Shown piece by piece: positions 1 through 64,000 of a stretch of 64,000 bases of DNA. Within the stretch, counting starts at the first letter, position 1. Every line of letters starts with the position of its first letter. Both the position numbers and the translations under genes were made by a program. Under the pieces are notes generated by a model. The model was not told the DNA's origin, ran no database searches, and saw nothing but the letters and a program-made list of their open reading frames with translations. Source of the DNA: an uncultured Polyangiaceae bacterium (GTDB taxonomy: Bacteria > Myxococcota_A > Polyangia > Polyangiales > Polyangiaceae); the NCBI GenBank assembly GCA_964599485.1, contig CAZRGL010000002.1, positions 2,780-66,779 of the forward strand, in the 5' to 3' direction.

Positions 1-1795
1 TCAGCGCGGCGGCGCTCTTGTTGGTCACGATGAAGTGGCGCACTACGGCGCTGCGCGTCTCGTCGTCCGGAACGAAGCTGAGCTCTTGCACGTCGAGCTT
101 CCCGTCTGGATCGGTATAGCTGACCTCGACGACGGGCAGTCCGGGCTTGGGGTAGCGCGGGATCACATTGCGTCCGGCGGTGGTGTTGGGATTGACGTGT
201 CGATGATCGAGCCTGTCCATCAACCATTGCAGCTTGCCGTCGAGGCGCAGGCCCGCGAAGGAGCCGTGCTCGGGGTTGGCGCCCATGTACGGGATGGGCT
301 CGGTCTCGAGGTTGGGATGGGTGACACGGGTCAGATAGGGCACCAAGTTGTAGGAGGTGGTGCCGGGAAAGTAGAGATTCTTGAGGCGCCCCTCGCGGCT
401 GATTCCGGCTAGCAGGTAGCCGTTGCCGATGTGCAGCTCCGCGGCGGGGCCATCGACGCCGCGATTGGGATCAGCCTCGAGCTCCTCTGGGGTTGGGATG
501 GGCTCGTACAGCTCGGGGTGCTCCCAGGCCAGCTTGTCGGGATCGACGCGGTTTTTGGGGTTGCCGCCACCAAGCCAAGGATTTCCGCCGCCACCCTCGC
601 CACCCGCGCCGAGTGCTTCGTTGATGATGAGCGCGAAGACCTTGAGCGAGGCAGGTGAGTCGAAGAAGGCAGACAGGGTTACTTGTTGATCGAGGATCTG
701 CACGGCTTCGCCGCCCAGCGACTTTTCCAGCGTGGCGATCAAGTGGTCCCAGGCTTCGGGAAAGGTGTCGGGGGTGTCGGGGATGATCCCGCCGAGCAGC
801 GCGGCGAACTCAGCGGGGCCACCTTGGGCGAGAAAAGTGGTAATGGCCGTGGTGGGCGAAGGCCCGAAAATTCCGGGGATGTAGATGTTGCCTACCAGGG
901 TCAAAAATGGCTGCGAGAGATAGTCAGGCCGGTCCTGCGGATCATCGGGTACGGACTGGTTGTCCGTCTCGCTCATGGCCGCGACGATGGCTTTGCGCAG
1001 CGAGGCCATAGCTGCCAACAAGCTGCTTTTGGATGCGCTCAGCCACACTTCCGCTACCGATTCGTCGTGGACCAGGCGGGGTGAGAAGAAGCTGGGGTAG
1101 TCGCTGAACGCTGTGTTCAGATCCAGCTTGAGGATGGTGTAGATGGGCTCGCCCTCATTGAGGATCAGCTCCGTGGGAACGTCCAGGTTGACACCTGCGA
1201 GCAGCAAGCCAAAGCCCTGCAACAAGCGGCTGAGGCCAGACAAGAAGTGACCGTCGGCCACGTCGAATTCATAATGGTCCACATAGAGCGGTAGCTCGCG
1301 CAGTCGCACCACGTAGCCATCGACGTTCATCCGAAAGCTGGCGTCTTGGCTAGCGAGCTCGAATCGCTTGGCGGCTCGCTCCAGCCGCTGGGCGCTTTTT
1401 GGATTGCCATTGACCGAGCCGCCGAGAATGGTGCGCACCAGCGACGCTTGGTACTTGCTGAAAGAGTCCTTGGGTCGAAGTGAGGCGTCGTAGAGGCCGG
1501 TGTAGAGCTGATCGAGCACCAAAAGCAGATCGGCAAAGCCAGCCATGAAGTTGGCACGGGCATCTTTGGGCGCGGCCGCAATACCAGCCTCGAAGCGTTT
1601 CAGGGCGTGGGCGGTTTCGCCACGCTGCAAGTGACAGAAGCCTCGGGCGAGCTGTTGTTCGAGCGCGCTGTCTGCTTCAGCGCCTGCGTCATCGCAGAAC
1701 AGCGGCACAGCTGGCGTCTCGACGTCGCTGCCGCAAGAGGACACGAGCATGACAGCCCACAGCAATAGGACTAAGGCGAGACGTCGACACAGCAT
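1..1795 (-). CDS. Lipoprotein, partial (C-terminus lies beyond the left edge). The distal visible part resembles the N-terminal beta-sandwich of GH15 glucoamylase/glucodextranase-like proteins.
   Basis: Own minus-strand translation from the ATG at 1795 gives MLCRRLALVLLLWAVMLVSSCGSD (signal peptide plus lipobox). The frame stays open to position 2, which is why it is absent from the complete-ORF track. The segment HIGNGYLLAGISREGRLKNLYFPG resembles the GNG..dG.i..l..P start of GH15-type N domains. Confidence 0.6.
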   Translation of the reverse strand, partial: MLCRRLALVLLLWAVMLVSSCGSDVETPAVPLFCDDAGAEADSALEQQLARGFCHLQRGETAHALKRFEAGIAAAPKDARANFMAGFADLLLVLDQLYTGLYDASLRPKDSFSKYQASLVRTILGGSVNGNPKSAQRLERAAKRFELASQDASFRMNVDGYVVRLRELPLYVDHYEFDVADGHFLSGLSRLLQGFGLLLAGVNLDVPTELILNEGEPIYTILKLDLNTAFSDYPSFFSPRLVHDESVAEVWLSASKSSLLAAMASLRKAIVAAMSETDNQSVPDDPQDRPDYLSQPFLTLVGNIYIPGIFGPSPTTAITTFLAQGGPAEFAALLGGIIPDTPDTFPEAWDHLIATLEKSLGGEAVQILDQQVTLSAFFDSPASLKVFALIINEALGAGGEGGGGNPWLGGGNPKNRVDPDKLAWEHPELYEPIPTPEELEADPNRGVDGPAAELHIGNGYLLAGISREGRLKNLYFPGTTSYNLVPYLTRVTHPNLETEPIPYMGANPEHGSFAGLRLDGKLQWLMDRLDHRHVNPNTTAGRNVIPRYPKPGLPVVEVSYTDPDGKLDVQELSFVPDDETRSAVVRHFIVTNKSAAAL

Positions 1796-1894
1796 TGCCG
1801 AATGATAAGGGCGGATGGCGTCAGCAAGAAGCGCAGAACCGCGGCGTGGAGTTGGGCTCGGCAATCTTGCCCACATGCCCGCCCACGGCAGAAA

Positions 1895-1930
1895 GCCGCC
1901 CCGACTTCCTCGGGGCGACTGTTTTCTTCG
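1895..1930 (-). terminator. Putative stem-loop terminator downstream of the lectin-like gene
   Basis: An 8-bp GC-rich stem (cgccccga at 1897-1904 paired with tcggggcg at 1910-1917) with a 5-nt loop, about 70 nt past the stop at 1988. The U-tract on the minus strand is weak (uuucu); it is better on the plus strand (guuuucuu). Confidence 0.4.
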
Positions 1931-1987
1931 GGGAACGGTTGCTTGCGCTATCGCGCCCCGGCCGGAGACCAGCGCTGAGCGTAGGTC

Positions 1988-2683
1988 TTACTTGCAGGTC
2001 ATGTGCACCTGCTTGCCAAAGCCTGCCTCGGCAGGAATGTAGTGGCTGTAGTGCTTGTCGCCGCAGCGCCAGGTCACCACGAAGCTCTTCGCGCAGCCAG
2101 GAGCTGGGTCACCGAGCTTTCGGTAACTGACGGTATAGCGACAGCTGCTACGCCCGTTGCATTGGGCGGCGACATGGGAGGTCGCGTTGCGCCTTGGGGC
2201 GCGGCAGTTGCCGCCGTAGGTCGCGAAGCCGACCTTGATGGTGCCCTTTTTGATAGGCTTCATCGCTGCAAGGCATTGCTTGGCGCGGACCTCTTTTTTA
2301 CCCAGCAACCATAGTTCATGCCGAAGGTCGGGCGCGTTGTAGAGCTCGCGGGCGCCTTTTTTCTCGAGACGGCACTTGTGGAACTTGTACGCATTCCAGC
2401 CCCACCACTTGCACTGGTTGTTGAACGGCCAGCGGACCACGCAGAACTTGGCTTCGGCACCGCAGTTTCGATTCATCGTGGCCTGCAGCCCTTGGCAATG
2501 GCTGTCCTGGCTGCACCATTGCGCCTTGCTGGGGATTCCCTTGTTCATGCACTGCCCGCAGCCTGCGACTTGGTTGCAGACGCCCACTGCTACTCCGGCG
2601 TCTGCGCTCTGACCTACGGCAAACACACCGAGAAAGGCGAATAAGGATGCAAGAACGGCTTTGCGAATGGTCGACAACTTCAT
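1988..2683 (-). CDS. Secreted Cys-rich protein with a C-terminal SUEL/rhamnose-binding (Gal_Lectin-type) lectin domain
   Basis: Signal peptide MKLSTIRKAVLASLFAFLGVFAVGQSADA. The C-terminus IKVGFATYGGNCRAP...AAQCNGRSSCRYTVSYRKLGDPAPGCAKSFVVTWRCG fits the A.YG..C...C.G+.sC...GDP.pGc.K.f.v.y.C pattern of SUEL-type lectins. Confidence 0.7.
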   Translation of the reverse strand: MKLSTIRKAVLASLFAFLGVFAVGQSADAGVAVGVCNQVAGCGQCMNKGIPSKAQWCSQDSHCQGLQATMNRNCGAEAKFCVVRWPFNNQCKWWGWNAYKFHKCRLEKKGARELYNAPDLRHELWLLGKKEVRAKQCLAAMKPIKKGTIKVGFATYGGNCRAPRRNATSHVAAQCNGRSSCRYTVSYRKLGDPAPGCAKSFVVTWRCGDKHYSHYIPAEAGFGKQVHMTCK

Positions 2684-2989
2684 GGCAACCTCCTGTAAGG
2701 GGTTTTGGATCGGTTCGATTTTTCTTGGGGCGCGCTACGCAGGCCCCAAAAAGCAGGAAGAGAAGGACACTTCGAGCTGCGCCAGGTTCCCAGGAAGAAG
2801 AAAACTTCGCTGCGTTGCGTTCGACGGGCGACTGGCGACTGTATAGCCAGTTTGCCCAGAGCCATCGGAATCATTCAACAAAAGTGTTCGCAGGTCGCTC
2901 GGTTGCGGGCCGCCATATTTCGCGGACGCGTCGTCTGGTTGCTTTGCCAAACCTTGGCCCAACGCACCTGGCAACGGTTTGATGGCGCC

Positions 2990-3703
2990 GTGGATTGCGC
3001 TGTGAAGCAGGGACTGTGGGTGTTGTTGTCGTTGCTACTGCTTGCTGGATGCTCCGATGACAGGTTCGCGATGCGGCTGACCGACGGCACTGCGCTGCAT
3101 TTGGACTGGGTAACCATCGGGGGTGCGAGCAAGCGGCTAGACCGGCTGCTGCTCACGGGCGATGGTTACGCGCGGCGTAACCGTGGCGGCAACCTCTACA
3201 CGCTGCTGGCCATGACCGAGGCGGAGCGTAATGAGCTCGCGAAGCTTCGGGCGCGCCACGGCCCCTTCGATCTCGAAGCACACACCGGGCCCAACGTGAA
3301 GTGGCCGAGCGCCCGCCGTCTTCGTTTCGACGGAAGAGGCGCAAGCAATCGCGAACATGACGTTGTAGCGTTCTCAGAGAAGATGCTCGGGCGCCTGGCT
3401 CACGAAGCGGTGCTCGCCCGCAGCTCCATCGTCGTGACTGCGCTGGTGCAGTCCTTAGAACGCGACGGCCGAGCCACTCTGAAGATCGACCGGGTGCTCA
3501 AAGGCTCAGGGCGTGTGCGCGCAGGGGACCGGGTCGAGACGTATCTACGTGACTCCCGCCCAGGTGCTGGCGGAGTAGTCACGGTGTTCACCCTTTCCGA
3601 ACCGACGCCAAAGGGCGGACGACACTGGCGCGCTGCCGAGACCGGTTACTTGAAGAGAAAAGTCGCCGACGTCGTCAAGCTCCTCGCCCGCCAAGAGCGA
3701 TAA
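2990..3703 (+). CDS. Hypothetical lipoprotein
   Basis: The track ORF 2705-3703 contains VKQGLWVLLSLLLLAGCSDD (signal peptide plus lipobox) right after in-frame GTGs at 2990 and 3002. The upstream 95 codons look like a non-coding extension from a TTG. The exact start is uncertain. Confidence 0.55.
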   Translation: MDCAVKQGLWVLLSLLLLAGCSDDRFAMRLTDGTALHLDWVTIGGASKRLDRLLLTGDGYARRNRGGNLYTLLAMTEAERNELAKLRARHGPFDLEAHTGPNVKWPSARRLRFDGRGASNREHDVVAFSEKMLGRLAHEAVLARSSIVVTALVQSLERDGRATLKIDRVLKGSGRVRAGDRVETYLRDSRPGAGGVVTVFTLSEPTPKGGRHWRAAETGYLKRKVADVVKLLARQER

Positions 3704-3789
3704 TCGGGCTGAGCCTCGAGTTGCTCACAACTTGAAAGGACAGTCGTTGTCGGAGCAGTCTGCCTCGGCCCAAGCAAACCAGCGCGCGG

Positions 3790-6700
3790 TCAGCCCTGGG
3801 TCGTGCGCCGCAGCCACATGCAGGAGGAAGCTGCGGCTGCGGGGTTGTCTTGAGGGCCGAGCCAGAGATCGCAACGGAGCCAGTGTTGGTCCTGCTCGGT
3901 GAGCTGCAAGGCGCCGCGCAGCTGGGTTCCGCTCGCGTCCGAGAGTTGTTTGGTGAACGTGTCGAGCCAGTATTGCAACCAGGCGCGGCAAGCGTCGGTA
4001 TCGTCCCGGCGACTCGAGCCGAGGTGCATCAATCGAAGATGTTGCGCCAACCGGCCCATTGGGAAGGTGGACCTGAACGAGCGCGCGCCGCTGCGCGTGT
4101 CGGCTTCTGTGGCGATCTGGTCGATGTCGAGCGCCATCAGCCCTCTGCTCTCGAACCCGCGCAGCAGCGATTGCGCTGCTGCAATCGCCCCGCTGCTCTG
4201 GATTGGCGCAGGTTGTCGTCCACTGACGGCGCCTTCGACGTAGGGCATTTTCTCTTCGATGGCGTAGGGCTCGCGCAGGCTGAGCTGCTCGCCAAGCAGG
4301 GCGACATGGCTGCTGGCAGGATCGGCGAAGAAGGCGCGCCAACCGTTTGATGGCGCAGTCTGCAACAGTCGGCGGGCTTCGGGTGTCGTTCCGGCGATGA
4401 GCCCGGCTTGGCTCTGGCGGGCAATGGTGGCGGCCGCCGTGAGCAAGGCGGGATCATCGATCGGATCGGCCATGACGATGGCGCCATAGGGAGTTGATTG
4501 GGCGTAGGCCTGCATCAGCGCCCGGCGCAGGGCCCCGTTGTTTATGACAGCGGCTGGCCCTTTGCTCCCGCAAGCCAAGAGATGGAGGCGACAATCAGCG
4601 TCGGGCATTGCGGCCTGAAGGCTTGCCAATGATCGCCAGCAGCGCTCATGTTGGCGCATGCGGGGATCGAACAGGATCTGATCGAGTGCTTTGGCTACGC
4701 CTCGGGCGATCGTCTGCTTGGCCCAGACGACTTCTTCGCGGTCGATCTTGTTGCGGCCGTGGGAAACGAGCACGTGCAACATGCCTGCGAGGGTGCCGCG
4801 CGCTACGGCGTAGGCCGGGTGATCGGTTGGCACCAGGCGGCTAATGATTGCGCGTCCGTACACTTCGGCGATCTCGTTGGCAGCGCTCAGCGCCGTTGAG
4901 CCCGCTGGCTGGCCAGCTCGCAGCTTGTCGCCCAGCCGCGGCAATAGTGCGGCAAGCTGGGTGGCGAAGTCGTCGATGATGGTCTCCCACCAGCCGAGGC
5001 CGATGTAGCTGAAGTACATCTTGGCCGTGTCGCCGAGTTGCTGGGCCAGCTTGCCGGGGGCCAAGTCTGCAAGACAGGTTGGCGCAAAGAGCTCGTTGCT
5101 CGCAGGTAGCGCGAGCGCTTCGTTTGCCGGCATTGAGAACTGCAGTTGTGGCTTCAGGGTGGCCATTGCGCTGTCGACGTCGGTGACCACGAGTGGCTGC
5201 TCGGTGGCGGCTGCGCCGCTGTGGGCCGTATCGATGGCGCCGAGCACCAGAAGACTCAATGGCAACGGCTCGCGCCTACCGAGTGATTGTCCGGCGCGGT
5301 GTTGCTCGAGTTGCAACCGCATTGGTAGGCGGCTCAGTTCGAAGGCGCGGGGCGGGGCGGCTGCTCGTTGGTGCTGCAACTTGACCAGCAAGCGCGTAAT
5401 CCCGATGCGCAACATGGCTCCGTCCTCGAGGGTTGCCTCCCCCCGGACGGGTTGACCGTCTAGCTCGATGCCAATCCTGCTACCGGCGTCGATGACCTTG
5501 GCGCCGCGTTCATCCACCGACAACATAGCGTGATGGTGCGCCACTAGCGGTCTGCGAAGGACTATGTCGCAATCCTGTGCGCGGCCGATCAATCGGCGCG
5601 GTCCGGCGCCAACCTCGAAGATTCGGTCTGTGGCCTCTTCACGCAATTGCAGGACGGTGCTGCCGGGTTGTTCCGGCTGCTCGGCGAAGGCTTTCGGATC
5701 GAGCAGACGTTGCAGCGCATCTTCGAGCTGCTTGGGTGTGTGCCTTCCGAAGCCCAGCCAGCCCAGGCGGCGGCCGAGGTGTTCCAACTCCGCGTTCGTC
5801 CAGCTCGGGATGCCAATGCGGATGAGCGGGTCGTGCTCAGCGGGACGCTGCGCGCGCAAGAACAGCTTCAGCCAGGGCGCGGCGCGGCGCAGCGAGGTGT
5901 CCGATGGCAAGACGCGCTCGTGCTCGACGTGCCACAGCCTCAAGTCGCCGTCCCGTCCGCCTGAGGCGAGCAGACGTCCGTCGGGAGTAAACGCCAGTGA
6001 CAAGATCACATTGTTGTGGCTGCCGAGGCGCACCAACTTGCCCGGGGTGTTCAGGGCGTGCAGGTGCACCCCGCCTCGACTGTCGCCGATCGCGACCAAG
6101 CCGCCGTCGTCGCTCAGCGCCAGGGTGCTGGCTCGCTCGATGGTAAGATCGCCTTTCACAACGCCCGCTTCAGCGTCGATCGTGATGAGTGTGCTGTTGC
6201 CGTCCAGCATTGCGGTCATGGAAGCACTAGGGGTGATCCGCAGCTGCTCGACATCGGCCGCTGCGTCGCTGAGCTGCCGCAGCTCTTGGCGCGCGCCGAG
6301 CACCCAAAGCGATAGCGCTCCGTCGCCAGCAACAACAGCCATCGCGTCGGCCTCCGCGGCGGGGGCCATCGCTTGGACGGCGCCGCAACCAACAGGATCG
6401 AGCCAGCGTTCGGCGGCGGTATCCCAGATGGTGATCCCCATTTGGCCGGCGACGAATAGCAACCGTCCGTCGCGTGACCACCTCAGCGCGCTTGGGTGTC
6501 GCTTGCCAGCCAACAGCTGGCTGTGGCCCTGATCGATACGCCAGATGCGCACATTGCCGCCGCATGCAGTGGCCACGACGCTTGCATCGGCAGCGATCGC
6601 GGCCGCTTCGAAGGGGCGCTTCGGCTCGACGACGTGCATCACCGCCCTCTGTTTGCCTTCCATCGTGTCGTGACGACGGACCTCAATCAGGTTGCGACCG

Positions 6701-9700
6701 GCGTCGTACATCACACTCGTGACCGAATCGCCATCAGGCGCCAGGCCCACCGCTTGAACCGGGCCGCCGAGATCGCGAATCGAGCGCCCCGCCCAGCTGC
6801 TGCGCAACACGCCTCGAGTCGTGCGATGGGCAATGCGGGTGGCAAGCGCTTGGGCGTCGCGGTGGCGGCGATAACCAGGTACGGCAGTGGTCTCGGCCAG
6901 ATAGAGCAGCGCCCCTGGCAAGTCGCCTAGCTTCAGGGCGCCTTCGGTACGTCCGAGCGCAGCACGGAAACGTTGGTGCTGCAGCTCGAGGACATCACTA
7001 TGGCGCGGTCGTGCCACCATGATGGGCGCAGCCGGGGCGTCGTGCAGGACCTGGACGAGGTGCAGATGTCCGCCGGCGGCCACCAGCACAGGATCGGCAT
7101 CTGCGCAGGCGATTGCATGCACATCGTCGAGCGGCGCGGCCGTCCGCAAACAGCGGCCGCTGTCCACGTGCCACAGCCGCAGCGTGCCGCTGCTGGACCA
7201 GGAAAGGACGTGACGACCGTCGTCACTCATGACAGCCCGGCGCGGCGCTGGTTCTTCGAGGCGGCGCACCAACGATCCGCTGACTGCGTCCCAGATGCTC
7301 AACCGGTAGTGGGATCGCTCGGCGTCCCATCCGCCCGACACAGCGCGACGCGCGTCCGCGGTCAGCGCCACCCAGTCTACGGCCAACTCATGGCGTAGCG
7401 TTCGGGTTACTTTGCCGTCGAGCAGTCGCAGCGTCACCGTGGCGTCGTCACTCGCGCTGGCCAGCAGGCGGCCATCGGCCATTGCGGTCACGCTGTTGAC
7501 CCGTCCGCCGTGCGTGCCGAGGTCCTGGTTCTGACCGGTGTCTACGTCGATCAGCACGATGCGCTTACCGACCGCAGCAGCCAGTTGGTGCTCGTTGCAC
7601 AGCGCCAATCCGGTTACACCGGGCATGTTGATGCGCTGCGAATCGGTTGCCGCGGTCTTCCACACGATGATGGACTCAGCGTTGGCTGCTGCTGCTACCG
7701 AGCCGTTCGTGCTCAAGGCGACGTGCTGTGCGTTGATCTTGGCGCCCTGCAGACTGGTGCCACCGGCCAGCATCCAGACCCGTACGCCATCATGGTGCGC
7801 GCTGGCCACGACACGCTCGTCGCGGCTGGTCGAAAGTGCGTGAGGCGGGCTGGGCAGCTCGGTCAGACGCTCGAGCTGGAAGCCAGCTTTGGTCCCATGA
7901 TAGGGCCCTGCCACCCGCTTCATGGTTGCCTCGGTGCGCGCCGTGCCCGTCAAGGCCCGCACACAACATGCTTGGGCTCGCTTGCGGTCGGCGCGTTCGT
8001 AATGAAGCCAAGCTTGCATCAAATGGGCGCGCCACTCCATTGCGTGCGAGCTGGTTGCCGCACGCATCCGCTCCACCGCTTGCTCGTCAGTGATGTCGCC
8101 GTTTCGCCATTCGATCAGGGCCAAGTTGTAGCTCGCCTCGAGATGATGCGGCTCGGCATCGAGTGCTTGTTTCCACGCTGATAGGGCTTCGCTGTTGCGT
8201 CCGATGTCGAGCATCGATGCGCCACGGTTGTTGTGCACCACCGCTTGCTCCTCGTGGGCTGCTGGATCGGGTCGCGCCTGACGCGCACCGCTGAGCTCGA
8301 CGTAGATGCTGCGGAGTGTGGCAGCGATCTCCAACATGTCGGTTGGTCGTTCGTTGGGGTCCCGCGCAAAACAATGCTGGAGCAGCCCCACCAGCCGCGG
8401 CGGCATCATTGGGATGCGCTCGTCCCAGCCGCCGTCATCGAGGTATTGGCGCAGCGCATGTGGCGCGAGCACGCCGCTCATCCAGCGAATCTCGCCGGTG
8501 AACATGTGAAGGACCGTCACAGCCCAGGACCAAACGTCCGTGCGCCGGGTCAGCTCGACGTCCTTCTTTCGGGCCGCTGCGGCTTGCTCTGGCGAGCAGA
8601 AAACCGGCGTCATGCCCGCATAGCCGGCCATCAGCGTCTTGTGACGGCCGCCCTTGCTCGACTCGGCTGCCGGTTCTGCCAGACGCGTGGTTTTCGCCAA
8701 GCCGAAGTCGGTCACCTTGGCGATGCCAGTCTTGGTGAGCATCACGTTGGCCGGCTTCATGTCCTGATGAATGAGGCCGTGGCGGTGCGCGTGATGCAGC
8801 CCGTAGCTCATCTGCAACGCAACATCGATCATCGAGGCCAGCAGCTGCTGGTCGGTCTTGCTCTTGGCCCGCCGGAATTTGCCTTTGTCGATCCAATCAG
8901 CCAGGCTTCCGCCGTCGACCAGCTCGGCGAAAAGCCAAGGTGCGCCAGAGCGCATGCGCACGTAGTAGCAGTCGACCGTGTGCGGATAGACGCCCAGCCG
9001 GGACCACGCTTCGGCCTCTTCGACGAAACCTTCCACCCCGCCTCGCTCGAGCAGCTCGACGCGCGGGATCTTCAGTGCCAGGTCGATCCCCCAACCAAGG
9101 TGGTGCACGCGGTACACCTTGCCCATCCCGCCGGCGCCAAGCGGCTCGATGACTTCGTATAGATGCCAGTCGCCCCCGTCGTCGTCGACGATTTGCTTGC
9201 GGCCTGCTCCGCCGCCGGCGCTGCCGAGCGACGATGACGGAGCCTGTTCTTTGGGGGGCTCTAACGCTCGGGGTTGGGCGGCGTCTTTTCGTTTCTCGTG
9301 TTCAGCAGCTGGTTCGGCAGCGTTCTTGGGGGGGCGTGTCTCTTCTGCGGCCCGCGCTCGTTTCCTTGCTCTGTGCTCAGCCGCTCGGTCGGCGCTGGCC
9401 TCCCGCCCCGCTTCTGGACCAAAACCCAGCTGCTCCCGACGGCGGAACAAGTAGTTCAGCAGCAGGTTGTTGCGGGTGTCACCGCAGTCGGGCCTGAGCA
9501 CGCAAACCAGCATGAAGTCGCGATCCGCGTCGTCATACCGCCTGTTGCGTGACAGCAGTACGCCTCGATTGATCAGCGCTTGCCAGTAGTCCGGTTGCAA
9601 GCTGATGGCCCGGTCGTAGTCCTCGTAGCTTTGCTCGCTGTCGCGTCCGATTCGCTCGGCCACGTGGCCCCGATAGCACCAGTATGCCGCGCGCTGGGGC

Positions 9701-10671
9701 GCCTGGGTGATCAGCTCGTCGAGGATCTCCCAAGCGGCCTGCATCTGTCCTGCGCGCGCGCAGGCATCAGCCCGTGCATAGTCGGGGTGGTCGATGCCTT
9801 CGACGGGGCTTTCTTTGGCGGGCAACAGCTCGGTGACAGCCTGCAGCACTTCGACGCGGGCTCCAGGAAGATCCCGGAAATGCTGCAATGCGCGCCGAAC
9901 TCCTCGCGCCTCCTGCTCCGTGCTCGGCACCACGCCCAATACCGAGCACGCCTGACCAGCGATCACGGCCATGTACAAGTCCTGAGACGCACACAAGCCA
10001 CGCAGCACCTGCTCGCGATCGTTGCGCTGCCGTGTCAGCAGGGCCTCCACCTTCTTGACCTGATCGCTGCCATCCGAACCGAGGTATCCACAACTTGGAG
10101 CCAGCAGTGTGCGTACGACGTCGTAGCCGGCCGCACCCAGCTCGCGGTCGTCGCCGATTGCCGTCCGCAGATGCTCCGCTACCAACCAGTCGATGATGCG
10201 TTCGACAGCAGGCCGATGGCGAATGCGATCATCGAGCCAAGGTTGACCGAGTGTGACCGCTTCGAGGCCGTAGCGAGGCGCGAGCGCCATGCCAAAGATC
10301 GGAGACAGGGCCGCAGTCGGCGGCTGTTGGCTGAGCATACGGCCGAATGCCTCGTCCAAGTTGCTGACGAAGCCGGGTTCTTGCACGCTGATCAAGCGCT
10401 CGTCGATATCGAGTAGCGAGAAGCCTGACTCGCGGTAGCCGCGGGTCAGCAGGTTTCGCAAATAGGGGCGCGCCCAGCTGACCAGCGGGCGGAACGACGG
10501 CACCCGGCGAACCGTGCGCAGTAGCAGCTCGATGGCCCATAGCGATCCGAAGCTCCCGTCGAGGGCGAAGGGTTTTCCGAGGCGGCGCTCGTGCTCGGCG
10601 CGCTCATCGGGCGACAGCCTGCCGATTTGCTTGCTCGAGCCGCTCTTGTCGCCAGTGTCGGGCCCCGCCAT
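3790..10671 (-). CDS. Giant multidomain protein (2293 aa): N-terminal unknown/TPR region, Ser/Thr kinase, TPR, multiple WD40 repeats, FHA, TssB(VipA)-like segment, divergent TssC(VipB)-like domain
   Basis: The start is set at ATG 10671 (MAGPDTGDK), 4 nt after the stop of the upstream TssC-like gene.
- Kinase (about 8330-9170): LGAGGMGKVY, ALKIP, HQDMKPANVML, DFGLAK, SPEQ.
- FHA (about 5400-5605): IGRAQDCDIVLRRPLVAHHHAMLSVDERGAKVIDAGSRIGIELDG.
- C-terminal tail (3793-5322): PLPLSLLVLGAIDT...QPLVVTDVDSAMATLKPQLQFSMP is TssB-like. ALDQILFDPRMRQHERCWRSLASL, YGAIVMADPIDDPALLTAAATIA and WLQYWLDTF...LRCDLWLGP are colinear with the neighbouring TssC-like protein. Confidence 0.85.
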   Translation of the reverse strand: MAGPDTGDKSGSSKQIGRLSPDERAEHERRLGKPFALDGSFGSLWAIELLLRTVRRVPSFRPLVSWARPYLRNLLTRGYRESGFSLLDIDERLISVQEPGFVSNLDEAFGRMLSQQPPTAALSPIFGMALAPRYGLEAVTLGQPWLDDRIRHRPAVERIIDWLVAEHLRTAIGDDRELGAAGYDVVRTLLAPSCGYLGSDGSDQVKKVEALLTRQRNDREQVLRGLCASQDLYMAVIAGQACSVLGVVPSTEQEARGVRRALQHFRDLPGARVEVLQAVTELLPAKESPVEGIDHPDYARADACARAGQMQAAWEILDELITQAPQRAAYWCYRGHVAERIGRDSEQSYEDYDRAISLQPDYWQALINRGVLLSRNRRYDDADRDFMLVCVLRPDCGDTRNNLLLNYLFRRREQLGFGPEAGREASADRAAEHRARKRARAAEETRPPKNAAEPAAEHEKRKDAAQPRALEPPKEQAPSSSLGSAGGGAGRKQIVDDDGGDWHLYEVIEPLGAGGMGKVYRVHHLGWGIDLALKIPRVELLERGGVEGFVEEAEAWSRLGVYPHTVDCYYVRMRSGAPWLFAELVDGGSLADWIDKGKFRRAKSKTDQQLLASMIDVALQMSYGLHHAHRHGLIHQDMKPANVMLTKTGIAKVTDFGLAKTTRLAEPAAESSKGGRHKTLMAGYAGMTPVFCSPEQAAAARKKDVELTRRTDVWSWAVTVLHMFTGEIRWMSGVLAPHALRQYLDDGGWDERIPMMPPRLVGLLQHCFARDPNERPTDMLEIAATLRSIYVELSGARQARPDPAAHEEQAVVHNNRGASMLDIGRNSEALSAWKQALDAEPHHLEASYNLALIEWRNGDITDEQAVERMRAATSSHAMEWRAHLMQAWLHYERADRKRAQACCVRALTGTARTEATMKRVAGPYHGTKAGFQLERLTELPSPPHALSTSRDERVVASAHHDGVRVWMLAGGTSLQGAKINAQHVALSTNGSVAAAANAESIIVWKTAATDSQRINMPGVTGLALCNEHQLAAAVGKRIVLIDVDTGQNQDLGTHGGRVNSVTAMADGRLLASASDDATVTLRLLDGKVTRTLRHELAVDWVALTADARRAVSGGWDAERSHYRLSIWDAVSGSLVRRLEEPAPRRAVMSDDGRHVLSWSSSGTLRLWHVDSGRCLRTAAPLDDVHAIACADADPVLVAAGGHLHLVQVLHDAPAAPIMVARPRHSDVLELQHQRFRAALGRTEGALKLGDLPGALLYLAETTAVPGYRRHRDAQALATRIAHRTTRGVLRSSWAGRSIRDLGGPVQAVGLAPDGDSVTSVMYDAGRNLIEVRRHDTMEGKQRAVMHVVEPKRPFEAAAIAADASVVATACGGNVRIWRIDQGHSQLLAGKRHPSALRWSRDGRLLFVAGQMGITIWDTAAERWLDPVGCGAVQAMAPAAEADAMAVVAGDGALSLWVLGARQELRQLSDAAADVEQLRITPSASMTAMLDGNSTLITIDAEAGVVKGDLTIERASTLALSDDGGLVAIGDSRGGVHLHALNTPGKLVRLGSHNNVILSLAFTPDGRLLASGGRDGDLRLWHVEHERVLPSDTSLRRAAPWLKLFLRAQRPAEHDPLIRIGIPSWTNAELEHLGRRLGWLGFGRHTPKQLEDALQRLLDPKAFAEQPEQPGSTVLQLREEATDRIFEVGAGPRRLIGRAQDCDIVLRRPLVAHHHAMLSVDERGAKVIDAGSRIGIELDGQPVRGEATLEDGAMLRIGITRLLVKLQHQRAAAPPRAFELSRLPMRLQLEQHRAGQSLGRREPLPLSLLVLGAIDTAHSGAAATEQPLVVTDVDSAMATLKPQLQFSMPANEALALPASNELFAPTCLADLAPGKLAQQLGDTAKMYFSYIGLGWWETIIDDFATQLAALLPRLGDKLRAGQPAGSTALSAANEIAEVYGRAIISRLVPTDHPAYAVARGTLAGMLHVLVSHGRNKIDREEVVWAKQTIARGVAKALDQILFDPRMRQHERCWRSLASLQAAMPDADCRLHLLACGSKGPAAVINNGALRRALMQAYAQSTPYGAIVMADPIDDPALLTAAATIARQSQAGLIAGTTPEARRLLQTAPSNGWRAFFADPASSHVALLGEQLSLREPYAIEEKMPYVEGAVSGRQPAPIQSSGAIAAAQSLLRGFESRGLMALDIDQIATEADTRSGARSFRSTFPMGRLAQHLRLMHLGSSRRDDTDACRAWLQYWLDTFTKQLSDASGTQLRGALQLTEQDQHWLRCDLWLGPQDNPAAAASSCMWLRRTTQG

Positions 10672-10675
10672 GCGG

Positions 10676-11992
10676 CTAATCCTTTTGGAGCTTTCCTTCG
10701 AGGGTGATGGTGAGCGGGCCGCCGCGCTCGGCCCAGTTGGGCTTGAGCGCGAGCTCGAAACGATAGCCGCGCGGGCCCGTGTCCTGGACCTCGATGTGGG
10801 CTTCGTAGAAGGGACGCCAACCGATGGCGAACCCACCTGGCTGGCGAGCGCCGACAACATAGTCAGAGAGCCATCGCTGCAGCCCGGTGCTCACCGAGAA
10901 GCGGTCCTTCCAGCAACCGATGTTCTCGCGGTGCAACACTTTGATCATTTGCCCGATGCGCGTTGCGACCAACAAGCTCGGCAGCTCGGCGTTGCGTGGA
11001 TCGTTAGCGGTCGAGGGGTCGAGCAGGCAGGGTGTCTCGGCCACGAGCGCGCCTTCGCCTTCGGTGCTGGGCTTCAGTGTCATGATGCCCAAGTGCGCCA
11101 GGGCAGCACGTTGCTCGTCAGCGAGCACTGCTTCGAGCGGAGTGATGTCCTGCAATTCGGGAGCGAAGGGCACCGCGCCCGGCAACCGAAGTCCCCAGCC
11201 TGTCTCCTCGAAGCTCGCCGCCAACCGTATCCCCACAGCAAGCATGGCGCTGCCCCAGAGCAGGTCCTCTGGGCAGTCAATGCGCTCGTCGTGCCCGTCG
11301 TCATCAGCGGTGTAGGGCATTCGCAGCAGCACCCGGCCGAGAACCAAAGCGCAATGACGAGCCTCTGGTTTCTGCCGCAGCGCTTGCCATCGCACGCGGG
11401 CGGCTTCGTGCACTTCGAGCTGTTGTTGTTCGCCGATGACCCCGGCGTCTCCCAGTTCATGGACCGGCTCGGCTCCAACCAAAACGGGGTCCACAGTCGC
11501 CACAAAAGGAGCGTGGGCCGCTGCTGCTGTAGTGAAGCATTCGGAAAGCAGCCCCATGTCTTGGGGGGAAGGACCGAAGGTGAAGTCCGCCATGACCAAG
11601 CCGAAGGGGGTGCCGCCAAAACTGCCGAACTCACCGGTGTGGAGAAGGCTGTACAAGCCGGCTCTTTCGATGCGTGGTGCGTCCTCGAAGTCCATCAGCA
11701 GATCTTCTTGCGAGATGCTCAGCATCTGGACACGAACTCGGCGATCCTCGGTTGCAACAGTGCTCAGCCAATGCAGCCCGCGCCAACGCGCTTCGAGAGC
11801 CTGCAGGGTGGGGTGGTGCAGGATGAGATCGAGCTGCCGAGCGATACGTCGATCCAGACTGGCGATAGCGGCGGCTACGTCGTCGAAGGCTTCGTGGGCT
11901 TCGCGGACGCCTTCGAGCAAGGCCCCCACCAGCACGTGCTCGGCCAGCGCGAGGTCGCTGAGTGTCGGTTGGTCCTTGTGTCGCTTGTCCAT
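10676..11992 (-). CDS. tssC: T6SS contractile-sheath large-subunit (TssC/VipB/EvpB)-like protein
   Basis: Motifs typical of TssC:
- RQLDLILHHPTLQALEARWRGLHWL
- LSISQEDLLMDF
- GEFGSFGGTPFGLVMADFTF
- AAAAHAPFVAT
- RWQALRQKPEARHCALVLGRVLLRMPY
- LQRWLSDYVV
- YRFELALKPNW
The ATG at 11992 overlaps the upstream stop (TGATG). A TTG at 11995 is an alternative start. Confidence 0.8.
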   Translation of the reverse strand: MDKRHKDQPTLSDLALAEHVLVGALLEGVREAHEAFDDVAAAIASLDRRIARQLDLILHHPTLQALEARWRGLHWLSTVATEDRRVRVQMLSISQEDLLMDFEDAPRIERAGLYSLLHTGEFGSFGGTPFGLVMADFTFGPSPQDMGLLSECFTTAAAAHAPFVATVDPVLVGAEPVHELGDAGVIGEQQQLEVHEAARVRWQALRQKPEARHCALVLGRVLLRMPYTADDDGHDERIDCPEDLLWGSAMLAVGIRLAASFEETGWGLRLPGAVPFAPELQDITPLEAVLADEQRAALAHLGIMTLKPSTEGEGALVAETPCLLDPSTANDPRNAELPSLLVATRIGQMIKVLHRENIGCWKDRFSVSTGLQRWLSDYVVGARQPGGFAIGWRPFYEAHIEVQDTGPRGYRFELALKPNWAERGGPLTITLEGKLQKD

Positions 11993-13170
11993 CAACCCAT
12001 GCCGATGGCGGTTTCGAGGTGCGTGCGAATCGCGCGACGTAGACGCACGGACATATCGGTGAACGCTTCGCGATCGGGTAAGCCCACTTCGATGGTCGCG
12101 ACCGCGCCCCAGAGGTGGCTCGGGAGTGCCGAAATCATCCTCGGGTAGAACTCAGCGCTCCTCTTGGGCTCCGTCGGGGAGTACGCCAGCAACCACAAGA
12201 ACATCGTTGCCACCGCTTCGAAGAGGGCCCCCTGCGCCGGCCCATGCCGCTCGGCGAGTGAGGCAGCGATCGTCTTGCCTGGCTCCATGACCGGGTACAT
12301 CAAGCTGTCGCTCACATCCTTGCCGAGATCTCCCGTCAGCGGTGCGAATTCAGGCAAGGAGATGCCGAGGGCCGTCGTGATTTCGTTGGCAAGAGTCAAC
12401 TGCGCTTTGGTTGCGACCTGCATTTCTGGATTGCATCGCACGCTCGATAGCGTCGACAGACACTGGGCCAGATGATTGATGAGTAGGCGGGCGCCGGCGT
12501 TGCTGTCGGGGATGGCCGTGAGATCTACACTTGGTATCTGTACGCGCTCAGCCTGGCTTGAGGCAGCATCGTCCTGGGCCTCGAGGTTGGGCGCTCCGGT
12601 CGAAACAGCGTCTTGTCGTCTGACAACAGGGTCTTGTTTCCTGAGGAAGTCATAAGCTTCGCCGTACGCGTCGAAGATCAGCTTGCTTGCGTTGCGACCT
12701 GCCTCGGCGACGATTTCGTCGATTCGTTTCTGAAACGACTTGGGCAATCCGCCAGCCGCAGCACTGCCGCGCAGCGCTTCGGCGATGGCGTCGAGCATTT
12801 CACCCCCGCCCGAGCCGACGACGTCGACGAAACAGAGCTTGAGAGCGCACTCGAGCAACGCCAGGTGATCATTGCCGAGCTTGGCGACGGGCTGCTTCAA
12901 TGCTGGGCCAGCCGTCGTGAGCACGTACTTGAGCGCCAGAGCTGACCCTCGGCCGTGGTCGCTCGTGGGCTCGAACAGCGGCGGAAGCTCGGCGCCGATG
13001 ACGTCGCCCAGGTGTACGGCTTTTGCAAACCAAACGCCGCTGAGCTCGAGCTCGGAACGGCCGTGGAAACTGGCTGCCCAAGCGGTCCATTGGGCCAAAC
13101 GCCAAACCAGCGCTCGGCTGCTGATCCCCATGGTCTCGAGCTTGGCCGACAGGATGCGATCGTTCATCAT
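11992..13170 (-). CDS. Hypothetical protein (392 aa), co-oriented and translationally coupled with the TssC-like gene
   Basis: A complete ORF (MMNDRILSAKLETMG...) whose stop overlaps the next gene's start (TGATG at 11990-11994). I recognise no domain. Confidence 0.6.
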   Translation of the reverse strand: MMNDRILSAKLETMGISSRALVWRLAQWTAWAASFHGRSELELSGVWFAKAVHLGDVIGAELPPLFEPTSDHGRGSALALKYVLTTAGPALKQPVAKLGNDHLALLECALKLCFVDVVGSGGGEMLDAIAEALRGSAAAGGLPKSFQKRIDEIVAEAGRNASKLIFDAYGEAYDFLRKQDPVVRRQDAVSTGAPNLEAQDDAASSQAERVQIPSVDLTAIPDSNAGARLLINHLAQCLSTLSSVRCNPEMQVATKAQLTLANEITTALGISLPEFAPLTGDLGKDVSDSLMYPVMEPGKTIAASLAERHGPAQGALFEAVATMFLWLLAYSPTEPKRSAEFYPRMISALPSHLWGAVATIEVGLPDREAFTDMSVRLRRAIRTHLETAIGMG

Positions 13171-13218
13171 GATTCGGCCTCTCGCTGACCAGCAGACGAG
13201 ACTGAGGCGAACAACAGC

Positions 13219-15330
13219 TCAACCATAGAGCCAGCCTCGTTGATGGGCGTGATTTCGAAACGAGTCAGCAAGCTTGCGGTAGGCGCCGGCGATGGCACTG
13301 AGGCGCGTCCGCGACCAACGTCCGGCGGGCTGCTCGTCGCGGGCTCTTTTTCCCATTGCGGTGAAGAAAGCGTCATCTGGCATCGTTTCTTGGCCAGCAG
13401 GTATGAACTTGATCACCTCATCCATGAACGCTGCCGCTCGCTCGATGACGTTGAGCGCCACGATGCCTTCGTCTCGGTCGAGGCCGTCCAGCGACGCGGG
13501 CGTCTGTTTGGCGAATCCTTCGGCGAAACTGAAGAACTGCCCCGCGTCGATCAGCTCCGAAGGCGTATCTCCGGCGCTGTACTGGATGGGGCCATCGCCG
13601 CTCGTTGCCGCCATGTCGGCTTTGCTGATTCGAAACGTGAATGTTCTGGTTGCGGCGCCCTCATTGCGGCATTCGTACTGCACCACCACGTCGGCCTCCT
13701 CGGTGGTGATGGATTGTTTGCGACCCTGGACTGGGTAGTTGCGAAGGTTGAGATAGACGCTGCATTCGGCCAGTGACCGGGCGCGCAAGGGTTGGGTCGT
13801 GCCGTCAGCGTCGTCTGGCTCGGCCTCGTCCGCCTCTAGCTCGACGCGCGCTCGACCCATGACCTTGCCGTCTTGGACCATCATCGGTTGGGCAAACAAG
13901 CCTTGATCACCGCTGGCGCGGAACACCTTGTCTGCACTGTTCGCCAAGCGCACCACGGCCGCCCCATTCTGCATGCTGCAAGCGAGCACCACCCCGCGAA
14001 CGGGGATCGCGACGAGCAAGACCTTCGAGTCGAGCTTTTGGTGCAACACCTTCAATGCGCTCGGCACGAGCAACGCCTCGGTCGCGTGCTCACCGTGTAG
14101 GCTCGCCACACGTGGCGGATCGCCAACTACTTCGAGTCGCGGCGATTGCTTTTCGGCGAGCATGCGTGCCCCTTGGTCGACGAGCTCGTCGAAGCTGCGC
14201 GTGCCCAAGGTTTTTGCCGTCGCAAGATGGTGACCGTTGGCTGTCTCGGCAGCCAAGCAAACCATGGGGCTGACGATTGGGTGGGTTGGATCGGTGGGTG
14301 GGGCGAGCGGTCGAGTCAGCACAGAAGCCGTCAAGCTGGGATGATCTTGGCGCAGGATGTGAGGCTGATAGTCGCTGATCACGGCGCTGTTCAACGCAGC
14401 TCGACTTACCGGTGCGGCTGTGGCCAGCTGATCGTGGATGACTGCGGAGCTTGCCGACGCGATGCTGGCAGGGTCAGGCTTGGCAGGGTCAGGCTTGGCG
14501 GTGTCGGGTTTGGCAGCGTCTGGTTTGAGGGAGCCGATGGAAATGGGGCCACCCGGTTGCTGGACGGGCGCGCTGTTGGCTGGTTGGGAGGCTGGTCTGT
14601 CCACCCCCTTGAGCGTCGCGTCACTGAAGGCATGCGCTACCGCCTTGGGCGGGATGGGACCGGCACAGTTGAAGACGATCCCGTCGATGGGCGCGATGCG
14701 TAACTGCTCGAACAGCGTCTTGCCGTCCACTTTGGTGTGCGGCGGAACCGAGGCGCCATGCCGGGCGCGAAAAGCCTGGTAGGTGTCCTCGGCGGTGAAC
14801 ACGGCGGCGAGGCGGCGGCCCTGGTTGTCGGGCGCCATCATCAGCTGACTGCCCTGCCAGCAGAAGCGGTAGCCCGGGTAGTTGCGCAGCAGCTCGAACT
14901 GATTGTCGCGCTTGGAGTTGCCTTGCAGAATCTCTTCGACTCGCACCGCCTGGCCGAATTCCGCAAGCAAAGGCAGATCCTGAGCGTAGAGCGCCATGCC
15001 ATGGGGACTGGCCAAATCGAGGCCCACGCCGCGCGCTCCGCCCGGGATGTTACGGGCTAAGGATCCGCCCGCCGTGACGAAGAAGTTGTCGCCAATGGTC
15101 AGCTTGTTGGCCTGTGCGTACGCATCCATGGCCTGTTTGCTGGAGAAGGCGCACACCCACCACTCGCCCGCCGAGCCGGGGAACATCCACAGCCCCGACG
15201 ACCCATCGGCGGCGATACGGCTGGGCACGTGCCAGCTCGGGTGCTGCACCAGGTGACGAAACGCTTCCGAGTGGGAGCTACTGCCCTGCTTGTGGGCCGC
15301 CATGGCGTGCACGATTTGGGGTTCGGTCAT
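13219..15330 (-). CDS. Hypothetical protein (703 aa) with two N-terminal SseB-like repeats and a (KPDxA)n linker
   Basis: This is the real 5' part of the 1489-aa track ORF. The start is ATG 15330 (MTEPQIVHAMAAHKQG). Two similar modules (WHVPSRIAADGSSGLWMFPGSAGEWWVCAFSSKQAMDAY and YRFCWQGSQLMMAPDNQGRRLAAVFTAEDTYQAF) are reminiscent of the SseB family. The SseB assignment is tentative. Confidence 0.65.
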   Translation of the reverse strand: MTEPQIVHAMAAHKQGSSSHSEAFRHLVQHPSWHVPSRIAADGSSGLWMFPGSAGEWWVCAFSSKQAMDAYAQANKLTIGDNFFVTAGGSLARNIPGGARGVGLDLASPHGMALYAQDLPLLAEFGQAVRVEEILQGNSKRDNQFELLRNYPGYRFCWQGSQLMMAPDNQGRRLAAVFTAEDTYQAFRARHGASVPPHTKVDGKTLFEQLRIAPIDGIVFNCAGPIPPKAVAHAFSDATLKGVDRPASQPANSAPVQQPGGPISIGSLKPDAAKPDTAKPDPAKPDPASIASASSAVIHDQLATAAPVSRAALNSAVISDYQPHILRQDHPSLTASVLTRPLAPPTDPTHPIVSPMVCLAAETANGHHLATAKTLGTRSFDELVDQGARMLAEKQSPRLEVVGDPPRVASLHGEHATEALLVPSALKVLHQKLDSKVLLVAIPVRGVVLACSMQNGAAVVRLANSADKVFRASGDQGLFAQPMMVQDGKVMGRARVELEADEAEPDDADGTTQPLRARSLAECSVYLNLRNYPVQGRKQSITTEEADVVVQYECRNEGAATRTFTFRISKADMAATSGDGPIQYSAGDTPSELIDAGQFFSFAEGFAKQTPASLDGLDRDEGIVALNVIERAAAFMDEVIKFIPAGQETMPDDAFFTAMGKRARDEQPAGRWSRTRLSAIAGAYRKLADSFRNHAHQRGWLYG
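14467..14526. repeat. 15-bp in-frame tandem repeat x4 (two perfect copies, two degenerate)
   Basis: ggcagggtcaggctt occurs twice, followed by ggcggtgtcgggttt and ggcagcgtctggttt. On the minus strand these encode KPDAAKPDTAKPDPAKPDPA. Confidence 0.8.
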
Positions 15331-15432
15331 CAAGCGCGCTCCGTTGGTGGTTCTACCAGTCTGGGGCGCAGGATTGTGCCTTGTTATCGGTCTAGTAGAC
15401 GCCAGCTCGAGTTTCGCCAACCCTTGGCGAAC
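15331..15432. promoter_or_regulatory. Divergent intergenic region, presumed to hold the promoters for both arms of the sheath/ClpV/kinase locus
   Basis: This is a 102-nt gap between the minus-strand start at 15330 and the plus-strand start at 15433. I could not recognise a specific -35/-10 or -24/-12 element. Confidence 0.3.
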
Positions 15433-18400
15433 ATGAGTGCCTACTTGAGGATCGCCGCCAGCGAGAAAGGGGGGGCCGCGGGCCAGATCGCACGCTTTGA
15501 TGAGGAAGGCGGCGTCGCGGTGCTTGCGGATGGGACCGGCGGAGCGGCAGGGGAGGCCATGGCTCGGGCTGCAGTCGAACCGGCGTTGAAGACGCTCCTG
15601 GCCGAGGGCTCGGTCGAGAAAGCCTTCGCGTCTGCCCACCAAGCCGCTTGCACGCAGAGTGAGGATGAAGGCGCTGGCGCGAGCTTCATCGCGGCTCAGA
15701 TTGACCGGACCGGCACGTTGGTGGTCGGTCATCTCGGCAATGTGCGCGTATACATCGCGCGCAAGACGAACAGGCGCCGGGGTCTTCCGAAACCGCCGGC
15801 ACCGCTCTTCTGTCCCCCTGTTCAGGTCGGCTCGGTCAAGCCGATCGAGACGGCCATGAGCATGGTCTGCCTCAGTCGCGATCACAGCGCGGTTTGCGAT
15901 ATGGTCGAGGGCGGGCATTTGTCGGCGGAGGATGGGCGCAAGCATCCGCTGCGCGGGCGGGTGAGCAAGGGCTTGCGGGCCGGTCCGCTGACGCCTCCAA
16001 CGGTGACGCACATGCGGCTGTTTCCGGATGATCGCGTGCTGCTCTGCTCGGATGGGCTGTGGGATGCAGTGAGCGATCGCGACATGCTTGCTGCGCTGGC
16101 TGAGCACCATTTTGCAGACGACGCTTGTGAGGCATTGGCCGAGCGGGCAGGGAGCAAGTGCTCCTTTGCGGCCGTAGTCATCGATTGTTTTCCCGATCGC
16201 GAGCGCGACGAAGCGCGACGCAATTTGCAGCGCGGACACAAAGCGCAACGCAAGAAACGGGCGAGCAAGAAATCCGGCCGCGAAAAACAGAAGCGTCCCA
16301 GCAGCGAGCGACCCCGTAGCGAGCAGCCCCGTAGCAACAAGCGCCGCAGCAGTGAGCCGCCGAAAAACGGCGACATCATTCGGCGAATGGGGCGCAATCT
16401 CACCGCGCTGGCCATAGCTGGCAAGCTCGATCCGGTCATCGGGCGAAAGCGTGAGGTGCAGCAGCTCGCACAAGCACTCGTGGCGCGGCGCAAAGCCAAC
16501 GCGGTTCTCATCGGTCCGCCCGGCGTAGGCAAGACCGCCATCGTCGAAGGGCTGGCCTTGCAAATGGCAACTGGTGGACTGGGTGATCGTTTTGCCGACA
16601 AGCGTATCGTCGAGATGTCGATGGGCGCGCTGGTCGCAGGCACCAAATATCGCGGCCAGTTCGAAGAGCGACTGCAGGAAGTCATCAGGATTGCCGAGGA
16701 TGATCCAGAGCTGGTCATCTTCATGGACGAGCTGCACACGGCCATGGGCGCCGGTGCGACTAGCGGTAGCGCCACCGATGCTGCGGATTTGCTCAAGCCG
16801 GCGCTGTCGCGCGGCAGCATGCGGCTCATCGGCGCCACTACGACCGAGGAGTACCAGAAGTACATCGCCCGCGACGCTGCCTTCGAACGCAGATTCATCG
16901 TCATCGACGTCAAAGAGCCTTCGGTCGGGCACACCATCGAGATTCTCCAGGGGCTGCGCCCTTCCTTCGAGAAGCACTACCAAGTGCAAATCGTCGATGA
17001 GGCCTTCGAGGCCGCGGCAACGCTTTCCAAGCGCTACATTCCGGGGCGGTACTTGCCCGACAAAGCAATCGATCTGATCGATCGCGCCTGCGCCCGTCTG
17101 CTGGTGCCGCTCACGCCCACCCCGGGCGACGGTAGTACGCTTCGGCGTGATCACATCGTCAAGCTCGTGGCCGACATGTGCGATGTGGACATCGAGTTGA
17201 TCGGCCGCGATGTGCGCGAAGCACGGGAGCGGGTGGGCGAGCTGCTGAGCTACCTCACCGCGCGCCTCTTCGGGCAAGACGCGGCGATGGGTGTGGTGGC
17301 CCGGCAGCTCAAGCGCGCTTACGGCGGACTCAAGGATCCGAAACGTCCCATCGCTTCGTTCCTGTTTGCGGGACCGACCGGTGTCGGCAAGACCGAGACC
17401 GCCAAGGTCGTTTCCGAGTTCTTGTTCGGGGACCGCGATCGGGTTCTGCGGATCGACATGTCGGAATACGAGAGCCGCTGGGCCGTCTCGCGGCTGATTG
17501 GGGCACCGCCGGGCTACATCGGTCACGACGAGGAAGGGCAGCTGACGGGTCCCATGCTCCGGCAAGGGGCGCGGGTCGTGCTCTTCGACGAAATCGAAAA
17601 AGCCCATCCCGACGTGCTGCTGGTGTTGCTGCAGATTCTCGACGAGGGGCGGCTGACCGACTCGCACGGCCGTGTTGCTTCCTTTCACGAAGCGGTCATC
17701 GTCATGACCTCCAACCTGCTGCAGTCTGGCCCGGTTGCGCGCAAAGCCAAGCAGCTGGGCTTCGCATTGCCCAAGAAGGGCGCGCAGTCGGAAGAGGCCG
17801 AGGAACAGGTCGAGGATGACAGCGCGGCGCGCAGCGAGCTCGCCAAACAGCTGCGCCCCGAGCTAGTCGGTCGAATCGGCGCCGTGGTGACCTTCTCGTC
17901 GCTTTCGCCCGAGGCGGCGAAAGCCATCGTGAACAAATGTTGCAACAGCGCCCTGCAGCGACTGCAAGCGCAAGGCGTGGCGCTGCAGTTGCCGGATGGT
18001 TTCCAACAGCGTGTGCTCGAACGTTTGGGCGATCTGCGCTTCGGGGCGCGCATGGTCGAGCGTTTGGTCGACGAAGAGGTCGGCAAGCTGCTCGATCGGT
18101 CCCAGCCTAGTGCTGGCCGGTCGGATGCCAGCATGGGAGCGAGCATGCACGCCAGCATGCGAGGCTCAGCACGAAACGACGTGGCCATGTTGGCGCTCGA
18201 GCTGCCGGAGGGGGTGGATGCCGACGAGGCCAAGCTTCATGCGTTGGTCGCCAAGGTGTGCATCGGCGCGCAAGCTGCCCAGGTGCGCCATGTGGATGCG
18301 TGTGAGGGCCGCGTCGTCGTTCTCGCTGCGACCTTGCGCGCTGCTCTGGCCATCGCGCGGCGCCATGACAGCTTGGATGGCAAAGGGCTGCGACGCTTGG

Positions 18401-18648
18401 TGCATCGGGGCCGGGTGCAGCTCGACGAACAAGGCAATCCTCGCGGCGTCGGCTTGCATGTGCTCGAGATGCTTCGCGGTGTGCTTGCTGAGCATCGAGA
18501 GACGGCGGGCCAGTTGGTGCTCTCTTCAGCTGCTCACGAGGCGCTCGACGCCGACGCGCGCGCCGGCTTCGTGCCGCTCGAGAGCGAGACCTTGCGGGCA
18601 ATGGGTAGCGACATCAGCTTGTGGACGGACGCAGGGAGGACGGCGTGA
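15433..18648 (+). CDS. PP2C (PPM) phosphatase fused to a ClpV/ClpA-type double AAA+ unfoldase, with an unknown C-terminal extension of about 250 aa
   Basis: Start at ATG 15433 (MSAYLRIAASEKGG).
- PP2C: VLADGTGGAAGEAMA, VGHLGNVRVY, LLCSDGLWDAV.
- AAA+ D1: LDPVIGRKREV, GPPGVGKTAIVEGLA, KYRGQFEERL, VIFMDELH, LIGATTTEEY.
- AAA+ D2: GQDAAM, FAGPTGVGKTE, RIDMSEY, LIGAPPGYIGH, VVLFDEIEKAHPDV, ILDEGRLTD.
I see no long coiled-coil M domain between D1 and D2. Confidence 0.85.
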   Translation: MSAYLRIAASEKGGAAGQIARFDEEGGVAVLADGTGGAAGEAMARAAVEPALKTLLAEGSVEKAFASAHQAACTQSEDEGAGASFIAAQIDRTGTLVVGHLGNVRVYIARKTNRRRGLPKPPAPLFCPPVQVGSVKPIETAMSMVCLSRDHSAVCDMVEGGHLSAEDGRKHPLRGRVSKGLRAGPLTPPTVTHMRLFPDDRVLLCSDGLWDAVSDRDMLAALAEHHFADDACEALAERAGSKCSFAAVVIDCFPDRERDEARRNLQRGHKAQRKKRASKKSGREKQKRPSSERPRSEQPRSNKRRSSEPPKNGDIIRRMGRNLTALAIAGKLDPVIGRKREVQQLAQALVARRKANAVLIGPPGVGKTAIVEGLALQMATGGLGDRFADKRIVEMSMGALVAGTKYRGQFEERLQEVIRIAEDDPELVIFMDELHTAMGAGATSGSATDAADLLKPALSRGSMRLIGATTTEEYQKYIARDAAFERRFIVIDVKEPSVGHTIEILQGLRPSFEKHYQVQIVDEAFEAAATLSKRYIPGRYLPDKAIDLIDRACARLLVPLTPTPGDGSTLRRDHIVKLVADMCDVDIELIGRDVREARERVGELLSYLTARLFGQDAAMGVVARQLKRAYGGLKDPKRPIASFLFAGPTGVGKTETAKVVSEFLFGDRDRVLRIDMSEYESRWAVSRLIGAPPGYIGHDEEGQLTGPMLRQGARVVLFDEIEKAHPDVLLVLLQILDEGRLTDSHGRVASFHEAVIVMTSNLLQSGPVARKAKQLGFALPKKGAQSEEAEEQVEDDSAARSELAKQLRPELVGRIGAVVTFSSLSPEAAKAIVNKCCNSALQRLQAQGVALQLPDGFQQRVLERLGDLRFGARMVERLVDEEVGKLLDRSQPSAGRSDASMGASMHASMRGSARNDVAMLALELPEGVDADEAKLHALVAKVCIGAQAAQVRHVDACEGRVVVLAATLRAALAIARRHDSLDGKGLRRLVHRGRVQLDEQGNPRGVGLHVLEMLRGVLAEHRETAGQLVLSSAAHEALDADARAGFVPLESETLRAMGSDISLWTDAGRTA

Positions 18649-19946
18649 AGGTCACGCTCACAGTCATCGAAGGGCCCAATTTGGGCCGCGAATTCGCCTA
18701 CGAGCAACGGGATCGCTTTCTGGTGGGGCGGACGCCAGCGGCGCATCTGTGCGTCTCACGAGATCGCTTCTTTTCGCGGCATCATTTCTTCGTCGAGGTC
18801 AATCCGCCCAACGTCTACCTGGTCGATTTACACAGCACCAACGGCACCAGCGTCAACAGTCGCAAGAACAAGGTCGAGGAGGCCACGCTCGAGCATGGCG
18901 ACATCATCATCGGGGGCGAAACGAAGCTCCGGGTGACCATCGACGACGGCGTGGACGAGTCGGCTGCCGCTGAGGCAAACGAGTCGCGCGAGCAGGTCTG
19001 TTGTCTGAAGTGTGGCAAACATGCCGAACGCGAACGGGCGCGCTCGAGCTCGGAGTCCGTGACCTTCATTTGCCAAGGTTGCCAGGAGAACCTGCGCGGC
19101 CAGCCGATCTTGCCGCAGGGTTATCGTGTGGTTCGTGAGCTCGGTCGCGGCAGCATGGGAAGCGTGTATCTGGCCGAGGACGGTGCCGGCGCGCAGCGGG
19201 CGATCAAGCTCGTCATGCCGAATGCGGCCTTGTCGGCTAAGGTGCGCAACCAGTTCCTCGAACAATCCAGAGCGCAAGCGCGCCTCGACCACCCGCGCAT
19301 CGTGCGCGTCTACGGCGTCGAGCAGCCGCGCGAGGGGGTGTTCTGCGTCGTGATGGAGCACATCGATGGACAGGCGCTCTCGAAACTCATCGCCAATCAG
19401 AACAAGCTCCCAGCTCACAAGGTCGTGCTGATTGCAGCCCAGCTCCTCGAAGGGCTCGACTATGCCCACGGGCGCGCGATGGTTCATCAGAACATCAAGC
19501 CCGCCAACATTCTGCTCGCTCCCGATCGGGGCGAAGCGTCGGGCGGCCTCGCTGTCAAGCTGGCCGATTTCGGCCTGGCGCAGACCTACGAGCTGACCGG
19601 CGCGAGCGGTTTTGCGCGCCTGGACGAAGTGGACGAGTCGCTCGGCTACAAGGCCCCTGAGCAGATCATCGACTTTCGCGGCGTCGATCCGAGGTCGGAT
19701 CTGTACGCTGTTGCGGCGGTCGGCTACCGGATGCTCTGCGGTGAATTGCCCTACGCGCTCGATGCGGGCCGCGATCCCTTCTTGGCGCTGCTCGAAGACG
19801 AAATCGTGCCGCTGAGGAAGCGAGATCGGACAGTGGATTCTGCGTTGGCCGCTGTGATCGAGCGGGGCCTGGCCCGACGCCCCGCCGACCGCTACAGCTC
19901 TGCGGCGAAGATGCGTGAAGCACTGTTGGCTGCCGCGCTCCGCTGA
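18621..19946 (+). CDS. FHA domain, CxxC...CxxC zinc ribbon and a Ser/Thr kinase-like domain in which the catalytic Asp is replaced (HQN): predicted pseudokinase
   Basis: - FHA: FLVGRTPAAHLCVSRDRFFSRHHFFVEVNPPNVYLVDLHSTNGTSVN.
- Zn ribbon: CCLKCGK...FICQGCQ.
- Kinase: GRGSMGSVYLA, AIKLV, MVHQNIKPANILL (aac codon at 19491-19493), DFGLAQ, APEQ.
An alternative start, GTG 18645, overlaps the upstream stop (GTGA). Confidence 0.85.
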   Translation: MDGRREDGVKVTLTVIEGPNLGREFAYEQRDRFLVGRTPAAHLCVSRDRFFSRHHFFVEVNPPNVYLVDLHSTNGTSVNSRKNKVEEATLEHGDIIIGGETKLRVTIDDGVDESAAAEANESREQVCCLKCGKHAERERARSSSESVTFICQGCQENLRGQPILPQGYRVVRELGRGSMGSVYLAEDGAGAQRAIKLVMPNAALSAKVRNQFLEQSRAQARLDHPRIVRVYGVEQPREGVFCVVMEHIDGQALSKLIANQNKLPAHKVVLIAAQLLEGLDYAHGRAMVHQNIKPANILLAPDRGEASGGLAVKLADFGLAQTYELTGASGFARLDEVDESLGYKAPEQIIDFRGVDPRSDLYAVAAVGYRMLCGELPYALDAGRDPFLALLEDEIVPLRKRDRTVDSALAAVIERGLARRPADRYSSAAKMREALLAAALR

Positions 19947-19955
19947 GGGGCTGCT

Positions 19956-20834
19956 TTGCGAAACTTGTGCATCGACTCGAGATGTCCCAAGATCATGGGC
20001 GTGAGCTTGCTTGTTGCGTGCCCGTCTGGCGAACGCCAGCCAACTGTGCTGTTGGTCTCGTGCGTCTTCGCGTTGGCTCTTTGTGGGCTGCTCGGTTGCG
20101 AGAACAAGGTTCGTGCTCCGGCGGGCGGACCGCCTGGCAACACCGTGTCGAGCTCCGGCAGCAGCACGTCGTCGGCCAGCGGTGGAAGCGATGCTGGCGG
20201 CGGTGGTAACAGCGCTGGCGGAAGCACGGCCACCGGCGGGGCCGCAACCGGTGGATCAGCGACCGGCGGGTCAGCGACCGGCGGGTCAGCGACCGGCGGG
20301 TCAGCGACCGGCGGGGCAGGGGGCAACGCCGTCGGAGGAGGCTCCATGGGCGGAGCCGGCGGGCAGGGTCAGGCGCCGGTCGTGCCAGACTTTCATCTGC
20401 CCGACGTCAACGCCACCTCATTGACCTATCAGCTGATGGTCTCGCCGCGCGACTACCTCAAGCAAGTGTCAGGTTGGTACTTCGGGCACGCAACCTGAGG
20501 CTATTGCGGTGTCCAGTTTGGATACCTCGACCAAATGCAGAAGGAAATCAACGCTGCGCCTGCGAAGGTGGCCATTCAGATCGTTGGCGTGAACCAGGAT
20601 CAGCACCAAAGCGGTAGCCCCGCCTTCACCATGAATCGCGACCTGCCTTGGCTCGACGAAGGTCCCATGGATCAAGTCTGGCAGGCCTGGAACGTGTCCT
20701 ACCGCGACGTGGTCATCCTCGATGACGAAAACCGAACCGTCGCCGTCTACAATCTCACCGTGAACGACCTGAGCGACCCGGCCAAATACGCCGAGCTCAA
20801 GACCCTGCTCCTCAGTATAGGCAACGCCCAATAG
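19956..20834 (+). CDS. Thioredoxin-fold (TlpA/redoxin-like) lipoprotein read through an in-frame TGA at 20496-20498: candidate selenoprotein with a UGYC redox motif
   Basis: Track ORFs 19956-20498 and 20535-20834 share one frame and are separated by a single TGA. The joined sequence reads DFHLPDVNATS...VSPRDYLKQVSGWYFGHAT-U-GYCGVQFGYLDQMQKEI...VAIQIVGVNQ, which fits the F.l.D...vs..d..gk....F.a.WC..C...l..l layout of redoxins. The N-terminus has a lipobox (LLGC). The start is either 19956 or 19995. Confidence 0.55.
20256..20315. repeat. Perfect 15-bp tandem repeat x4
   Basis: tcagcgaccggcggg occurs four times, encoding (SATGG)n in the Gly/Ser/Thr linker of the lipoprotein. Confidence 0.9.
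20504..20530 (+). promoter_or_regulatory. SECIS-like hairpin immediately downstream of the in-frame UGA
   Basis: GGUGUCC (20508-20514) pairs with GGAUACC (20520-20526): 7 bp including one G-U pair, with the loop AGUUU. The stem can be extended by 3 more pairs across a C/U mismatch. The apical loop starts 19 nt after the U of UGA and has G at loop position 2. Confidence 0.45.
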
Positions 20835-20891
20835 CCACTCCGCTGCGTCTGGATGCTGGACGCCATTTGATGGCTGTGCTCAGTCAGGGGC

Positions 20892-22280
20892 ATGTTTTCA
20901 CAAGCAGCTTCGCCCTCGACTCTGGCTCGCCTCGCAGGATTGGCATTGGTGTCGGTTGCGCTCGGGTGCGGCGCAACGGACACGCCTGGCCCCGCCGTCG
21001 CCACCGCTACGACAACCGCAGCCGCGACCGCCAGCGTGGTTCAGGAAGCACGCTGTCCGAGCTTTGCACCTGACGCCCAGGCGGCAAAGGACTGCCTTGG
21101 CGACAAGATGAAGGCCATCAAGTGCATCATGGACATGTCAGCCGAGCGTCTGGAAGCTGGCAATGAGCAAGGGGCGGTCGACGCGTTCATAGCGGCCATT
21201 CATCGCCGGCCCGAGCTGTCGTTTGCCTACGTGCGGCTGGCAGATCTTCTGATGAACTTGGACTTGTATGGGCAAGCCGAAGCGGTGCTGAAGGAGGCCG
21301 CGCGACTGGTCACGCCGGAGCGCAGGACCAACATTCATCTACTGCTCGCCACCATTTATGGCGACGCGGATCGTTTCGACCTCAGTGTGGCCGAGCTCGA
21401 AGCGGCGCTCGCTCTCAAGAAGGACAACGCCGTGCTTCGGTTCAATCTCGGCATGTCCTACACCAAGCTCGCTGTGCCCCCGCGCGACAAGGCTCGAAAG
21501 ATGCTCGAGGGGTTTGTCGCCAAGGCCTGCAAGCCACCCGTGGACGCTAGGAATGGTGCACCATGTGAGATGGCGACGGTTACCATCAAGAAGCTCGGCA
21601 GCTGCCCCGATTGCTTCAAGGCTTCCAAGGCGCCGACGATGAAGCGGCCGCCTCTGAAACGCAGCAAGTGCTCCATCGCGCCGCCTTCGAGCGGTGGCCC
21701 GAGCTTGCCGATGATTGTGGTGCCCGCCCTGCCGATTCGACAAGGCGACGCCTTCACGGTTTGGGGCGCGAGCCACCATTTGCGCAACCAGTTCCATCGC
21801 CCAGAGGTGAGCGGCAAGGCCATCGACATCGTCGGTCATGTCGTAGCCACCAACTTCGACCGTGTACCGCGCTGCGCAGTTCATCGCACCGGCAAGGCAG
21901 ACCCACCCGACTGCGTCGCGCCGGTGCCGACCATCTACATCGCTGATAACAAGGACGAGCGGCACGTGGCCATCAAGGTGATGGGCTGGGCGTCGAATTG
22001 GGCCCAGGTCGTGGAGGTCATGCACGCCATCGACAACGCCAAACCTGGCGAGAAAGTCCAATTGATGGATGAGTTCTTCGGCATGAATCTGCCGAACCCC
22101 ATTCCCGCAGTTGGCGCACACGTCCGCGTTACGGGCCGCTACGGCATGACCTATACCAAGTCGACCAGCGGCAGCTCGGCCGATCCTCGCTACGGCATCC
22201 TGACTGCCGACAAGATCACCTACCTGAAGCGGCCCCCCAAGCCGGCGCAGCTGCCGGGCTACGAACGCACCAAAAAGTAG
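20892..22280 (+). CDS. Lipoprotein with TPR-like repeats and an unknown C-terminal domain
   Basis: Signal peptide plus lipobox (LALVSVALGCGATD). TPR-like helices are present (AFIAAIHRRPELSFAYVRLADLLMNLDLYGQAEAVLKEA...). Confidence 0.7.
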   Translation: MFSQAASPSTLARLAGLALVSVALGCGATDTPGPAVATATTTAAATASVVQEARCPSFAPDAQAAKDCLGDKMKAIKCIMDMSAERLEAGNEQGAVDAFIAAIHRRPELSFAYVRLADLLMNLDLYGQAEAVLKEAARLVTPERRTNIHLLLATIYGDADRFDLSVAELEAALALKKDNAVLRFNLGMSYTKLAVPPRDKARKMLEGFVAKACKPPVDARNGAPCEMATVTIKKLGSCPDCFKASKAPTMKRPPLKRSKCSIAPPSSGGPSLPMIVVPALPIRQGDAFTVWGASHHLRNQFHRPEVSGKAIDIVGHVVATNFDRVPRCAVHRTGKADPPDCVAPVPTIYIADNKDERHVAIKVMGWASNWAQVVEVMHAIDNAKPGEKVQLMDEFFGMNLPNPIPAVGAHVRVTGRYGMTYTKSTSGSSADPRYGILTADKITYLKRPPKPAQLPGYERTKK

Positions 22281-22697
22281 CTAGATCTGCTCGACGGACT
22301 TGAGCATTTCGGGCACGAAGTTGGTGCGCGGTCGGATGAGCGTCCTGCGCACCTGGGGCTTGATGACCCGGATTAGGGCGGCGTTAGCGCCTACTCCGCC
22401 GGCTTCGAGTAGGTCGTCGCCGAAGTCGTAGCCGTAGCCTTCGTCGCTATTTGTCGTCCGAATGTTGCTCTTCGTCTGGGACTTGGTTTTGGCCTTGGTT
22501 CGGCGCTCGTGCTTCTTGACGAGCTTCTCGATGCAGGCGCGCTTCTTCGTGGCCACTGTGAGCTTGCTACATTCGGCTGTGCAACTGGCGCGCAGGCCCT
22601 TGTCGAGCTTGCTACAGTCATCCTCGGCCGCAGCGTTCGAGGCAAAAAGCAGCAGCCCCGTAGCTGCAATCAACATCAACGGCCTAATCCTGTTCAC
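22281..22697 (-). CDS. Small secreted protein, Lys-rich, unknown function
   Basis: Signal peptide MNRIRPLMLIAATGLLLFASNAAA. Its stop abuts the stop of the convergent gene. Confidence 0.6.
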   Translation of the reverse strand: MNRIRPLMLIAATGLLLFASNAAAEDDCSKLDKGLRASCTAECSKLTVATKKRACIEKLVKKHERRTKAKTKSQTKSNIRTTNSDEGYGYDFGDDLLEAGGVGANAALIRVIKPQVRRTLIRPRTNFVPEMLKSVEQI

Positions 22698-22889
22698 AAC
22701 ATCACCTCCGGTAAGAGCACGTGAGCACGCACGCCACCAACGGCCGGCAGGCTCGCTGCGCCTGCTGGTGGTTTACAGCACACCCAAGGAGCCGGAATGC
22801 GGCCCCGCGATGCATACGTGCCAGATCTGGTTTCGATCTAGCCGACAGCTTCACGGTCCGATGACATACAATGAGGGCTTGTTGAACTG

Positions 22890-25040
22890 ATGGCTCGTGC
22901 ACGACGCTTCGCGCTGTTGACTGTGCTCGCTATTGCGGCGGGGGGGCTCGGGTGCAATTCCGTTTCCGGGGTGGGCGATTTCCAGTTCGATCTGCCGCCG
23001 GTCGACAAGCCGATCCCTTGTGTCGATCCCGAGCCGGCAATGGTCATCACCGAAGACACCACGCTGTGCGCTGGAACCTTCGCCATACCGGTCAGCTCGG
23101 GCGAAGCAGCCTTGGAGATTGCGGCTGGTGGCGTGACGCTGCAATGCCTCTCCACCATGCTCGACGGCCAGGGCAGCGTGGGGCTCGATCCGGACGACCC
23201 GACTGTGGGGATTCGCGTTGGCGCCTTCGAGGGCGTGACCATCAAGGGCTGCGGTGCGCGCGGCTACCGCTACGGTTTGCTCGCCAAAGGCGCTTCGACC
23301 CTGACGCTCAGCGACGGACACTTCGACGACAATTTCACCGATCCGAGCGCCGAGTGGGTCTATGAGGTCTTTGGCGGCGGGATACGTCTCGAGCAGGTCA
23401 GCGACGCGACAGTCGAATCGAGCAGCTTCGCACGCAACTGGAACGGCATCGAGCTGGTGAGCAGCAGCGCGGTGCAAGTCAGCGACAACACTGCGGATTA
23501 CTGCAGCAATACCGCAGCGCTACTGCTCGATACCCACGACAGCACCGTTCAGGACAACGCCATGTCTTGGGCCATCCGGCCGGCACTGTCCTATCCGGAC
23601 AATTGGTACGGCGTGACCACCTACGACTCGGCCGGGATCCTCATCGAGCAAGGATCGACCAACAACACGATTGTTGGCAACGACACGACGTACGGCGGCA
23701 ACGGCATCTTCTCGCGGGGGCTGTCGGGCTGCCCAACGGGCAACATCATCAAAGACAACGTGGTCTCTTTCAGTCCGCACAACGGCATCGAGTGCTGGTG
23801 CGATGACCATCGCATCGAAGGCAATACCGCCGACGCCTGTCATTTCGGGATCTGGACGGGCGGAGCCGACAACGCAGTCATCGTTGACAACGTGGTCAGT
23901 GGCAGCATCGTCGACGGCATCTCCATTCAGATAGGCGAAGATCGTCACACGCTCATCCAAGACAACGACGTGTCGTCGAGCGGTAGGGTGGGCATCCTGT
24001 TGTCAGGACGCGAGTATCAAGCTGGACACAACCTGGAGCATTGGTCGGGGGCGCTTGCCAACTCGAGCCATATCGTGGTGCAGCGCAACGAGCTGTTCCT
24101 CAACAAAGAAGCCGACTTGTTCGCGACATCGACGCGTCTCTTGGTGCTGGCGTCGAACTGCTCACCTACCCACAACGATGCTTACATCTTTGGCAAGGAG
24201 GTCGAGGTGTCGCGCATCGTGGGTGGTTGCGGTACGGGCGGTGGTCGGACTCCGCCTCAGGCCTCACTTGCTGATCCCGGCCCGGTGCTGCTGGGCGACA
24301 AGGTGAGCTTCGACGCTTCGAGCTCGCAGCCCGCCACCCCCGGCGCGCCACTGAGCTTCTCATGGTTGGTTCAGCCTGCAGGCTCCAAGTTCGTCAATGG
24401 CACCATGCCGCCGATGGTGGCGGGCGGCGTCGAGCTAGGCGCAAAGCTGGATGTGAGCTTCGACGCGGCGGGCTTGTTTGATGTCGACGTGACGGCCGAC
24501 GATGGACGACTCGCGGCGATGGCACACCGGCAAGTTGCGGTCATCCCTTCAGGCAAACGCATCGGGGAAAAGGCGAGCAGTTGGGACTTTGTCTGCGAAA
24601 ATAGCTGCACGACCACCTTCACCGACGAGCCCAACGGGATTGATGGCGAGCAGGTGCACATGAAGACCGACGCAGCCTTCGCGTGGCAGGCGTTGGCTCC
24701 CAAGAGCAAGGACCTCGGTCACAGCGCAAACAACCAAGACACGATTGGCTTCTTCGTGCGCGCTCGCAACACCAACGAGGGCTGGTGGCAGGTGAGCTCG
24801 CCGGTGGTGGTGCTCGCATCCGCTGATGGCACTATTCGCTTCGAGCCCGAAAACGGCGAGGTGCTGTTGCCGCTGCACGGAATTGACTGGGTGTTTCTTG
24901 CCATTCCGCTGAATGGAGGAGGCGGCTGGAAACGAACTGACGTGGGCGGGTCGCTCGACAAGATCGACTGGGTCGAGATACATACCGATACCTGGGGTGA
25001 TGGCTTCGACATCTGGCTCGATGCGTTGACGATCTACTGA
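22890..25040 (+). CDS. Lipoprotein with right-handed parallel beta-helix repeats (NosD/pectin-lyase fold), a PKD-like domain and a C-terminal beta-sandwich
   Basis: Lipobox (AAGGLGCNS). There are repeated G..i......n.i.gn type turns (IVGNDTTYGGNGIFSRG..., IEGNTADACHFGIWTGG..., VVDNVVSGSIVDGISIQ). The PKD-like segment is GDKVSFDASSSQ...LSFSWLV...FDVDVTADDG. Confidence 0.7.
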   Translation: MARARRFALLTVLAIAAGGLGCNSVSGVGDFQFDLPPVDKPIPCVDPEPAMVITEDTTLCAGTFAIPVSSGEAALEIAAGGVTLQCLSTMLDGQGSVGLDPDDPTVGIRVGAFEGVTIKGCGARGYRYGLLAKGASTLTLSDGHFDDNFTDPSAEWVYEVFGGGIRLEQVSDATVESSSFARNWNGIELVSSSAVQVSDNTADYCSNTAALLLDTHDSTVQDNAMSWAIRPALSYPDNWYGVTTYDSAGILIEQGSTNNTIVGNDTTYGGNGIFSRGLSGCPTGNIIKDNVVSFSPHNGIECWCDDHRIEGNTADACHFGIWTGGADNAVIVDNVVSGSIVDGISIQIGEDRHTLIQDNDVSSSGRVGILLSGREYQAGHNLEHWSGALANSSHIVVQRNELFLNKEADLFATSTRLLVLASNCSPTHNDAYIFGKEVEVSRIVGGCGTGGGRTPPQASLADPGPVLLGDKVSFDASSSQPATPGAPLSFSWLVQPAGSKFVNGTMPPMVAGGVELGAKLDVSFDAAGLFDVDVTADDGRLAAMAHRQVAVIPSGKRIGEKASSWDFVCENSCTTTFTDEPNGIDGEQVHMKTDAAFAWQALAPKSKDLGHSANNQDTIGFFVRARNTNEGWWQVSSPVVVLASADGTIRFEPENGEVLLPLHGIDWVFLAIPLNGGGGWKRTDVGGSLDKIDWVEIHTDTWGDGFDIWLDALTIY

Positions 25041-25050
25041 CCTTGTTACT

Positions 25051-26430
25051 ATGGAGCTGCGAACTGGAACCCTGATTGACGGCAAGTTCGTGCTCGAGCG
25101 TCGTATCGGCTCGGGGGGAATGGGCTCGGTGTGGCTCGCGCGCCATCGCACGCTGGGCTCACCGGTGGCCATCAAGTTCTTGCGCCCCGATCTGGCCAAG
25201 GACGAGCGTGCGCTCGAGCGTTTTGCCCGTGAGGCCCAGGCGGCGGCCACGCTCCGCACCCGACATGTGGCGCGGGTGCAAGATCACGGCGTCGAAGGCA
25301 AGCAGGCCTACATGGTGATGGAAGCGCTCGAGGGCGAGGATCTGCACGCCAGGCTGAAGCGGGTTGGCAAGCTCTCGCCCGATGTGACCTTGCAGATCGT
25401 CCGCCAAACCGGCCGTGGGCTCCATTATGCGCACGCCGCTGGCATCGTGCATCGTGACCTCAAACCCGCCAACATCTTCATCGCCCAGGTCGACCGGGAC
25501 GAAGAGGTCAAGATCCTCGACTTCGGCATTGCCAAGCTCGTCGGTGTGCCGACGGTGGGCGCGGCTACACAAACAGGTGTGCTGCTCGGCTCGCCCCACT
25601 ACATGAGCCCCGAGCATGTCCGCGGTCACTGGAAGAAGGTCGATCACCGTGCAGACGTTTGGTCGCTCGGCGTGGTGACTTTTCGGTGTTTGACCGGCGA
25701 GCTGCCCTTCACGGGTGGTGTTCTTGGTGACGTGTTGCTCAAAATTGGTAGCGATCCGCTACCCTCGGCCTGCGCTCTGGCGCCGGACTTGCCTGCTGCG
25801 ATCGACAGTTTCTTCCAAAAAGCGCTGGCCCGTGATGTGGCGGAGCGCTTTCAGAGCACCCACGCGCTGGCCGATGCCTTGGCTCAAGTTCTCGGACGCG
25901 TGGACTCGTCCTCTCGCTGGTCTTTGCCAGATGGGTTGTCGTCGGGCGAGCGCTCCTTTCCCGAGCCGCCCGTGTCGGCGCCCAGCTTTGATACGGAGAC
26001 GGCTGCCACTGCGGTGGCGTCATCCGAGGGAACGCTGACCGATGCCGGCAGCCTCAATGTCGACACCAACAATCGTCCCAGCGCTCCGCCTTGGCGGATG
26101 GTCGCCATTTCGGTCGGGGCGCTCTTCGCAGTGGGCGTCGCAATCCTCGGTGTGCAAGTACAATCCACCGGCCGCCACAACCTCCGTCCCCTCGCTCCAG
26201 TGCTCCCGCAAATCGAGCTCCTCGCCGCGCCCGATTCCACGTCCGCAACCGCTGGCGAGATCCCTGTCGATCTCGCTGATCCATCGGCAGCCATAACCGC
26301 GGCGGTAGGGCCAGGGGCCAGCGGCGCTCCAGCAGGAAGCGCCGTGTCATCGAGCGAACCTAGCTCCACCCCGCGCCCATCGGCTGGGCCGTCCAAAGGA
26401 CGAACCCCCGTCCCCAACTTCGGGTATTGA
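25051..26430 (+). CDS. Ser/Thr protein kinase with a C-terminal TM segment
   Basis: GSGGMGSVWLA, VAIKFL, HRDLKPANIF, DFGIAK, SPEH. There is a hydrophobic stretch WRMVAISVGALFAVGVAILGV. Confidence 0.9.
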   Translation: MELRTGTLIDGKFVLERRIGSGGMGSVWLARHRTLGSPVAIKFLRPDLAKDERALERFAREAQAAATLRTRHVARVQDHGVEGKQAYMVMEALEGEDLHARLKRVGKLSPDVTLQIVRQTGRGLHYAHAAGIVHRDLKPANIFIAQVDRDEEVKILDFGIAKLVGVPTVGAATQTGVLLGSPHYMSPEHVRGHWKKVDHRADVWSLGVVTFRCLTGELPFTGGVLGDVLLKIGSDPLPSACALAPDLPAAIDSFFQKALARDVAERFQSTHALADALAQVLGRVDSSSRWSLPDGLSSGERSFPEPPVSAPSFDTETAATAVASSEGTLTDAGSLNVDTNNRPSAPPWRMVAISVGALFAVGVAILGVQVQSTGRHNLRPLAPVLPQIELLAAPDSTSATAGEIPVDLADPSAAITAAVGPGASGAPAGSAVSSSEPSSTPRPSAGPSKGRTPVPNFGY

Positions 26431-26648
26431 GCCGCGCCAACCCGGACCCGCTCGCCGCAGCCGCCCGCCCGAGGTGTGAGCGAGTCCGAAAAAGGACATT
26501 GGCGAGCCCTAGCGCGGCTGCGAGGCCCTGTTTTCGGACCGCGCAGTGCGCTGGTGCGCTTTGGGATCATTTAGGTTCTGTTTCATCAACAAATGAGCTC
26601 GCTCGGAGCAGGGGCTTCGCAGGGCGGGGCCAGTTCGGGTATTGATGG

Positions 26649-27587
26649 ATGATGGCGGGGCGGTTCAGCCAAATGCTCGTCGTGTTGGTGATAGCGCTGA
26701 GCACTACCGCGGCGACAGCTGCGGGCGACAGAGCTGGCAAGAATGTGAGCGCAGCCAAGAACGAGGCGCGTCCGCTGGCAGAAAAGGGCTATCTGCGGTT
26801 CAAGGCGGGTAAGTTCGACGAAGCGATGGCGCTGTTTCGGAAGGCCGAAAAGCACTACCACGCCCCTGGGCATGTGCTCTACATCGCCCGCTGTCAGCGC
26901 GAGCTGGGAAAGCTGGTGGAGTCGCGCGACAGCTACATCTCCATCGTCAGCGAGCAGCTCGAACGCTATGCGCCTGCCCCATTCGTGGAGGCACAGGCTA
27001 CGGCGCGCGACGAGCTAGCGGCCTTGCGAAAGCGCATCCCGCAACTGCGCATCGTGATCACGCCCGAGCGGCAGGACGTGACCCTCAGCATCGACGGCCG
27101 CGCCCGCGAGCTGAGTAAGCCCATCCACGAGCTCAATCCCGGGCAGCACGTCATCAGGGTGTCCGCCGGCGATGACAGCGTGGAGCGACGTGTCCGTTTG
27201 GTCGAAGGTCAGCAGGAGCGTGTGCAGCTACATCTTGCCTTGCCACCTCCGCCGAGCCGCCCGCGTCCGCTGCTGCTGCCGGCGATTGTGAGCTTCGGGG
27301 TCGCAGGCGGCGGGCTCGTCGTCGGTGTAGCCACCGGTGTGGTGTCGTTGCAGCAAGTCAGCGCCATCGATGAGCAGTGCGTCGACAAGCATTGCCCGCC
27401 CGAGCTCGAAGCAGATGCCGAGCAGGCCACTACACTCGGTACCGTCTCGACCATTGGGCTCGTCGTAGCAGCCGCGGGCGCTGCGGCGGGGGGCACCATG
27501 CTCGTCATCGACCAACTCGGTACCGCGCATTCCACCGCCGAGCTGCAACTGCTTCCTGGTGGCGGACAGCTACGTTGGCGTTTCTGA
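26649..27587 (+). CDS. Membrane protein: TPR-like N-terminus, PEGA-like beta domain, C-terminal TM segments (paralog family A)
   Basis: Signal/TM segment MLVVLVIALSTTAATAAG. YIARCQRELGKLVESRDSY and RIVITPERQDVTLSIDGRARE...NPGQHVIRV are shared with the genes at 45948 and 58383. Confidence 0.7.
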   Translation: MMAGRFSQMLVVLVIALSTTAATAAGDRAGKNVSAAKNEARPLAEKGYLRFKAGKFDEAMALFRKAEKHYHAPGHVLYIARCQRELGKLVESRDSYISIVSEQLERYAPAPFVEAQATARDELAALRKRIPQLRIVITPERQDVTLSIDGRARELSKPIHELNPGQHVIRVSAGDDSVERRVRLVEGQQERVQLHLALPPPPSRPRPLLLPAIVSFGVAGGGLVVGVATGVVSLQQVSAIDEQCVDKHCPPELEADAEQATTLGTVSTIGLVVAAAGAAAGGTMLVIDQLGTAHSTAELQLLPGGGQLRWRF

Positions 27588-27965
27588 GACTCGGGCCGAA
27601 GCGAGCGCTTCGCGAATCGAGGGCAGCAGGCTCGAGCTCACCGGTCCAGTTATGCGCAGCTCCTCGCGCTCGTTGACCCGCGCCGGCGCGTCGCTCATGC
27701 CGTTGTCTGATTCGCAGCGATAGCGCAGTACACCCCCCTCGAGCCGATACGTGAAGCAGCGCAGGTACTCGCAGTCCGAAACCGCTCCGGGAACGAAACT
27801 GCGCAGCACGCGCACATCGGCGTCGAGCAACCAGAACGCCCGCGATCGCGCGTCACTTGGGCCACGCTGCTCGCGACTGGCTAGCAGATAGCACGAGCCG
27901 GCAGGCTGGCATCCCTCGGCGACCAGGAAGATCTCTCCAAGCGGATCGAGCGTGTCGTCGGCCAT
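27570..27965 (-). CDS. Hypothetical protein (131 aa)
   Basis: A complete ORF with GC-rich third positions. It overlaps the convergent upstream gene by 18 nt. I recognise no domain. Confidence 0.45.
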   Translation of the reverse strand: MADDTLDPLGEIFLVAEGCQPAGSCYLLASREQRGPSDARSRAFWLLDADVRVLRSFVPGAVSDCEYLRCFTYRLEGGVLRYRCESDNGMSDAPARVNEREELRITGPVSSSLLPSIREALASARVSETPT

Positions 27966-27993
27966 CGCGCGACATTGTATCAGGGCGCCAAGG

Positions 27994-29328
27994 TCAGCGG
28001 CGGGACTGGTCCACGTCGATGTTGGCGGCGCGCAGCCAGCGATAGAGCGTGGTGCGGGCTACGCCGAGCTCGGTGGCGAGGGCTTTGATGTTTCCGCCTG
28101 CTGCCGCCAATCGGGCCCGCAAGTCGTCTGCGGAGGGGCGAGCGACTTTTGGCGCAGGCTCGGCGGAGACTGGAGCCGAGGCTTGCTGCGGCGCGAGGCG
28201 TGCAGCGACCGCATCGCTGAGCTGTAGCGGGCCACCAGAGGGTGAGTCGACCAGCGCATGCTCGACCACCGCAGCCAGCTCGCGCACGTTTTGTGGCCAG
28301 TGGTAGCGCAGCATGGCGATGGCGAGCGGCCGACTGATGATGACCTCCTGTGCGCCCAGTCGCTCGAGAAATGTGTGGGCAAGCACCAGGATATCCTCGG
28401 GGCGCTCACGCAGCGGAGGCACCCGGATGACGAAGCGATCGAGGCGCCCGAACAGGTCTTGGCGAAAGCGCTGCGTTTCGACAGCGCCTTGCAACGGCAC
28501 ATGGGTTGCGGCGACGACGCGCGCTGCAGAGTGCATTGGGCGATCGGAGCCGACTTGCCGGTATTGGCCGCTCTCGAGCAATCGCAGCAAACTGGCTTGA
28601 AGGGTGGGCGAAGCGTCTCCAACTTCGTCGAGGAACAGCGTGCCTGCCCCAGCTGTCTGCACCAAGCCCGCGCGCGCGCCGCCAGCCCCCGAAAAAGCGC
28701 CCTTGGCGTGGCCGAACAGCTCGCTGTGCACCACACCATCGGCCAGCGCGCTACAGTCGATGGTCACGAAATTGCCGGCCCGCCCGCTCTCGTCGTGCAG
28801 CGCTCTGGCGACGAGCTCTTTGCCGACCCCCGTCTCGCCCTGGATCAAGACGGTGAGCTCACGGGGCGCGAGACGCTCGATTTGTCGGACGACGCGTCCG
28901 ATTGCGGCACTGATGCCCAGCAACTGTGGATGGCTGGGTGGCTCGTGAAATACCGGACCCAGGTGGTAGAGCAGCATGATCCGGCCAACAGCGATGATAT
29001 CGCCAAACTCGAGCTGTTTGCTGTCGATGCGTTGGCCGTTGACGAAGCTGCCGTTGTGGCTGCCTGCGTCGCGGGCGACCACCACGTCGCTGTTGCGCCG
29101 CACTTCGAGATGCGTGCGAGAGACTCTGTGGTCCTCGAATGCGCCTGCTCCGAAATGCGGTGCGCCTCGACCCAACACGATGGTCTCTGCGTCGCGCAAC
29201 ACGTGCCGCTGACCCACGCATTTGGGGTGGGCGTGCGCAACGATCGTCAGTTGCGGCAACTGCGGCGCGCTGCTCGCGTCGGCGCCTTCAGTAGGGAAGT
29301 CGGTGTGGGTGTTGCTCTCGTCGTGCAC
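27994..29328 (-). CDS. FHA-domain sigma-54-dependent transcriptional activator (bacterial enhancer-binding protein)
   Basis: - FHA: IVLGRGAPHFG...RVSRTHLEVRRNSDVVVARDAGSHNGSFVNGQRI.
- AAA+: LIQGETGVGKELVARALH, SELFGHAKGAFSGA, GTLFLDEVGD, RVVAAT.
- C-terminal HTH: ALATELGVARTTLYRWLR. Confidence 0.9.
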   Translation of the reverse strand: MHDESNTHTDFPTEGADASSAPQLPQLTIVAHAHPKCVGQRHVLRDAETIVLGRGAPHFGAGAFEDHRVSRTHLEVRRNSDVVVARDAGSHNGSFVNGQRIDSKQLEFGDIIAVGRIMLLYHLGPVFHEPPSHPQLLGISAAIGRVVRQIERLAPRELTVLIQGETGVGKELVARALHDESGRAGNFVTIDCSALADGVVHSELFGHAKGAFSGAGGARAGLVQTAGAGTLFLDEVGDASPTLQASLLRLLESGQYRQVGSDRPMHSAARVVAATHVPLQGAVETQRFRQDLFGRLDRFVIRVPPLRERPEDILVLAHTFLERLGAQEVIISRPLAIAMLRYHWPQNVRELAAVVEHALVDSPSGGPLQLSDAVAARLAPQQASAPVSAEPAPKVARPSADDLRARLAAAGGNIKALATELGVARTTLYRWLRAANIDVDQSRR

Positions 29329-29526
29329 GGCCAGCGCTGATTGTAGTTCAGCCCGACTCTAGCGCTACCTGTTGCTCGTCGCGACCGCTGTGCGGCGAAA
29401 CCCACAAAGAAGCGATGAGCCATAGCAGCATTCCGACGCGACGCGACTAGCCGTCGATGTCACACTCGGCCCGCTGGTGTGGACGTTTCTGTTGGGTTGG
29501 GGCGTTCCCTACCTCGATGAGCGCTC

Positions 29527-30525
29527 ATGTACCGAATTGACCACCACCACCTGCGTCACGTGTCGCTTGGGCTCAGCCTCGCGTTGTTGCTCGTCGGCTG
29601 CGATCCCGTCAACGTGCCAGCCGCGCAGCCCAACAGCACGCCGCTGCCCGAGGCCACGCCCACCAACGCGTCCACAGCAAACGCGCCTATCGTAAGGGCG
29701 TCCGCAGAGATCACGACAGTAGCGGCAGCGTCGCGCGCCTCGCGACCCAACCCGGCGCGCGCCTATTTGTGGAAGAAACAGAATCCGCGTTATGAGCCGC
29801 TCGTTAGCCGCCTGCTAGCGCCTGCTGGGACGAAGCGCGTCGCTGTCACGAAGGGCAGCTATGCTTGGTGGTTGCGTCATTTGCCGCTGCGTCGGAAAGG
29901 TACACCGGTGCGCGCCCACGATGGTGCGCTGCTGTTGGCGGCGGGCGATCATCGCATCTCGGCGGTGGTTGATCTCGACTTGGTGCCCGGTGATCTGCAG
30001 CAGTGCGCCGATTCGGTGTTGCGGCTGAGGGCGGAGTATCTTTTCTCCCGCGGTCGCTTCGACAAGATCAGCTTTCGTTACACGAGCGGATATCGCAGCA
30101 GCTGGCTGGCATGGTCACGGGGCGCGCGACCCGTTGTCACGGGCAACAAGGTGACAACGGGCGGCGGCGGTCGCGCCGACAGCTCCCACGCTGGCTTCGA
30201 GGGTTATCTGCGCAATCTGTTCATCTATGCGGGCACGGTGTCACTTGCTCGTGAGGCAGCGCGCCTCGAAAAGCAGGACATCGAAATCGGTGACTTCTTC
30301 GTCTTGCCAGGTGGGCCGGGCCATGCCGTCCTCATCGTCGATCTAGCGCGAGCGCCGGATGGCCGCTTGTACGCCCTGTTGGCGCAAGGCTTCATGCCAG
30401 CCCAAGACTTCCAGGTGCTGCGTGCGGCCAACGGCTCGAGCTGGTTCGCCCTAGATTCTTCGAGCGTGGGCGTCGACACCCCGATGTGGCCGACCTTCCC
30501 TTGGTCAGCGCTGCGCCGGTTGTAG
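29527..30525 (+). CDS. Lipoprotein, DUF4846-like
   Basis: Lipobox (LALLLVGCDP). GDFFVLPGGPGHAVLIVDLA...ALLAQGFMPAQDFQVL matches my recollection of DUF4846. The family assignment is tentative. Confidence 0.6.
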   Translation: MYRIDHHHLRHVSLGLSLALLLVGCDPVNVPAAQPNSTPLPEATPTNASTANAPIVRASAEITTVAAASRASRPNPARAYLWKKQNPRYEPLVSRLLAPAGTKRVAVTKGSYAWWLRHLPLRRKGTPVRAHDGALLLAAGDHRISAVVDLDLVPGDLQQCADSVLRLRAEYLFSRGRFDKISFRYTSGYRSSWLAWSRGARPVVTGNKVTTGGGGRADSSHAGFEGYLRNLFIYAGTVSLAREAARLEKQDIEIGDFFVLPGGPGHAVLIVDLARAPDGRLYALLAQGFMPAQDFQVLRAANGSSWFALDSSSVGVDTPMWPTFPWSALRRL

Positions 30526-30585
30526 TTGAAGCAGCTGGCGCACAGGTTGTGGGTGTTTGTCATCCTGATCGCCTACCATAGAGCC

Positions 30586-31605
30586 ATGCTTAGATGGTCC
30601 TTGCTCAGGTGGTCCGCGCTAGCGCTTGCTAGCCTGCTCTTGGCTTGCGGTGGTGAGGTCATGGTGTTCGGAACCGGTCCTGGCGCTGGCGGTCACGGCG
30701 GTGCACCCACCACGTCGAGCAGCGCATCGTCCTCATCCAGTAGCTCTTCGTCCTCGAGCGCATCGTCATCGTCCTCGTCGAGCGCATCGTCGTCATCGTC
30801 TTCGAGTGCATCTTCGTCGAGCGCATCTTCGTCGAGCGCGTCTTCGTCGAGCGCGTCGTCATCGAGCGCGTCGTCATCGAGCACATCGAGCACCTCGACA
30901 TCGTCGAGCAGTGGTGGGCCTTACGAAGAGATGTTCGCCTCCACTTACAACGCGCTCTACAAAATCAACCCGGACAACCACGCTATAGCGTTGGTGGGGA
31001 CTTTCGCGGGCTGTTCGAACATACACGACCTCGCCATGGACGGTAGTGGCCAGCTCTTTGCGAGTAGCTACCAGGGCATGCACAAGATCGACAAGAGCTC
31101 GGCAACCTGCTCGACCTTCGCTTGGAGCCAGAAGCCAAACAATCTTGCCGTCTTTCCCAAGGGCGCCATCGACCAACAAACCGACGTCTTGGTGGGTTTC
31201 AACAACCACAACTACTTGGCCTTCAGCAAGTCCAACAGCGAAGAGAAGTACCTCGGCCAGTTCAGCGGTCCAGGTAACTCCACGCCTTGGGGAGATTTGG
31301 TCTGGGTACCAGGTATGGGTTCGGTCGTGTCAGCCTATGGTGGTGTTGGTGGCTGCAATCCGGCGTGCCTGGTGCAATTCGATCCCAAGAGCGGCACCAT
31401 GATCAAGAACTACGGCTCACCGGGTTTGCAGGGGCTCATGGGCCTGGCCCACTTCAATGGAGTCACCTATGGCTTCGCCTACCAGGGCAAAGTCTACGAG
31501 CTGATCTTCGGCGCGAACAACGTTACAGCGAAGGAGGTGGTCATGAACAACCCGCCTCCTCAACTCCAATGGACCGGCGCCGCCGCCACGCTGTCAGCGC
31601 TTTAG
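30586..31605 (+). CDS. Lipoprotein with a poly-Ser linker of about 65 aa and a C-terminal beta-rich domain
   Basis: The likely start is ATG 30586 (MLRWSLLRWSALALASLLLACGGE, with a lipobox). The track ORF starts at TTG 30526. Confidence 0.65.
   Translation: MLRWSLLRWSALALASLLLACGGEVMVFGTGPGAGGHGGAPTTSSSASSSSSSSSSSSASSSSSSSASSSSSSSASSSSASSSSASSSSASSSSASSSSTSSTSTSSSSGGPYEEMFASTYNALYKINPDNHAIALVGTFAGCSNIHDLAMDGSGQLFASSYQGMHKIDKSSATCSTFAWSQKPNNLAVFPKGAIDQQTDVLVGFNNHNYLAFSKSNSEEKYLGQFSGPGNSTPWGDLVWVPGMGSVVSAYGGVGGCNPACLVQFDPKSGTMIKNYGSPGLQGLMGLAHFNGVTYGFAYQGKVYELIFGANNVTAKEVVMNNPPPQLQWTGAAATLSAL
30712..30912. repeat. Low-complexity Ser(Ala/Thr)-coding tract with 15-bp periodicity
   Basis: Units such as tcgagcgcatcttcg, tcgagcgcgtcttcg and tcgagcgcgtcgtca recur, encoding (SSSSA)n. 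Confidence 0.8.
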
Positions 31606-31635
31606 GAAGACACACACCGGGCAGCACCTGTTGGG

Positions 31636-31992
31636 CTAGCTTTCGACGTCGGTGCTCGAGAACACCTCGTGGATCTCGATCTTGCCGGGGCCGTCGAACA
31701 TGTCTTTTGGGGGCCGATTCTTGTGCGCCTCGGCAAAAGATGGGCTCTTGGTCCAAGCGACGAAGTCAGCGAGCGAGCTCCACCAGGTTTTGACCTCGTA
31801 GCAGCCTTTTTTCGTTGGGTCCTCGACCCACTGTCCGCTGTCGCTGTCACGCTTCATGGGACGGGGCCGGTGCACCTCGTTGCGAATGAAGCCGGGCGAC
31901 TGGTCGACCAGGTGGACCCGCTTGCTGAAGCGTTCTTCGAAGTTGGCCTCGTAGCCTGCGGCCACTTTCATGCGGTTGGTCACGACGATCAT
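31636..31992 (-). CDS. Antibiotic-biosynthesis-monooxygenase (ABM/IsdG-like) domain protein
   Basis: MIVVTNRMKVAAGYEANFEERF...GFIRNEV...SLADFVAWTKSPSFAEAH is a typical ABM ferredoxin-like fold signature. Confidence 0.7.
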   Translation of the reverse strand: MIVVTNRMKVAAGYEANFEERFSKRVHLVDQSPGFIRNEVHRPRPMKRDSDSGQWVEDPTKKGCYEVKTWWSSLADFVAWTKSPSFAEAHKNRPPKDMFDGPGKIEIHEVFSSTDVES

Positions 31993-32181
31993 GGCTCCTG
32001 GCTTAGTACAGCTCCCCGCAAGAAAGTACCCACCTCGGCAGCTCCGAACGACAAGGCTTTGCTACGAGACCTCGACCTACCACCACGCCATTGGCATCGC
32101 GCCTTGCCCTCGTCGCCCGGTCTCGCTTTCAGACAAGCAGTGAGCTGAGGACCCTTTTGCGCCCTCGACCGTCACACTCTG

Positions 32182-33126
32182 ATGGTCGACCACGACGCCC
32201 AAAACATGAAGCGCGCTCCGTCAGCGTTGGCCGTCATCTTCATCACGGCCTCGGTTCTGCAGGTTTCGTCCTTGGCGGCGCCCTCGCAAGTGTCCGCCGC
32301 GCCGGCCAGCTCAGCAAGCTGGAGCGCGAGCCATCCGCGCGTCGTCGAGGATCTCACAGCCGGCAAACCACTGGTCGTACATGTCGTGGTGCCGCTGTGC
32401 AGCAACGCCCAGATCTCCTGCGGAAGCCCCTCGCTCGGTAACCCTCAGAGCTTGCGCGGCAACTTGTATTGGGGGGCGCTGTTCGGTAACAAGCGCTTCT
32501 TCGACAAGGACAAGCGCTACACCCTGGTCAGCTCGACCAAGAAGAAGGCGGCGGGATTGCTCGAACGGGCGGTCTACCGCCGCTGGGTGGACGCCAAAGC
32601 GTGGCCCTCGGCCAATCGAAAGGCAACGAGTGCCAAGAAGATAGAGCAACTCGTGGTGCTCGATGCGGTGCACGGCTCGTACATCAACACTGCGGTCGAG
32701 ACCTTCTGGGCGGGCGCTACGGGCGGCGGCAAGATCGAGATCGTCGAGGCAGGCAAGACGCGACGGCTCACGGTGCACGTCATGGGCTACGCCGGACACA
32801 ATCGGCTGATGGATGGTGTTCGGCTCTCCAAGCTCGCCCAGCCTCGCAGCAAGCGCGCCCCGACGGCCTCCTTCGTGCTCGCTTGCTTCTCCGACGACTA
32901 CTTCAGCAAGCCGCTAATTGGTGCCGGCTCCCGGCCCTTGGTGATGACCAGCTCCTTCATCGCGCCGGAAGGCTACGCGACCGTGGCCATGGTCACAGCC
33001 CTGGGCGACAACAAAAGCATGGCGGCCGCCCGAAGCGCCGTCGTGTCGGCCTACGCCAAATACCAACGCATCAGTGTCAGGCACGCTGCGCGCTACTTCC
33101 CGAGCATGTCCAAGCCGAAGCGCTGA
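32182..33126 (+). CDS. Secreted hypothetical protein
   Basis: The signal peptide follows the alternative start ATG 32206 (MKRAPSALAVIFITASVLQVSSLAAPSQVSA). I recognise no domain. Confidence 0.6.
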   Translation: MVDHDAQNMKRAPSALAVIFITASVLQVSSLAAPSQVSAAPASSASWSASHPRVVEDLTAGKPLVVHVVVPLCSNAQISCGSPSLGNPQSLRGNLYWGALFGNKRFFDKDKRYTLVSSTKKKAAGLLERAVYRRWVDAKAWPSANRKATSAKKIEQLVVLDAVHGSYINTAVETFWAGATGGGKIEIVEAGKTRRLTVHVMGYAGHNRLMDGVRLSKLAQPRSKRAPTASFVLACFSDDYFSKPLIGAGSRPLVMTSSFIAPEGYATVAMVTALGDNKSMAAARSAVVSAYAKYQRISVRHAARYFPSMSKPKR

Positions 33127-33203
33127 CGATTCGGTGCCGGATATTTGGCTCGAGATCTGGCCTCGCCAATAGTGGTCGACAATGGGCAGGCTTTCGGATT
33201 GGC

Positions 33204-33914
33204 TCAGGGCCGTCGGCGCAGGGGCTCGAAGCGCATGACGTCGTAGGGCATCTCGAAGGTGATGAGCTTGCCGTCGATCTGCAGCTCGATCTCGACGCCG
33301 AACTTGTCGCACGCCTGGTAAGCAGTGATGCCATCAAAATGGACGCGAAGCTGGTACCAGTCGGGTTTGGTAGGCAAGACGACGCTGGCAGCTCCCTTGG
33401 CGGTGGGCTCGTATGCGTCCCACGGGATCACGTCGAGTGATCGCACGCTGAGGTCTTTGCGACTGGTCCAGCTGCTCGAGCGACAGTGAGCGTGCAGCCA
33501 ACCGAGCTTCGTCACGCGCACCTCGTTGGCTTTGCCTTGCACGCTATTCAGATTGATCGCCAGCACATGGATTTTGGCGGGTTTGCCACCATGCACGTGA
33601 CGCGCGGTGTTGCTTGTTTCGAGCACGCTGACGCCCGCCACCCTGGCGATCTCTTTTAGCTTCGGGCGCGGCGCGGGCCCGCTAGAGGGTGCGGCGGAGG
33701 CGCTGCTGCTCGCTGCAGTCGCCGTGATGTTCGAGGTGCTCGGGCTGGCCGGGCCAGGTGAGGCAAGCGTGGTTGCGGACGGCGGCAGCGAAGGAGCTGC
33801 TGTGGCGATCGGCGATTGCACGTGCGTCGGTTTACGCGGTTCGCTGCTGCACGCTACCACCAGCACCGCGCCTGCGACGGCGATCAACGCCTTGCCTCGT
33901 CGTGGACCACTCAC
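33204..33914 (-). CDS. Hypothetical lipoprotein
   Basis: LIAVAGAVLVVACSSE is a lipobox, followed by a Pro/Ser/Ala-rich linker. Confidence 0.6.
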   Translation of the reverse strand: MSGPRRGKALIAVAGAVLVVACSSEPRKPTHVQSPIATAAPSLPPSATTLASPGPASPSTSNITATAASSSASAAPSSGPAPRPKLKEIARVAGVSVLETSNTARHVHGGKPAKIHVLAINLNSVQGKANEVRVTKLGWLHAHCRSSSWTSRKDLSVRSLDVIPWDAYEPTAKGAASVVLPTKPDWYQLRVHFDGITAYQACDKFGVEIELQIDGKLITFEMPYDVMRFEPLRRRP

Positions 33915-33981
33915 AAACGCAACTATACGACTGTAGCGTCTGCGCGGCAGCCTTCCACGACGTACGAGTTGTTCGTGTTGC

Positions 33982-35196
33982 TCAGCGAAGCTCGGCGGAG
34001 CGCTTACCCAGGAGTCTTCTGGCGACGATTAGCATTTGGATCTGCTGGGTGCCCTCGAAGATGTCGAGGATCTTGGAGTCGCGAGCCCACTTTTCGAGCA
34101 GCTGCTTTTCGGTGTAGCCGGCCGCGCCGCACAGCTCGACACAACGCAGCGTGATGTCGTTGCCCACCCGTGCGGCCTTGGCTTTCGACATCGATGCCTC
34201 GACCGAGTTGGGGATCGAGTTGTCGGCCATCCAGGTTGCTTTCATCGTCAACAGTCGCGCCGCTTCGAGCTCGGCTTCCATGCGGTAGATCTCCGCTTCG
34301 GCTGCGCTCGAAGTGAACAAGGTGCCTTCGTGTTTTGCTGCGACGCCTTCGCGGCCAAGCAGCTTCTTGGTGAGCTCGAGCGAAGCACGCGCTACACCCA
34401 CGGCCATTGCCGCGACCAATGGGCGGGTGTTGTCGAAAGTCTTCTTGGCGCCGGAGAGGCCCTTCTGCGCTTGGATCTCCGGGCTGCCGAGGATGTTGGT
34501 CTTCGGAATGCGGCAATCGGTGAAGCTGACCGTGGCCGTGTCGGAGGCGCGAATGCCCAGCTTCTTGTCGAGCCGTTCGACCACCATTCCTGGTGTGCCC
34601 TTTTCGACAACGAAGCTCTTGATGGCTTTGCGGCCCAATTTGCGATCGAGCGTGGCCCACACCACCACCGCGCCGGCGCGCTCGCCAGAGGTGACGAAGA
34701 TCTTCTCGCCGTTGAGCACCCACTCTTCGCCCTCGAGCACGGCGGTGGTGCGCACTGCTGAGGGATCCGAGCCGGCCTCGGGCTCGGTGATGGCCATGGC
34801 TGCCCACAGACCGCCGAAGCGCTTGCGCTGTTCGTCATTGCCGACGGCGCTGATCGCCGAGTTGCCCAGCCCTTGGCCAGGAATGGTCAGCGCCAGACCG
34901 ACGTCGCCCCAGCAGAGCTCGGCCATGGCGAGGGCGGTTGCCATGTTGGCGCCGTTGCGATTGCCGCTCTCATCGGTCTTGCGTTTCTTGCCGCCGCCAG
35001 CGCCAGCGCCAGCCCCAGCTCCTGTGCCGGAGTCGTTCATGCCTTGGAGCAAGGACGCAAGCAAATCGAGCTCCTTCGGATAGGCGTGCTCGGCGGTGTC
35101 GTACTTTCGTGAGATGGGGCGAAAACAGTGCTCGCCGACCTGCCTGGCCTGGTCGATGAGGGGGCGGAGTTTCTTGGGGATTTCGAGATGAATCAT
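33982..35196 (-). CDS. Acyl-CoA dehydrogenase
   Basis: Start at ATG 35196 (MIHLEIPKKL). Motifs: WGDVGLAL, ITEPEAGSD, and the C-terminal ARDSKILDIFEGTQQIQMLIVARRLLG. The longer track ORF (to 35373) would overlap the upstream gene. Confidence 0.85.
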   Translation of the reverse strand: MIHLEIPKKLRPLIDQARQVGEHCFRPISRKYDTAEHAYPKELDLLASLLQGMNDSGTGAGAGAGAGGGKKRKTDESGNRNGANMATALAMAELCWGDVGLALTIPGQGLGNSAISAVGNDEQRKRFGGLWAAMAITEPEAGSDPSAVRTTAVLEGEEWVLNGEKIFVTSGERAGAVVVWATLDRKLGRKAIKSFVVEKGTPGMVVERLDKKLGIRASDTATVSFTDCRIPKTNILGSPEIQAQKGLSGAKKTFDNTRPLVAAMAVGVARASLELTKKLLGREGVAAKHEGTLFTSSAAEAEIYRMEAELEAARLLTMKATWMADNSIPNSVEASMSKAKAARVGNDITLRCVELCGAAGYTEKQLLEKWARDSKILDIFEGTQQIQMLIVARRLLGKRSAELR

Positions 35197-35206
35197 GGCT
35201 TGCTCC

Positions 35207-36535
35207 TCAGACCAGAAGGCCCCCTTCGATGACGCCGATGGCGCGCAGATCCCGATACCAATGTTCGACTGGGTGGTCCTTGACGTAGCCGTGGCCACCG
35301 AGCAGCTGCACTCCGTCGGTGCCGATGCCCATGCCCTTGTCGGTGCATTGCAGCCGCGCCAGGAAGGCCTCACGGCGGAAGCTGCGCCCGAGATCAGCGC
35401 GGCTCGCAGCCCGATAAACCATCAGTCGCATGCACTCGAGCTCGATGGCGATGTCCGCGATCATGAAAGCGATTGATTGCCGGTTGGTGATGGGCTCGCC
35501 GAATGCGCCCCGCTCGTTGCAGTAAGGGATGACGTAGTCGAGCACTGCTTGGGCTGTGCCGACGGCCATGGCGCCCCAACCGATGCGGGCGCGATCAATC
35601 ACTGCGCCGAAGTCGAATCCTTCCGCGCCTTCGCCGCCGAGCAGGGCGTCATGAGGAACCTTGACGCCATCGAGTTGCAGTCGACAGAGGCCAGCGCCCC
35701 GCAAACCCATGGCGGGCTCCGGCTCTACAGTCAGTCCTTGGGCATCGCGCTCGACCAAGAACAAGCGCGGCCCCATACCGGCGACCTTGGCGGCGACCAC
35801 GAAGAGCTTGGCGGTCTCGCCGAGGGGCACCATCGACTTCTGACCATGGAGCGACCAGCCGTCGTCGTTGCGGACCGCACCAGCGCCCAGAACGTGGGGA
35901 TCGAAAAGCGGTCGCGGCTCGAGCAAGGCCATCGCGGCCGGCACGAAGCCCTCCTCGACGAAGGCTGGCAAGTAGCGGCTTTGTTGCTCCGCGTTGCCCC
36001 AGTCTACAAGCGCGTGCACTACTGCAAGAGGAGCGAGAGCCGCGAAGGCGAGCCCCATGTCTCCCCTCGACAGCTCTTCGGCAATGAGCACGGTCGAGAC
36101 TGCCGAACGCTCACGGCCCGCCCCACCTAGCGCCTCCGGAACTGCGAGCATGGTGATGCCTAGCTCGTGGATCTGCTCGAGCAGCTCGGCAGGCGGCGCG
36201 CAGGCGGCGTCGGCCGCTTCAGCCGCGGGCCGCAACATCTCCTCGGCGAAGCGCCGCATGCCATCCTGCACCATGGCCTGCTCTTCAGTAGGTTGCAGAT
36301 CGAAGAGCTTTGGCGCCGTCGGTCTTTCGAGACGTTCGGGCTTGTCTGCCGTCGGTCTGGACTTGAAGAACTTTGCCGCCGATTGAGCAGCCGCGAAGCC
36401 GCTCTTGGTGCCCTCGTAGAGCACCTTCTTCGCGACATCCCTCAGCCCGAGGCGATCGATGAGCTCGGAGCCGCCGAAGCGGGTGAGCAAACCCAGCGAA
36501 GCACCCATGATTCGATTGATCGGGGTCTGGTTCAT
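35207..36535 (-). CDS. Acyl-CoA dehydrogenase family protein (second, adjacent)
   Basis: Start at ATG 36535 (MNQTPINRIMG). Motifs: YCNERGAFGEPITNRQSIAFMIADI and LLGGHGYVKDHPVEHWYRDLRAIGVIEG. Confidence 0.8.
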   Translation of the reverse strand: MNQTPINRIMGASLGLLTRFGGSELIDRLGLRDVAKKVLYEGTKSGFAAAQSAAKFFKSRPTADKPERLERPTAPKLFDLQPTEEQAMVQDGMRRFAEEMLRPAAEAADAACAPPAELLEQIHELGITMLAVPEALGGAGRERSAVSTVLIAEELSRGDMGLAFAALAPLAVVHALVDWGNAEQQSRYLPAFVEEGFVPAAMALLEPRPLFDPHVLGAGAVRNDDGWSLHGQKSMVPLGETAKLFVVAAKVAGMGPRLFLVERDAQGLTVEPEPAMGLRGAGLCRLQLDGVKVPHDALLGGEGAEGFDFGAVIDRARIGWGAMAVGTAQAVLDYVIPYCNERGAFGEPITNRQSIAFMIADIAIELECMRLMVYRAASRADLGRSFRREAFLARLQCTDKGMGIGTDGVQLLGGHGYVKDHPVEHWYRDLRAIGVIEGGLLV

Positions 36536-36677
36536 GCTGCCTAGGCATCTACCAGATATGCCGGTCGGTTCCACGCGCAACGCGTGCGGTTTGAAGGCCG
36601 ATAACACACGTAACGTCACTTTGTAGTAAACAGGACAGCGCCCTTCGCAACGACCACCTATCTCGCCACCGAGCACA

Positions 36678-37808
36678 ATGTCACGCAATCTCAGAGTCAT
36701 GGCCGAAGCACGCGTGGGGGAGCGTGTACGCAAGTGGACCCTCGACCGCCTGATTGACGTTGGCGGGATGGCATCGGTCTACGCCGCTACCCATCGCAAC
36801 GGAAACGAGGTCGCCATCAAGGTATTGCATCCGCAATACGCCGAGATGGAAGAGGCCAAGGAGCGCTTCCTGCGTGAAGGATATGCTGCCAACAAAGTCA
36901 AACACCCGAACGTAGTAGCGGTGCTCGATGACGATGAGCTCACTGATGGCACACCGTTCTTGGTGATGGAGCTGCTCGAAGGCCAGCCTCTGGAAACCCG
37001 CCTGCAGCGGCGAGGCGTGTTGCCTCCGCAGGAAGTCCTCTTCATTGCGCACGAGGTGCTCAGCGCGCTGGCCGCTGGCCACGCCGAAGGCATCATCCAC
37101 CGCGACATCAAGCCGCCCAACATTTTTCTCACGGCGCTCGGTGAGGTCAAAGTGCTCGACTACGGCTTGGCGCGCATGCACAGCGGTCCGGATGGAATGT
37201 CGATGACCCGCACGGGCACGGTCATCGGCACGGCGAGCTTCATGGCGCCCGAGCAAGCTCGAGGCAAGAGCAAGCTCATCGATCACCGTGTGGACATCTG
37301 GTCGGTGGGGGCGACCATCTTCCGCGGGTTGACAGGTCGCAACGTGCACACCGAGAGGCATTCGACGGATCTCCTACTGGCAGCCATGACCAATCACGCG
37401 CCCAAGCTCAAGACGCTGCTACCCGAGATCCACGACAACCTCGCGGAGGTGGTCGACAGGGCTTTGGCGTTCCAGAAGACCGATCGTTGGCCGGACGCGG
37501 TCACGATGCAGCAGGCGGTGGCCGCGGTGTACGAAGGCGGTATGGGTCAACCACTGCCTCAGTCACGACAAGCGAGCTCGGCCGCGAGCTGGGCCGCACC
37601 GGTCTCGACGCCAGCGCCTGGCGCGCCGGACCTCGACGACACCCACGTCAGCGTGATGCTCGAAGAGCCGGAGGATGGCGACAGCATCTTCGTGGCAATT
37701 GACGACGGCAGTGGTGCAAGCCAACCCGTCACGCTGCGCAAGAAGGGCTCATCGACTGACGACGAGCTCGAAGAAGTCAGCGTCATCTTCGACGAGGATT
37801 CGGGGTAG
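36678..37808 (+). CDS. Ser/Thr protein kinase (soluble, acidic C-terminus)
   Basis: VAIKVLHP, HRDIKPPNIFL, DYGLAR, APEQ. It is a close paralog of the kinase at 59420-60898 (THRNGNEVAIKVLHP versus THRNGSEVAIKVLHP). Confidence 0.9.
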   Translation: MSRNLRVMAEARVGERVRKWTLDRLIDVGGMASVYAATHRNGNEVAIKVLHPQYAEMEEAKERFLREGYAANKVKHPNVVAVLDDDELTDGTPFLVMELLEGQPLETRLQRRGVLPPQEVLFIAHEVLSALAAGHAEGIIHRDIKPPNIFLTALGEVKVLDYGLARMHSGPDGMSMTRTGTVIGTASFMAPEQARGKSKLIDHRVDIWSVGATIFRGLTGRNVHTERHSTDLLLAAMTNHAPKLKTLLPEIHDNLAEVVDRALAFQKTDRWPDAVTMQQAVAAVYEGGMGQPLPQSRQASSAASWAAPVSTPAPGAPDLDDTHVSVMLEEPEDGDSIFVAIDDGSGASQPVTLRKKGSSTDDELEEVSVIFDEDSG

Positions 37809-37934
37809 CTCCGCACGACTGTTGAACATTGCAAGTCCGGGTGGGCGGGAATCGAAGGCCTTGTTTGTGGCGTCGCTCGCTTCCCAACGCGGTTCTGGAT
37901 TGATCCCCGGCGGGACAGGCCTTAGTCACTCGCA

Positions 37935-38486
37935 ATGGTTGAAGGGTTCAACGCGCGGGCGACACAACAGGGCTACAAGGGCCCAAATCTCGACGAAGAA
38001 GCAACGATCTTCATCCACACCGACAAGTCCATCTACGCTTTGGATCCAGATGGGGTGTGTCGATACGCGATCGGCACCGACGGCTCACCGCTCGAGACAA
38101 TCGACCGCTGTGTGGGTGCTCAATACGTTGCCAGCCTCGATCTGCGGCTTCCCGCAGGCCTCGTCGCCAATCCGAGCGAGGGCTCGCATGCGCTCTTCGT
38201 CGGCCAGGGCGAATCGCAGCGCGCCGCGTTGATCAAAACGCCGCAGATCACCAAGGTCGTGTACGCCGACGAGGACAATGAACAGACCCAGCCCAATGCG
38301 CGGCAGTGGGTCGCCCCCGAAGTGCAGCAGTCCTGGATGCGTTCGACCCGCGTCGGCAGCCCTGCGGTCGTCGACAGCCTCTTGGACGCGAGTGCGAAGG
38401 AGCCAATCTCGTCGCGCCTCGCCCGAATCGCTGCGAACGCGAAGTTGCCGAGCAAGCCTCCTCCGCGGCCGGACGGCGACAGCTAG
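37935..38486 (+). CDS. Hypothetical protein (183 aa)
   Basis: A complete ORF. I recognise no domain. Confidence 0.5.
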   Translation: MVEGFNARATQQGYKGPNLDEEATIFIHTDKSIYALDPDGVCRYAIGTDGSPLETIDRCVGAQYVASLDLRLPAGLVANPSEGSHALFVGQGESQRAALIKTPQITKVVYADEDNEQTQPNARQWVAPEVQQSWMRSTRVGSPAVVDSLLDASAKEPISSRLARIAANAKLPSKPPPRPDGDS

Positions 38487-38571
38487 CAAGGCCGGTTTCG
38501 GGACAAGCAGATCGACTGGGCAGTCGATTGGCCAGCAGAGCGATCGGGAGAACAGGGCATATGGAGGATCG

Positions 38572-41500
38572 ATGAGCGGATCGCAGGGGCGTGAGCAGGA
38601 TCGAAGCACGACACCGAAGGGCAACCGGTCGGGATCCATGCTGGTGGCAGGTTGTGACCTTGGCAAAGCCAGCGCCAAGCTCGTGGTTGCCCAAATGGGA
38701 AGCGATGGCCTGTTGCAGACGGTCTCCTCGGAGGTCGTCTCACATCATGCAGATCCGCTCGGTGTCTTTCAGCAATGGTACCGGCGCGTCGAGGCCCAGA
38801 GATTCGAAGCGGTGGCGGTGACGGGCTTGTACGCCCGCGAGATCGTCGCCCCGGCACTGACTGGCCTGCCGGTGGACGCTTGTCTGGCCGAGGCATTGAA
38901 GCTGCACGATCACTGGCAAGGGCCGATCAACCTGATCAGTATCGGCGCTCAAGGCTACGCGGTGCTGGTTCGAAACAGCGCTGCCGAAATCGAGGTGCTC
39001 GAAAACGAGAAGTGTTCCTCCGGAACGGGCGAGACCATGGTGAAGATCGCCTCGCGCTTCGGGCTATCGATCACCGAGGCGGACGAGCTCGCCCTGCGCG
39101 CAACCGAGTCGATTCCCATCACGGCGCGCTGCTCGGTCTTCGCCAAGAGCGAGATGACGCATTTTGGCAATCAGGGCCGGTCCGCCGATCAGTTGTTCCG
39201 CGGCTACTTTGCTTCGGTGGCCCGCTATGCGGCGGCGCTTCTCTTTCGAAACCGTGTCGCAGGTCCGGTGTTGCTGGTCGGTGGCGGCAGTCGATTGCAG
39301 AGCTTGGTCTCGGCGCTGAGCGAGCTATGCGGCGCCGAGGTCATCGTTCCGCCGGATGCTCAGCTGTGGGAGGCCAAGGGCGCGGCAAGTATTGCGGCTG
39401 GCCGGGTGCGGGCTGGGCGGAGCGTGAGCTTGCCCGATGACCCGGCTGAGCTCATCGTGAGGCAGAAACGGCGCTTCCGTACGATGGCGCCAGCCAAGCA
39501 ATTCGCCAGCCAAGTCACCCGTTTGTCCCCGAGCATCGATGTCGGTGCCAGCGCGCAGCCCGTCGTGTTGGGCCTGGATCTCGGCTCGACTGGAAGCAAG
39601 GCGGTCGTCACCGCCGCTGCCAGCGGCGAGATGCTCTTCGACGTCTACGACCGAACCCGAGGCAACCCGGTCGACGGGGCCAAGCGACTGATCGAGGCTG
39701 TCCTCGGTCGGGGCAAGCCCGACGTGCGTGCTATTGGCGTGACCGGCTCGGGCCGCGAGGCCGTAGCTGCCGTGCTGCGGGCGACTTATCCGCAGCATCA
39801 TGATCGCATCGTCGTGCTCAACGAGATCGTGGCCCACGCCACGGCCGCGATTCGTTGCGACGAAAAGAGCGGCGAGAGTTTGTCTGTGGTGGAAATTGGC
39901 GGACAGGACGCCAAGTTCATCCAAATTGCTGGTGGCCAGATTGTCGCGAGCGACATGAACAAGGCCTGCAGTGCTGGCACAGGCTCGTTCCTCGAAGAGC
40001 AAGCGCACTTCTATGGCGTCGACGACATCAGCGAATACGGCCGCCTCGCTGAGCAAGCTGAAGGCCCGCCGGATCTGGGGCAGATGTGTACGGTGTTTGT
40101 TGCCGAAACAGCGGACCAGGCCGTCAAGGAAGGCATGGCGCTGCCCGACATCTTTGCGGGCTTCCAGTTCTCCGTGATCCACAACTACATCAATCGCGTA
40201 ATGGGTCAGCGCACCTTTGGTGAGCGCATCTTCTTCCAAGGAAAGCCGGCGACCAGTCCGTCGCTGGCTTGGACCTTGGCGGCGGTGACCAAGCGAAAGG
40301 TGATCGTGCCGCACAACCCAGGGGCGATGGGCGCTTGGGGCATTGGGCTCTGCACCATCGATGAGCTCGGCGCCGAGCAGCTGCGGGCTGCCGAGCGCTT
40401 CGATGTGGCTGAGTTGCTTGCGGCCAACGTGGTCGATCGGGGCGAAATCCGTTGCCAAGACGAACGCTGCTCCACGCTCTGCATCATCGAGAAGACCGCC
40501 GTCGCGGTGGGTGAGCAGACCAAGACGGTATTCAGCGGCGGGGCCTGCCCCAAGTTCGAGGAGGCCCAGCGCACCCGGCCGAAACTGCCGCGTGATGCAC
40601 CGAGCGCTTTCGATCAACGGCGGGCGCTGTTGCAGCCCTATTTGGTGCAGCCCTATTTGGTGCAGCCCAATTTGGTGCAGCCCAATCGGGCACCGGGCGA
40701 GGGCAAGCGGGTCGTTGCGGTTCCCCTCGTCGCTGGCATATACCACTATCTTCCCTGGATCGTCACGCTGCTACGGGAGCTAGGGCTGGGCGTGCTCGTG
40801 CCGCGCTCGAATAGTCAGTCGCTGGCCCGCGGCGAGGAGCGCTGCTTCGCCTACGATGCTTGCGCGCCAGCCAAAGTGGCCCATGGCATCGCCGACGTCG
40901 AAGCAGATGTGCTTCTACTGCCCAAGGTGCTCTCAATTGGCGATCGGGAAGGCCCTGGAGGACGTACTTGCGCCGTTGAGCAAGGGCTCGGTGAGATGAT
41001 TGGTCGCTACCTCGAGAGCCGCGGCAGCAAGGTGGAGCTGTTGCAGCCCATCGTGTCACTACAAGCTGGGCTGAGCAGCGGGTGGCTGATGTGGCAGCTC
41101 ACTCGCTTTGCGGAGCAGCTCGGTGTGGGTCGCGCCGCCATGCTGGCTGCGGCCGTTGCTGCGGCCCGGGCGCAGCGCCGCTACGAAGCCGACTTGGCGG
41201 CCATCGGCGAGGAGAGCCTTCGTTATGGCAAGGCACACAATCTGCCGACCGTAGTGGTGTGCGGCGCCCTGCACATGATTCACGACAAGGCCACCAACGC
41301 GCAGATCCCCAGTTTGCTGCGACAAAACGGTGTGCTTGCGCTGCCCATGGATTGCTTGGTGGTGCCGGGCGAGGTGCCCAAGCTGGAGCGAGTGCCCTGG
41401 GGCGATGCCAACCGCGCACTTCGCGTAGGCTTGGCAGCGCGGCAGTGGGGCAACATCTACCCGTTGATGCTGTCCTCGTTTGGCTGCGGGCCGGCGTCTT

Positions 41501-42906
41501 TCGCTGAACAGTTCTTCACCGCCTTGATGGCGGGCCATCCCCATACTTGTCTCGAGAGCGATGCCCACGGAGGTACGGCTGGTTATGTGACGCGGATCCA
41601 GGCGTTTCTGCATGCAGTCGGACGCCACGATGGCCGTCCGTCGGCTCCGGAGGCCGGCGTCCTCGCCGCATGCGAAGTCCAACCACGCCGCAGCATCTTG
41701 CAAGAGCGGCAGTCGCGTATGGTGGCCCTTTCGGTTTCGGAGCGCTTTGGCTCGGTAGCCGCTGCTTTTTACCGTTCCCTGGGCTTCGATGCGGTAGCCG
41801 GCCCGCCCACCAGTCACGAGAGCTTCGCTTGCGGACAGCAGGATTGCTCAGGCAAAGAGTGCTTGGTGTACCAGGCGATCTGGGGCTCGTTCCGCCAGTA
41901 CATCGACGCTTCACTCGATTCCAAACGAACGATCCTGTTGCAGCTGTCTGATGGCGGCCCGTGTCGCAATTGCGTGTTTGCGGTCAAAGATCAGCTCAAC
42001 CTCGAGCGGCTCGGTCTCGGCCAGCAGTTGGGGATCCGGGCACTCAAGACCGAGCCGGAGTACCGCTTCGATTACTTGACGCGGTTTTGGGCGAGCGTGG
42101 TGAGTTGGGACATCCTCTTTCAGCTCGCAGCATACTATCGACCGGTGGAACGAAGCGTTGGCGCCGTGGATAAAACCTTCCACGCCATGTGTGACCGGCT
42201 CGAGGAGCACGTGGCCCGACCGGTGCGCTCGGGTTGGCGCGCGCTGATCGACACCAAGCGTTGGTACGACCGTTTGCTGCAGCTCATCGAGGACGCAGCC
42301 AAAGCCTTCGTGGACGTCAGCATCAGTCGCAGGGCAGACGAGAGCGACACAACCAAGCGGGTGCTCATCAGCGGTGATGTGTATCTGCGGCTCGACGCCT
42401 TCGCCAACGACCGGTTGATACGCCGCCTCAACGAGCGCGGATTGCACGTGCTGGTCGAGCCACTGTCGGTCTTCGGCGAGTACTTCACCACCGAGGAGTC
42501 GGTGGACGTCAAAGGCTTGCACGCTGACGTGTTCGAGGCGCACATCTATCGCTTGGTGCTGCCGCCTCTTCGTCGCCGCCTATATGCGCGGGCGCGACTT
42601 CATGCGCCCTGGATCCCCGAGCCCGAGGTGCCCGACATGCTCGAGCGAGCGCGTCAGGTCATGGACCGCTTTCCCATCAGCGAGGGGCCGATGGTGGTGG
42701 GCGGCGTGCTGCACAACTGGGATCAAGGTAACTGCGACGGCGTCGTTGTCGTCGCCCCTTGGGGCTGCGCGCCTTCGCTTTTGGCTGAAAGCGTGCTGCG
42801 GCACGAAAAGCAGATTCCGTTGTTGTTCTTGTACAGTGACGGCTCGCCGATTGACGACCGGCGCATCGACGCATTTACCTATCGGCTTGGTGCCCACGAC
42901 GGCTAG
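38572..42906 (+). CDS. Large BadF/BadG/BcrA/BcrD-type ATPase (2-hydroxyacyl-CoA dehydratase activase-like, two ATPase modules) fused to dehydratase-component-like domains
   Basis: Start at ATG 38572, preceded by ggagga. The two actin-fold ATPase modules are:
- MLVAGCDLGKASAKLVV...EKCSSGTGETMVKIASRFGL
- VVLGLDLGSTGSKAVVT...NKACSAGTGSFLEEQAHFYGV
The long C-terminal part is typical of the roughly 1400-aa fused 'CoA enzyme activase' proteins. Confidence 0.8.
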   Translation: MSGSQGREQDRSTTPKGNRSGSMLVAGCDLGKASAKLVVAQMGSDGLLQTVSSEVVSHHADPLGVFQQWYRRVEAQRFEAVAVTGLYAREIVAPALTGLPVDACLAEALKLHDHWQGPINLISIGAQGYAVLVRNSAAEIEVLENEKCSSGTGETMVKIASRFGLSITEADELALRATESIPITARCSVFAKSEMTHFGNQGRSADQLFRGYFASVARYAAALLFRNRVAGPVLLVGGGSRLQSLVSALSELCGAEVIVPPDAQLWEAKGAASIAAGRVRAGRSVSLPDDPAELIVRQKRRFRTMAPAKQFASQVTRLSPSIDVGASAQPVVLGLDLGSTGSKAVVTAAASGEMLFDVYDRTRGNPVDGAKRLIEAVLGRGKPDVRAIGVTGSGREAVAAVLRATYPQHHDRIVVLNEIVAHATAAIRCDEKSGESLSVVEIGGQDAKFIQIAGGQIVASDMNKACSAGTGSFLEEQAHFYGVDDISEYGRLAEQAEGPPDLGQMCTVFVAETADQAVKEGMALPDIFAGFQFSVIHNYINRVMGQRTFGERIFFQGKPATSPSLAWTLAAVTKRKVIVPHNPGAMGAWGIGLCTIDELGAEQLRAAERFDVAELLAANVVDRGEIRCQDERCSTLCIIEKTAVAVGEQTKTVFSGGACPKFEEAQRTRPKLPRDAPSAFDQRRALLQPYLVQPYLVQPNLVQPNRAPGEGKRVVAVPLVAGIYHYLPWIVTLLRELGLGVLVPRSNSQSLARGEERCFAYDACAPAKVAHGIADVEADVLLLPKVLSIGDREGPGGRTCAVEQGLGEMIGRYLESRGSKVELLQPIVSLQAGLSSGWLMWQLTRFAEQLGVGRAAMLAAAVAAARAQRRYEADLAAIGEESLRYGKAHNLPTVVVCGALHMIHDKATNAQIPSLLRQNGVLALPMDCLVVPGEVPKLERVPWGDANRALRVGLAARQWGNIYPLMLSSFGCGPASFAEQFFTALMAGHPHTCLESDAHGGTAGYVTRIQAFLHAVGRHDGRPSAPEAGVLAACEVQPRRSILQERQSRMVALSVSERFGSVAAAFYRSLGFDAVAGPPTSHESFACGQQDCSGKECLVYQAIWGSFRQYIDASLDSKRTILLQLSDGGPCRNCVFAVKDQLNLERLGLGQQLGIRALKTEPEYRFDYLTRFWASVVSWDILFQLAAYYRPVERSVGAVDKTFHAMCDRLEEHVARPVRSGWRALIDTKRWYDRLLQLIEDAAKAFVDVSISRRADESDTTKRVLISGDVYLRLDAFANDRLIRRLNERGLHVLVEPLSVFGEYFTTEESVDVKGLHADVFEAHIYRLVLPPLRRRLYARARLHAPWIPEPEVPDMLERARQVMDRFPISEGPMVVGGVLHNWDQGNCDGVVVVAPWGCAPSLLAESVLRHEKQIPLLFLYSDGSPIDDRRIDAFTYRLGAHDG
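40633..40686. repeat. 15-bp in-frame tandem repeat, about 3.6 copies
   Basis: cagccctatttggtg x2, then cagcccaatttggtg, then cagcccaat. These encode QPYLVQPYLVQPNLVQPN inside the activase-like gene. Confidence 0.9.
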
Positions 42907-42912
42907 CCGGCG

Positions 42913-42928
42913 TTCAATACGTATTGAA
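42913..42928. repeat. Perfect 16-bp AT-rich palindrome between convergent genes
   Basis: ttcaatacgtattgaa lies 7 nt after the stop at 42906 and 29 nt before the convergent stop at 42957. Confidence 0.7.
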
Positions 42929-42956
42929 GGGCAGGCAGGGGCACCCCTCCCGCATT

Positions 42957-44435
42957 TCAGTCGAGGGCGCCGTCGGTTGGGGGGCAGTAGGACAGTGACT
43001 TTGGTGGCAGCTTGTCGATCAGCGCGACATCGTCACCATTGAGCCAGGCGCCCAGTGCTTGGTGTAGCGACACCTTCGGCCCGGGGGTGTCAATGGTGGC
43101 GAAGAAGGTGTAGTTCTCGTTGGTCAGGCCAACGTGCTGACCGCATGCTTGGCTGAAGATACCAGGGGTGCGCGTCATCGCAGCCTTCTCTTCGGCCGTG
43201 CTCAATAGCGATGGAACCAGGAGCATCGTTGCTCGGCTCCAAGGGGCGGCATCCTCCATGCTGAGCGCGGGGTTCATCTCGACGACCTTGCCGAGCGACT
43301 TTGGATCCAGCATGTCATGGCGCACGAAGAACGGCGTGGTGATGTGATTGAGTTGCACGTGAGATCCCGAAGCACACTGTTTGGGGTCGTCCTTGTGCGC
43401 GTCCAAGCAGGATTGGTCGTGGAACATGTTCATGGCAGTGCCGGCCTCGTGCCCTGCGGCGAGCATGCTGTCCCATTGTGCGAGAATCGTCGCATCGGTG
43501 ATGGTGCTCACGTCGTGATGAAGCGATGCATCGAGCACGCCATGCAACTTGGTAGAGGGGTCGAGCTTGCCCGCAAGCCAATCGAGGTGGAAGGCCACGC
43601 CAGCCGAGCCTGCCGAAGTGCCACTGAAGATGACCGAGCTCGCCTCGCTCAGCTTCGGGACGGTGACGCTCTTGTCGTCGGACACGACTTCACCCTTGAG
43701 GAGCATGTCGATCGCGGCCTCCATCACAGCATGACCGCGCACGTTGATCCGGAACTTCTTGTCCGGATCGGTGTCGTCGACCATCACGACGTCACCCTTG
43801 TCGCCTCGGTGCTTATCGGAGTTGCAATAGAAAATGAACACGATGTTGGCGTTGCCCAGAGGATTGCTCGGATCGCGCTTCATGATGCCGGCATCGGCGC
43901 GTGATATTGGTCCATAGTTGGTGCTCATCCGGGACGCGTTGTAGCTGGCCGTGAGGCCACACCAGCGGTCGTAGCAACTCTGATAGTCGGAGCACCCGCC
44001 GCCACCCTGCACGTGAAAGAGCCACTTGCTCTCGTTGCCGGCGCCTTCGGATGAGCGGATGAAGATCGCCCCGGGGCTGCCATCGTTGCAAACGGCGTTG
44101 GGGTAGTCTGCGAGTGGAATCAAGACGCGCTTGAGCGGTAAGTCGTTGCCCATCTTGACGTCGGTGGGCTTGCAATCAGGGCCTTTCGGCGCGTCCTGGA
44201 TCATCGGCACATCAGACACGCTTCCTCCGGAGCCGCCCTCGGAGCCGCCGCCTTCGGAGCTACCGCCTTCGGAGCCGCCGCCGGTTGCGCCCGTGGAGCT
44301 GCTGCCCCCGCCAGCGCCTTCCCCCCCAGCTCCGGGCCCGTTCGGCTCAGCGTCACTGCTGCAAGCAGCGAGCAACGATGTTGCTGCAATGAGGATCGCG
44401 CTCGACAACCAACCAGCTCGTTTCTTGGATAGCAT
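42957..44435 (-). CDS. Pectin-acetylesterase/Notum-family lipoprotein
   Basis: Lipobox (TSLLAACSS), then a Gly/Ser/Glu linker. Motifs: CNDGSPGAIFIR, WLFHVQGGGGCSDYQSC, NIVFIFYCNSD, FSGTSAGSAGV. Confidence 0.75.
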   Translation of the reverse strand: MLSKKRAGWLSSAILIAATSLLAACSSDAEPNGPGAGGEGAGGGSSSTGATGGGSEGGSSEGGGSEGGSGGSVSDVPMIQDAPKGPDCKPTDVKMGNDLPLKRVLIPLADYPNAVCNDGSPGAIFIRSSEGAGNESKWLFHVQGGGGCSDYQSCYDRWCGLTASYNASRMSTNYGPISRADAGIMKRDPSNPLGNANIVFIFYCNSDKHRGDKGDVVMVDDTDPDKKFRINVRGHAVMEAAIDMLLKGEVVSDDKSVTVPKLSEASSVIFSGTSAGSAGVAFHLDWLAGKLDPSTKLHGVLDASLHHDVSTITDATILAQWDSMLAAGHEAGTAMNMFHDQSCLDAHKDDPKQCASGSHVQLNHITTPFFVRHDMLDPKSLGKVVEMNPALSMEDAAPWSRATMLLVPSLLSTAEEKAAMTRTPGIFSQACGQHVGLTNENYTFFATIDTPGPKVSLHQALGAWLNGDDVALIDKLPPKSLSYCPPTDGALD

Positions 44436-44629
44436 GCAGCTGTGGTCTGCAAGTGCTGTTCCGCCGCCTGCGCTTCGTCATTTCGGCCGGCTGTGCTCGC
44501 TACCTGTCGAGACCACCAGACAATGTCCAAGAATCTGGACAGTCGCCCCTGTCGAGCTTCCTGGGCAATGAGCTTGCTGAGCAACATGCTCCGGGTTTGG
44601 CGAATCCAACCCGAACGATTCATCCGCTC

Positions 44630-45448
44630 TCAGTCGGAGTAGTAGAAACCGCCGCCGCCGAGGGTGAGCTTGAGGAACGCGCCGTTCATGCTCGGAGCGC
44701 TGAGGCCCGCAATGTCGAGGCCATCATCGTCTTGCCAGTTGGTCGCCGCCACGCTGAAGAGCGCGCCGATAGGTCTATCACATATGACATACCTGTCAGG
44801 GGTATGCAATTAATGCGAGGCTCGAGAGGCACAGGAGCGCGGATATTCGATCTCGGCGCCGAGCATGAAGCCGCCTTGTTCCTTGAACAGGAAGCGTTGC
44901 ACGCCGAGCCCGAGCTCCATATAGGCTGCTCCACCATCGATCGTGGCGCTCTTGCCCGCCGGGATGGTGAGCCCGCCGACCGTAATCTCACCGCCTCCGG
45001 TTTCCACCGACGTGCGGGAGTTGTTCAGCTCGATGGACTGGCCGTAGCCGCCAACGCCGATGAACGGAAACACCAAGAAGCGGTTGCGGTTGTACGCAGC
45101 CCAGCCGAAATCGACGCCACCGCCCCCGCCGCCAAATGTAGCGCTGCCACGGTCGCCACCCTCGGAGGGTACGTACATTCCCCAGCCGCGCCCGCCGACC
45201 ATGAAATGACCAGACAGCAGCACCCAGCCGCCTCCGCCTAGCTGCGCGCCCACGGCGTTGATGGCGGCGCCCCCGAGCGCTTCGGTCTTGGCCAGATCGT
45301 CGGCAATGTTGCCGAACGACCCAGCGAACATGCCTGCGAAAGCGTGGCCGAAACCGCCCCAATTGGGCGTTGGCTCCGCTGCAGCGGTGCTCGTCAGCGT
45401 GCTCGTCGTGACGAGGGCAAGTGCCCCGATGACCGATCTGGTGAACAT
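44630..45448 (-). pseudogene. OMP-like Gly-rich beta-barrel protein interrupted by an in-frame TAA (44810-44812) inside an AT-rich patch
   Basis: The track ORF 44810-45448 (signal peptide MFTRSVIGALALVTTSTLTSTAAA) stops at TAA. The same frame then continues for 59 more codons: ...PIGALFSVAATNWQDDDGLDIAGLSAPSMNGAFLKLTLGGGGFYYSD, ending at TGA 44630-44632. This looks like the terminal strands of a barrel. Confidence 0.5.
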
Positions 45449-45509
45449 GGTTCCAACTTCGGCGTGTCAGCGGTTCGAGTCAAGAGCTGCTGTGGGCATG
45501 CGCGGGCTG

Positions 45510-45806
45510 TTACTCGGGCGCTTCGTCGTCAGCAGGAGGTTGGAGCTGGACGGGCGCTCCGTCCTCGTCCGGAGGTTGGAGCTTGACGTGGGATCCGTCG
45601 CAGATCGGGGCCCGAGCGCTGCGTTTGCAGCAGCAGAGCGCCAGTTTTTTTGCCTCGTCGAGGTTGATCTCGATGGGCTCGAATCCGCTGCCAGGATGGG
45701 AGTCGTCGCAAGTCGCGTTCTTGGTGGAGCGACCGCAGTGACACCCCCGGTGCACGCCCGCACCGAGGACGACAACCAGGGGCCCGAGGGCGGCGATCAT
45801 GGGCAC
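45510..45806 (-). CDS. CDGSH iron-sulfur domain protein (two motifs)
   Basis: The two motifs are CHCGRSTKNATCDDSH and CCCKRSARAPICDGSH. Confidence 0.75.
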   Translation of the reverse strand: MPMIAALGPLVVVLGAGVHRGCHCGRSTKNATCDDSHPGSGFEPIEINLDEAKKLALCCCKRSARAPICDGSHVKLQPPDEDGAPVQLQPPADDEAPE

Positions 45807-45947
45807 ATTGCTAACTCGCTGAGCGAAGCATGGGCCAAAGACAATTGCAACCTGGTGAGTGTCGGCGCCGCGCGCACGAAAGCCCTCACGTGCCTGCTGA
45901 AAGCGCTTCGGCTACGATGTGCGACCGCGGACCCGTGGCACCAACCG

Positions 45948-47039
45948 ATGACAACAACACATTCGAACCAGCCCCGCCGACTCCACCCGCTACTCCTGCT
46001 GCTGCTCGTGGTGCTCGTGGGCGTACCGTCACTGGTCGCCCACGGAGCCGATCCGACACCGAGCGAGCGTGCCACCGCAAGAGCTGTTGGGCGCGTGGCG
46101 CTGGCGCAATTCAAGAAGGGTGACTACCCAGCCGCGCTAGCGGGTTTTTCGCGCGCCCATTCGCTGGTCGGTCTGACCACCACTGGATTGTGGTTGGCGC
46201 GCTGTCAGGAAAAACTCGGCAAGTTGGTCGAGGCTTCCGAGACCCTGCTCGAGGTAACCCGCATGACGCTCGATGCTTCGGCTCTACCCGTGCATCGCAA
46301 GGCACAGCAGGAAGCCGCCACCGAAAGACAGCAACTCTTGCCCCGCCTTGCCCAGCTTACCCTGGTGGTGAGTGGCGATCAGGATGGCCTCAGATTCGAG
46401 CTCGATGGTCGCCCGCTCAAAGCCGCCATGATCGGCGTCGCGCTGCCGGTCAACCCTGGTAAGCACCATTTCGAGGTCGCCCGCGGTGAGCAGCGGGTCG
46501 ACGAACGGTTCACGCTCGAGGAGGGCGAGGAGCGCCAGATCGAGCTGGCGGCGCCTGCCGTGACCGCGGCGGGGACGGCGAGCGCGACGGTTTCTCCAAC
46601 CGCAAGTGCCCGCGCTTCCGCGAAGACCTCGGCCGCACCGCCGCCGCCACCACCACCACCACCACCGCTGCCGCCGCCGCCGCCGCCGCGAGACGAGGCA
46701 CAAGGCAGTCGCTGGCAGGTTGCCTTGGGCTGGATAGCACTCGGTCTCGGCGCCGGTGGTGTGGCGCTCGGCGGAGTGAGCGCTGCGCTGGCCGCCGACA
46801 AGCTGACCTCTCTCGAGGACGGCTGCAATGCGGTGGGCGAATGCCCATCCAGCCTTCACGACGACGTCGATAGCTACGATCTGTACCGGACCTTGTCCAC
46901 GACTGGATTCGTGGCCGGCGGTGTCTTGGCTGCGGGCGGCATCGTGCTGCTGGTAACGGCGCCATCGGCACCTTCGGTCCAATCGAGCTTGAGGCCCCTG
47001 CTGTGGCCAGGCGGCGTAGGGGTGGAGGGGCGTTTCTGA
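45948..47039 (+). CDS. Membrane protein: TPR-like, PEGA-like, poly-Pro tract, TM (paralog family A)
   Basis: Start at ATG 45948 (MTTTHSNQPRRLHPLLLLLLVVLVGVPSLVAHG). Motifs: WLARCQEKLGKLVEASETL and LTLVVSGDQDGLRFELDGRPL...NPGKHHFEV. The poly-Pro tract is at about 46638-46690. The track ORF's upstream 230 codons are antisense to other genes. Confidence 0.7.
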   Translation: MTTTHSNQPRRLHPLLLLLLVVLVGVPSLVAHGADPTPSERATARAVGRVALAQFKKGDYPAALAGFSRAHSLVGLTTTGLWLARCQEKLGKLVEASETLLEVTRMTLDASALPVHRKAQQEAATERQQLLPRLAQLTLVVSGDQDGLRFELDGRPLKAAMIGVALPVNPGKHHFEVARGEQRVDERFTLEEGEERQIELAAPAVTAAGTASATVSPTASARASAKTSAAPPPPPPPPPPLPPPPPPRDEAQGSRWQVALGWIALGLGAGGVALGGVSAALAADKLTSLEDGCNAVGECPSSLHDDVDSYDLYRTLSTTGFVAGGVLAAGGIVLLVTAPSAPSVQSSLRPLLWPGGVGVEGRF

Positions 47040-48130
47040 TGAGCAGCAAACATCGTTGCAGGGGGCTGAACTCATTGAAGGGCGCATGCTTGCTCTTGCT
47101 GACGAGCACGACGGGCTGCCTGTTCAGCGATGATTTCACCAAGAAAGAAAGCGCAGGGCACGGCTTCGGCTGCAGCGATCCGCCCGCGGCCGACGTCGCC
47201 ACCAGCTGCTCGCAGAGCGGCGGCGGACCTCAGCTCGCCTGCGGCTCCAATAGCAGTCTCGATTGTTGCGAGACGCGCTGCGTTCCCGGCGGGACCTTCA
47301 AGCGGGGCTACGACGGTGTGACCTTCGTTCCGACGGGTACCGAAGCCACCGTGTCGAGCTTCTATCTCGATCGCTTCCAGGTCACTGTCGGACGGTTCCG
47401 AGCTTGGGTCGACAATGGTCAATACGTGCCCGCTGACGGGGCGGGCGTGCACCCTCGTGCGGGAGCAGACAGCGGCTGGCACGCAGAGTGGGGTCAGGCG
47501 TTGCCCTCGGGAGTCGTCAACATGAAGGGTTTTCTCACCGATACCTGCACCGACGCCCACCACACTTGGACCGACACGCCTGGCACGGCCGCGCAAGAGG
47601 CGCGGGTCATGAATTGCGCCGACTGGTACTTGGCTTTTGCGTTTTGCATCTGGGACGGTGGCCGCTTGCCCAGTGAGGCAGAGTGGAACTATGTCGCCGC
47701 CGGGGGTACACAACAGCGCGCCTATCCCTGGAGCAAGCCGCCGACGAGCACCACCATCACAACCAAGCACGCCAGCTATGGCTGCAACCTCACCACCTGC
47801 ATCAAGGACACGACTTTGACCATACCGGGCGCCCACCTCGACGGCATGGCCTTGTGGGGACACGCCGACATGGCGGGCAACGTCTACGATTGGTTGCTCG
47901 ATGGCAGGCGCTTGACCGACGACAACGGCACTTGGGTCGACCAGCCCTTTCCCAGCCCCTGCGTCAACTGCATCGACATGACCGATTTCAATCAGAACGA
48001 GGACCACCGGGTCATCCGTGGGGGTGCGTTCTTCTCCAGCGAAGAAGACCTGCTCAATGGGGCCCGCTATTCCTTCCCGCCCGGAACCATTCCGCTCGGC
48101 ATCGGCATCCGCTGTGCGCGCGATTTCTGA
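47039..48130 (+). CDS. FGE/SUMF1-domain (formylglycine-generating-enzyme-like) lipoprotein
   Basis: The ATG at 47039 overlaps the upstream stop (TGATG). Lipobox (LLLTSTTGC). Motifs: CADWYLAFAFCIWDGGRLPSEAEWNY, GNVYDWLLD, RVIRGGAF, GIRCARDF. Confidence 0.8.
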   Translation: MSSKHRCRGLNSLKGACLLLLTSTTGCLFSDDFTKKESAGHGFGCSDPPAADVATSCSQSGGGPQLACGSNSSLDCCETRCVPGGTFKRGYDGVTFVPTGTEATVSSFYLDRFQVTVGRFRAWVDNGQYVPADGAGVHPRAGADSGWHAEWGQALPSGVVNMKGFLTDTCTDAHHTWTDTPGTAAQEARVMNCADWYLAFAFCIWDGGRLPSEAEWNYVAAGGTQQRAYPWSKPPTSTTITTKHASYGCNLTTCIKDTTLTIPGAHLDGMALWGHADMAGNVYDWLLDGRRLTDDNGTWVDQPFPSPCVNCIDMTDFNQNEDHRVIRGGAFFSSEEDLLNGARYSFPPGTIPLGIGIRCARDF

Positions 48131-48158
48131 CCCGGGTCGTGTCGCACGCCTTCACTGA

Positions 48159-48335
48159 CATGATCCGTCGAGCATCTACGACCTCGATGCCAGGTGGAAG
48201 CTCACCATTGGTGGCGCAGGTGCAACGGAATGGGAAGGGCTCGCGGTCGTACCCAATAACCCCAATCGGGTCATTCTAGGTCGCGAGCGTGGCGGGACAC
48301 GCGACCTATATTGGATTGAGCTGCCCGACCAGTGA
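48159..48335 (+). pseudogene. Possible C-terminal gene remnant with no start codon
   Basis: The frame opens right after a TGA at 48156-48158 and reads HDPSSIYDLDARWKLTIGGAGATEWEGLAVVPNNPNRVILGRERGGTRDLYWIELPDQ*. It is protein-like (an EGLAV...LYWIEL beta-propeller-type ending), but there is no ATG/GTG/TTG near its beginning. Confidence 0.3.
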
Positions 48336-50443
48336 AGTCGCTCCAGGTCGGGTATGATCCGGCTATGAGCAAGTCGCGTAAGGGGCGCCGTGAAGAGTTG
48401 GCGCCCACCCCGTTTGCAGCCGTCACCAAAGACGAGTCGCCCAAAACGAAGGACGAGGATTGCGAGCCGACGATTGGCGAGGGACAGATTCAGCGTGGGG
48501 CTGCCCGAATCCAGAAGACAGGTGCTGCCGTGCCATCGGAACGACTTGAAGCACAACGGCTGCGCAACGACTCTGCAATGATTCGAGAGGCCTCCATCGA
48601 CGAAGATCCGCCTGCTTCGGTCGACTTGAGCGCGATGCCGCTGCACGAGATGAGCGCTGATCAGCGCTACAGCCGCGAAAGAGCGTTGGGCGAAGGCGGC
48701 ATGGGTGAGATCCTGTTGGTTCACGATGAGCGGCTCAGACGAAAAGTCGCGCTCAAGCGAATGCGCGCGGATGCCACGAGCGATGAGGGCCGCGCTCGAT
48801 TCTTGCGCGAGGGCCGCATTCAGGCGCAGCTCGAGCATCCCAACATCGTGCCTGTTTACGATATGGGAATCGGCTTGGGTGGTGCCTCCTATTTCACGAT
48901 GCGGCGCGTGCACGGTCGAACCTTGGGCGAGATCATCGAAGCGTTGCGCGAGGGTGACACGACCATCGGTACGCATTTCGGAACCCACAAGCTCCTCAAC
49001 ATCTTTTGCAGCGTGTGCCTCACCCTCGAGTTCGCTCATTCGCACGGCGTGGTTCATCGCGATCTCAAACCCGACAACGTGATGCTCGGCGAGTTTGGTG
49101 AGGTCAACGTGCTCGATTGGGGTTTGGCCAAAGTCGCCGGCGAGCGAGAGGTGTCTCCGAGCGAGCTTGCAACAGCGCTTGGCAAGAAGACTCCCTCGCT
49201 GATGGACGTGCGGGCCGATGGCGCATCGCCCACCGTAGTCGGTGCCGTGATGGGTACGCCCGGTTTCATGGCTCCGGAGCAGGTGCGTGGCGAGCTCGAT
49301 CGAGTTGGTCCCGAGGCGGACGTCTACGCGCTCGGCTCCATCTTGTTTGAAATCCTCACGTTGCAGCCCCTGCATGATGTTCGAGGTGGCAGCCCCAAGA
49401 TGATCTCCACGCTCGACGGCGCCGATGCACGGGCACGAGCGCGTGCACCTGAGCGCGACGTGGCGCTCGAGTTGGAGCGCATCTGTATCAAGGCGACAGC
49501 CTCCGAGCCCGAGGACCGCTTTCGAAGCGCCCGCGCATTGTGTGACGAGGTGCAAAATTACCTCGAGGGAGAGCTGGATCTGCAGCGGCGCTTGGCGCTC
49601 GCCAAACGCCATGCCGACGAGGCGGAGCAAGTCCTCAGCAGCCCTGCTGGCGAATACGTCGAAGCGCGGGCCAAAGCAGCCCGCCATCTTCGCTCGGCTC
49701 TCGCCTTCGACCCCTCTCACCGCGGCGCCCTCGACGCCATGATGAGGCTGTTGGTCGAGCTGCCCAAAGACGTTCCGCCCGAAGCCGAGCAAGCCCTCTT
49801 CGACAAGCGCATGAGTGATCGGGACGCGGTGCGCAAAGCGGTGCTCACCGTCCATGTGGTAATCCTCCTGCTAGCTATTCCGATGCAGCTTTGGATCGGT
49901 GTGCGAAGCTGGCTGGTGTTTGCGTTGTTCAACGGTGCGCTGATGGGCCTGTGTGCTGCCGTTGGGTTCGCCGGTGGTGGCGTGCAGCCGAAAGGTCTCG
50001 GTTTCATCGTGGCGGCCTACTGCTTGGTGCTGGCTGCCATGAGCGTGCTGGCGGCCCCGCTGGCAGCGCCGGCCTTCGCAGCGGCCTACGGTACGCTCTT
50101 GTTGGTCAGCACCCGCGCCAGCGGGAAGGCTCGCAAGATGATGCTGTTCGGAAGCCTGATGGCCTTGCTGTTGCCAGGCTTGGCGCAACTGCATGGCTGG
50201 ATACCACGCACCTTCGAATTCGCGTCGGGCAGCGTGCTCATCAGGTCGAGCCTGCTGGTTTTCGATCCCGTGCCCACCATCGTGTGTCTGGCAGCCTTCT
50301 CGCTTGCCTTGGCCCTCGGCCCCCTGTTTGTGGGTGCGCGGTGGGTTGAGGCGTTGATGAAGGCGGAGCGCCAACATGCGCTGCTCACCTGGCAACTGAA
50401 GCAGTTCGTCTCTGATGCTGCGCAGCTCGAGCAAGACCACTGA
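48332..50443 (+). CDS. Ser/Thr protein kinase with a multi-pass C-terminal membrane domain
   Basis: GEGGMGEILLV, VALKRM, HRDLKPDNVML, DWGLAK, APEQ, followed by several hydrophobic helices. ATG 48365 (MSKSRKG) is a likelier start than GTG 48332. Confidence 0.9.
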   Translation: MKSLQVGYDPAMSKSRKGRREELAPTPFAAVTKDESPKTKDEDCEPTIGEGQIQRGAARIQKTGAAVPSERLEAQRLRNDSAMIREASIDEDPPASVDLSAMPLHEMSADQRYSRERALGEGGMGEILLVHDERLRRKVALKRMRADATSDEGRARFLREGRIQAQLEHPNIVPVYDMGIGLGGASYFTMRRVHGRTLGEIIEALREGDTTIGTHFGTHKLLNIFCSVCLTLEFAHSHGVVHRDLKPDNVMLGEFGEVNVLDWGLAKVAGEREVSPSELATALGKKTPSLMDVRADGASPTVVGAVMGTPGFMAPEQVRGELDRVGPEADVYALGSILFEILTLQPLHDVRGGSPKMISTLDGADARARARAPERDVALELERICIKATASEPEDRFRSARALCDEVQNYLEGELDLQRRLALAKRHADEAEQVLSSPAGEYVEARAKAARHLRSALAFDPSHRGALDAMMRLLVELPKDVPPEAEQALFDKRMSDRDAVRKAVLTVHVVILLLAIPMQLWIGVRSWLVFALFNGALMGLCAAVGFAGGGVQPKGLGFIVAAYCLVLAAMSVLAAPLAAPAFAAAYGTLLLVSTRASGKARKMMLFGSLMALLLPGLAQLHGWIPRTFEFASGSVLIRSSLLVFDPVPTIVCLAAFSLALALGPLFVGARWVEALMKAERQHALLTWQLKQFVSDAAQLEQDH

Positions 50444-50494
50444 GCGATACGAGGGTGTCAGCGGGCGCAGATTCCGATACAACGAAGGACACCA

Positions 50495-53260
50495 ATGCGC
50501 GCGCGAATGATGGCCTCGCTCTTCGGCATCTGGGTGATGGCTCAGGTCGCAGCGTGCTCGAGCCTGTCGCCCCTGGTGCTCGGCGTCTGTGGCAACAACG
50601 TCGTCGAGCCCAGCAACGGTGAGGAATGCGACGGCTACAGTCAGGGTGAAAACACCTCCTGCAATGGGTCCGCCCATAACCATCGCTGTCGCTTCGACTG
50701 TCTGTCCAAAGCCAAAGGCGGGGAGGGTTTCCAATGCCCGGATGGCCTGCGCTGCGGCGCTGATGGCGTCTGCCGCAGGCCGAGCGGCAACTTCTTGGTG
50801 AGTGGCAGCGTGGACCAAGCGCCGGGCGACTGGGTTGCGATGGTGGACGTGGACGGAAATGGGGTCGATGACCTGGTCAGTGCGCATACGCAGCACTTGT
50901 CTACAGTTTTTCTAGGTCTCGGCGACCAGGGTGCTGGTCAGCATGTCTTCATGACCCCGATCACCTCGAACGATCGTGGCCATCCCGCTGTCGGCGACCT
51001 CGATAGCGATGGGTACGGTGACGTGATCCTGTCCGAAAAGGAGGGATTGTCCGTGCTGCGCGGCTCGCCGCTCAAGACGCTCGAGCCGAGCACCTATCTG
51101 ACCTATGCGTTGCCTGGTGATGCGCAGTCCTTCGTGGCGATCGATCTTGCGCCCAATACCATCGAGGGGCTCAGCACCACCTACTACGGCGCCGAAGGCA
51201 TTGTCGTTTCAGGCAAGTATCTGCTGTCGATGATCGATCCGCCGCTCACGAGCTTCATGCACGAGGCGGATGACCCCTCCGTGAAGGTGAAGTTGCCCGA
51301 ATCAGCCAACCAGCTCGTTGCGAGGCCGATCGTCGCGCAGCTCGACGAGTCCACCGAGACTGCTGAGTTGTTGTTGGCGTTTCGCGACATCTTGCTGATC
51401 TTCGTACCGAAGGTTCGGATTGTCGCCGGCAGCTTGGTCGTCGATCTAGATCAACGTCCCGACATCAATGTGCCAGACGGGGCGAAAATCAACAATCGAG
51501 GCGTATTTGCCTTCGTCAATACCGATGGCCACGTCGATCTATTGCTGAGCACCGACAAGGGCCTCTATTTCGCTGATGGCAACGGTGATGGCAATTTCGC
51601 CAAACCAATCATCCCAAACAAGCTCAGTGGTGAGTGCAACCTGCCTACTGATTCGCTTCTCGCTGCCGCTGATCTCGACGGCGATCTGTTTCCCGACTTC
51701 GTATTCGCCAAGGGCATCGTACTGTCCTCCCACGACAGTTTTTGCAAGGCTGGGCAGCTCGCTCTACGGAAGCCAGGAAACGGCAGCTGGACCAATGCGG
51801 TGATTGCAGATTTCAATGACGACGGGCGAACTGATCTGGTGGCTGCCTCCTCAGACACAGCCGGCGTCGATTTCTACAATGGAACCGACAGCGGCTTGTT
51901 GAACCACTCGAAGCTTGCAACCGCCAACAAGATCGACCACCTCACCGCCGGCGACTTCGATGGCGACAACTTGCTCGATTTGGCCATGGTGGAGCTGGAG
52001 GTCGATGGTCTGCGCGATGGGCTCTCCATTGCTTTTGGCGTGCCAGCAGGGCCACCAACGACAGTGACACCCATCGGCGCCCTCTATGAGATTAGCGACG
52101 TCAGCGCCACCAACATGGCCAAACGAGACGAGGACTTCGTCGATGGGATCAACGATCTCGTCGTGGTGGCCCAGTACCCGTCGGATAGCGGGCAAGTCGG
52201 AAGCGGTTTCGCCTTGTTGTTCGGGCGACCGGACCGTCAGCTACAGTCCCCTTTTCCTGTCCTGTACGAGGTCGGCAACAACAACGATCTTCGCTACAGC
52301 CCGTACACAGCAGTTGTCACGAACAGCAGCCTCGCTGCGCCCAATGCAGCCGCTGCGCGCGCTGTCGTGAGCGTCGGCTATCGCGTCAACAAGGCGCTCA
52401 ACGCGCCAGACATTGCTCTTTCGGTGACCAGTGCTAGCGAAGATGCCACGTTGAGCACCTTCGGAGCCCCAACTGACACCGAGCTGACTGAGATGTCGGC
52501 AGCACGGCTCGTTGGCTTGATGACTGCGGTCGATATCGACGGCGACGGTGCTGAGGAGCACGCCATGTTGGTTGGCAGCAGAGATGAGCAAGGTCTGAGC
52601 TTGCGCGTTGGTGTTACGGATCAGGAAAAGGGTAGCGTCTTGAGGCCTGTCGCTTCGCTCGCCGATGTCACCCTCTTGGGCTTTCGTTTCGGGTCGAACG
52701 ATCCAGTGACCGAGGGACCGGAAAAATGGTCCACCAAGCTGCACAACCGCCTGCAACCCTGCTTGCTCGAAGAGGAGGCGAAAGAACCAGCCTTGCTCTT
52801 CGCCGTCGTGGAGCGGAGCCCCGAAGGAGAAGCGCTGGCCACGGCGGTCTACGTCGTCCGCAACGCGACCCTCAATGCGCTACTTGCCGCGATCCAGAGT
52901 GGGCCTTTGGTTTTCGAGCGTGTACCAGCACCACAAGGCGAGACGCTGCTTGGATTCAGCTGCGTGGATACCGATGGGCAAGGCGGCAAAGAGCTGGCCT
53001 TGCTCACGGTTACATCCGCCGAAGAGGATCGTCGCGCGCGCATCCATCTATTTGGAGTAGGCGAGCAAGGCGTCCAGCTCCAGAGCGAAGCCCACCTCGA
53101 GCTGGATGCGCTTCAGCTACCTGTCCTCTCGCAGCAGACCGTTGACGCGCCGCTCGTCGGCTTGACGAGAGGCGACATCAACGGCGATGGCATTGACGAC
53201 CTCGTCGTGTTCACCCACGACGAGACACTCCTGGTCGAGGGTTTGCCCGTCATTCCCTGA
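50495..53260 (+). CDS. FG-GAP/VCBS-repeat lipoprotein with an N-terminal myxobacterial-type Cys-rich repeat
   Basis: Lipobox (AQVAACSS) and the Cys-rich element CGNNVVEPSNGEECDG. There are repeated Ca-binding-like loops: DVDGNGVDDLV, GDLDSDGYGDVIL, ADLDGDLFPDFVF, ADFNDDGRTDLVA, GDFDGDNLLDLAM, DIDGDGAEEH, GDINGDGIDDLVV. Confidence 0.8.
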   Translation: MRARMMASLFGIWVMAQVAACSSLSPLVLGVCGNNVVEPSNGEECDGYSQGENTSCNGSAHNHRCRFDCLSKAKGGEGFQCPDGLRCGADGVCRRPSGNFLVSGSVDQAPGDWVAMVDVDGNGVDDLVSAHTQHLSTVFLGLGDQGAGQHVFMTPITSNDRGHPAVGDLDSDGYGDVILSEKEGLSVLRGSPLKTLEPSTYLTYALPGDAQSFVAIDLAPNTIEGLSTTYYGAEGIVVSGKYLLSMIDPPLTSFMHEADDPSVKVKLPESANQLVARPIVAQLDESTETAELLLAFRDILLIFVPKVRIVAGSLVVDLDQRPDINVPDGAKINNRGVFAFVNTDGHVDLLLSTDKGLYFADGNGDGNFAKPIIPNKLSGECNLPTDSLLAAADLDGDLFPDFVFAKGIVLSSHDSFCKAGQLALRKPGNGSWTNAVIADFNDDGRTDLVAASSDTAGVDFYNGTDSGLLNHSKLATANKIDHLTAGDFDGDNLLDLAMVELEVDGLRDGLSIAFGVPAGPPTTVTPIGALYEISDVSATNMAKRDEDFVDGINDLVVVAQYPSDSGQVGSGFALLFGRPDRQLQSPFPVLYEVGNNNDLRYSPYTAVVTNSSLAAPNAAAARAVVSVGYRVNKALNAPDIALSVTSASEDATLSTFGAPTDTELTEMSAARLVGLMTAVDIDGDGAEEHAMLVGSRDEQGLSLRVGVTDQEKGSVLRPVASLADVTLLGFRFGSNDPVTEGPEKWSTKLHNRLQPCLLEEEAKEPALLFAVVERSPEGEALATAVYVVRNATLNALLAAIQSGPLVFERVPAPQGETLLGFSCVDTDGQGGKELALLTVTSAEEDRRARIHLFGVGEQGVQLQSEAHLELDALQLPVLSQQTVDAPLVGLTRGDINGDGIDDLVVFTHDETLLVEGLPVIP

Positions 53261-53850
53261 TGCGCATTTGGTTGCAGAAGACGCTCTTACGCGCGGCCAT
53301 GAAGCTCGGCGGACAGGACGCGGAGACCAAGCCCAGTGTCTCCTTCGAGGCGGCTGCCGCCCGCACCATCCGCGATGGTCGAGATGAGTCCGAGGCGGGT
53401 CGAGCGCAGGCGGAGGAGGCCGAGTCACCAGCGGGCTATCGTCAGATGGTGCCTCGCGGTCACCTGCCGTCGCCCCTCGGTACGGCATTGTTGCTCGCGG
53501 CGTTTGACGACGATGTGTTCGTGCCGGTGTTTGTCGGACCCAGTGAGGCGTTGGCGTTCCGTCATCGACTTGCCGGTCGTCCCTACGCGCGGCCGCTTTC
53601 CTATGACTTGATCGATCGGTTGCTGGCGCTCACTGGCGGGCATGTGAGCGAAGTGCGCATCGAGCAACTGCGCGCTGACCGCTTCATCGCCACCATCGTG
53701 CTGAGCCTGGCCGATGGCAGCAGCAGCTCCCTCGATGCGCGTGCTTCGGACGCCATCATTTTGGCGATGGGCAGCGGAGCACCGATCTTCGTCGCCGAAG
53801 CAGTCGTTGCACACACCGGTCGCCCGCTAGGCGATTTGTCCAAGATATGA
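53260..53850 (+). CDS. Bifunctional nuclease (BFN/DUF151) family protein
   Basis: VPVFVGPSEALAFRHRLAGRPYARPLSYDLI...VRIEQLRADRFIATIVL...LDARASDAIILAMGSGAPIFVAE. The ATG at 53260 overlaps the upstream stop (TGATG). ATG 53446 is an alternative start. Confidence 0.7.
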   Translation: MRIWLQKTLLRAAMKLGGQDAETKPSVSFEAAAARTIRDGRDESEAGRAQAEEAESPAGYRQMVPRGHLPSPLGTALLLAAFDDDVFVPVFVGPSEALAFRHRLAGRPYARPLSYDLIDRLLALTGGHVSEVRIEQLRADRFIATIVLSLADGSSSSLDARASDAIILAMGSGAPIFVAEAVVAHTGRPLGDLSKI

Positions 53851-53931
53851 TCGAGGTGTGGCGTAGTCGCGTCACCGATGCGCCGGTGCGCCGGTCGATG
53901 AGGTGGCTGGGGAGCGGCCGCTCGTCCAAGT

Positions 53932-54906
53932 GTGCAGATCTTGGAGCATCGCCCCGCTGGCACGCGCCGTGCGGGGCATCGCCCCATGAATGCTGATGTG
54001 CGTCGTCTAACGATGTTGGCGCTGATGGCGCTGGCGATGAGCTGCGGTCCGAGCTCCACCGATGCACCCAGCCCAGCTCCGTCCGGGCTGGGCCAAGGTG
54101 GGCAGGTTCCATTCCGGCCTTCTCAACCCTGGCAGCCTGCTGCAGACCCCGAACCTCGATCAGATCCCGAGCTGCTGGGCTGCCTGAACGATGCCTCCCC
54201 AAACCCGACGGCGCCGTGGCGCTGCGATGTGGAGCTATGTGGCGACGACCGCTGCATGCCCACGGTGGTCTACCTGCCAGCTAGCGAGCCAGCGAAGGAG
54301 GACTACCCAGCGGTGGTGCTCGTACACGGCAAGGGAAGCTGGCAGGACAAGAAACACAAGTGGTTGCCGATGGCCGAGGCCCTCGCCGAGCGCGGCTTCG
54401 TGGCGGCCTACCCCGACGTACGTATTGCCGATCCTGTTGCGGGCCCTGACGACTGTGTGCTCACCGCGACCTGGCTGCGGGCTCAAACAGCCGTCGAGGT
54501 AGCTGCTGTCGGCATCATCGGTGGCAGCATGGGAAACCTCTCGGCGCTCACCGCAGTGCAGCGCCATCCCGACGACTTCAGCGCCTACGTCAACTTGTAC
54601 GGGGCACTTGCCGACGGGCCGTGGGGACATACCAAGGCGGGCAGCATCGAAGCGATGCGGGCTGCGACGCTCATTCAAGTCGGTAGCGAGGACCCCAAAC
54701 CCCTGTTGATGGCAAGCATTCTGTTCGAGCAAATCGGTCAACGCAATCCGAGCCTGCACCACAGTTTGCGCGTCTACGACGGCGGCAAGCACGGCTTTAT
54801 TTTTCGCAACAACAATGCCGGTCAGCAAGGCCAGCTCGAGCTGGTTCAGTTTCTCGATTGGGCGTTGCGTGAGCCAGATGCCCCCGCGCCCAGTTGGTAT
54901 CAATGA
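53932..54906 (+). CDS. Alpha/beta-hydrolase lipoprotein
   Basis: The likely start is ATG 53986 (MNADVRRLTMLALMALAMSCGPSS). Motifs: VVLVHGKGSW and the nucleophile elbow GIIGGSMGN. Confidence 0.7.
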   Translation: MQILEHRPAGTRRAGHRPMNADVRRLTMLALMALAMSCGPSSTDAPSPAPSGLGQGGQVPFRPSQPWQPAADPEPRSDPELLGCLNDASPNPTAPWRCDVELCGDDRCMPTVVYLPASEPAKEDYPAVVLVHGKGSWQDKKHKWLPMAEALAERGFVAAYPDVRIADPVAGPDDCVLTATWLRAQTAVEVAAVGIIGGSMGNLSALTAVQRHPDDFSAYVNLYGALADGPWGHTKAGSIEAMRAATLIQVGSEDPKPLLMASILFEQIGQRNPSLHHSLRVYDGGKHGFIFRNNNAGQQGQLELVQFLDWALREPDAPAPSWYQ

Positions 54907-54922
54907 GCAAAACGAAGCTGGG

Positions 54923-55168
54923 TCATCGAACGCATTCGTCGTCCACCGCGCTGCACTGTTTTCTCGTCTTGCAGACTCTGGACTTGGCGCAGTCTGCATT
55001 GGTGGCGGCGCGGCAGCGGTTGCCGACTTTGGTGCACCAGCCCAAGTCCTTACAGATGCCCGAAGCCAGGCAATCGGCGTCTTTGGAAGGCGCACAGATT
55101 CCATTCGTCGGAAAACACTCACCGAGTCGTTTGCAGGGGTTGAGCCGGCGCTTGCGGTGACGGGGGGG
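54923..55168 (-). pseudogene. Same-frame continuation (two more Cys-rich repeats) after the TGA stop of the upstream Cys-rich lipoprotein gene
   Basis: After TGA 55169-55171 the frame reads PPRHRKRRLNPCKRLGECFPTNGICAPSKDADCLASGICKDLGWCTKVGNRCRAATNADCAKSRVCKTRKQCSAVDDECVR*, ending at TGA 54923-54925. It has no start codon or signal peptide of its own. Confidence 0.45.
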
Positions 55169-56500
55169 TCATTGCAGGGGGGAGGTTGAGGGTACACGGC
55201 AGCGGCCGTCTACGGCTTTGCACAGGCCGTAGCCGCTGCAGGCTTGGGTGCTCGTGCAGTCTTCGTCTTTTTCGGTGGCGCAGCGCGACCCGTCGTGGCC
55301 GCAACGACCGTATCGTCGGCAGGAGGTCGACGCTTTGCACTTGGCGGCCTCAGTCAGCTCGCAAAAACCATTACGGAACTTGCATTGCCCTTTGGTCTTG
55401 CACAGCTCCGAAGCCTGACAGTCAGCGTCGCTCTTGGCCAAACAGAAACCCATTTCGGGGTGACATGCGCCTTCGAGCCGGCAGCGTGCCGAGTTGCGGC
55501 AGCTCGCTTTGCTCGTGGCACAGACTCCGTCTTTCGCCACGCACATGCCACGCTCGGTGCACGCCGCGGTCGTCGCACAATCGCTGTTGTCGAGCGCTAC
55601 GCAGCGACCCCGCTGATAGTTGCAGCGCCCCGAGTCGCCGCATGCCTTGGCGCGCTTGCAGTCCTCGACGCTCAGGGTCACGCATTCGTTGTGTCGGGCG
55701 TAGCAGCGTCCCTCATCATCGCAATCCGAGCTCGCAGCGCAGGTCTCGTCGTCGACGGCGACACAGGCTCCGTCACGCGCTGAGCATCTTCCATCGGTGA
55801 TGCAGGCGTGGGCTTTGGCGCAATGTTCGTCTTTGGTGGCGGCGCAGCCCTTGTCAGAGGCGGCGCAGAGGCCCTCCATGCGGCATGGTCCGTACCGGGT
55901 CTGGCACGCGCTGTCGCCGTCAGGGGGGCGGATACAGGAACCGCTGCGCACCACGCATTTGCCGTCCGCGCAGCCCCGTTCTTGGGCGCAATCTTCCTTC
56001 GATTTGGCCACACATTGGCCGGCGCTGACGCTGCACCATCCATGCTCCTCGCAGACGCCGGAGGAGCGGCAGGTTTCGGGGGTGGATGCGCAGCGCCCGG
56101 CAATGGAATTGCACCATCCTCGCCACGAGCAGGGCACGAAGCCAATGTCGCCGTGCTCCTTCTTGCATTCCGCATCCGTCGTTGCTGCCACCATGCACTT
56201 GCCTTCGGAGGCTTTGCATTGGCCTCGCGCCCTGCAGGCGATGGAAAGTGCGCAGTCTGCATCACTGGTTGCGATGCATTTGCCATCGCGCAGCGTGCAT
56301 TCCCCCAGGTTGCGGCATGCTTCCAGTAAGGTGCAATGGTCGGGCTTCGGGGGAGGCGACACAGAGGCGGTGGCGCTCGCTGTTGCAGTTGCCGTGGCAC
56401 TTGGAGTCGGTGTGGGGCCAGAACGAGCAGCCGAGCAGCTGATGGCGATAGCGGCAAAAGGGAACAAGAAGCAGATGAACGACCACGGTGCGTTGCGCAT
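55169..56500 (-). CDS. Cys-rich tandem-repeat lipoprotein, about 20 half-repeats of the form DC..s..C...G.C....G.C
   Basis: Lipobox (AAIAISCSA). The spacing is regular, for example DADCALSIACRARGQCKASEGKC, DEHCAKAHACITDGRCSARDGAC, NSDCATTAACTERGMCVAKDGVC. Confidence 0.75.
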   Translation of the reverse strand: MRNAPWSFICFLFPFAAIAISCSAARSGPTPTPSATATATASATASVSPPPKPDHCTLLEACRNLGECTLRDGKCIATSDADCALSIACRARGQCKASEGKCMVAATTDAECKKEHGDIGFVPCSWRGWCNSIAGRCASTPETCRSSGVCEEHGWCSVSAGQCVAKSKEDCAQERGCADGKCVVRSGSCIRPPDGDSACQTRYGPCRMEGLCAASDKGCAATKDEHCAKAHACITDGRCSARDGACVAVDDETCAASSDCDDEGRCYARHNECVTLSVEDCKRAKACGDSGRCNYQRGRCVALDNSDCATTAACTERGMCVAKDGVCATSKASCRNSARCRLEGACHPEMGFCLAKSDADCQASELCKTKGQCKFRNGFCELTEAAKCKASTSCRRYGRCGHDGSRCATEKDEDCTSTQACSGYGLCKAVDGRCRVPSTSPLQ

Positions 56501-56576
56501 GGTTGCATCCTAATGCTCCCCGCGCGGCACGTGCAGCGCGAATCTGCTCTGTCTCGACTATGCTTCCTCGGGCAGC

Positions 56577-57935
56577 ATGCCGTCGTCCAAGAAACGCTTC
56601 TGGGGATCGAACCCTTGGTGGATCCCACGGTTTTTCGGGCGCGTTCCCGGCGAAGTAGACGACGAGCACCTGCGCTTGCTCGGTGTCGTCGTCCTCGCGA
56701 TGCTCATCGAGGAATACGACATGGCGATGCTGACGGCGGCGCTCAAGCACATCGCTGCCGATCTGCACATGCGCGAGACCGACCTCGGTTTCTATTTGGG
56801 CCTCATTCGCCTCGGAGCGTTGCCAGCGTTTTTCGTGGTGCCACTGGCTGATCGTGTTGGGCGCCGCAAAGTGTTTCTTTGGTCTTTGGCCCTCACCGGC
56901 GGGCTCACCTTTCTGACTGCCTTCAGCCAGACTGCCATGCAGTTCGTGCTGCTGCAGATGCTCACCCGCACCTTCTTCGTGGCCGGCGCTGCGATTTCGA
57001 TCGTCATAATCACCGAGGAATTCCCAGCAGCGCACCGCGGTTGGGGGATCGGCTTGTTGGGTGCGCTGGGCTCGGTGGGGCACGGAATCGCCGCGGGTTT
57101 GTTTGCTTCGATCGAACGGTTGCCGTTTGGCTGGCGCTTTTTGTATGCGGTGGGCGTGGTGGCACTGCTGTTGTTGCCGCTGTTCCGCCGTTCCCTGCGT
57201 GAGACCAAGCGATTCGAAGCACTGCAGCTGCAGGCAGATCGTACGCGCACCGATAGGGCAGGGTGGCTCGGCTGGGCGGCGCCGCTCAAAGAGCTGGCCT
57301 GTACCCATCCTGGCCGGGCCACCGGCGTGGCTTTGCTGGGACTGCTGCCCTCGATTGGGATCGTGGCAGCATTTCAGTTCACTGGCTATTTCACCCAGAA
57401 GGTGCACGGTTGGTCGCCCCCGCAATACTCGGCCATGGTGATCGTTGGTGGCCTGGTGGGGATCGTTGGCAACGTCGTGGCCGGCAGCTTGGGCGACCGG
57501 ATCGGCCGGCGGTTGGTCGGCTTCGTGATGCTGGCCTTCTTTCCAGGCTTCGTGGCGCTGTTCTATTGGGGCCCCTCCTGGTGCTTACCCTTTGCTTGGG
57601 TGGCCTTCTTGTTCTGTTCGCAGGGCGGCCGAGTGACCTTGCGCGCCATCGCTACCGAGCTCTTTCCGACCTCGCATCGCGGTGCCGCCTCCGGTGTATT
57701 CAACGTTCTCGACGTCACTGGTGCGGCCTTGGGCTTGTTCTTGCTCTACTTCACGAGCGATCAACCAGGCGACCAGGCGCGTCTGATGCCTTACTTGGCC
57801 CTGGCGACGCTGGTTGGCGGCGCCTTGCTGCTGGCCTTTCCCGAGACCCGACAGCGTGAGCTCGAATCGATCAGTAGCTCAGATTCAGACGCAGACTCAG
57901 CCTCGGCCTCGGACACCGAAGAGTCTCGTTCTTGA
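56577..57935 (+). CDS. MFS transporter
   Basis: About 12 hydrophobic helices. There is an MFS-type loop motif, PLADRVGRRKV, between TM2 and TM3. Confidence 0.8.
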   Translation: MPSSKKRFWGSNPWWIPRFFGRVPGEVDDEHLRLLGVVVLAMLIEEYDMAMLTAALKHIAADLHMRETDLGFYLGLIRLGALPAFFVVPLADRVGRRKVFLWSLALTGGLTFLTAFSQTAMQFVLLQMLTRTFFVAGAAISIVIITEEFPAAHRGWGIGLLGALGSVGHGIAAGLFASIERLPFGWRFLYAVGVVALLLLPLFRRSLRETKRFEALQLQADRTRTDRAGWLGWAAPLKELACTHPGRATGVALLGLLPSIGIVAAFQFTGYFTQKVHGWSPPQYSAMVIVGGLVGIVGNVVAGSLGDRIGRRLVGFVMLAFFPGFVALFYWGPSWCLPFAWVAFLFCSQGGRVTLRAIATELFPTSHRGAASGVFNVLDVTGAALGLFLLYFTSDQPGDQARLMPYLALATLVGGALLLAFPETRQRELESISSSDSDADSASASDTEESRS

Positions 57936-58373
57936 TCACCGGCACGCCACCGGCAGCGGTATCGTCTGTCCGATCGGTTTCAGGATTCGGAGCAAGTCGA
58001 CGAGCCGCAGATTGTTGGCAGGAAGGCTGCAGATCTGTAGGAGCGGCCCGTAGACAGCCTTGATTTGCGGCGGCGCAGAATGTGATTCTTGCTCCAAAGC
58101 CATGCAGCAGCGCTGATTGCGTGCGCTGAGCGCCGGTTGGGACGTCACCGTCGGCTTGGGTATCGGCACGTTGGGGTACTCGTCATCGTGATCGTCATCG
58201 TGATCGTCATCGTCATCGCCCGTCCACTCTGCCGCTGCGTCAGTCACCGGCGGGATCTCCACCGCCACTGGCTCGCCGCTGGCGGCTGCTCCAGGTTTGG
58301 CGGCGCAGCCCTGCAACAGAAACGCCAAACAGATGCACAACCATCGTTGCGTCGTAGAGGGCGCCGCAAACAT
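57936..58373 (-). CDS. Hypothetical lipoprotein with an acidic D/H tract
   Basis: Lipobox (AFLLQGCAA) and the tract DDDDDHDDDHDDE. Confidence 0.55.
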   Translation of the reverse strand: MFAAPSTTQRWLCICLAFLLQGCAAKPGAAASGEPVAVEIPPVTDAAAEWTGDDDDDHDDDHDDEYPNVPIPKPTVTSQPALSARNQRCCMALEQESHSAPPQIKAVYGPLLQICSLPANNLRLVDLLRILKPIGQTIPLPVACR

Positions 58374-58382
58374 GGGGCCTGA

Positions 58383-59429
58383 TCAGAAGCGGCCCTCGAG
58401 CCACAGGCTTGCGCCACCGGGTAGCGGGACGAGTGACAAGGCGACGGGTTCTGGTGGGCTGGCCGGTGTGCTGCTCGAGTCCTCGGGCTCTTCGTCGCGT
58501 CCGATGGTGAGCAGCAGCGTCAAGCCCACGCCGACACCAACCACACCCGCCACCATGGTTATGGTGCTGACCGTAGCCAGCGTCTGCCCACTGTCGGCGA
58601 GCTCCACGCCGTCGGCGGTGCACTGCGCCGGAACAGGGCAGGTCTGCTCGAGATCATCCTTCTTGCCGATGGCCATCACGCCCGTAGCAGCCGAAGCGCC
58701 CACCGCGGCTAGCCCGACGGCGCCTACGATGATGCCGGGCGCCAGCGAGCCGCTGCGGGGCGCGGCTTTGGCGGTGCTCACAGCCGTCGGCGTTGGTGGG
58801 GCCGGAACGGCTGCCTTCTTTGGCGGTCCAGCGGCGACGGTGAGATCTTTGCGGGCAGCTTCCGCCAGCTTCAGCTCGTACGTGTTGTCCTCACGCTCCG
58901 AGGCGGTCACGACGACGAGGTTCAGTCCAGGATCGACTGGCAGCTCCACGCCGAGGCTCCCTGCGTCGAGCACGAGATCACCCAGGCGCACTTTGGTCTC
59001 AGCCGGCGCGTCTTCCGCCAAACGAATACGTAGCTTGGGGATGCGCGGTCCGAGCTCTGCGACCTTCTTCTTGGCGATGGGCGCTCGCTCATCACTGGGC
59101 TCCAGCATCTTGTCGAGCTGCTGATAGTGTTGCCACGCGCTTGCCAGCTTGCCGAGCTTCTCTTCACACTTGGCCAGGTTGAACAGCGTTCCGCGCGCAA
59201 CGAGCACCCGCAAGCTCTGCTGAAACAACACGATGGCTCGTTTGCAGCCGCCCGGTTTCTTGACCTCGTCGCGCCCTTTCTTGAAGAGCTGCTGGGCTAG
59301 TGCTTTTGGGTCTTGCCCCTCGTCAGCTGGCTGGCTGCTGGCCGAGGGGCAGACCGTCGAAATCAGAGCCATCGCGACCGCTGCAATTGCGAGTCGGGCG
59401 CGAGCCATGGAGCCTGCTGTCAATCCCAT
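58383..59429 (-). CDS. Membrane protein: TPR-like, PEGA-like, TM (paralog family A)
   Basis: Motifs: FNLAKCEEKLGKLASAWQHY and KLRIRLAEDAPAETKVRLGDLVL...DPGLNLVVV, plus a C-terminal TM segment. The alternative start ATG 59408 avoids overlap with the upstream kinase. Confidence 0.7.
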   Translation of the reverse strand: MGLTAGSMARARLAIAAVAMALISTVCPSASSQPADEGQDPKALAQQLFKKGRDEVKKPGGCKRAIVLFQQSLRVLVARGTLFNLAKCEEKLGKLASAWQHYQQLDKMLEPSDERAPIAKKKVAELGPRIPKLRIRLAEDAPAETKVRLGDLVLDAGSLGVELPVDPGLNLVVVTASEREDNTYELKLAEAARKDLTVAAGPPKKAAVPAPPTPTAVSTAKAAPRSGSLAPGIIVGAVGLAAVGASAATGVMAIGKKDDLEQTCPVPAQCTADGVELADSGQTLATVSTITMVAGVVGVGVGLTLLLTIGRDEEPEDSSSTPASPPEPVALSLVPLPGGASLWLEGRF

Positions 59430-60898
59430 CGATCGGCGACGTCCTTCGGAGACTTGGTAGTAGGTGCTGTTTTGGTCGTACGCGTCTTGCGCCAGGTAGT
59501 CGGTGTCGTGGCCGGGAGCCGGCTCCTTTGTGCGGTCGGCAACGTCGGGGCCGTGCTGGCGGTCTCGTTTGATACCGAGCTGCTGCCAGTTTCCGAGGCG
59601 CTCGAGCCGGGCCCGCTGGTCGAAACAGCTGGAGTAGAGCTGACCGTGTCGATGTCGAGGCCAGGCGATGCCGCGGGAGCGCTGCTGGTAAAACGCTGGG
59701 TCTCGACGCTCGTTGGCTCTTGGTTGTCCGCTGTCAGACGCATGACCGCCACCGTGGCCCCCACCGCTATGGCCGCCAGGGCACCAACGACCAGCAAACC
59801 GCGTCGCGGCGTCGACATCGCTGTTGCCAAGGATGCTTGGGACTGTGCTGTGCCTCCCGGTGTGGCCTCGAGCGATGACGACACACCGCTCTCCGTGGTG
59901 ACGGCTGCCGGTTCAGGCTCGAGGCTCGCTTGCGAATCGGTCGGTGACGGCAACAGATCCGCCGTCACCAGAGGGACCGACATCGGTGCGTCCTCGATGT
60001 CGGCCTCTAGCAGCGCGGTGTAGCTCTCCCGGAGGGCCGCCTGCATCGCGCGCGCGCTCTGCCAGCGGTCGTCCTTTTCGTAGGCCAGCGCGCGGTCGAC
60101 GAGCTGGATCACGGCGGGGTGCTGCTCGGGACCGACCGTCGCGAGTGAGGGCGCATGCCTGGTAATCGCCATAGCCACCGCCTCGTTCACCGTACCGCCG
60201 CGATGCACATAATCGCCCGTGAGCAGAGCAAACATCATGGCGCCCACAGCCCAAAGATCGCTGCGCGCGTCGACCTCGTTCCAACGACCTCGCGCTTGCT
60301 CCGGCGGCATGTAGGCGGGCGTGCCCATCAGCGCACCGGTTTGGGTCAAGCTGCTGTCACTGGACGACAGCTCGCGCAAGCTCGCGATGCCGAAGTCGAG
60401 CACCTTGATGACGCCTTCTGTCGTCAGAAAGAGATTGTCGGGTTTGAGATCGCGGTGCACCACGCCTGCTTCGTGGGCGACAGCCAGTGCGTCGAGCAAC
60501 TGATCGACCAAGGGCAGCACTTCCTCGGCCGGCAGCTTCTTGTCGTTGCGCTTCCAGCGGGCACGGAGCGTCTCGCCTTCGAGTAGCTCCATGACCAAGA
60601 AGGCCGCGCCGTCATCGGTCACGTCGTCGTCGTAGACGGTCACCGCGCCATGGTGCTTGACCTTGTTGGCGAGGTAGCCCTCGCGCAAGAAGCGTTCGCG
60701 AAAATGTTGCTTGAGCGACAGATCCGGGTGCAGGACCTTGATCGCCACCTCGCTGCCATTGCGATGAGTGGCCCGATACACCGCTGCCATAGCGCCGCGT
60801 CCGAGCAGTCGTTCCAGACGCCACTTGTCCTTCAGCACCGCGCCGACACGCTGCCGTACAAGCTGGCTGAGCTCACTGCGTTCGGCCATGTGAATCAA
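59420..60898 (-). CDS. Ser/Thr protein kinase with a C-terminal TM segment and a Ser/Thr-rich tail
   Basis: GRGAMAAVYRA, VAIKVLHP, HRDLKPDNLFL, DFGIAS, PPEQ. Confidence 0.9.
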   Translation of the reverse strand: MIHMAERSELSQLVRQRVGAVLKDKWRLERLLGRGAMAAVYRATHRNGSEVAIKVLHPDLSLKQHFRERFLREGYLANKVKHHGAVTVYDDDVTDDGAAFLVMELLEGETLRARWKRNDKKLPAEEVLPLVDQLLDALAVAHEAGVVHRDLKPDNLFLTTEGVIKVLDFGIASLRELSSSDSSLTQTGALMGTPAYMPPEQARGRWNEVDARSDLWAVGAMMFALLTGDYVHRGGTVNEAVAMAITRHAPSLATVGPEQHPAVIQLVDRALAYEKDDRWQSARAMQAALRESYTALLEADIEDAPMSVPLVTADLLPSPTDSQASLEPEPAAVTTESGVSSSLEATPGGTAQSQASLATAMSTPRRGLLVVGALAAIAVGATVAVMRLTADNQEPTSVETQRFTSSAPAASPGLDIDTVSSTPAVSTSGPGSSASETGSSSVSNETASTAPTLPTAQRSRLPATTPTTWRKTRTTKTAPTTKSPKDVADRWD

Positions 60899-60935
60899 TC
60901 AAGAGGGTAGCACGCGCGGAGTCGACCTCGAGCGG

Positions 60936-62177
60936 CTACGGGTTCCTTGCGCAGCGTATGCCGATGATGGAGCTGCGGGTCGTCGTGGCTCCGTAGTTGC
61001 GCAGTCCCGACAGCAAGTTCGTGGAAATGGTGGTTCCGTCCCCACCTCGAAACACGCGGCGGTCGCCAGCTGCGGGTTTGACCAGGCTTGCGCAGTCGAC
61101 GCAATTGGGCGTTTCGTACGGGTCGTAGAGGAAGTCGAGGGTCCATTCCCAGAGGTTGCCGGCCAAATCGGCCTGGCCCCATTTGCCGTTGCCCTTCGGG
61201 CGTGAGCCAACGGGTTGATAATCATCCAGCGTGCAACCGGAGACGTTGTCGCCCCAACAATTGTAGGCTGCATAGCTATTGTCGATTGGCGCCCCCCAAG
61301 GATAAGCACGTTGGTCTGGTCCAGCCGTGGCCGCGTAGTTCCACTCGGCTTCGGTCGGCAAGCGGGCGCCGTCCCAGGCGCAGAATGCGAATGCCTCGTA
61401 CCAGGTCACGCAGTTGATTGGGCGGTTTTCGTTGGTGCCTGCTGTTGATGTCCACGTTGCCATGGCGGGCTCGCATTCCAGCGCTGCCCTCAACTTACTG
61501 GTGTCGGCCTTCAGATTGACCGCCCAGAATTTGTCCCAGCCACTCGAGGCGATTTTGGAGTGCGCACCGTCCCCATCTGATGGCGGATTCACCTGGGTTC
61601 CTTGGCCAGCGAGCACGAACTTACGGAAGCGACCGACGGTCACCTCGTAAGTTTCGAGTACGAAGTCGCTGACAGTCGCCTTCGTCGCGTCGACGTTGCA
61701 ATTGGCGCCATAGCTGGCGTTGCCGCTGATGCAGCTGCGGTGGTAGGTGCCGCCCATGACCAGCTGTCGCTGGCAACAGGTGCTGTTCAGATTGGGGCCG
61801 CAATCCTTGGTGAGCCCCACGCAGCTCGGCGGCTCGGTTGGGATTTTGCCGCCCGTGCCGCCGCCGCCTTGACCGCCTCCGCCCGTGTTGGTGCTACCGC
61901 CCGTGTTGGTGCTACCGCCCGTGTTGGTACTGCCGCCGGTCGTGTCGCCGCCTTGGCCGCCACCACCTTGATCGGATGTCGTGCTCGCGGTGCCATTGCC
62001 GCCTTGCGCCGTGCCGACCTCGTAGTCCGAGAAGCTCGCCCCGATGATCTCAGCGCAAGCGGCCAGCAGTCCCAGGCTGCAAAGCCACAGTGCGATCCAC
62101 CGCGAGGCGCGTTTCGATGTCGATGGCATTGCTGTGAAAAGAGTCGGTGATGCAGCCGAGCGTGTCAACCTCGCCAC
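60936..62177 (-). CDS. FGE/SUMF1-domain lipoprotein (paralog of 47039-48130)
   Basis: Motifs: WLCSLGLLAAC (lipobox), CVTWYEAFAFCAWDGARLPTEAEWNY, GNLWEWTLD, RVFRGG, GIRCARNP. The start may be ATG 62129. Confidence 0.8.
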   Translation of the reverse strand: MARLTRSAASPTLFTAMPSTSKRASRWIALWLCSLGLLAACAEIIGASFSDYEVGTAQGGNGTASTTSDQGGGGQGGDTTGGSTNTGGSTNTGGSTNTGGGGQGGGGTGGKIPTEPPSCVGLTKDCGPNLNSTCCQRQLVMGGTYHRSCISGNASYGANCNVDATKATVSDFVLETYEVTVGRFRKFVLAGQGTQVNPPSDGDGAHSKIASSGWDKFWAVNLKADTSKLRAALECEPAMATWTSTAGTNENRPINCVTWYEAFAFCAWDGARLPTEAEWNYAATAGPDQRAYPWGAPIDNSYAAYNCWGDNVSGCTLDDYQPVGSRPKGNGKWGQADLAGNLWEWTLDFLYDPYETPNCVDCASLVKPAAGDRRVFRGGDGTTISTNLLSGLRNYGATTTRSSIIGIRCARNP

Positions 62178-62209
62178 GGCTCAGCCAAAGTCCACTCAGC
62201 TGGTGGTGC

Positions 62210-63304
62210 TCAGTCGGTACAAGCGTCTGGCGCGGCGCACACACCTGAAACGCAACTGGCGCTGTAACAGGCGTCATCGCCTTCGCACTTGGAACCGTTA
62301 TTGACCAAAGCTCGGCAGGTGCCATCCACGCAGCGATGGAAGGGCTTGCAGCTCTTCGCCACCGCCGAGGCGCATGACTCGCCAGCGGCAGGAAGCGGCT
62401 TGCAGGTGCCTTCCAGCGACATCGGCGGGATGTCGCAATACTCATCAGCCGGGCACATGTCAGGCGCAGCCCCGTGGCAGCCCGCTCCGCTGGATGCGGG
62501 TTTTTCGCACTCGGAGGTGAGCTTGTCGGGTGGCGTGAACGCTGTGGCCGCACAGTGCAGTCCAGACTTACACCAAGGGCCACCTGGGAACGCGCAGTCG
62601 CCGCCTTCGGCGCCTACGAACACGTCGTCGTCAGTGGAGCACTTGCCGGCCGTGCTGGTTTTTGGATCGGCGCCCATGCATACCTGCCCTGGTTTGCATG
62701 GCGCCTCGCCTGGCATGCAGCTGTCGGCTTGGTTGAGCGGTTTCGTGCACACATCCTCGTAACACATCATGCCGTTCTTGCAGTTGCCGGTCTCCTTGCA
62801 GGTGGCGCCTTCGGCTTGCCGCTGGCTGCATGTTCCCGGACAGGCGCTGTCGACTTTGCAATAGAGATCTCCAGTGCAGTCGAGGCCGCGCACGCAGTCG
62901 CCGCCCTCGGCAGCGGTGCCGACGAAGGTCTGCTGACACGCTTCAACCGAATTGGACAGCGGCGCGTCGCAGCCAAGGGCCATCAGCCCGTCTAGACAGC
63001 TTTGGGCCTTGCCGGCCTCGTAGCTGGCGGTCCCGGCCTCGATCGATGCGTTCAGGGATGCCACCAGCCCGTTTTCGAGCTGTGAGGTCATGAAAGTAAC
63101 GCAGTCTTCTGGAATGAAGATGGGCAGCAGGTCACCCCAGCACTTCGAAATCATGCCGCAATAGGCTTGGGCCGTGGTCGCTGCCAGCTCGTCCAGCGCG
63201 ACGCCGGAGCTGCTGCCGCCGCCGTTGTCGTCGACGTCACCACCGCAGAAGCTGAGCGTCAAGAAGAGCATGAGTGAGCTCAACGCGAAAGAAGTCTTGC
63301 GCAT
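62210..63304 (-). CDS. Cys-rich secreted lipoprotein
   Basis: Start at ATG 63304 (MRKTSFALSSLMLFLTLSFCGGD). There are many Cys pairs (GGDCVRGLDCTGDLYC..., GATCKETGNCKNGMMC..., GSKCEGDDACYSASC). The upstream part of track ORF 62210-63856 is antisense to the radical SAM gene. Confidence 0.7.
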   Translation of the reverse strand: MRKTSFALSSLMLFLTLSFCGGDVDDNGGGSSSGVALDELAATTAQAYCGMISKCWGDLLPIFIPEDCVTFMTSQLENGLVASLNASIEAGTASYEAGKAQSCLDGLMALGCDAPLSNSVEACQQTFVGTAAEGGDCVRGLDCTGDLYCKVDSACPGTCSQRQAEGATCKETGNCKNGMMCYEDVCTKPLNQADSCMPGEAPCKPGQVCMGADPKTSTAGKCSTDDDVFVGAEGGDCAFPGGPWCKSGLHCAATAFTPPDKLTSECEKPASSGAGCHGAAPDMCPADEYCDIPPMSLEGTCKPLPAAGESCASAVAKSCKPFHRCVDGTCRALVNNGSKCEGDDACYSASCVSGVCAAPDACTD

Positions 63305-63346
63305 GTTCGATACCTCCCAGTAAACCTGCCATGATCCTACCCTGCG

Positions 63347-64000
63347 ATGAGCGTGCCAGCAGCATTTCGTGAGGGCTTCGAGCAAGGCCCCATCAGACCG
63401 CCCAACGAGGCGTTCAGCCTGCTGGTGCGCGTGACGCGCAACTGTCCTTACAATCACTGCACCTTCTGTCCGGTCTACAAGGACGCTCCGTTCAGCTTGC
63501 GCAAGGTCGAGCAGGTCAAAGCAGACATCGCGTCGATGGCGCGCATTGCCGAGCAGCTCGCTCCGCATATCCATGCCGGACAGCCATCTTTGGGTCCCGT
63601 GGCGCATCTTGCCTACAGTTGCCCTGAGGCCATGCAGGTGGCCCGCTTTCTCGCCAGCGGAGAAAAGACGGCGTTCTTGCAGGATGCCAACAGCCTCATC
63701 ATGCCGTTCGAGGGACTGCTCGAGGTCCTGCAAGCCCTGCGTGAGGCCTTTCCGTCGTTGGAGCGGGTGACCACTTATGCGCGCGCCCACACGGTGTGCA
63801 AACGAAGCGTGGAGCAACTCACCAGCTTGCGCGAGGCGGGTCTCGATCGTATCCACATTGGCCTCGAGTCAGGTAGCGACGAAGTGCTCGCGTTGGTCAA
63901 GAAGGGCATCACCGCCGAGCGGCATATCGTGGCGGGCTGCCGCGTCAAAGAGGCGGGTATCGAGCTGAGCGAATATGTGATGCCGGGTCTCGGTGGCCGC
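63347..64000 (+). CDS. Radical SAM protein, partial (runs off the right edge)
   Basis: Own translation from ATG 63347: MSVPAAFREGFEQGPIRPPNEAFSLLVRVTRNCPYNHCTFCPVYK...RIHIGLESGSDEVL. This is a Cys triad followed by a GxE-type SAM-binding region. The frame stays open to position 64000. Confidence 0.75.
   Translation, partial: MSVPAAFREGFEQGPIRPPNEAFSLLVRVTRNCPYNHCTFCPVYKDAPFSLRKVEQVKADIASMARIAEQLAPHIHAGQPSLGPVAHLAYSCPEAMQVARFLASGEKTAFLQDANSLIMPFEGLLEVLQALREAFPSLERVTTYARAHTVCKRSVEQLTSLREAGLDRIHIGLESGSDEVLALVKKGITAERHIVAGCRVKEAGIELSEYVMPGLGGR

Follow-up and report, generated by a model that had tools for sequence, protein, structure and literature searches.

The locus studied here raises the question of whether two adjacent open reading frames, at 19956-20498 and 20535-20834 in a 64,000-nucleotide stretch of DNA from an uncultured Polyangiaceae bacterium (the window), are parts of a single gene in which a UGA codon is read as selenocysteine (Sec). 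A frame check established that both indeed share one frame with TGA 20496-20498 as the sole separator, as an earlier note on this DNA had claimed, and all of the sequence-level checks which that note suggested spoke for its interpretation. Read-through affords a product running ...VSGWYFGHAT, then the residue encoded by UGA, then GYCGVQFGYLDQMQKEI..., and terminating at TAG 20832-20834. On the basis of the sequence comparisons described below, the locus very probably represents a single gene whose product is an exported redox protein with a thioredoxin fold, probably anchored by a lipid, with Sec as the first residue of the active-site motif T-U-G-Y-C.

The reading frame proposed for the upstream half stood, with ATG 19995 a likelier start than TTG 19956. 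For a near-identical contig, the gene predicted independently in ENA begins at the same Met. The earlier note had also anticipated that standard gene callers would split the gene and, as a result of such calling, the JGI and ENA annotations give a fragment of 50-172 aa and another of 99 aa. Four other assemblies carry the stretch from the TGA to the stop (20496-20834) without any difference, and the three contigs with the whole gene depart from the window 5' of the TGA solely by an in-frame repeat in the linker. A search around the gene revealed neither a sigma-70-like promoter nor an intrinsic terminator. The features of the locus are collected in Table 1.

Table 1. Features of the predicted selenoprotein gene, with positions counted from the first letter of the window.
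Feature	Position	Strand	Basis or remark
Predicted selenoprotein gene, complete	19995..20834	+	279 codons + TAG, through TGA; ATG as in the ENA call on L002; NF053656 210.8 bits
Predicted lipoprotein signal peptide, lipobox L-L-G-C	19995..20099	+	Cys35 codon 20097-20099; by eye from the translation
Gly/Ser/Thr/Ala-rich low-complexity linker	20100..20381	+	Contains 15-nt tandem repeat 20232-20319
Thioredoxin-fold (redoxin) domain, residues 130-274, across the TGA	20382..20816	+	NF053656 positions 1-145/146; P0003 model
UGA, predicted selenocysteine, residue 168, position 1 of UGYC	20496..20498	+	TGA in 80/80 related loci; Cys in 55/73 aligned domains
Cys171, predicted resolving cysteine of UxxC, TGC codon	20505..20507	+	Columns 16-17 invariant, column 18 C/T, 78 sequences
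SECIS hairpin	20508..20526	+	7-bp stem (6 bp family-conserved), loop AGUUU; residues GVQFGY + first base of the Leu178 codon

We investigated which codon the relatives carry at the position of the UGA, a comparison that the earlier note had proposed in order to see whether Cys or TGA is found there. Indeed, TGA occupies this codon in every one of the 80 genomic loci compared, which come from different species in several phyla, and the Cys of a CxxC motif is found at the Sec column in 55 of the 73 aligned domains of more distant full-length relatives. The relative P0003, for example, has the Cys-form motif GHATCGYC. To judge from the invariant TGA in 80 of 80 species, Sec appears to be close to obligatory in the WYFGH subfamily. 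Most of the database homologues are fragments, either ending in WYFGHAT or WYFGHST or starting right after the TGA, and the N- and C-terminal halves, which the earlier note had considered might turn out to be genuinely separate genes, were never found as such.

The fragmentary annotation nevertheless invites the reading that the locus consists of two separate genes, or a pseudogene, with a truncated lipoprotein ending at the TGA and an independent 99-aa open reading frame from ATG 20535. Both the two fragments called by JGI and ENA and the presence of an ATG 12 codons past the TGA would agree with this. However, the identical split codon recurs in all of the 80 species, full-length Cys forms exist, and the break falls in the middle of one thioredoxin fold, between strand beta-1 and the active-site helix according to the structure model, in which P0003 forms one domain. 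Furthermore, the 12 codons from the TGA to the next ATG, including that of the resolving Cys, are conserved at the protein level. In the alignment of 78 sequences, columns 16-17 (T, G) of the Cys codon are invariant and column 18 is C or T only, a synonymous change. Since the Cys codon is thus kept with synonymous TGC/TGT variation only, the stretch just 3' of the TGA is translated. The division into two genes is accordingly extremely improbable, and we consider it already effectively refuted.

The hairpin that the earlier note had reported was found exactly where claimed, with a 5' arm at 20508-20514 (GGTGTCC), a loop at 20515-20519 (AGTTT) and a 3' arm at 20520-20526 (GGATACC). The gap between the TGA and the stem is 9 nt, the loop begins 19 nt from the U of the UGA, and loop position 2 is a G. 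The bSECIS model describes a loop of 3-9 nt with a G in its first two positions and an upper stem of 4-16 bp (PMC13188914), together with a spacing of 16-37 nt from the UGA and an MFE of -7.5 kcal/mol or lower (PMC13188914, Fig. 2). The element in the window agrees with all four constraints, having a 5-nt loop in which G2 is followed by U, a stem of 6-7 bp, a spacing of 16-19 nt and an MFE of -12.7 kcal/mol, and 77 of the 78 relatives likewise reach -7.5 kcal/mol or lower. The hairpin is far smaller than the full E. coli fdhF element and is without a bulged U, and a search of the whole window with Rfam at gathering thresholds gave no match, the SECIS hairpin included.

Taken alone, the hairpin exceeds chance by no more than a modest margin: the single-sequence fold of -12.7 kcal/mol in 37 nt corresponds to z = -2.16, and 8 of 200 shuffled sequences were equally stable. 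Across the relatives, in contrast, the pairing is far beyond chance. The stem conserved in the family comprises 6 bp (20509-20514 with 20520-20525), and RNAalifold predicted the identical six pairs, whereas the seventh pair, G20508-C20526, is formed in only 16 of 78 relatives. Among 78 distinct sequences, the column pairs 21-35, 22-34 and 23-33 each show 21-22 compensatory double changes with 0-2 breaks; 25 distinct stems occur, and 73 of the 78 sequences pair perfectly. The covariation score was 0.371, compared with 0.145 for shuffled alignments and at most 0.081 when the pairing was slid, and none of 500 shuffles reached the observed value. Within this stem, the wobble base of the invariant Gly codon follows base 2 of a variable codon located on the opposite arm. 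The tripeptide QFG, which spans the loop, is present in 79 of 80 Sec forms versus 17 of 55 Cys forms. On the other hand, the extension of the stem across a C/U mismatch, also put forward in the earlier note, was rejected because it is without compensatory changes; it probably arises incidentally from the Cys and Asp/Asn codons.

This covarying hairpin with a bSECIS signature directly after the codon also argues against decoding of the UGA as a residue other than Sec, be it as Trp or Gly under a reassigned genetic code or through near-cognate read-through that needs no SECIS. In the databases, four relatives (P0004, P0005, P0131 and P0163) are indeed listed with W at the Sec column, but these entries are short metagenome contigs, and their W probably arose from gene calling under an alternative code. 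At this column, the homologues have Cys rather than Trp or Gly. Moreover, TGA serves as an ordinary stop in the window and terminates most of the other genes: it ends 8 of the 14 genes called by JGI and 24 of the 38 in a crude set of calls, among them the kinase gene immediately upstream of the selenoprotein gene. Decoding as anything but Sec is hence hardly credible.

With Sec as the favored reading of the UGA, we analyzed the family to which the protein belongs. Queried with Cys substituted for the residue encoded by the TGA, the protein matched NCBIfam NF053656, redoxin_TUGYCR ("TUGYCR motif thioredoxin fold (seleno)protein"), with 210.8 bits against a cut-off of 100 (E 7.4e-63), over profile positions 1-145/146. 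The T-U-G-Y-C core motif and the domain length are identical to those of the NCBIfam family. The motif in the window, however, is T-U-G-Y-C-G, which agrees with five of the six signature positions and has G in place of R. Since the residue after the second Cys in the 80 relatives is variously S, R, V, G, I or K, the R of TUGYCR is not strict. The predicted lipoprotein leader and the long Gly/Ser linker lie outside the NF053656 model.

The protein also belongs with "Prx-like 2", a selenoprotein family with a UxxC motif from the GOS marine metagenome (Zhang and Gladyshev 2008, PMC2398784). The GOS read JCVI_READ_1650665 of this family (...VSGWYFGHSTUSYCSSQFGYLD...) shares 51% identity over 150 residues (E 6e-51), and the first listed member, JCVI_READ_520201, shares 31% (E 2e-19). 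"Prx-like 2" was described as a distant relative of the peroxiredoxins, reportedly commoner in marine samples and without a strong homologue in the genomes sequenced by then (PMC2398784). In contrast to this picture of 2008, the family now occurs in many MAGs of Myxococcota, Planctomycetota, Krumholzibacteriota, Eisenbacteria, Latescibacterota and Gemmatimonadota, and the best match in the species-representative genome set is 57-59% identical. The novelty implied by the earlier note thus did not hold: the protein is already covered by NF053656 and by the 2008 "Prx-like 2" family, and because its family has been catalogued, the gene is of a known kind. A full-text literature search for "TUGYCR" found no paper.

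The fold was examined with a structure model of P0003, a Cys homologue that shares 53% identity with the window protein. The model (pLDDT 92.9) is a single compact domain, with the CxxC residues 63-66 lying between a strand (53-59) and a helix (64-82). By way of this homologue, a thioredoxin fold is predicted for the window protein, in which helix alpha-1 carries the redox motif at its N-terminal end. The top Foldseek matches of the model were ResA, DsbE and Etrx (1su9, 1st9, 3gl3 and 4hqz; E 1e-9 to 1e-8), and the comparison with ResA gave a TM of 0.80 by target (E 1.6e-9). The likeness to ResA, TlpA, DsbE (CcmG) and the pneumococcal Etrx1 and Etrx2 extends to the predicted membrane-anchored or lipoprotein topology and to an xxC active site that starts helix alpha-1. 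The sequence identity to these proteins is, however, just 16-25%, and the window protein has Sec for the first Cys. By eye, a nearly invariant Arg of the family in the strand YRD(V/L)V(I/V)LD appears to stand in place of the cis-Pro of ResA and TlpA (Pro-Thr in ResA), which would be peroxiredoxin-like. Cytochrome-maturation or CcdA/DsbD genes were not seen near the window gene.

Peroxiredoxins form the other line of resemblance. Among the relatives, AhpC-TSA (PF00578) is the Pfam family matched most commonly, with 34 of 40 members giving a match and a best E of 5.3e-8, and the window protein itself scores 12.2-14.5 bits, under the 26-bit gathering threshold. AhpE is among the Foldseek matches of the P0003 model, and the catalytic Cys of GPx7 aligns with the Sec column. 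The peroxiredoxin motif differs, being TxxC/TxxU as opposed to UxxC in the window protein. By sequence, the closest matches to solved structures were weak (GPx7, Etrx2 and DsbE, E 0.02-0.06). A phmmer search of the domain against PDB sequences returned only armadillo-repeat and haemagglutinin matches, which were discarded as spurious.

The UxxC in a thioredoxin-like domain is shared with the N-terminal domain of eukaryotic selenoprotein P (PF04592). With hhalign, the family profile aligned with the human SELENOP N-terminus, for which an approximate sequence was used, over 131 columns with the UxxC motifs in register (probability 62%, E 7e-5). Three of 40 members matched Pfam SelP_N, the best of them with E 0.027, below the curated thresholds. 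The GOS paper also remarks on a low similarity to this domain (PMC2398784). The similarity is weak, and with every score under any curated threshold it is a lead rather than a membership. It is a tentative and rather doubtful idea that the UxxC N-terminal domain of selenoprotein P in animals may have its bacterial counterpart in this family, which would then comprise exported, membrane-tethered selenoenzymes with a peroxidase or disulfide reductase function in the envelope or outside the cell.

The N-terminal region preceding the domain fits the lipoprotein that the earlier note had predicted. With a [LVI][ASTVI][GAS]C-like motif whose Cys lies within about the first 35 residues as the lipobox criterion, inspection by eye revealed a candidate leader with L-L-G-C at Cys35 after a hydrophobic stretch and a single Arg in the n-region. 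We take this arrangement to be consistent with the PROSITE PS51257 pattern. Comparable lipoboxes are present in myxobacterial relatives, with lipobox-like A-A-C, L-G-C, G-G-C and G-A-C motifs in P0003, P0004, P0005 and P0011. In the linker that follows, Tandem Repeats Finder identified the repeat at 20232-20319 with a period of 15 and 5.9 copies. It encodes GGSAT units, of which there are four in the window versus five in three other assemblies, and the difference is in-frame.

We also searched for the Sec-insertion machinery. Neither the window nor the readable flanking contig (about 70 kb of genome) showed selA, selB, selD or tRNA-Sec, and an ARAGORN search of the window and of 82 related loci detected no tRNA-Sec. 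Because only about 70 kb of the genome was covered, this absence says little either way. Nor was a second selenoprotein gene found in the window: a scan for in-frame TGA codons with coding signal on both sides gave 13 candidates, of which none besides 20496 had a redox motif or looked like more than a pair of adjacent genes. No conserved operon partner emerged across 80 loci, where the neighbours that clustered in the greatest numbers, FG-GAP/VCBS proteins (19 loci) and Ser/Thr kinases (12 loci), belong to abundant families.

These results would be compatible with a true selenoprotein family whose member here is an unexpressed or truncated relic left after loss of the Sec machinery, given that neither the machinery nor a second selenoprotein gene was seen in the respective sequence. 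Against such a relic, there is no damage in either half of the gene, in the codon of the resolving Cys or in the SECIS hairpin, whose stem is even longer by one base pair. The identity of 20496-20834 among assemblies and the confinement of upstream differences to an in-frame repeat likewise speak against decay, and just about 70 kb of the genome is visible. We therefore regard a relic as improbable and favor a genuine selenoprotein gene.

For this gene, the following mechanism may be proposed. UGA 20496 would be decoded by Sec-tRNA(Sec) brought by SelB, which would in turn be recruited by the small mRNA hairpin located inside the coding sequence 9 nt downstream of the UGA. The mature protein would be tethered to the membrane at Cys35 via the long, flexible Gly/Ser linker. 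The selenolate of Sec168 would then serve as the nucleophile attacking a disulfide, sulfenate or peroxide of the substrate, and the selenenyl-sulfide subsequently formed with Cys171 would be resolved by some reductant. Judged from its sequence relationships, the enzyme may be a disulfide reductase or a peroxidase, either of which is possible.

The practical outcome of this study is a correction of the annotation, in which reading the UGA as Sec restores a predicted envelope redox protein of 279 aa. In addition, the analysis provides a covariation-backed SECIS model for the family (a 6-bp stem, an AGUUY loop and a 10-nt spacer), evidence that the SECIS loop constrains the protein sequence (QFG), and a picture of the occurrence of the family. 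The scientific gain over NCBIfam and the 2008 GOS selenoproteome is modest. If Sec is indeed close to obligatory in the WYFGH subfamily and its members are exported, they would be Sec-dependent enzymes working outside the cytoplasm, which would be unusual for the largely aerobic Myxococcota and Planctomycetota.

The earlier note had proposed that two ORFs in one frame, interrupted by a single TGA, encode one selenoprotein, and the window sequence and its translation indeed show this arrangement. The sole separator is TGA 20496-20498, read-through of which gives ...VSGWYFGHAT-*-GYCGVQFGYLDQMQKEI... and ends at TAG 20832-20834. From the ATG at 19995, which ENA's independent annotation of a near-identical contig also uses as the start, the protein comprises 279 residues with Cys put in for the stop. 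All relatives conserve, at the protein level, the 12 codons lying between the TGA and the following ATG, and in the Cys codon three codons after the TGA, T and G are invariant and the wobble base is only C or T, a synonymous change; ribosomes therefore read through this stretch. Furthermore, the AlphaFold model of P0003, a Cys homologue with 53% identity to the window protein, is a single compact domain (pLDDT 92.9, pTM 0.83) with its CxxC between a strand (53-59) and a helix (64-82), and the stop thus sits mid-fold rather than at a domain boundary. The reading of the two halves as separate genes, which the note had named as counting against its proposal, is ruled out by the coding conservation across the TGA and the position of the stop inside one fold. 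A 120-aa minus-strand ORF, 'conserved' in 73 of 81 loci, was rejected as a shadow of the conserved sense gene in GC-rich DNA. A reassigned genetic code was also excluded, since TGA terminates 8 of the 14 neighbouring genes called by JGI and 24 of the 38 called crudely by GC frame within the window, including the adjacent kinase gene, and is thus an ordinary stop in this organism.

We then compared the codon aligned to the TGA among relatives. A search of 5.8 billion proteins afforded 111 relatives, most of which are ~99-aa fragments starting just past the stop or N-terminal fragments, the latter all terminating in WYFGHAT or WYFGHST; full-length Cys relatives are few (P0003, GHATCGYC; P0006, GHADCPVC; P0011, GHADCPYC). 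Scanning one genome per species yielded 178 relatives, and all of the best 80 carry TGA at this codon; these 80 come from MAGs assigned to Polyangiaceae, further Myxococcota, Planctomycetota, Krumholzibacteriota, Eisenbacteria, Latescibacterota and Gemmatimonadota, among other groups. The family had 2259 members in an exhaustive profile search covering 1.84 billion representatives. Among full-length hits, the column is the Cys of CxxC in 55 of 73 aligned domains, W in four (P0004, P0005, P0131 and P0163; GHATWGYC and similar), a non-redox residue in eight and a gap in six (partial domains). The W, found on short metagenome contigs, is probably, and most simply, a TGA to which the gene caller applied genetic code 4. 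Such alternation of TGA and Cys at one codon is the classic signature of a true selenoprotein. Three relatives (P0112, P0116 and P0117) are tandem arrays of the redoxin domain, in which upstream copies lack CxxC (e.g. ATSIYS, ATDTAC, TDASTT) and the last copy stops at ...YFGxAT or ...FFGLSS, presumably at the Sec UGA; these would presumably be degenerate domains upstream of a single Sec-active one.

The hairpin that the note had placed downstream of the UGA, GGUGUCC-AGUUU-GGAUACC, matches the window in position and sequence, beginning 9 nt past the TGA; the distance from the U of UGA to the loop start is 19 nt. On its own, the 37-nt segment folds at -12.7 kcal/mol (z = -2.16), a stability also attained by 8 of 200 shuffles; this is suggestive and not decisive by itself. 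We analyzed covariation in a gap-free alignment of 78 distinct sequences (-6 to +45 around the TGA), which contains an invariant CC...GG clamp, a 6-bp stem and a loop that reads AGUUU in 46 sequences and AGUUC in 31. The alignment-column pair 21-35 showed 21 double compensatory changes and 2 breaks, and pairs 22-34 and 23-33 showed 22 each with no breaks. The covariation score was 0.371, versus 0.145 ± 0.010 for shuffled alignments (reached by 0 of 500) and at most 0.081 when the partners were slid by 1-3 columns. The 78 sequences contain 25 distinct stems, perfect in 73 and at or below -7.5 kcal/mol in 77. Column 33, the wobble position of an invariant Gly codon, covaries with column 23, the middle position of a variable codon in the opposite arm, indicating a constraint on RNA and not on protein alone. 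Consistent with such a constraint, the loop-spanning tripeptide QFG occurs in 79 of 80 Sec forms versus 17 of 55 Cys forms, a contrast partly due to relatedness, the Sec set being a closer-knit subfamily. The published bSECIS model specifies a loop of 3-9 nt with G within positions 1-2, usually then G or U, a stem of 4-16 bp, a spacing of 16-37 nt and an MFE of at most -7.5 (PMC13188914), and the proposed SECIS fit holds for all four constraints. The further stem extension suggested in the note finds no compensatory change among relatives, and the extra pair G20508-C20526 of the window is formed in only 16 of the 78. We consider it very probable that the window gene is a genuine selenoprotein gene.

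The 279-residue protein strongly matched one curated family, NCBIfam NF053656 (redoxin_TUGYCR, "TUGYCR motif thioredoxin fold (seleno)protein"). The score was 210.8 bits, the cut-off being 100, and the match spanned profile positions 1-145 of 146, and Pfam gave AhpC-TSA only, below threshold; the selenoprotein family has therefore already been defined by NCBI curators. It had also been catalogued in 2008: JCVI_READ_1650665, listed under "Prx-like 2" in Dataset S1 of the GOS selenoproteome, contains ...VSGWYFGHSTUSYCSSQFGYLDTLQ... (PMC2398784) and across 150 residues is 51% identical to the domain in the window (E 6e-51), and the first-listed Prx-like 2 member shares 31% with the window protein (E 2e-19). 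Prx-like 2 was described as a UxxC family very distantly related to peroxiredoxins, with weak similarity to the N-terminal region of selenoprotein P (PMC2398784). NF053656 is absent from a 2026 review of prokaryotic selenoproteomes (PMC13188914), and a full-text literature search for "TUGYCR" found no paper.

The window is essentially contig Ga0115650_1000532 (JGI 3300008954, 90 kb), whose NCBI counterpart is ~70 kb. No selA, selB or selD was found among the annotated ORFs, nor tRNA-Sec, in the <70 kb of metagenomic contig visible, a result of almost no weight at that length; the window contains no second selenoprotein candidate. All four other assemblies share the window's sequence exactly over 20496-20834, the segment running from the TGA to the terminal stop. 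Three of these contigs carry the gene in full, and before the TGA an in-frame linker repeat is their sole difference from the window; the fourth is too short for the gene start. The intact gene and perfect SECIS argue for a functional gene in this organism.

Features of the window and its flank
Feature	Coordinates	Strand	Remark
Type VI secretion neighbourhood	~10600-19950		upstream; 112-9397 in locus L001; includes VipB/TssC sheath gene
PP2C-ClpV/TssH-like double AAA+ ATPase	15229-18648	+	1071-1139 aa; upstream of selenoprotein gene
FHA-Ser/Thr kinase	18621-19946	+	upstream; 28-nt overlap with ATPase gene
ORFs before and after TGA	19956-20498; 20535-20834	+	same frame
15-nt tandem repeat	20232-20319	+	GGSAT units in long Gly/Ser/Thr/Ala linker
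Minus-strand ORF	20469-20831	-	rejected
Hairpin	20508-20526	+	
Two acyl-CoA dehydrogenase paralogues	33982-36733	-	maximal ORFs overlap ~170 nt (35207-35373)
FG-GAP protein	50495-53260		~30 kb from selenoprotein gene
Peroxiredoxin-kinase fusion	L085 17992-19524		510 aa; ~570 nt past window's right end

The PP2C-ClpV-like and FHA-kinase genes adjoin the type VI sheath genes, and a 462-aa TPR-like protein and a NosD-type beta-helix protein are encoded downstream. Neighbour clustering across 80 loci gave no conserved partner, and the selenoprotein gene thus appears to act alone. Between it and its neighbours we found no site resembling a promoter or a terminator. In 19 of the 80 loci (L014, L018, L020-L023, L031, L032, L037 and others), a ~630-aa FG-GAP/VCBS-repeat protein (CRTAC1/ASPIC-UnbV-like, carrying a sorting-type domain at the C-terminus) is encoded close by, ~2.7 kb upstream of the TGA and for the most part on the other strand; this family is abundant, and the proximity may be chance. 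The fusion in locus L085 joins a 2-Cys peroxiredoxin domain at its N-terminus (AhpC/PrxU-like, E 5e-37) to a Ser/Thr protein kinase domain, an unusual redox-sensor-like architecture, and adjoins a radical SAM gene. Given the overlap of the acyl-CoA dehydrogenase ORFs, the downstream gene probably begins far inside its ORF.

Foldseek matched the P0003 model to ResA (1su9, 1st9; TM 0.80 by target, E ~1e-9), DsbE, TlpA-like proteins, Geobacter and Bacteroides thiol-disulfide oxidoreductases and the pneumococcal surface lipoprotein thioredoxins Etrx1 and Etrx2, followed by the peroxiredoxin AhpE. The relatives' commonest sequence matches were AhpC-TSA, Redoxin, SCO1-SenC and Thioredoxin_8. Sequence matches to solved structures were weak, GPx7 being the best, then Etrx2 and DsbE; in this weak match the catalytic Cys of GPx7 aligns on the Sec column. 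A nearly invariant strand, YRD(V/L)V(I/V)LD, we take by eye to be closer to the peroxiredoxin Arg strand than to the ResA cis-Pro strand. The window protein would be a Sec-containing UxxC redoxin, predicted to act as a disulfide reductase or peroxidase. Pfam SelP_N was matched by 3 of 40 members, and hhalign against the human selenoprotein P N-terminal domain gave a probability of 62% (E 7e-5). A true evolutionary link to that domain, together with an envelope-located, near-obligately Sec-dependent enzyme, seems unlikely to us.

The N-terminus starting at ATG 19995 is MGVSLLVACPSGERQPTVLLVSCVFALALCGLLGC, a hydrophobic stretch running up to an L-L-G-C lipobox, and myxobacterial relatives carry similar lipoboxes. 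In planctomycete relatives the N-termini are of other secretion types, and dockerin repeats are present at the C-terminus. In planctomycete/verrucomicrobial-type proteins (P0043, P0048, P0059, P0076, P0081, P0100 and P0120-P0160), an N-terminus with ...EERLMLSG... replaces the lipoprotein leader, and dockerin repeats or a ~140-aa DxDGD-rich extension are added C-terminally, which points to putative alternative ways to display the Sec domain extracellularly. The linker holds four GGSAT units in the window versus five in three other assemblies of the same organism (two JGI, one ENA), an in-frame copy-number polymorphism or assembly difference. The lipobox, the secretion-type leaders and dockerins of the relatives and the linker point to an enzyme that would be extracytoplasmic and tethered.
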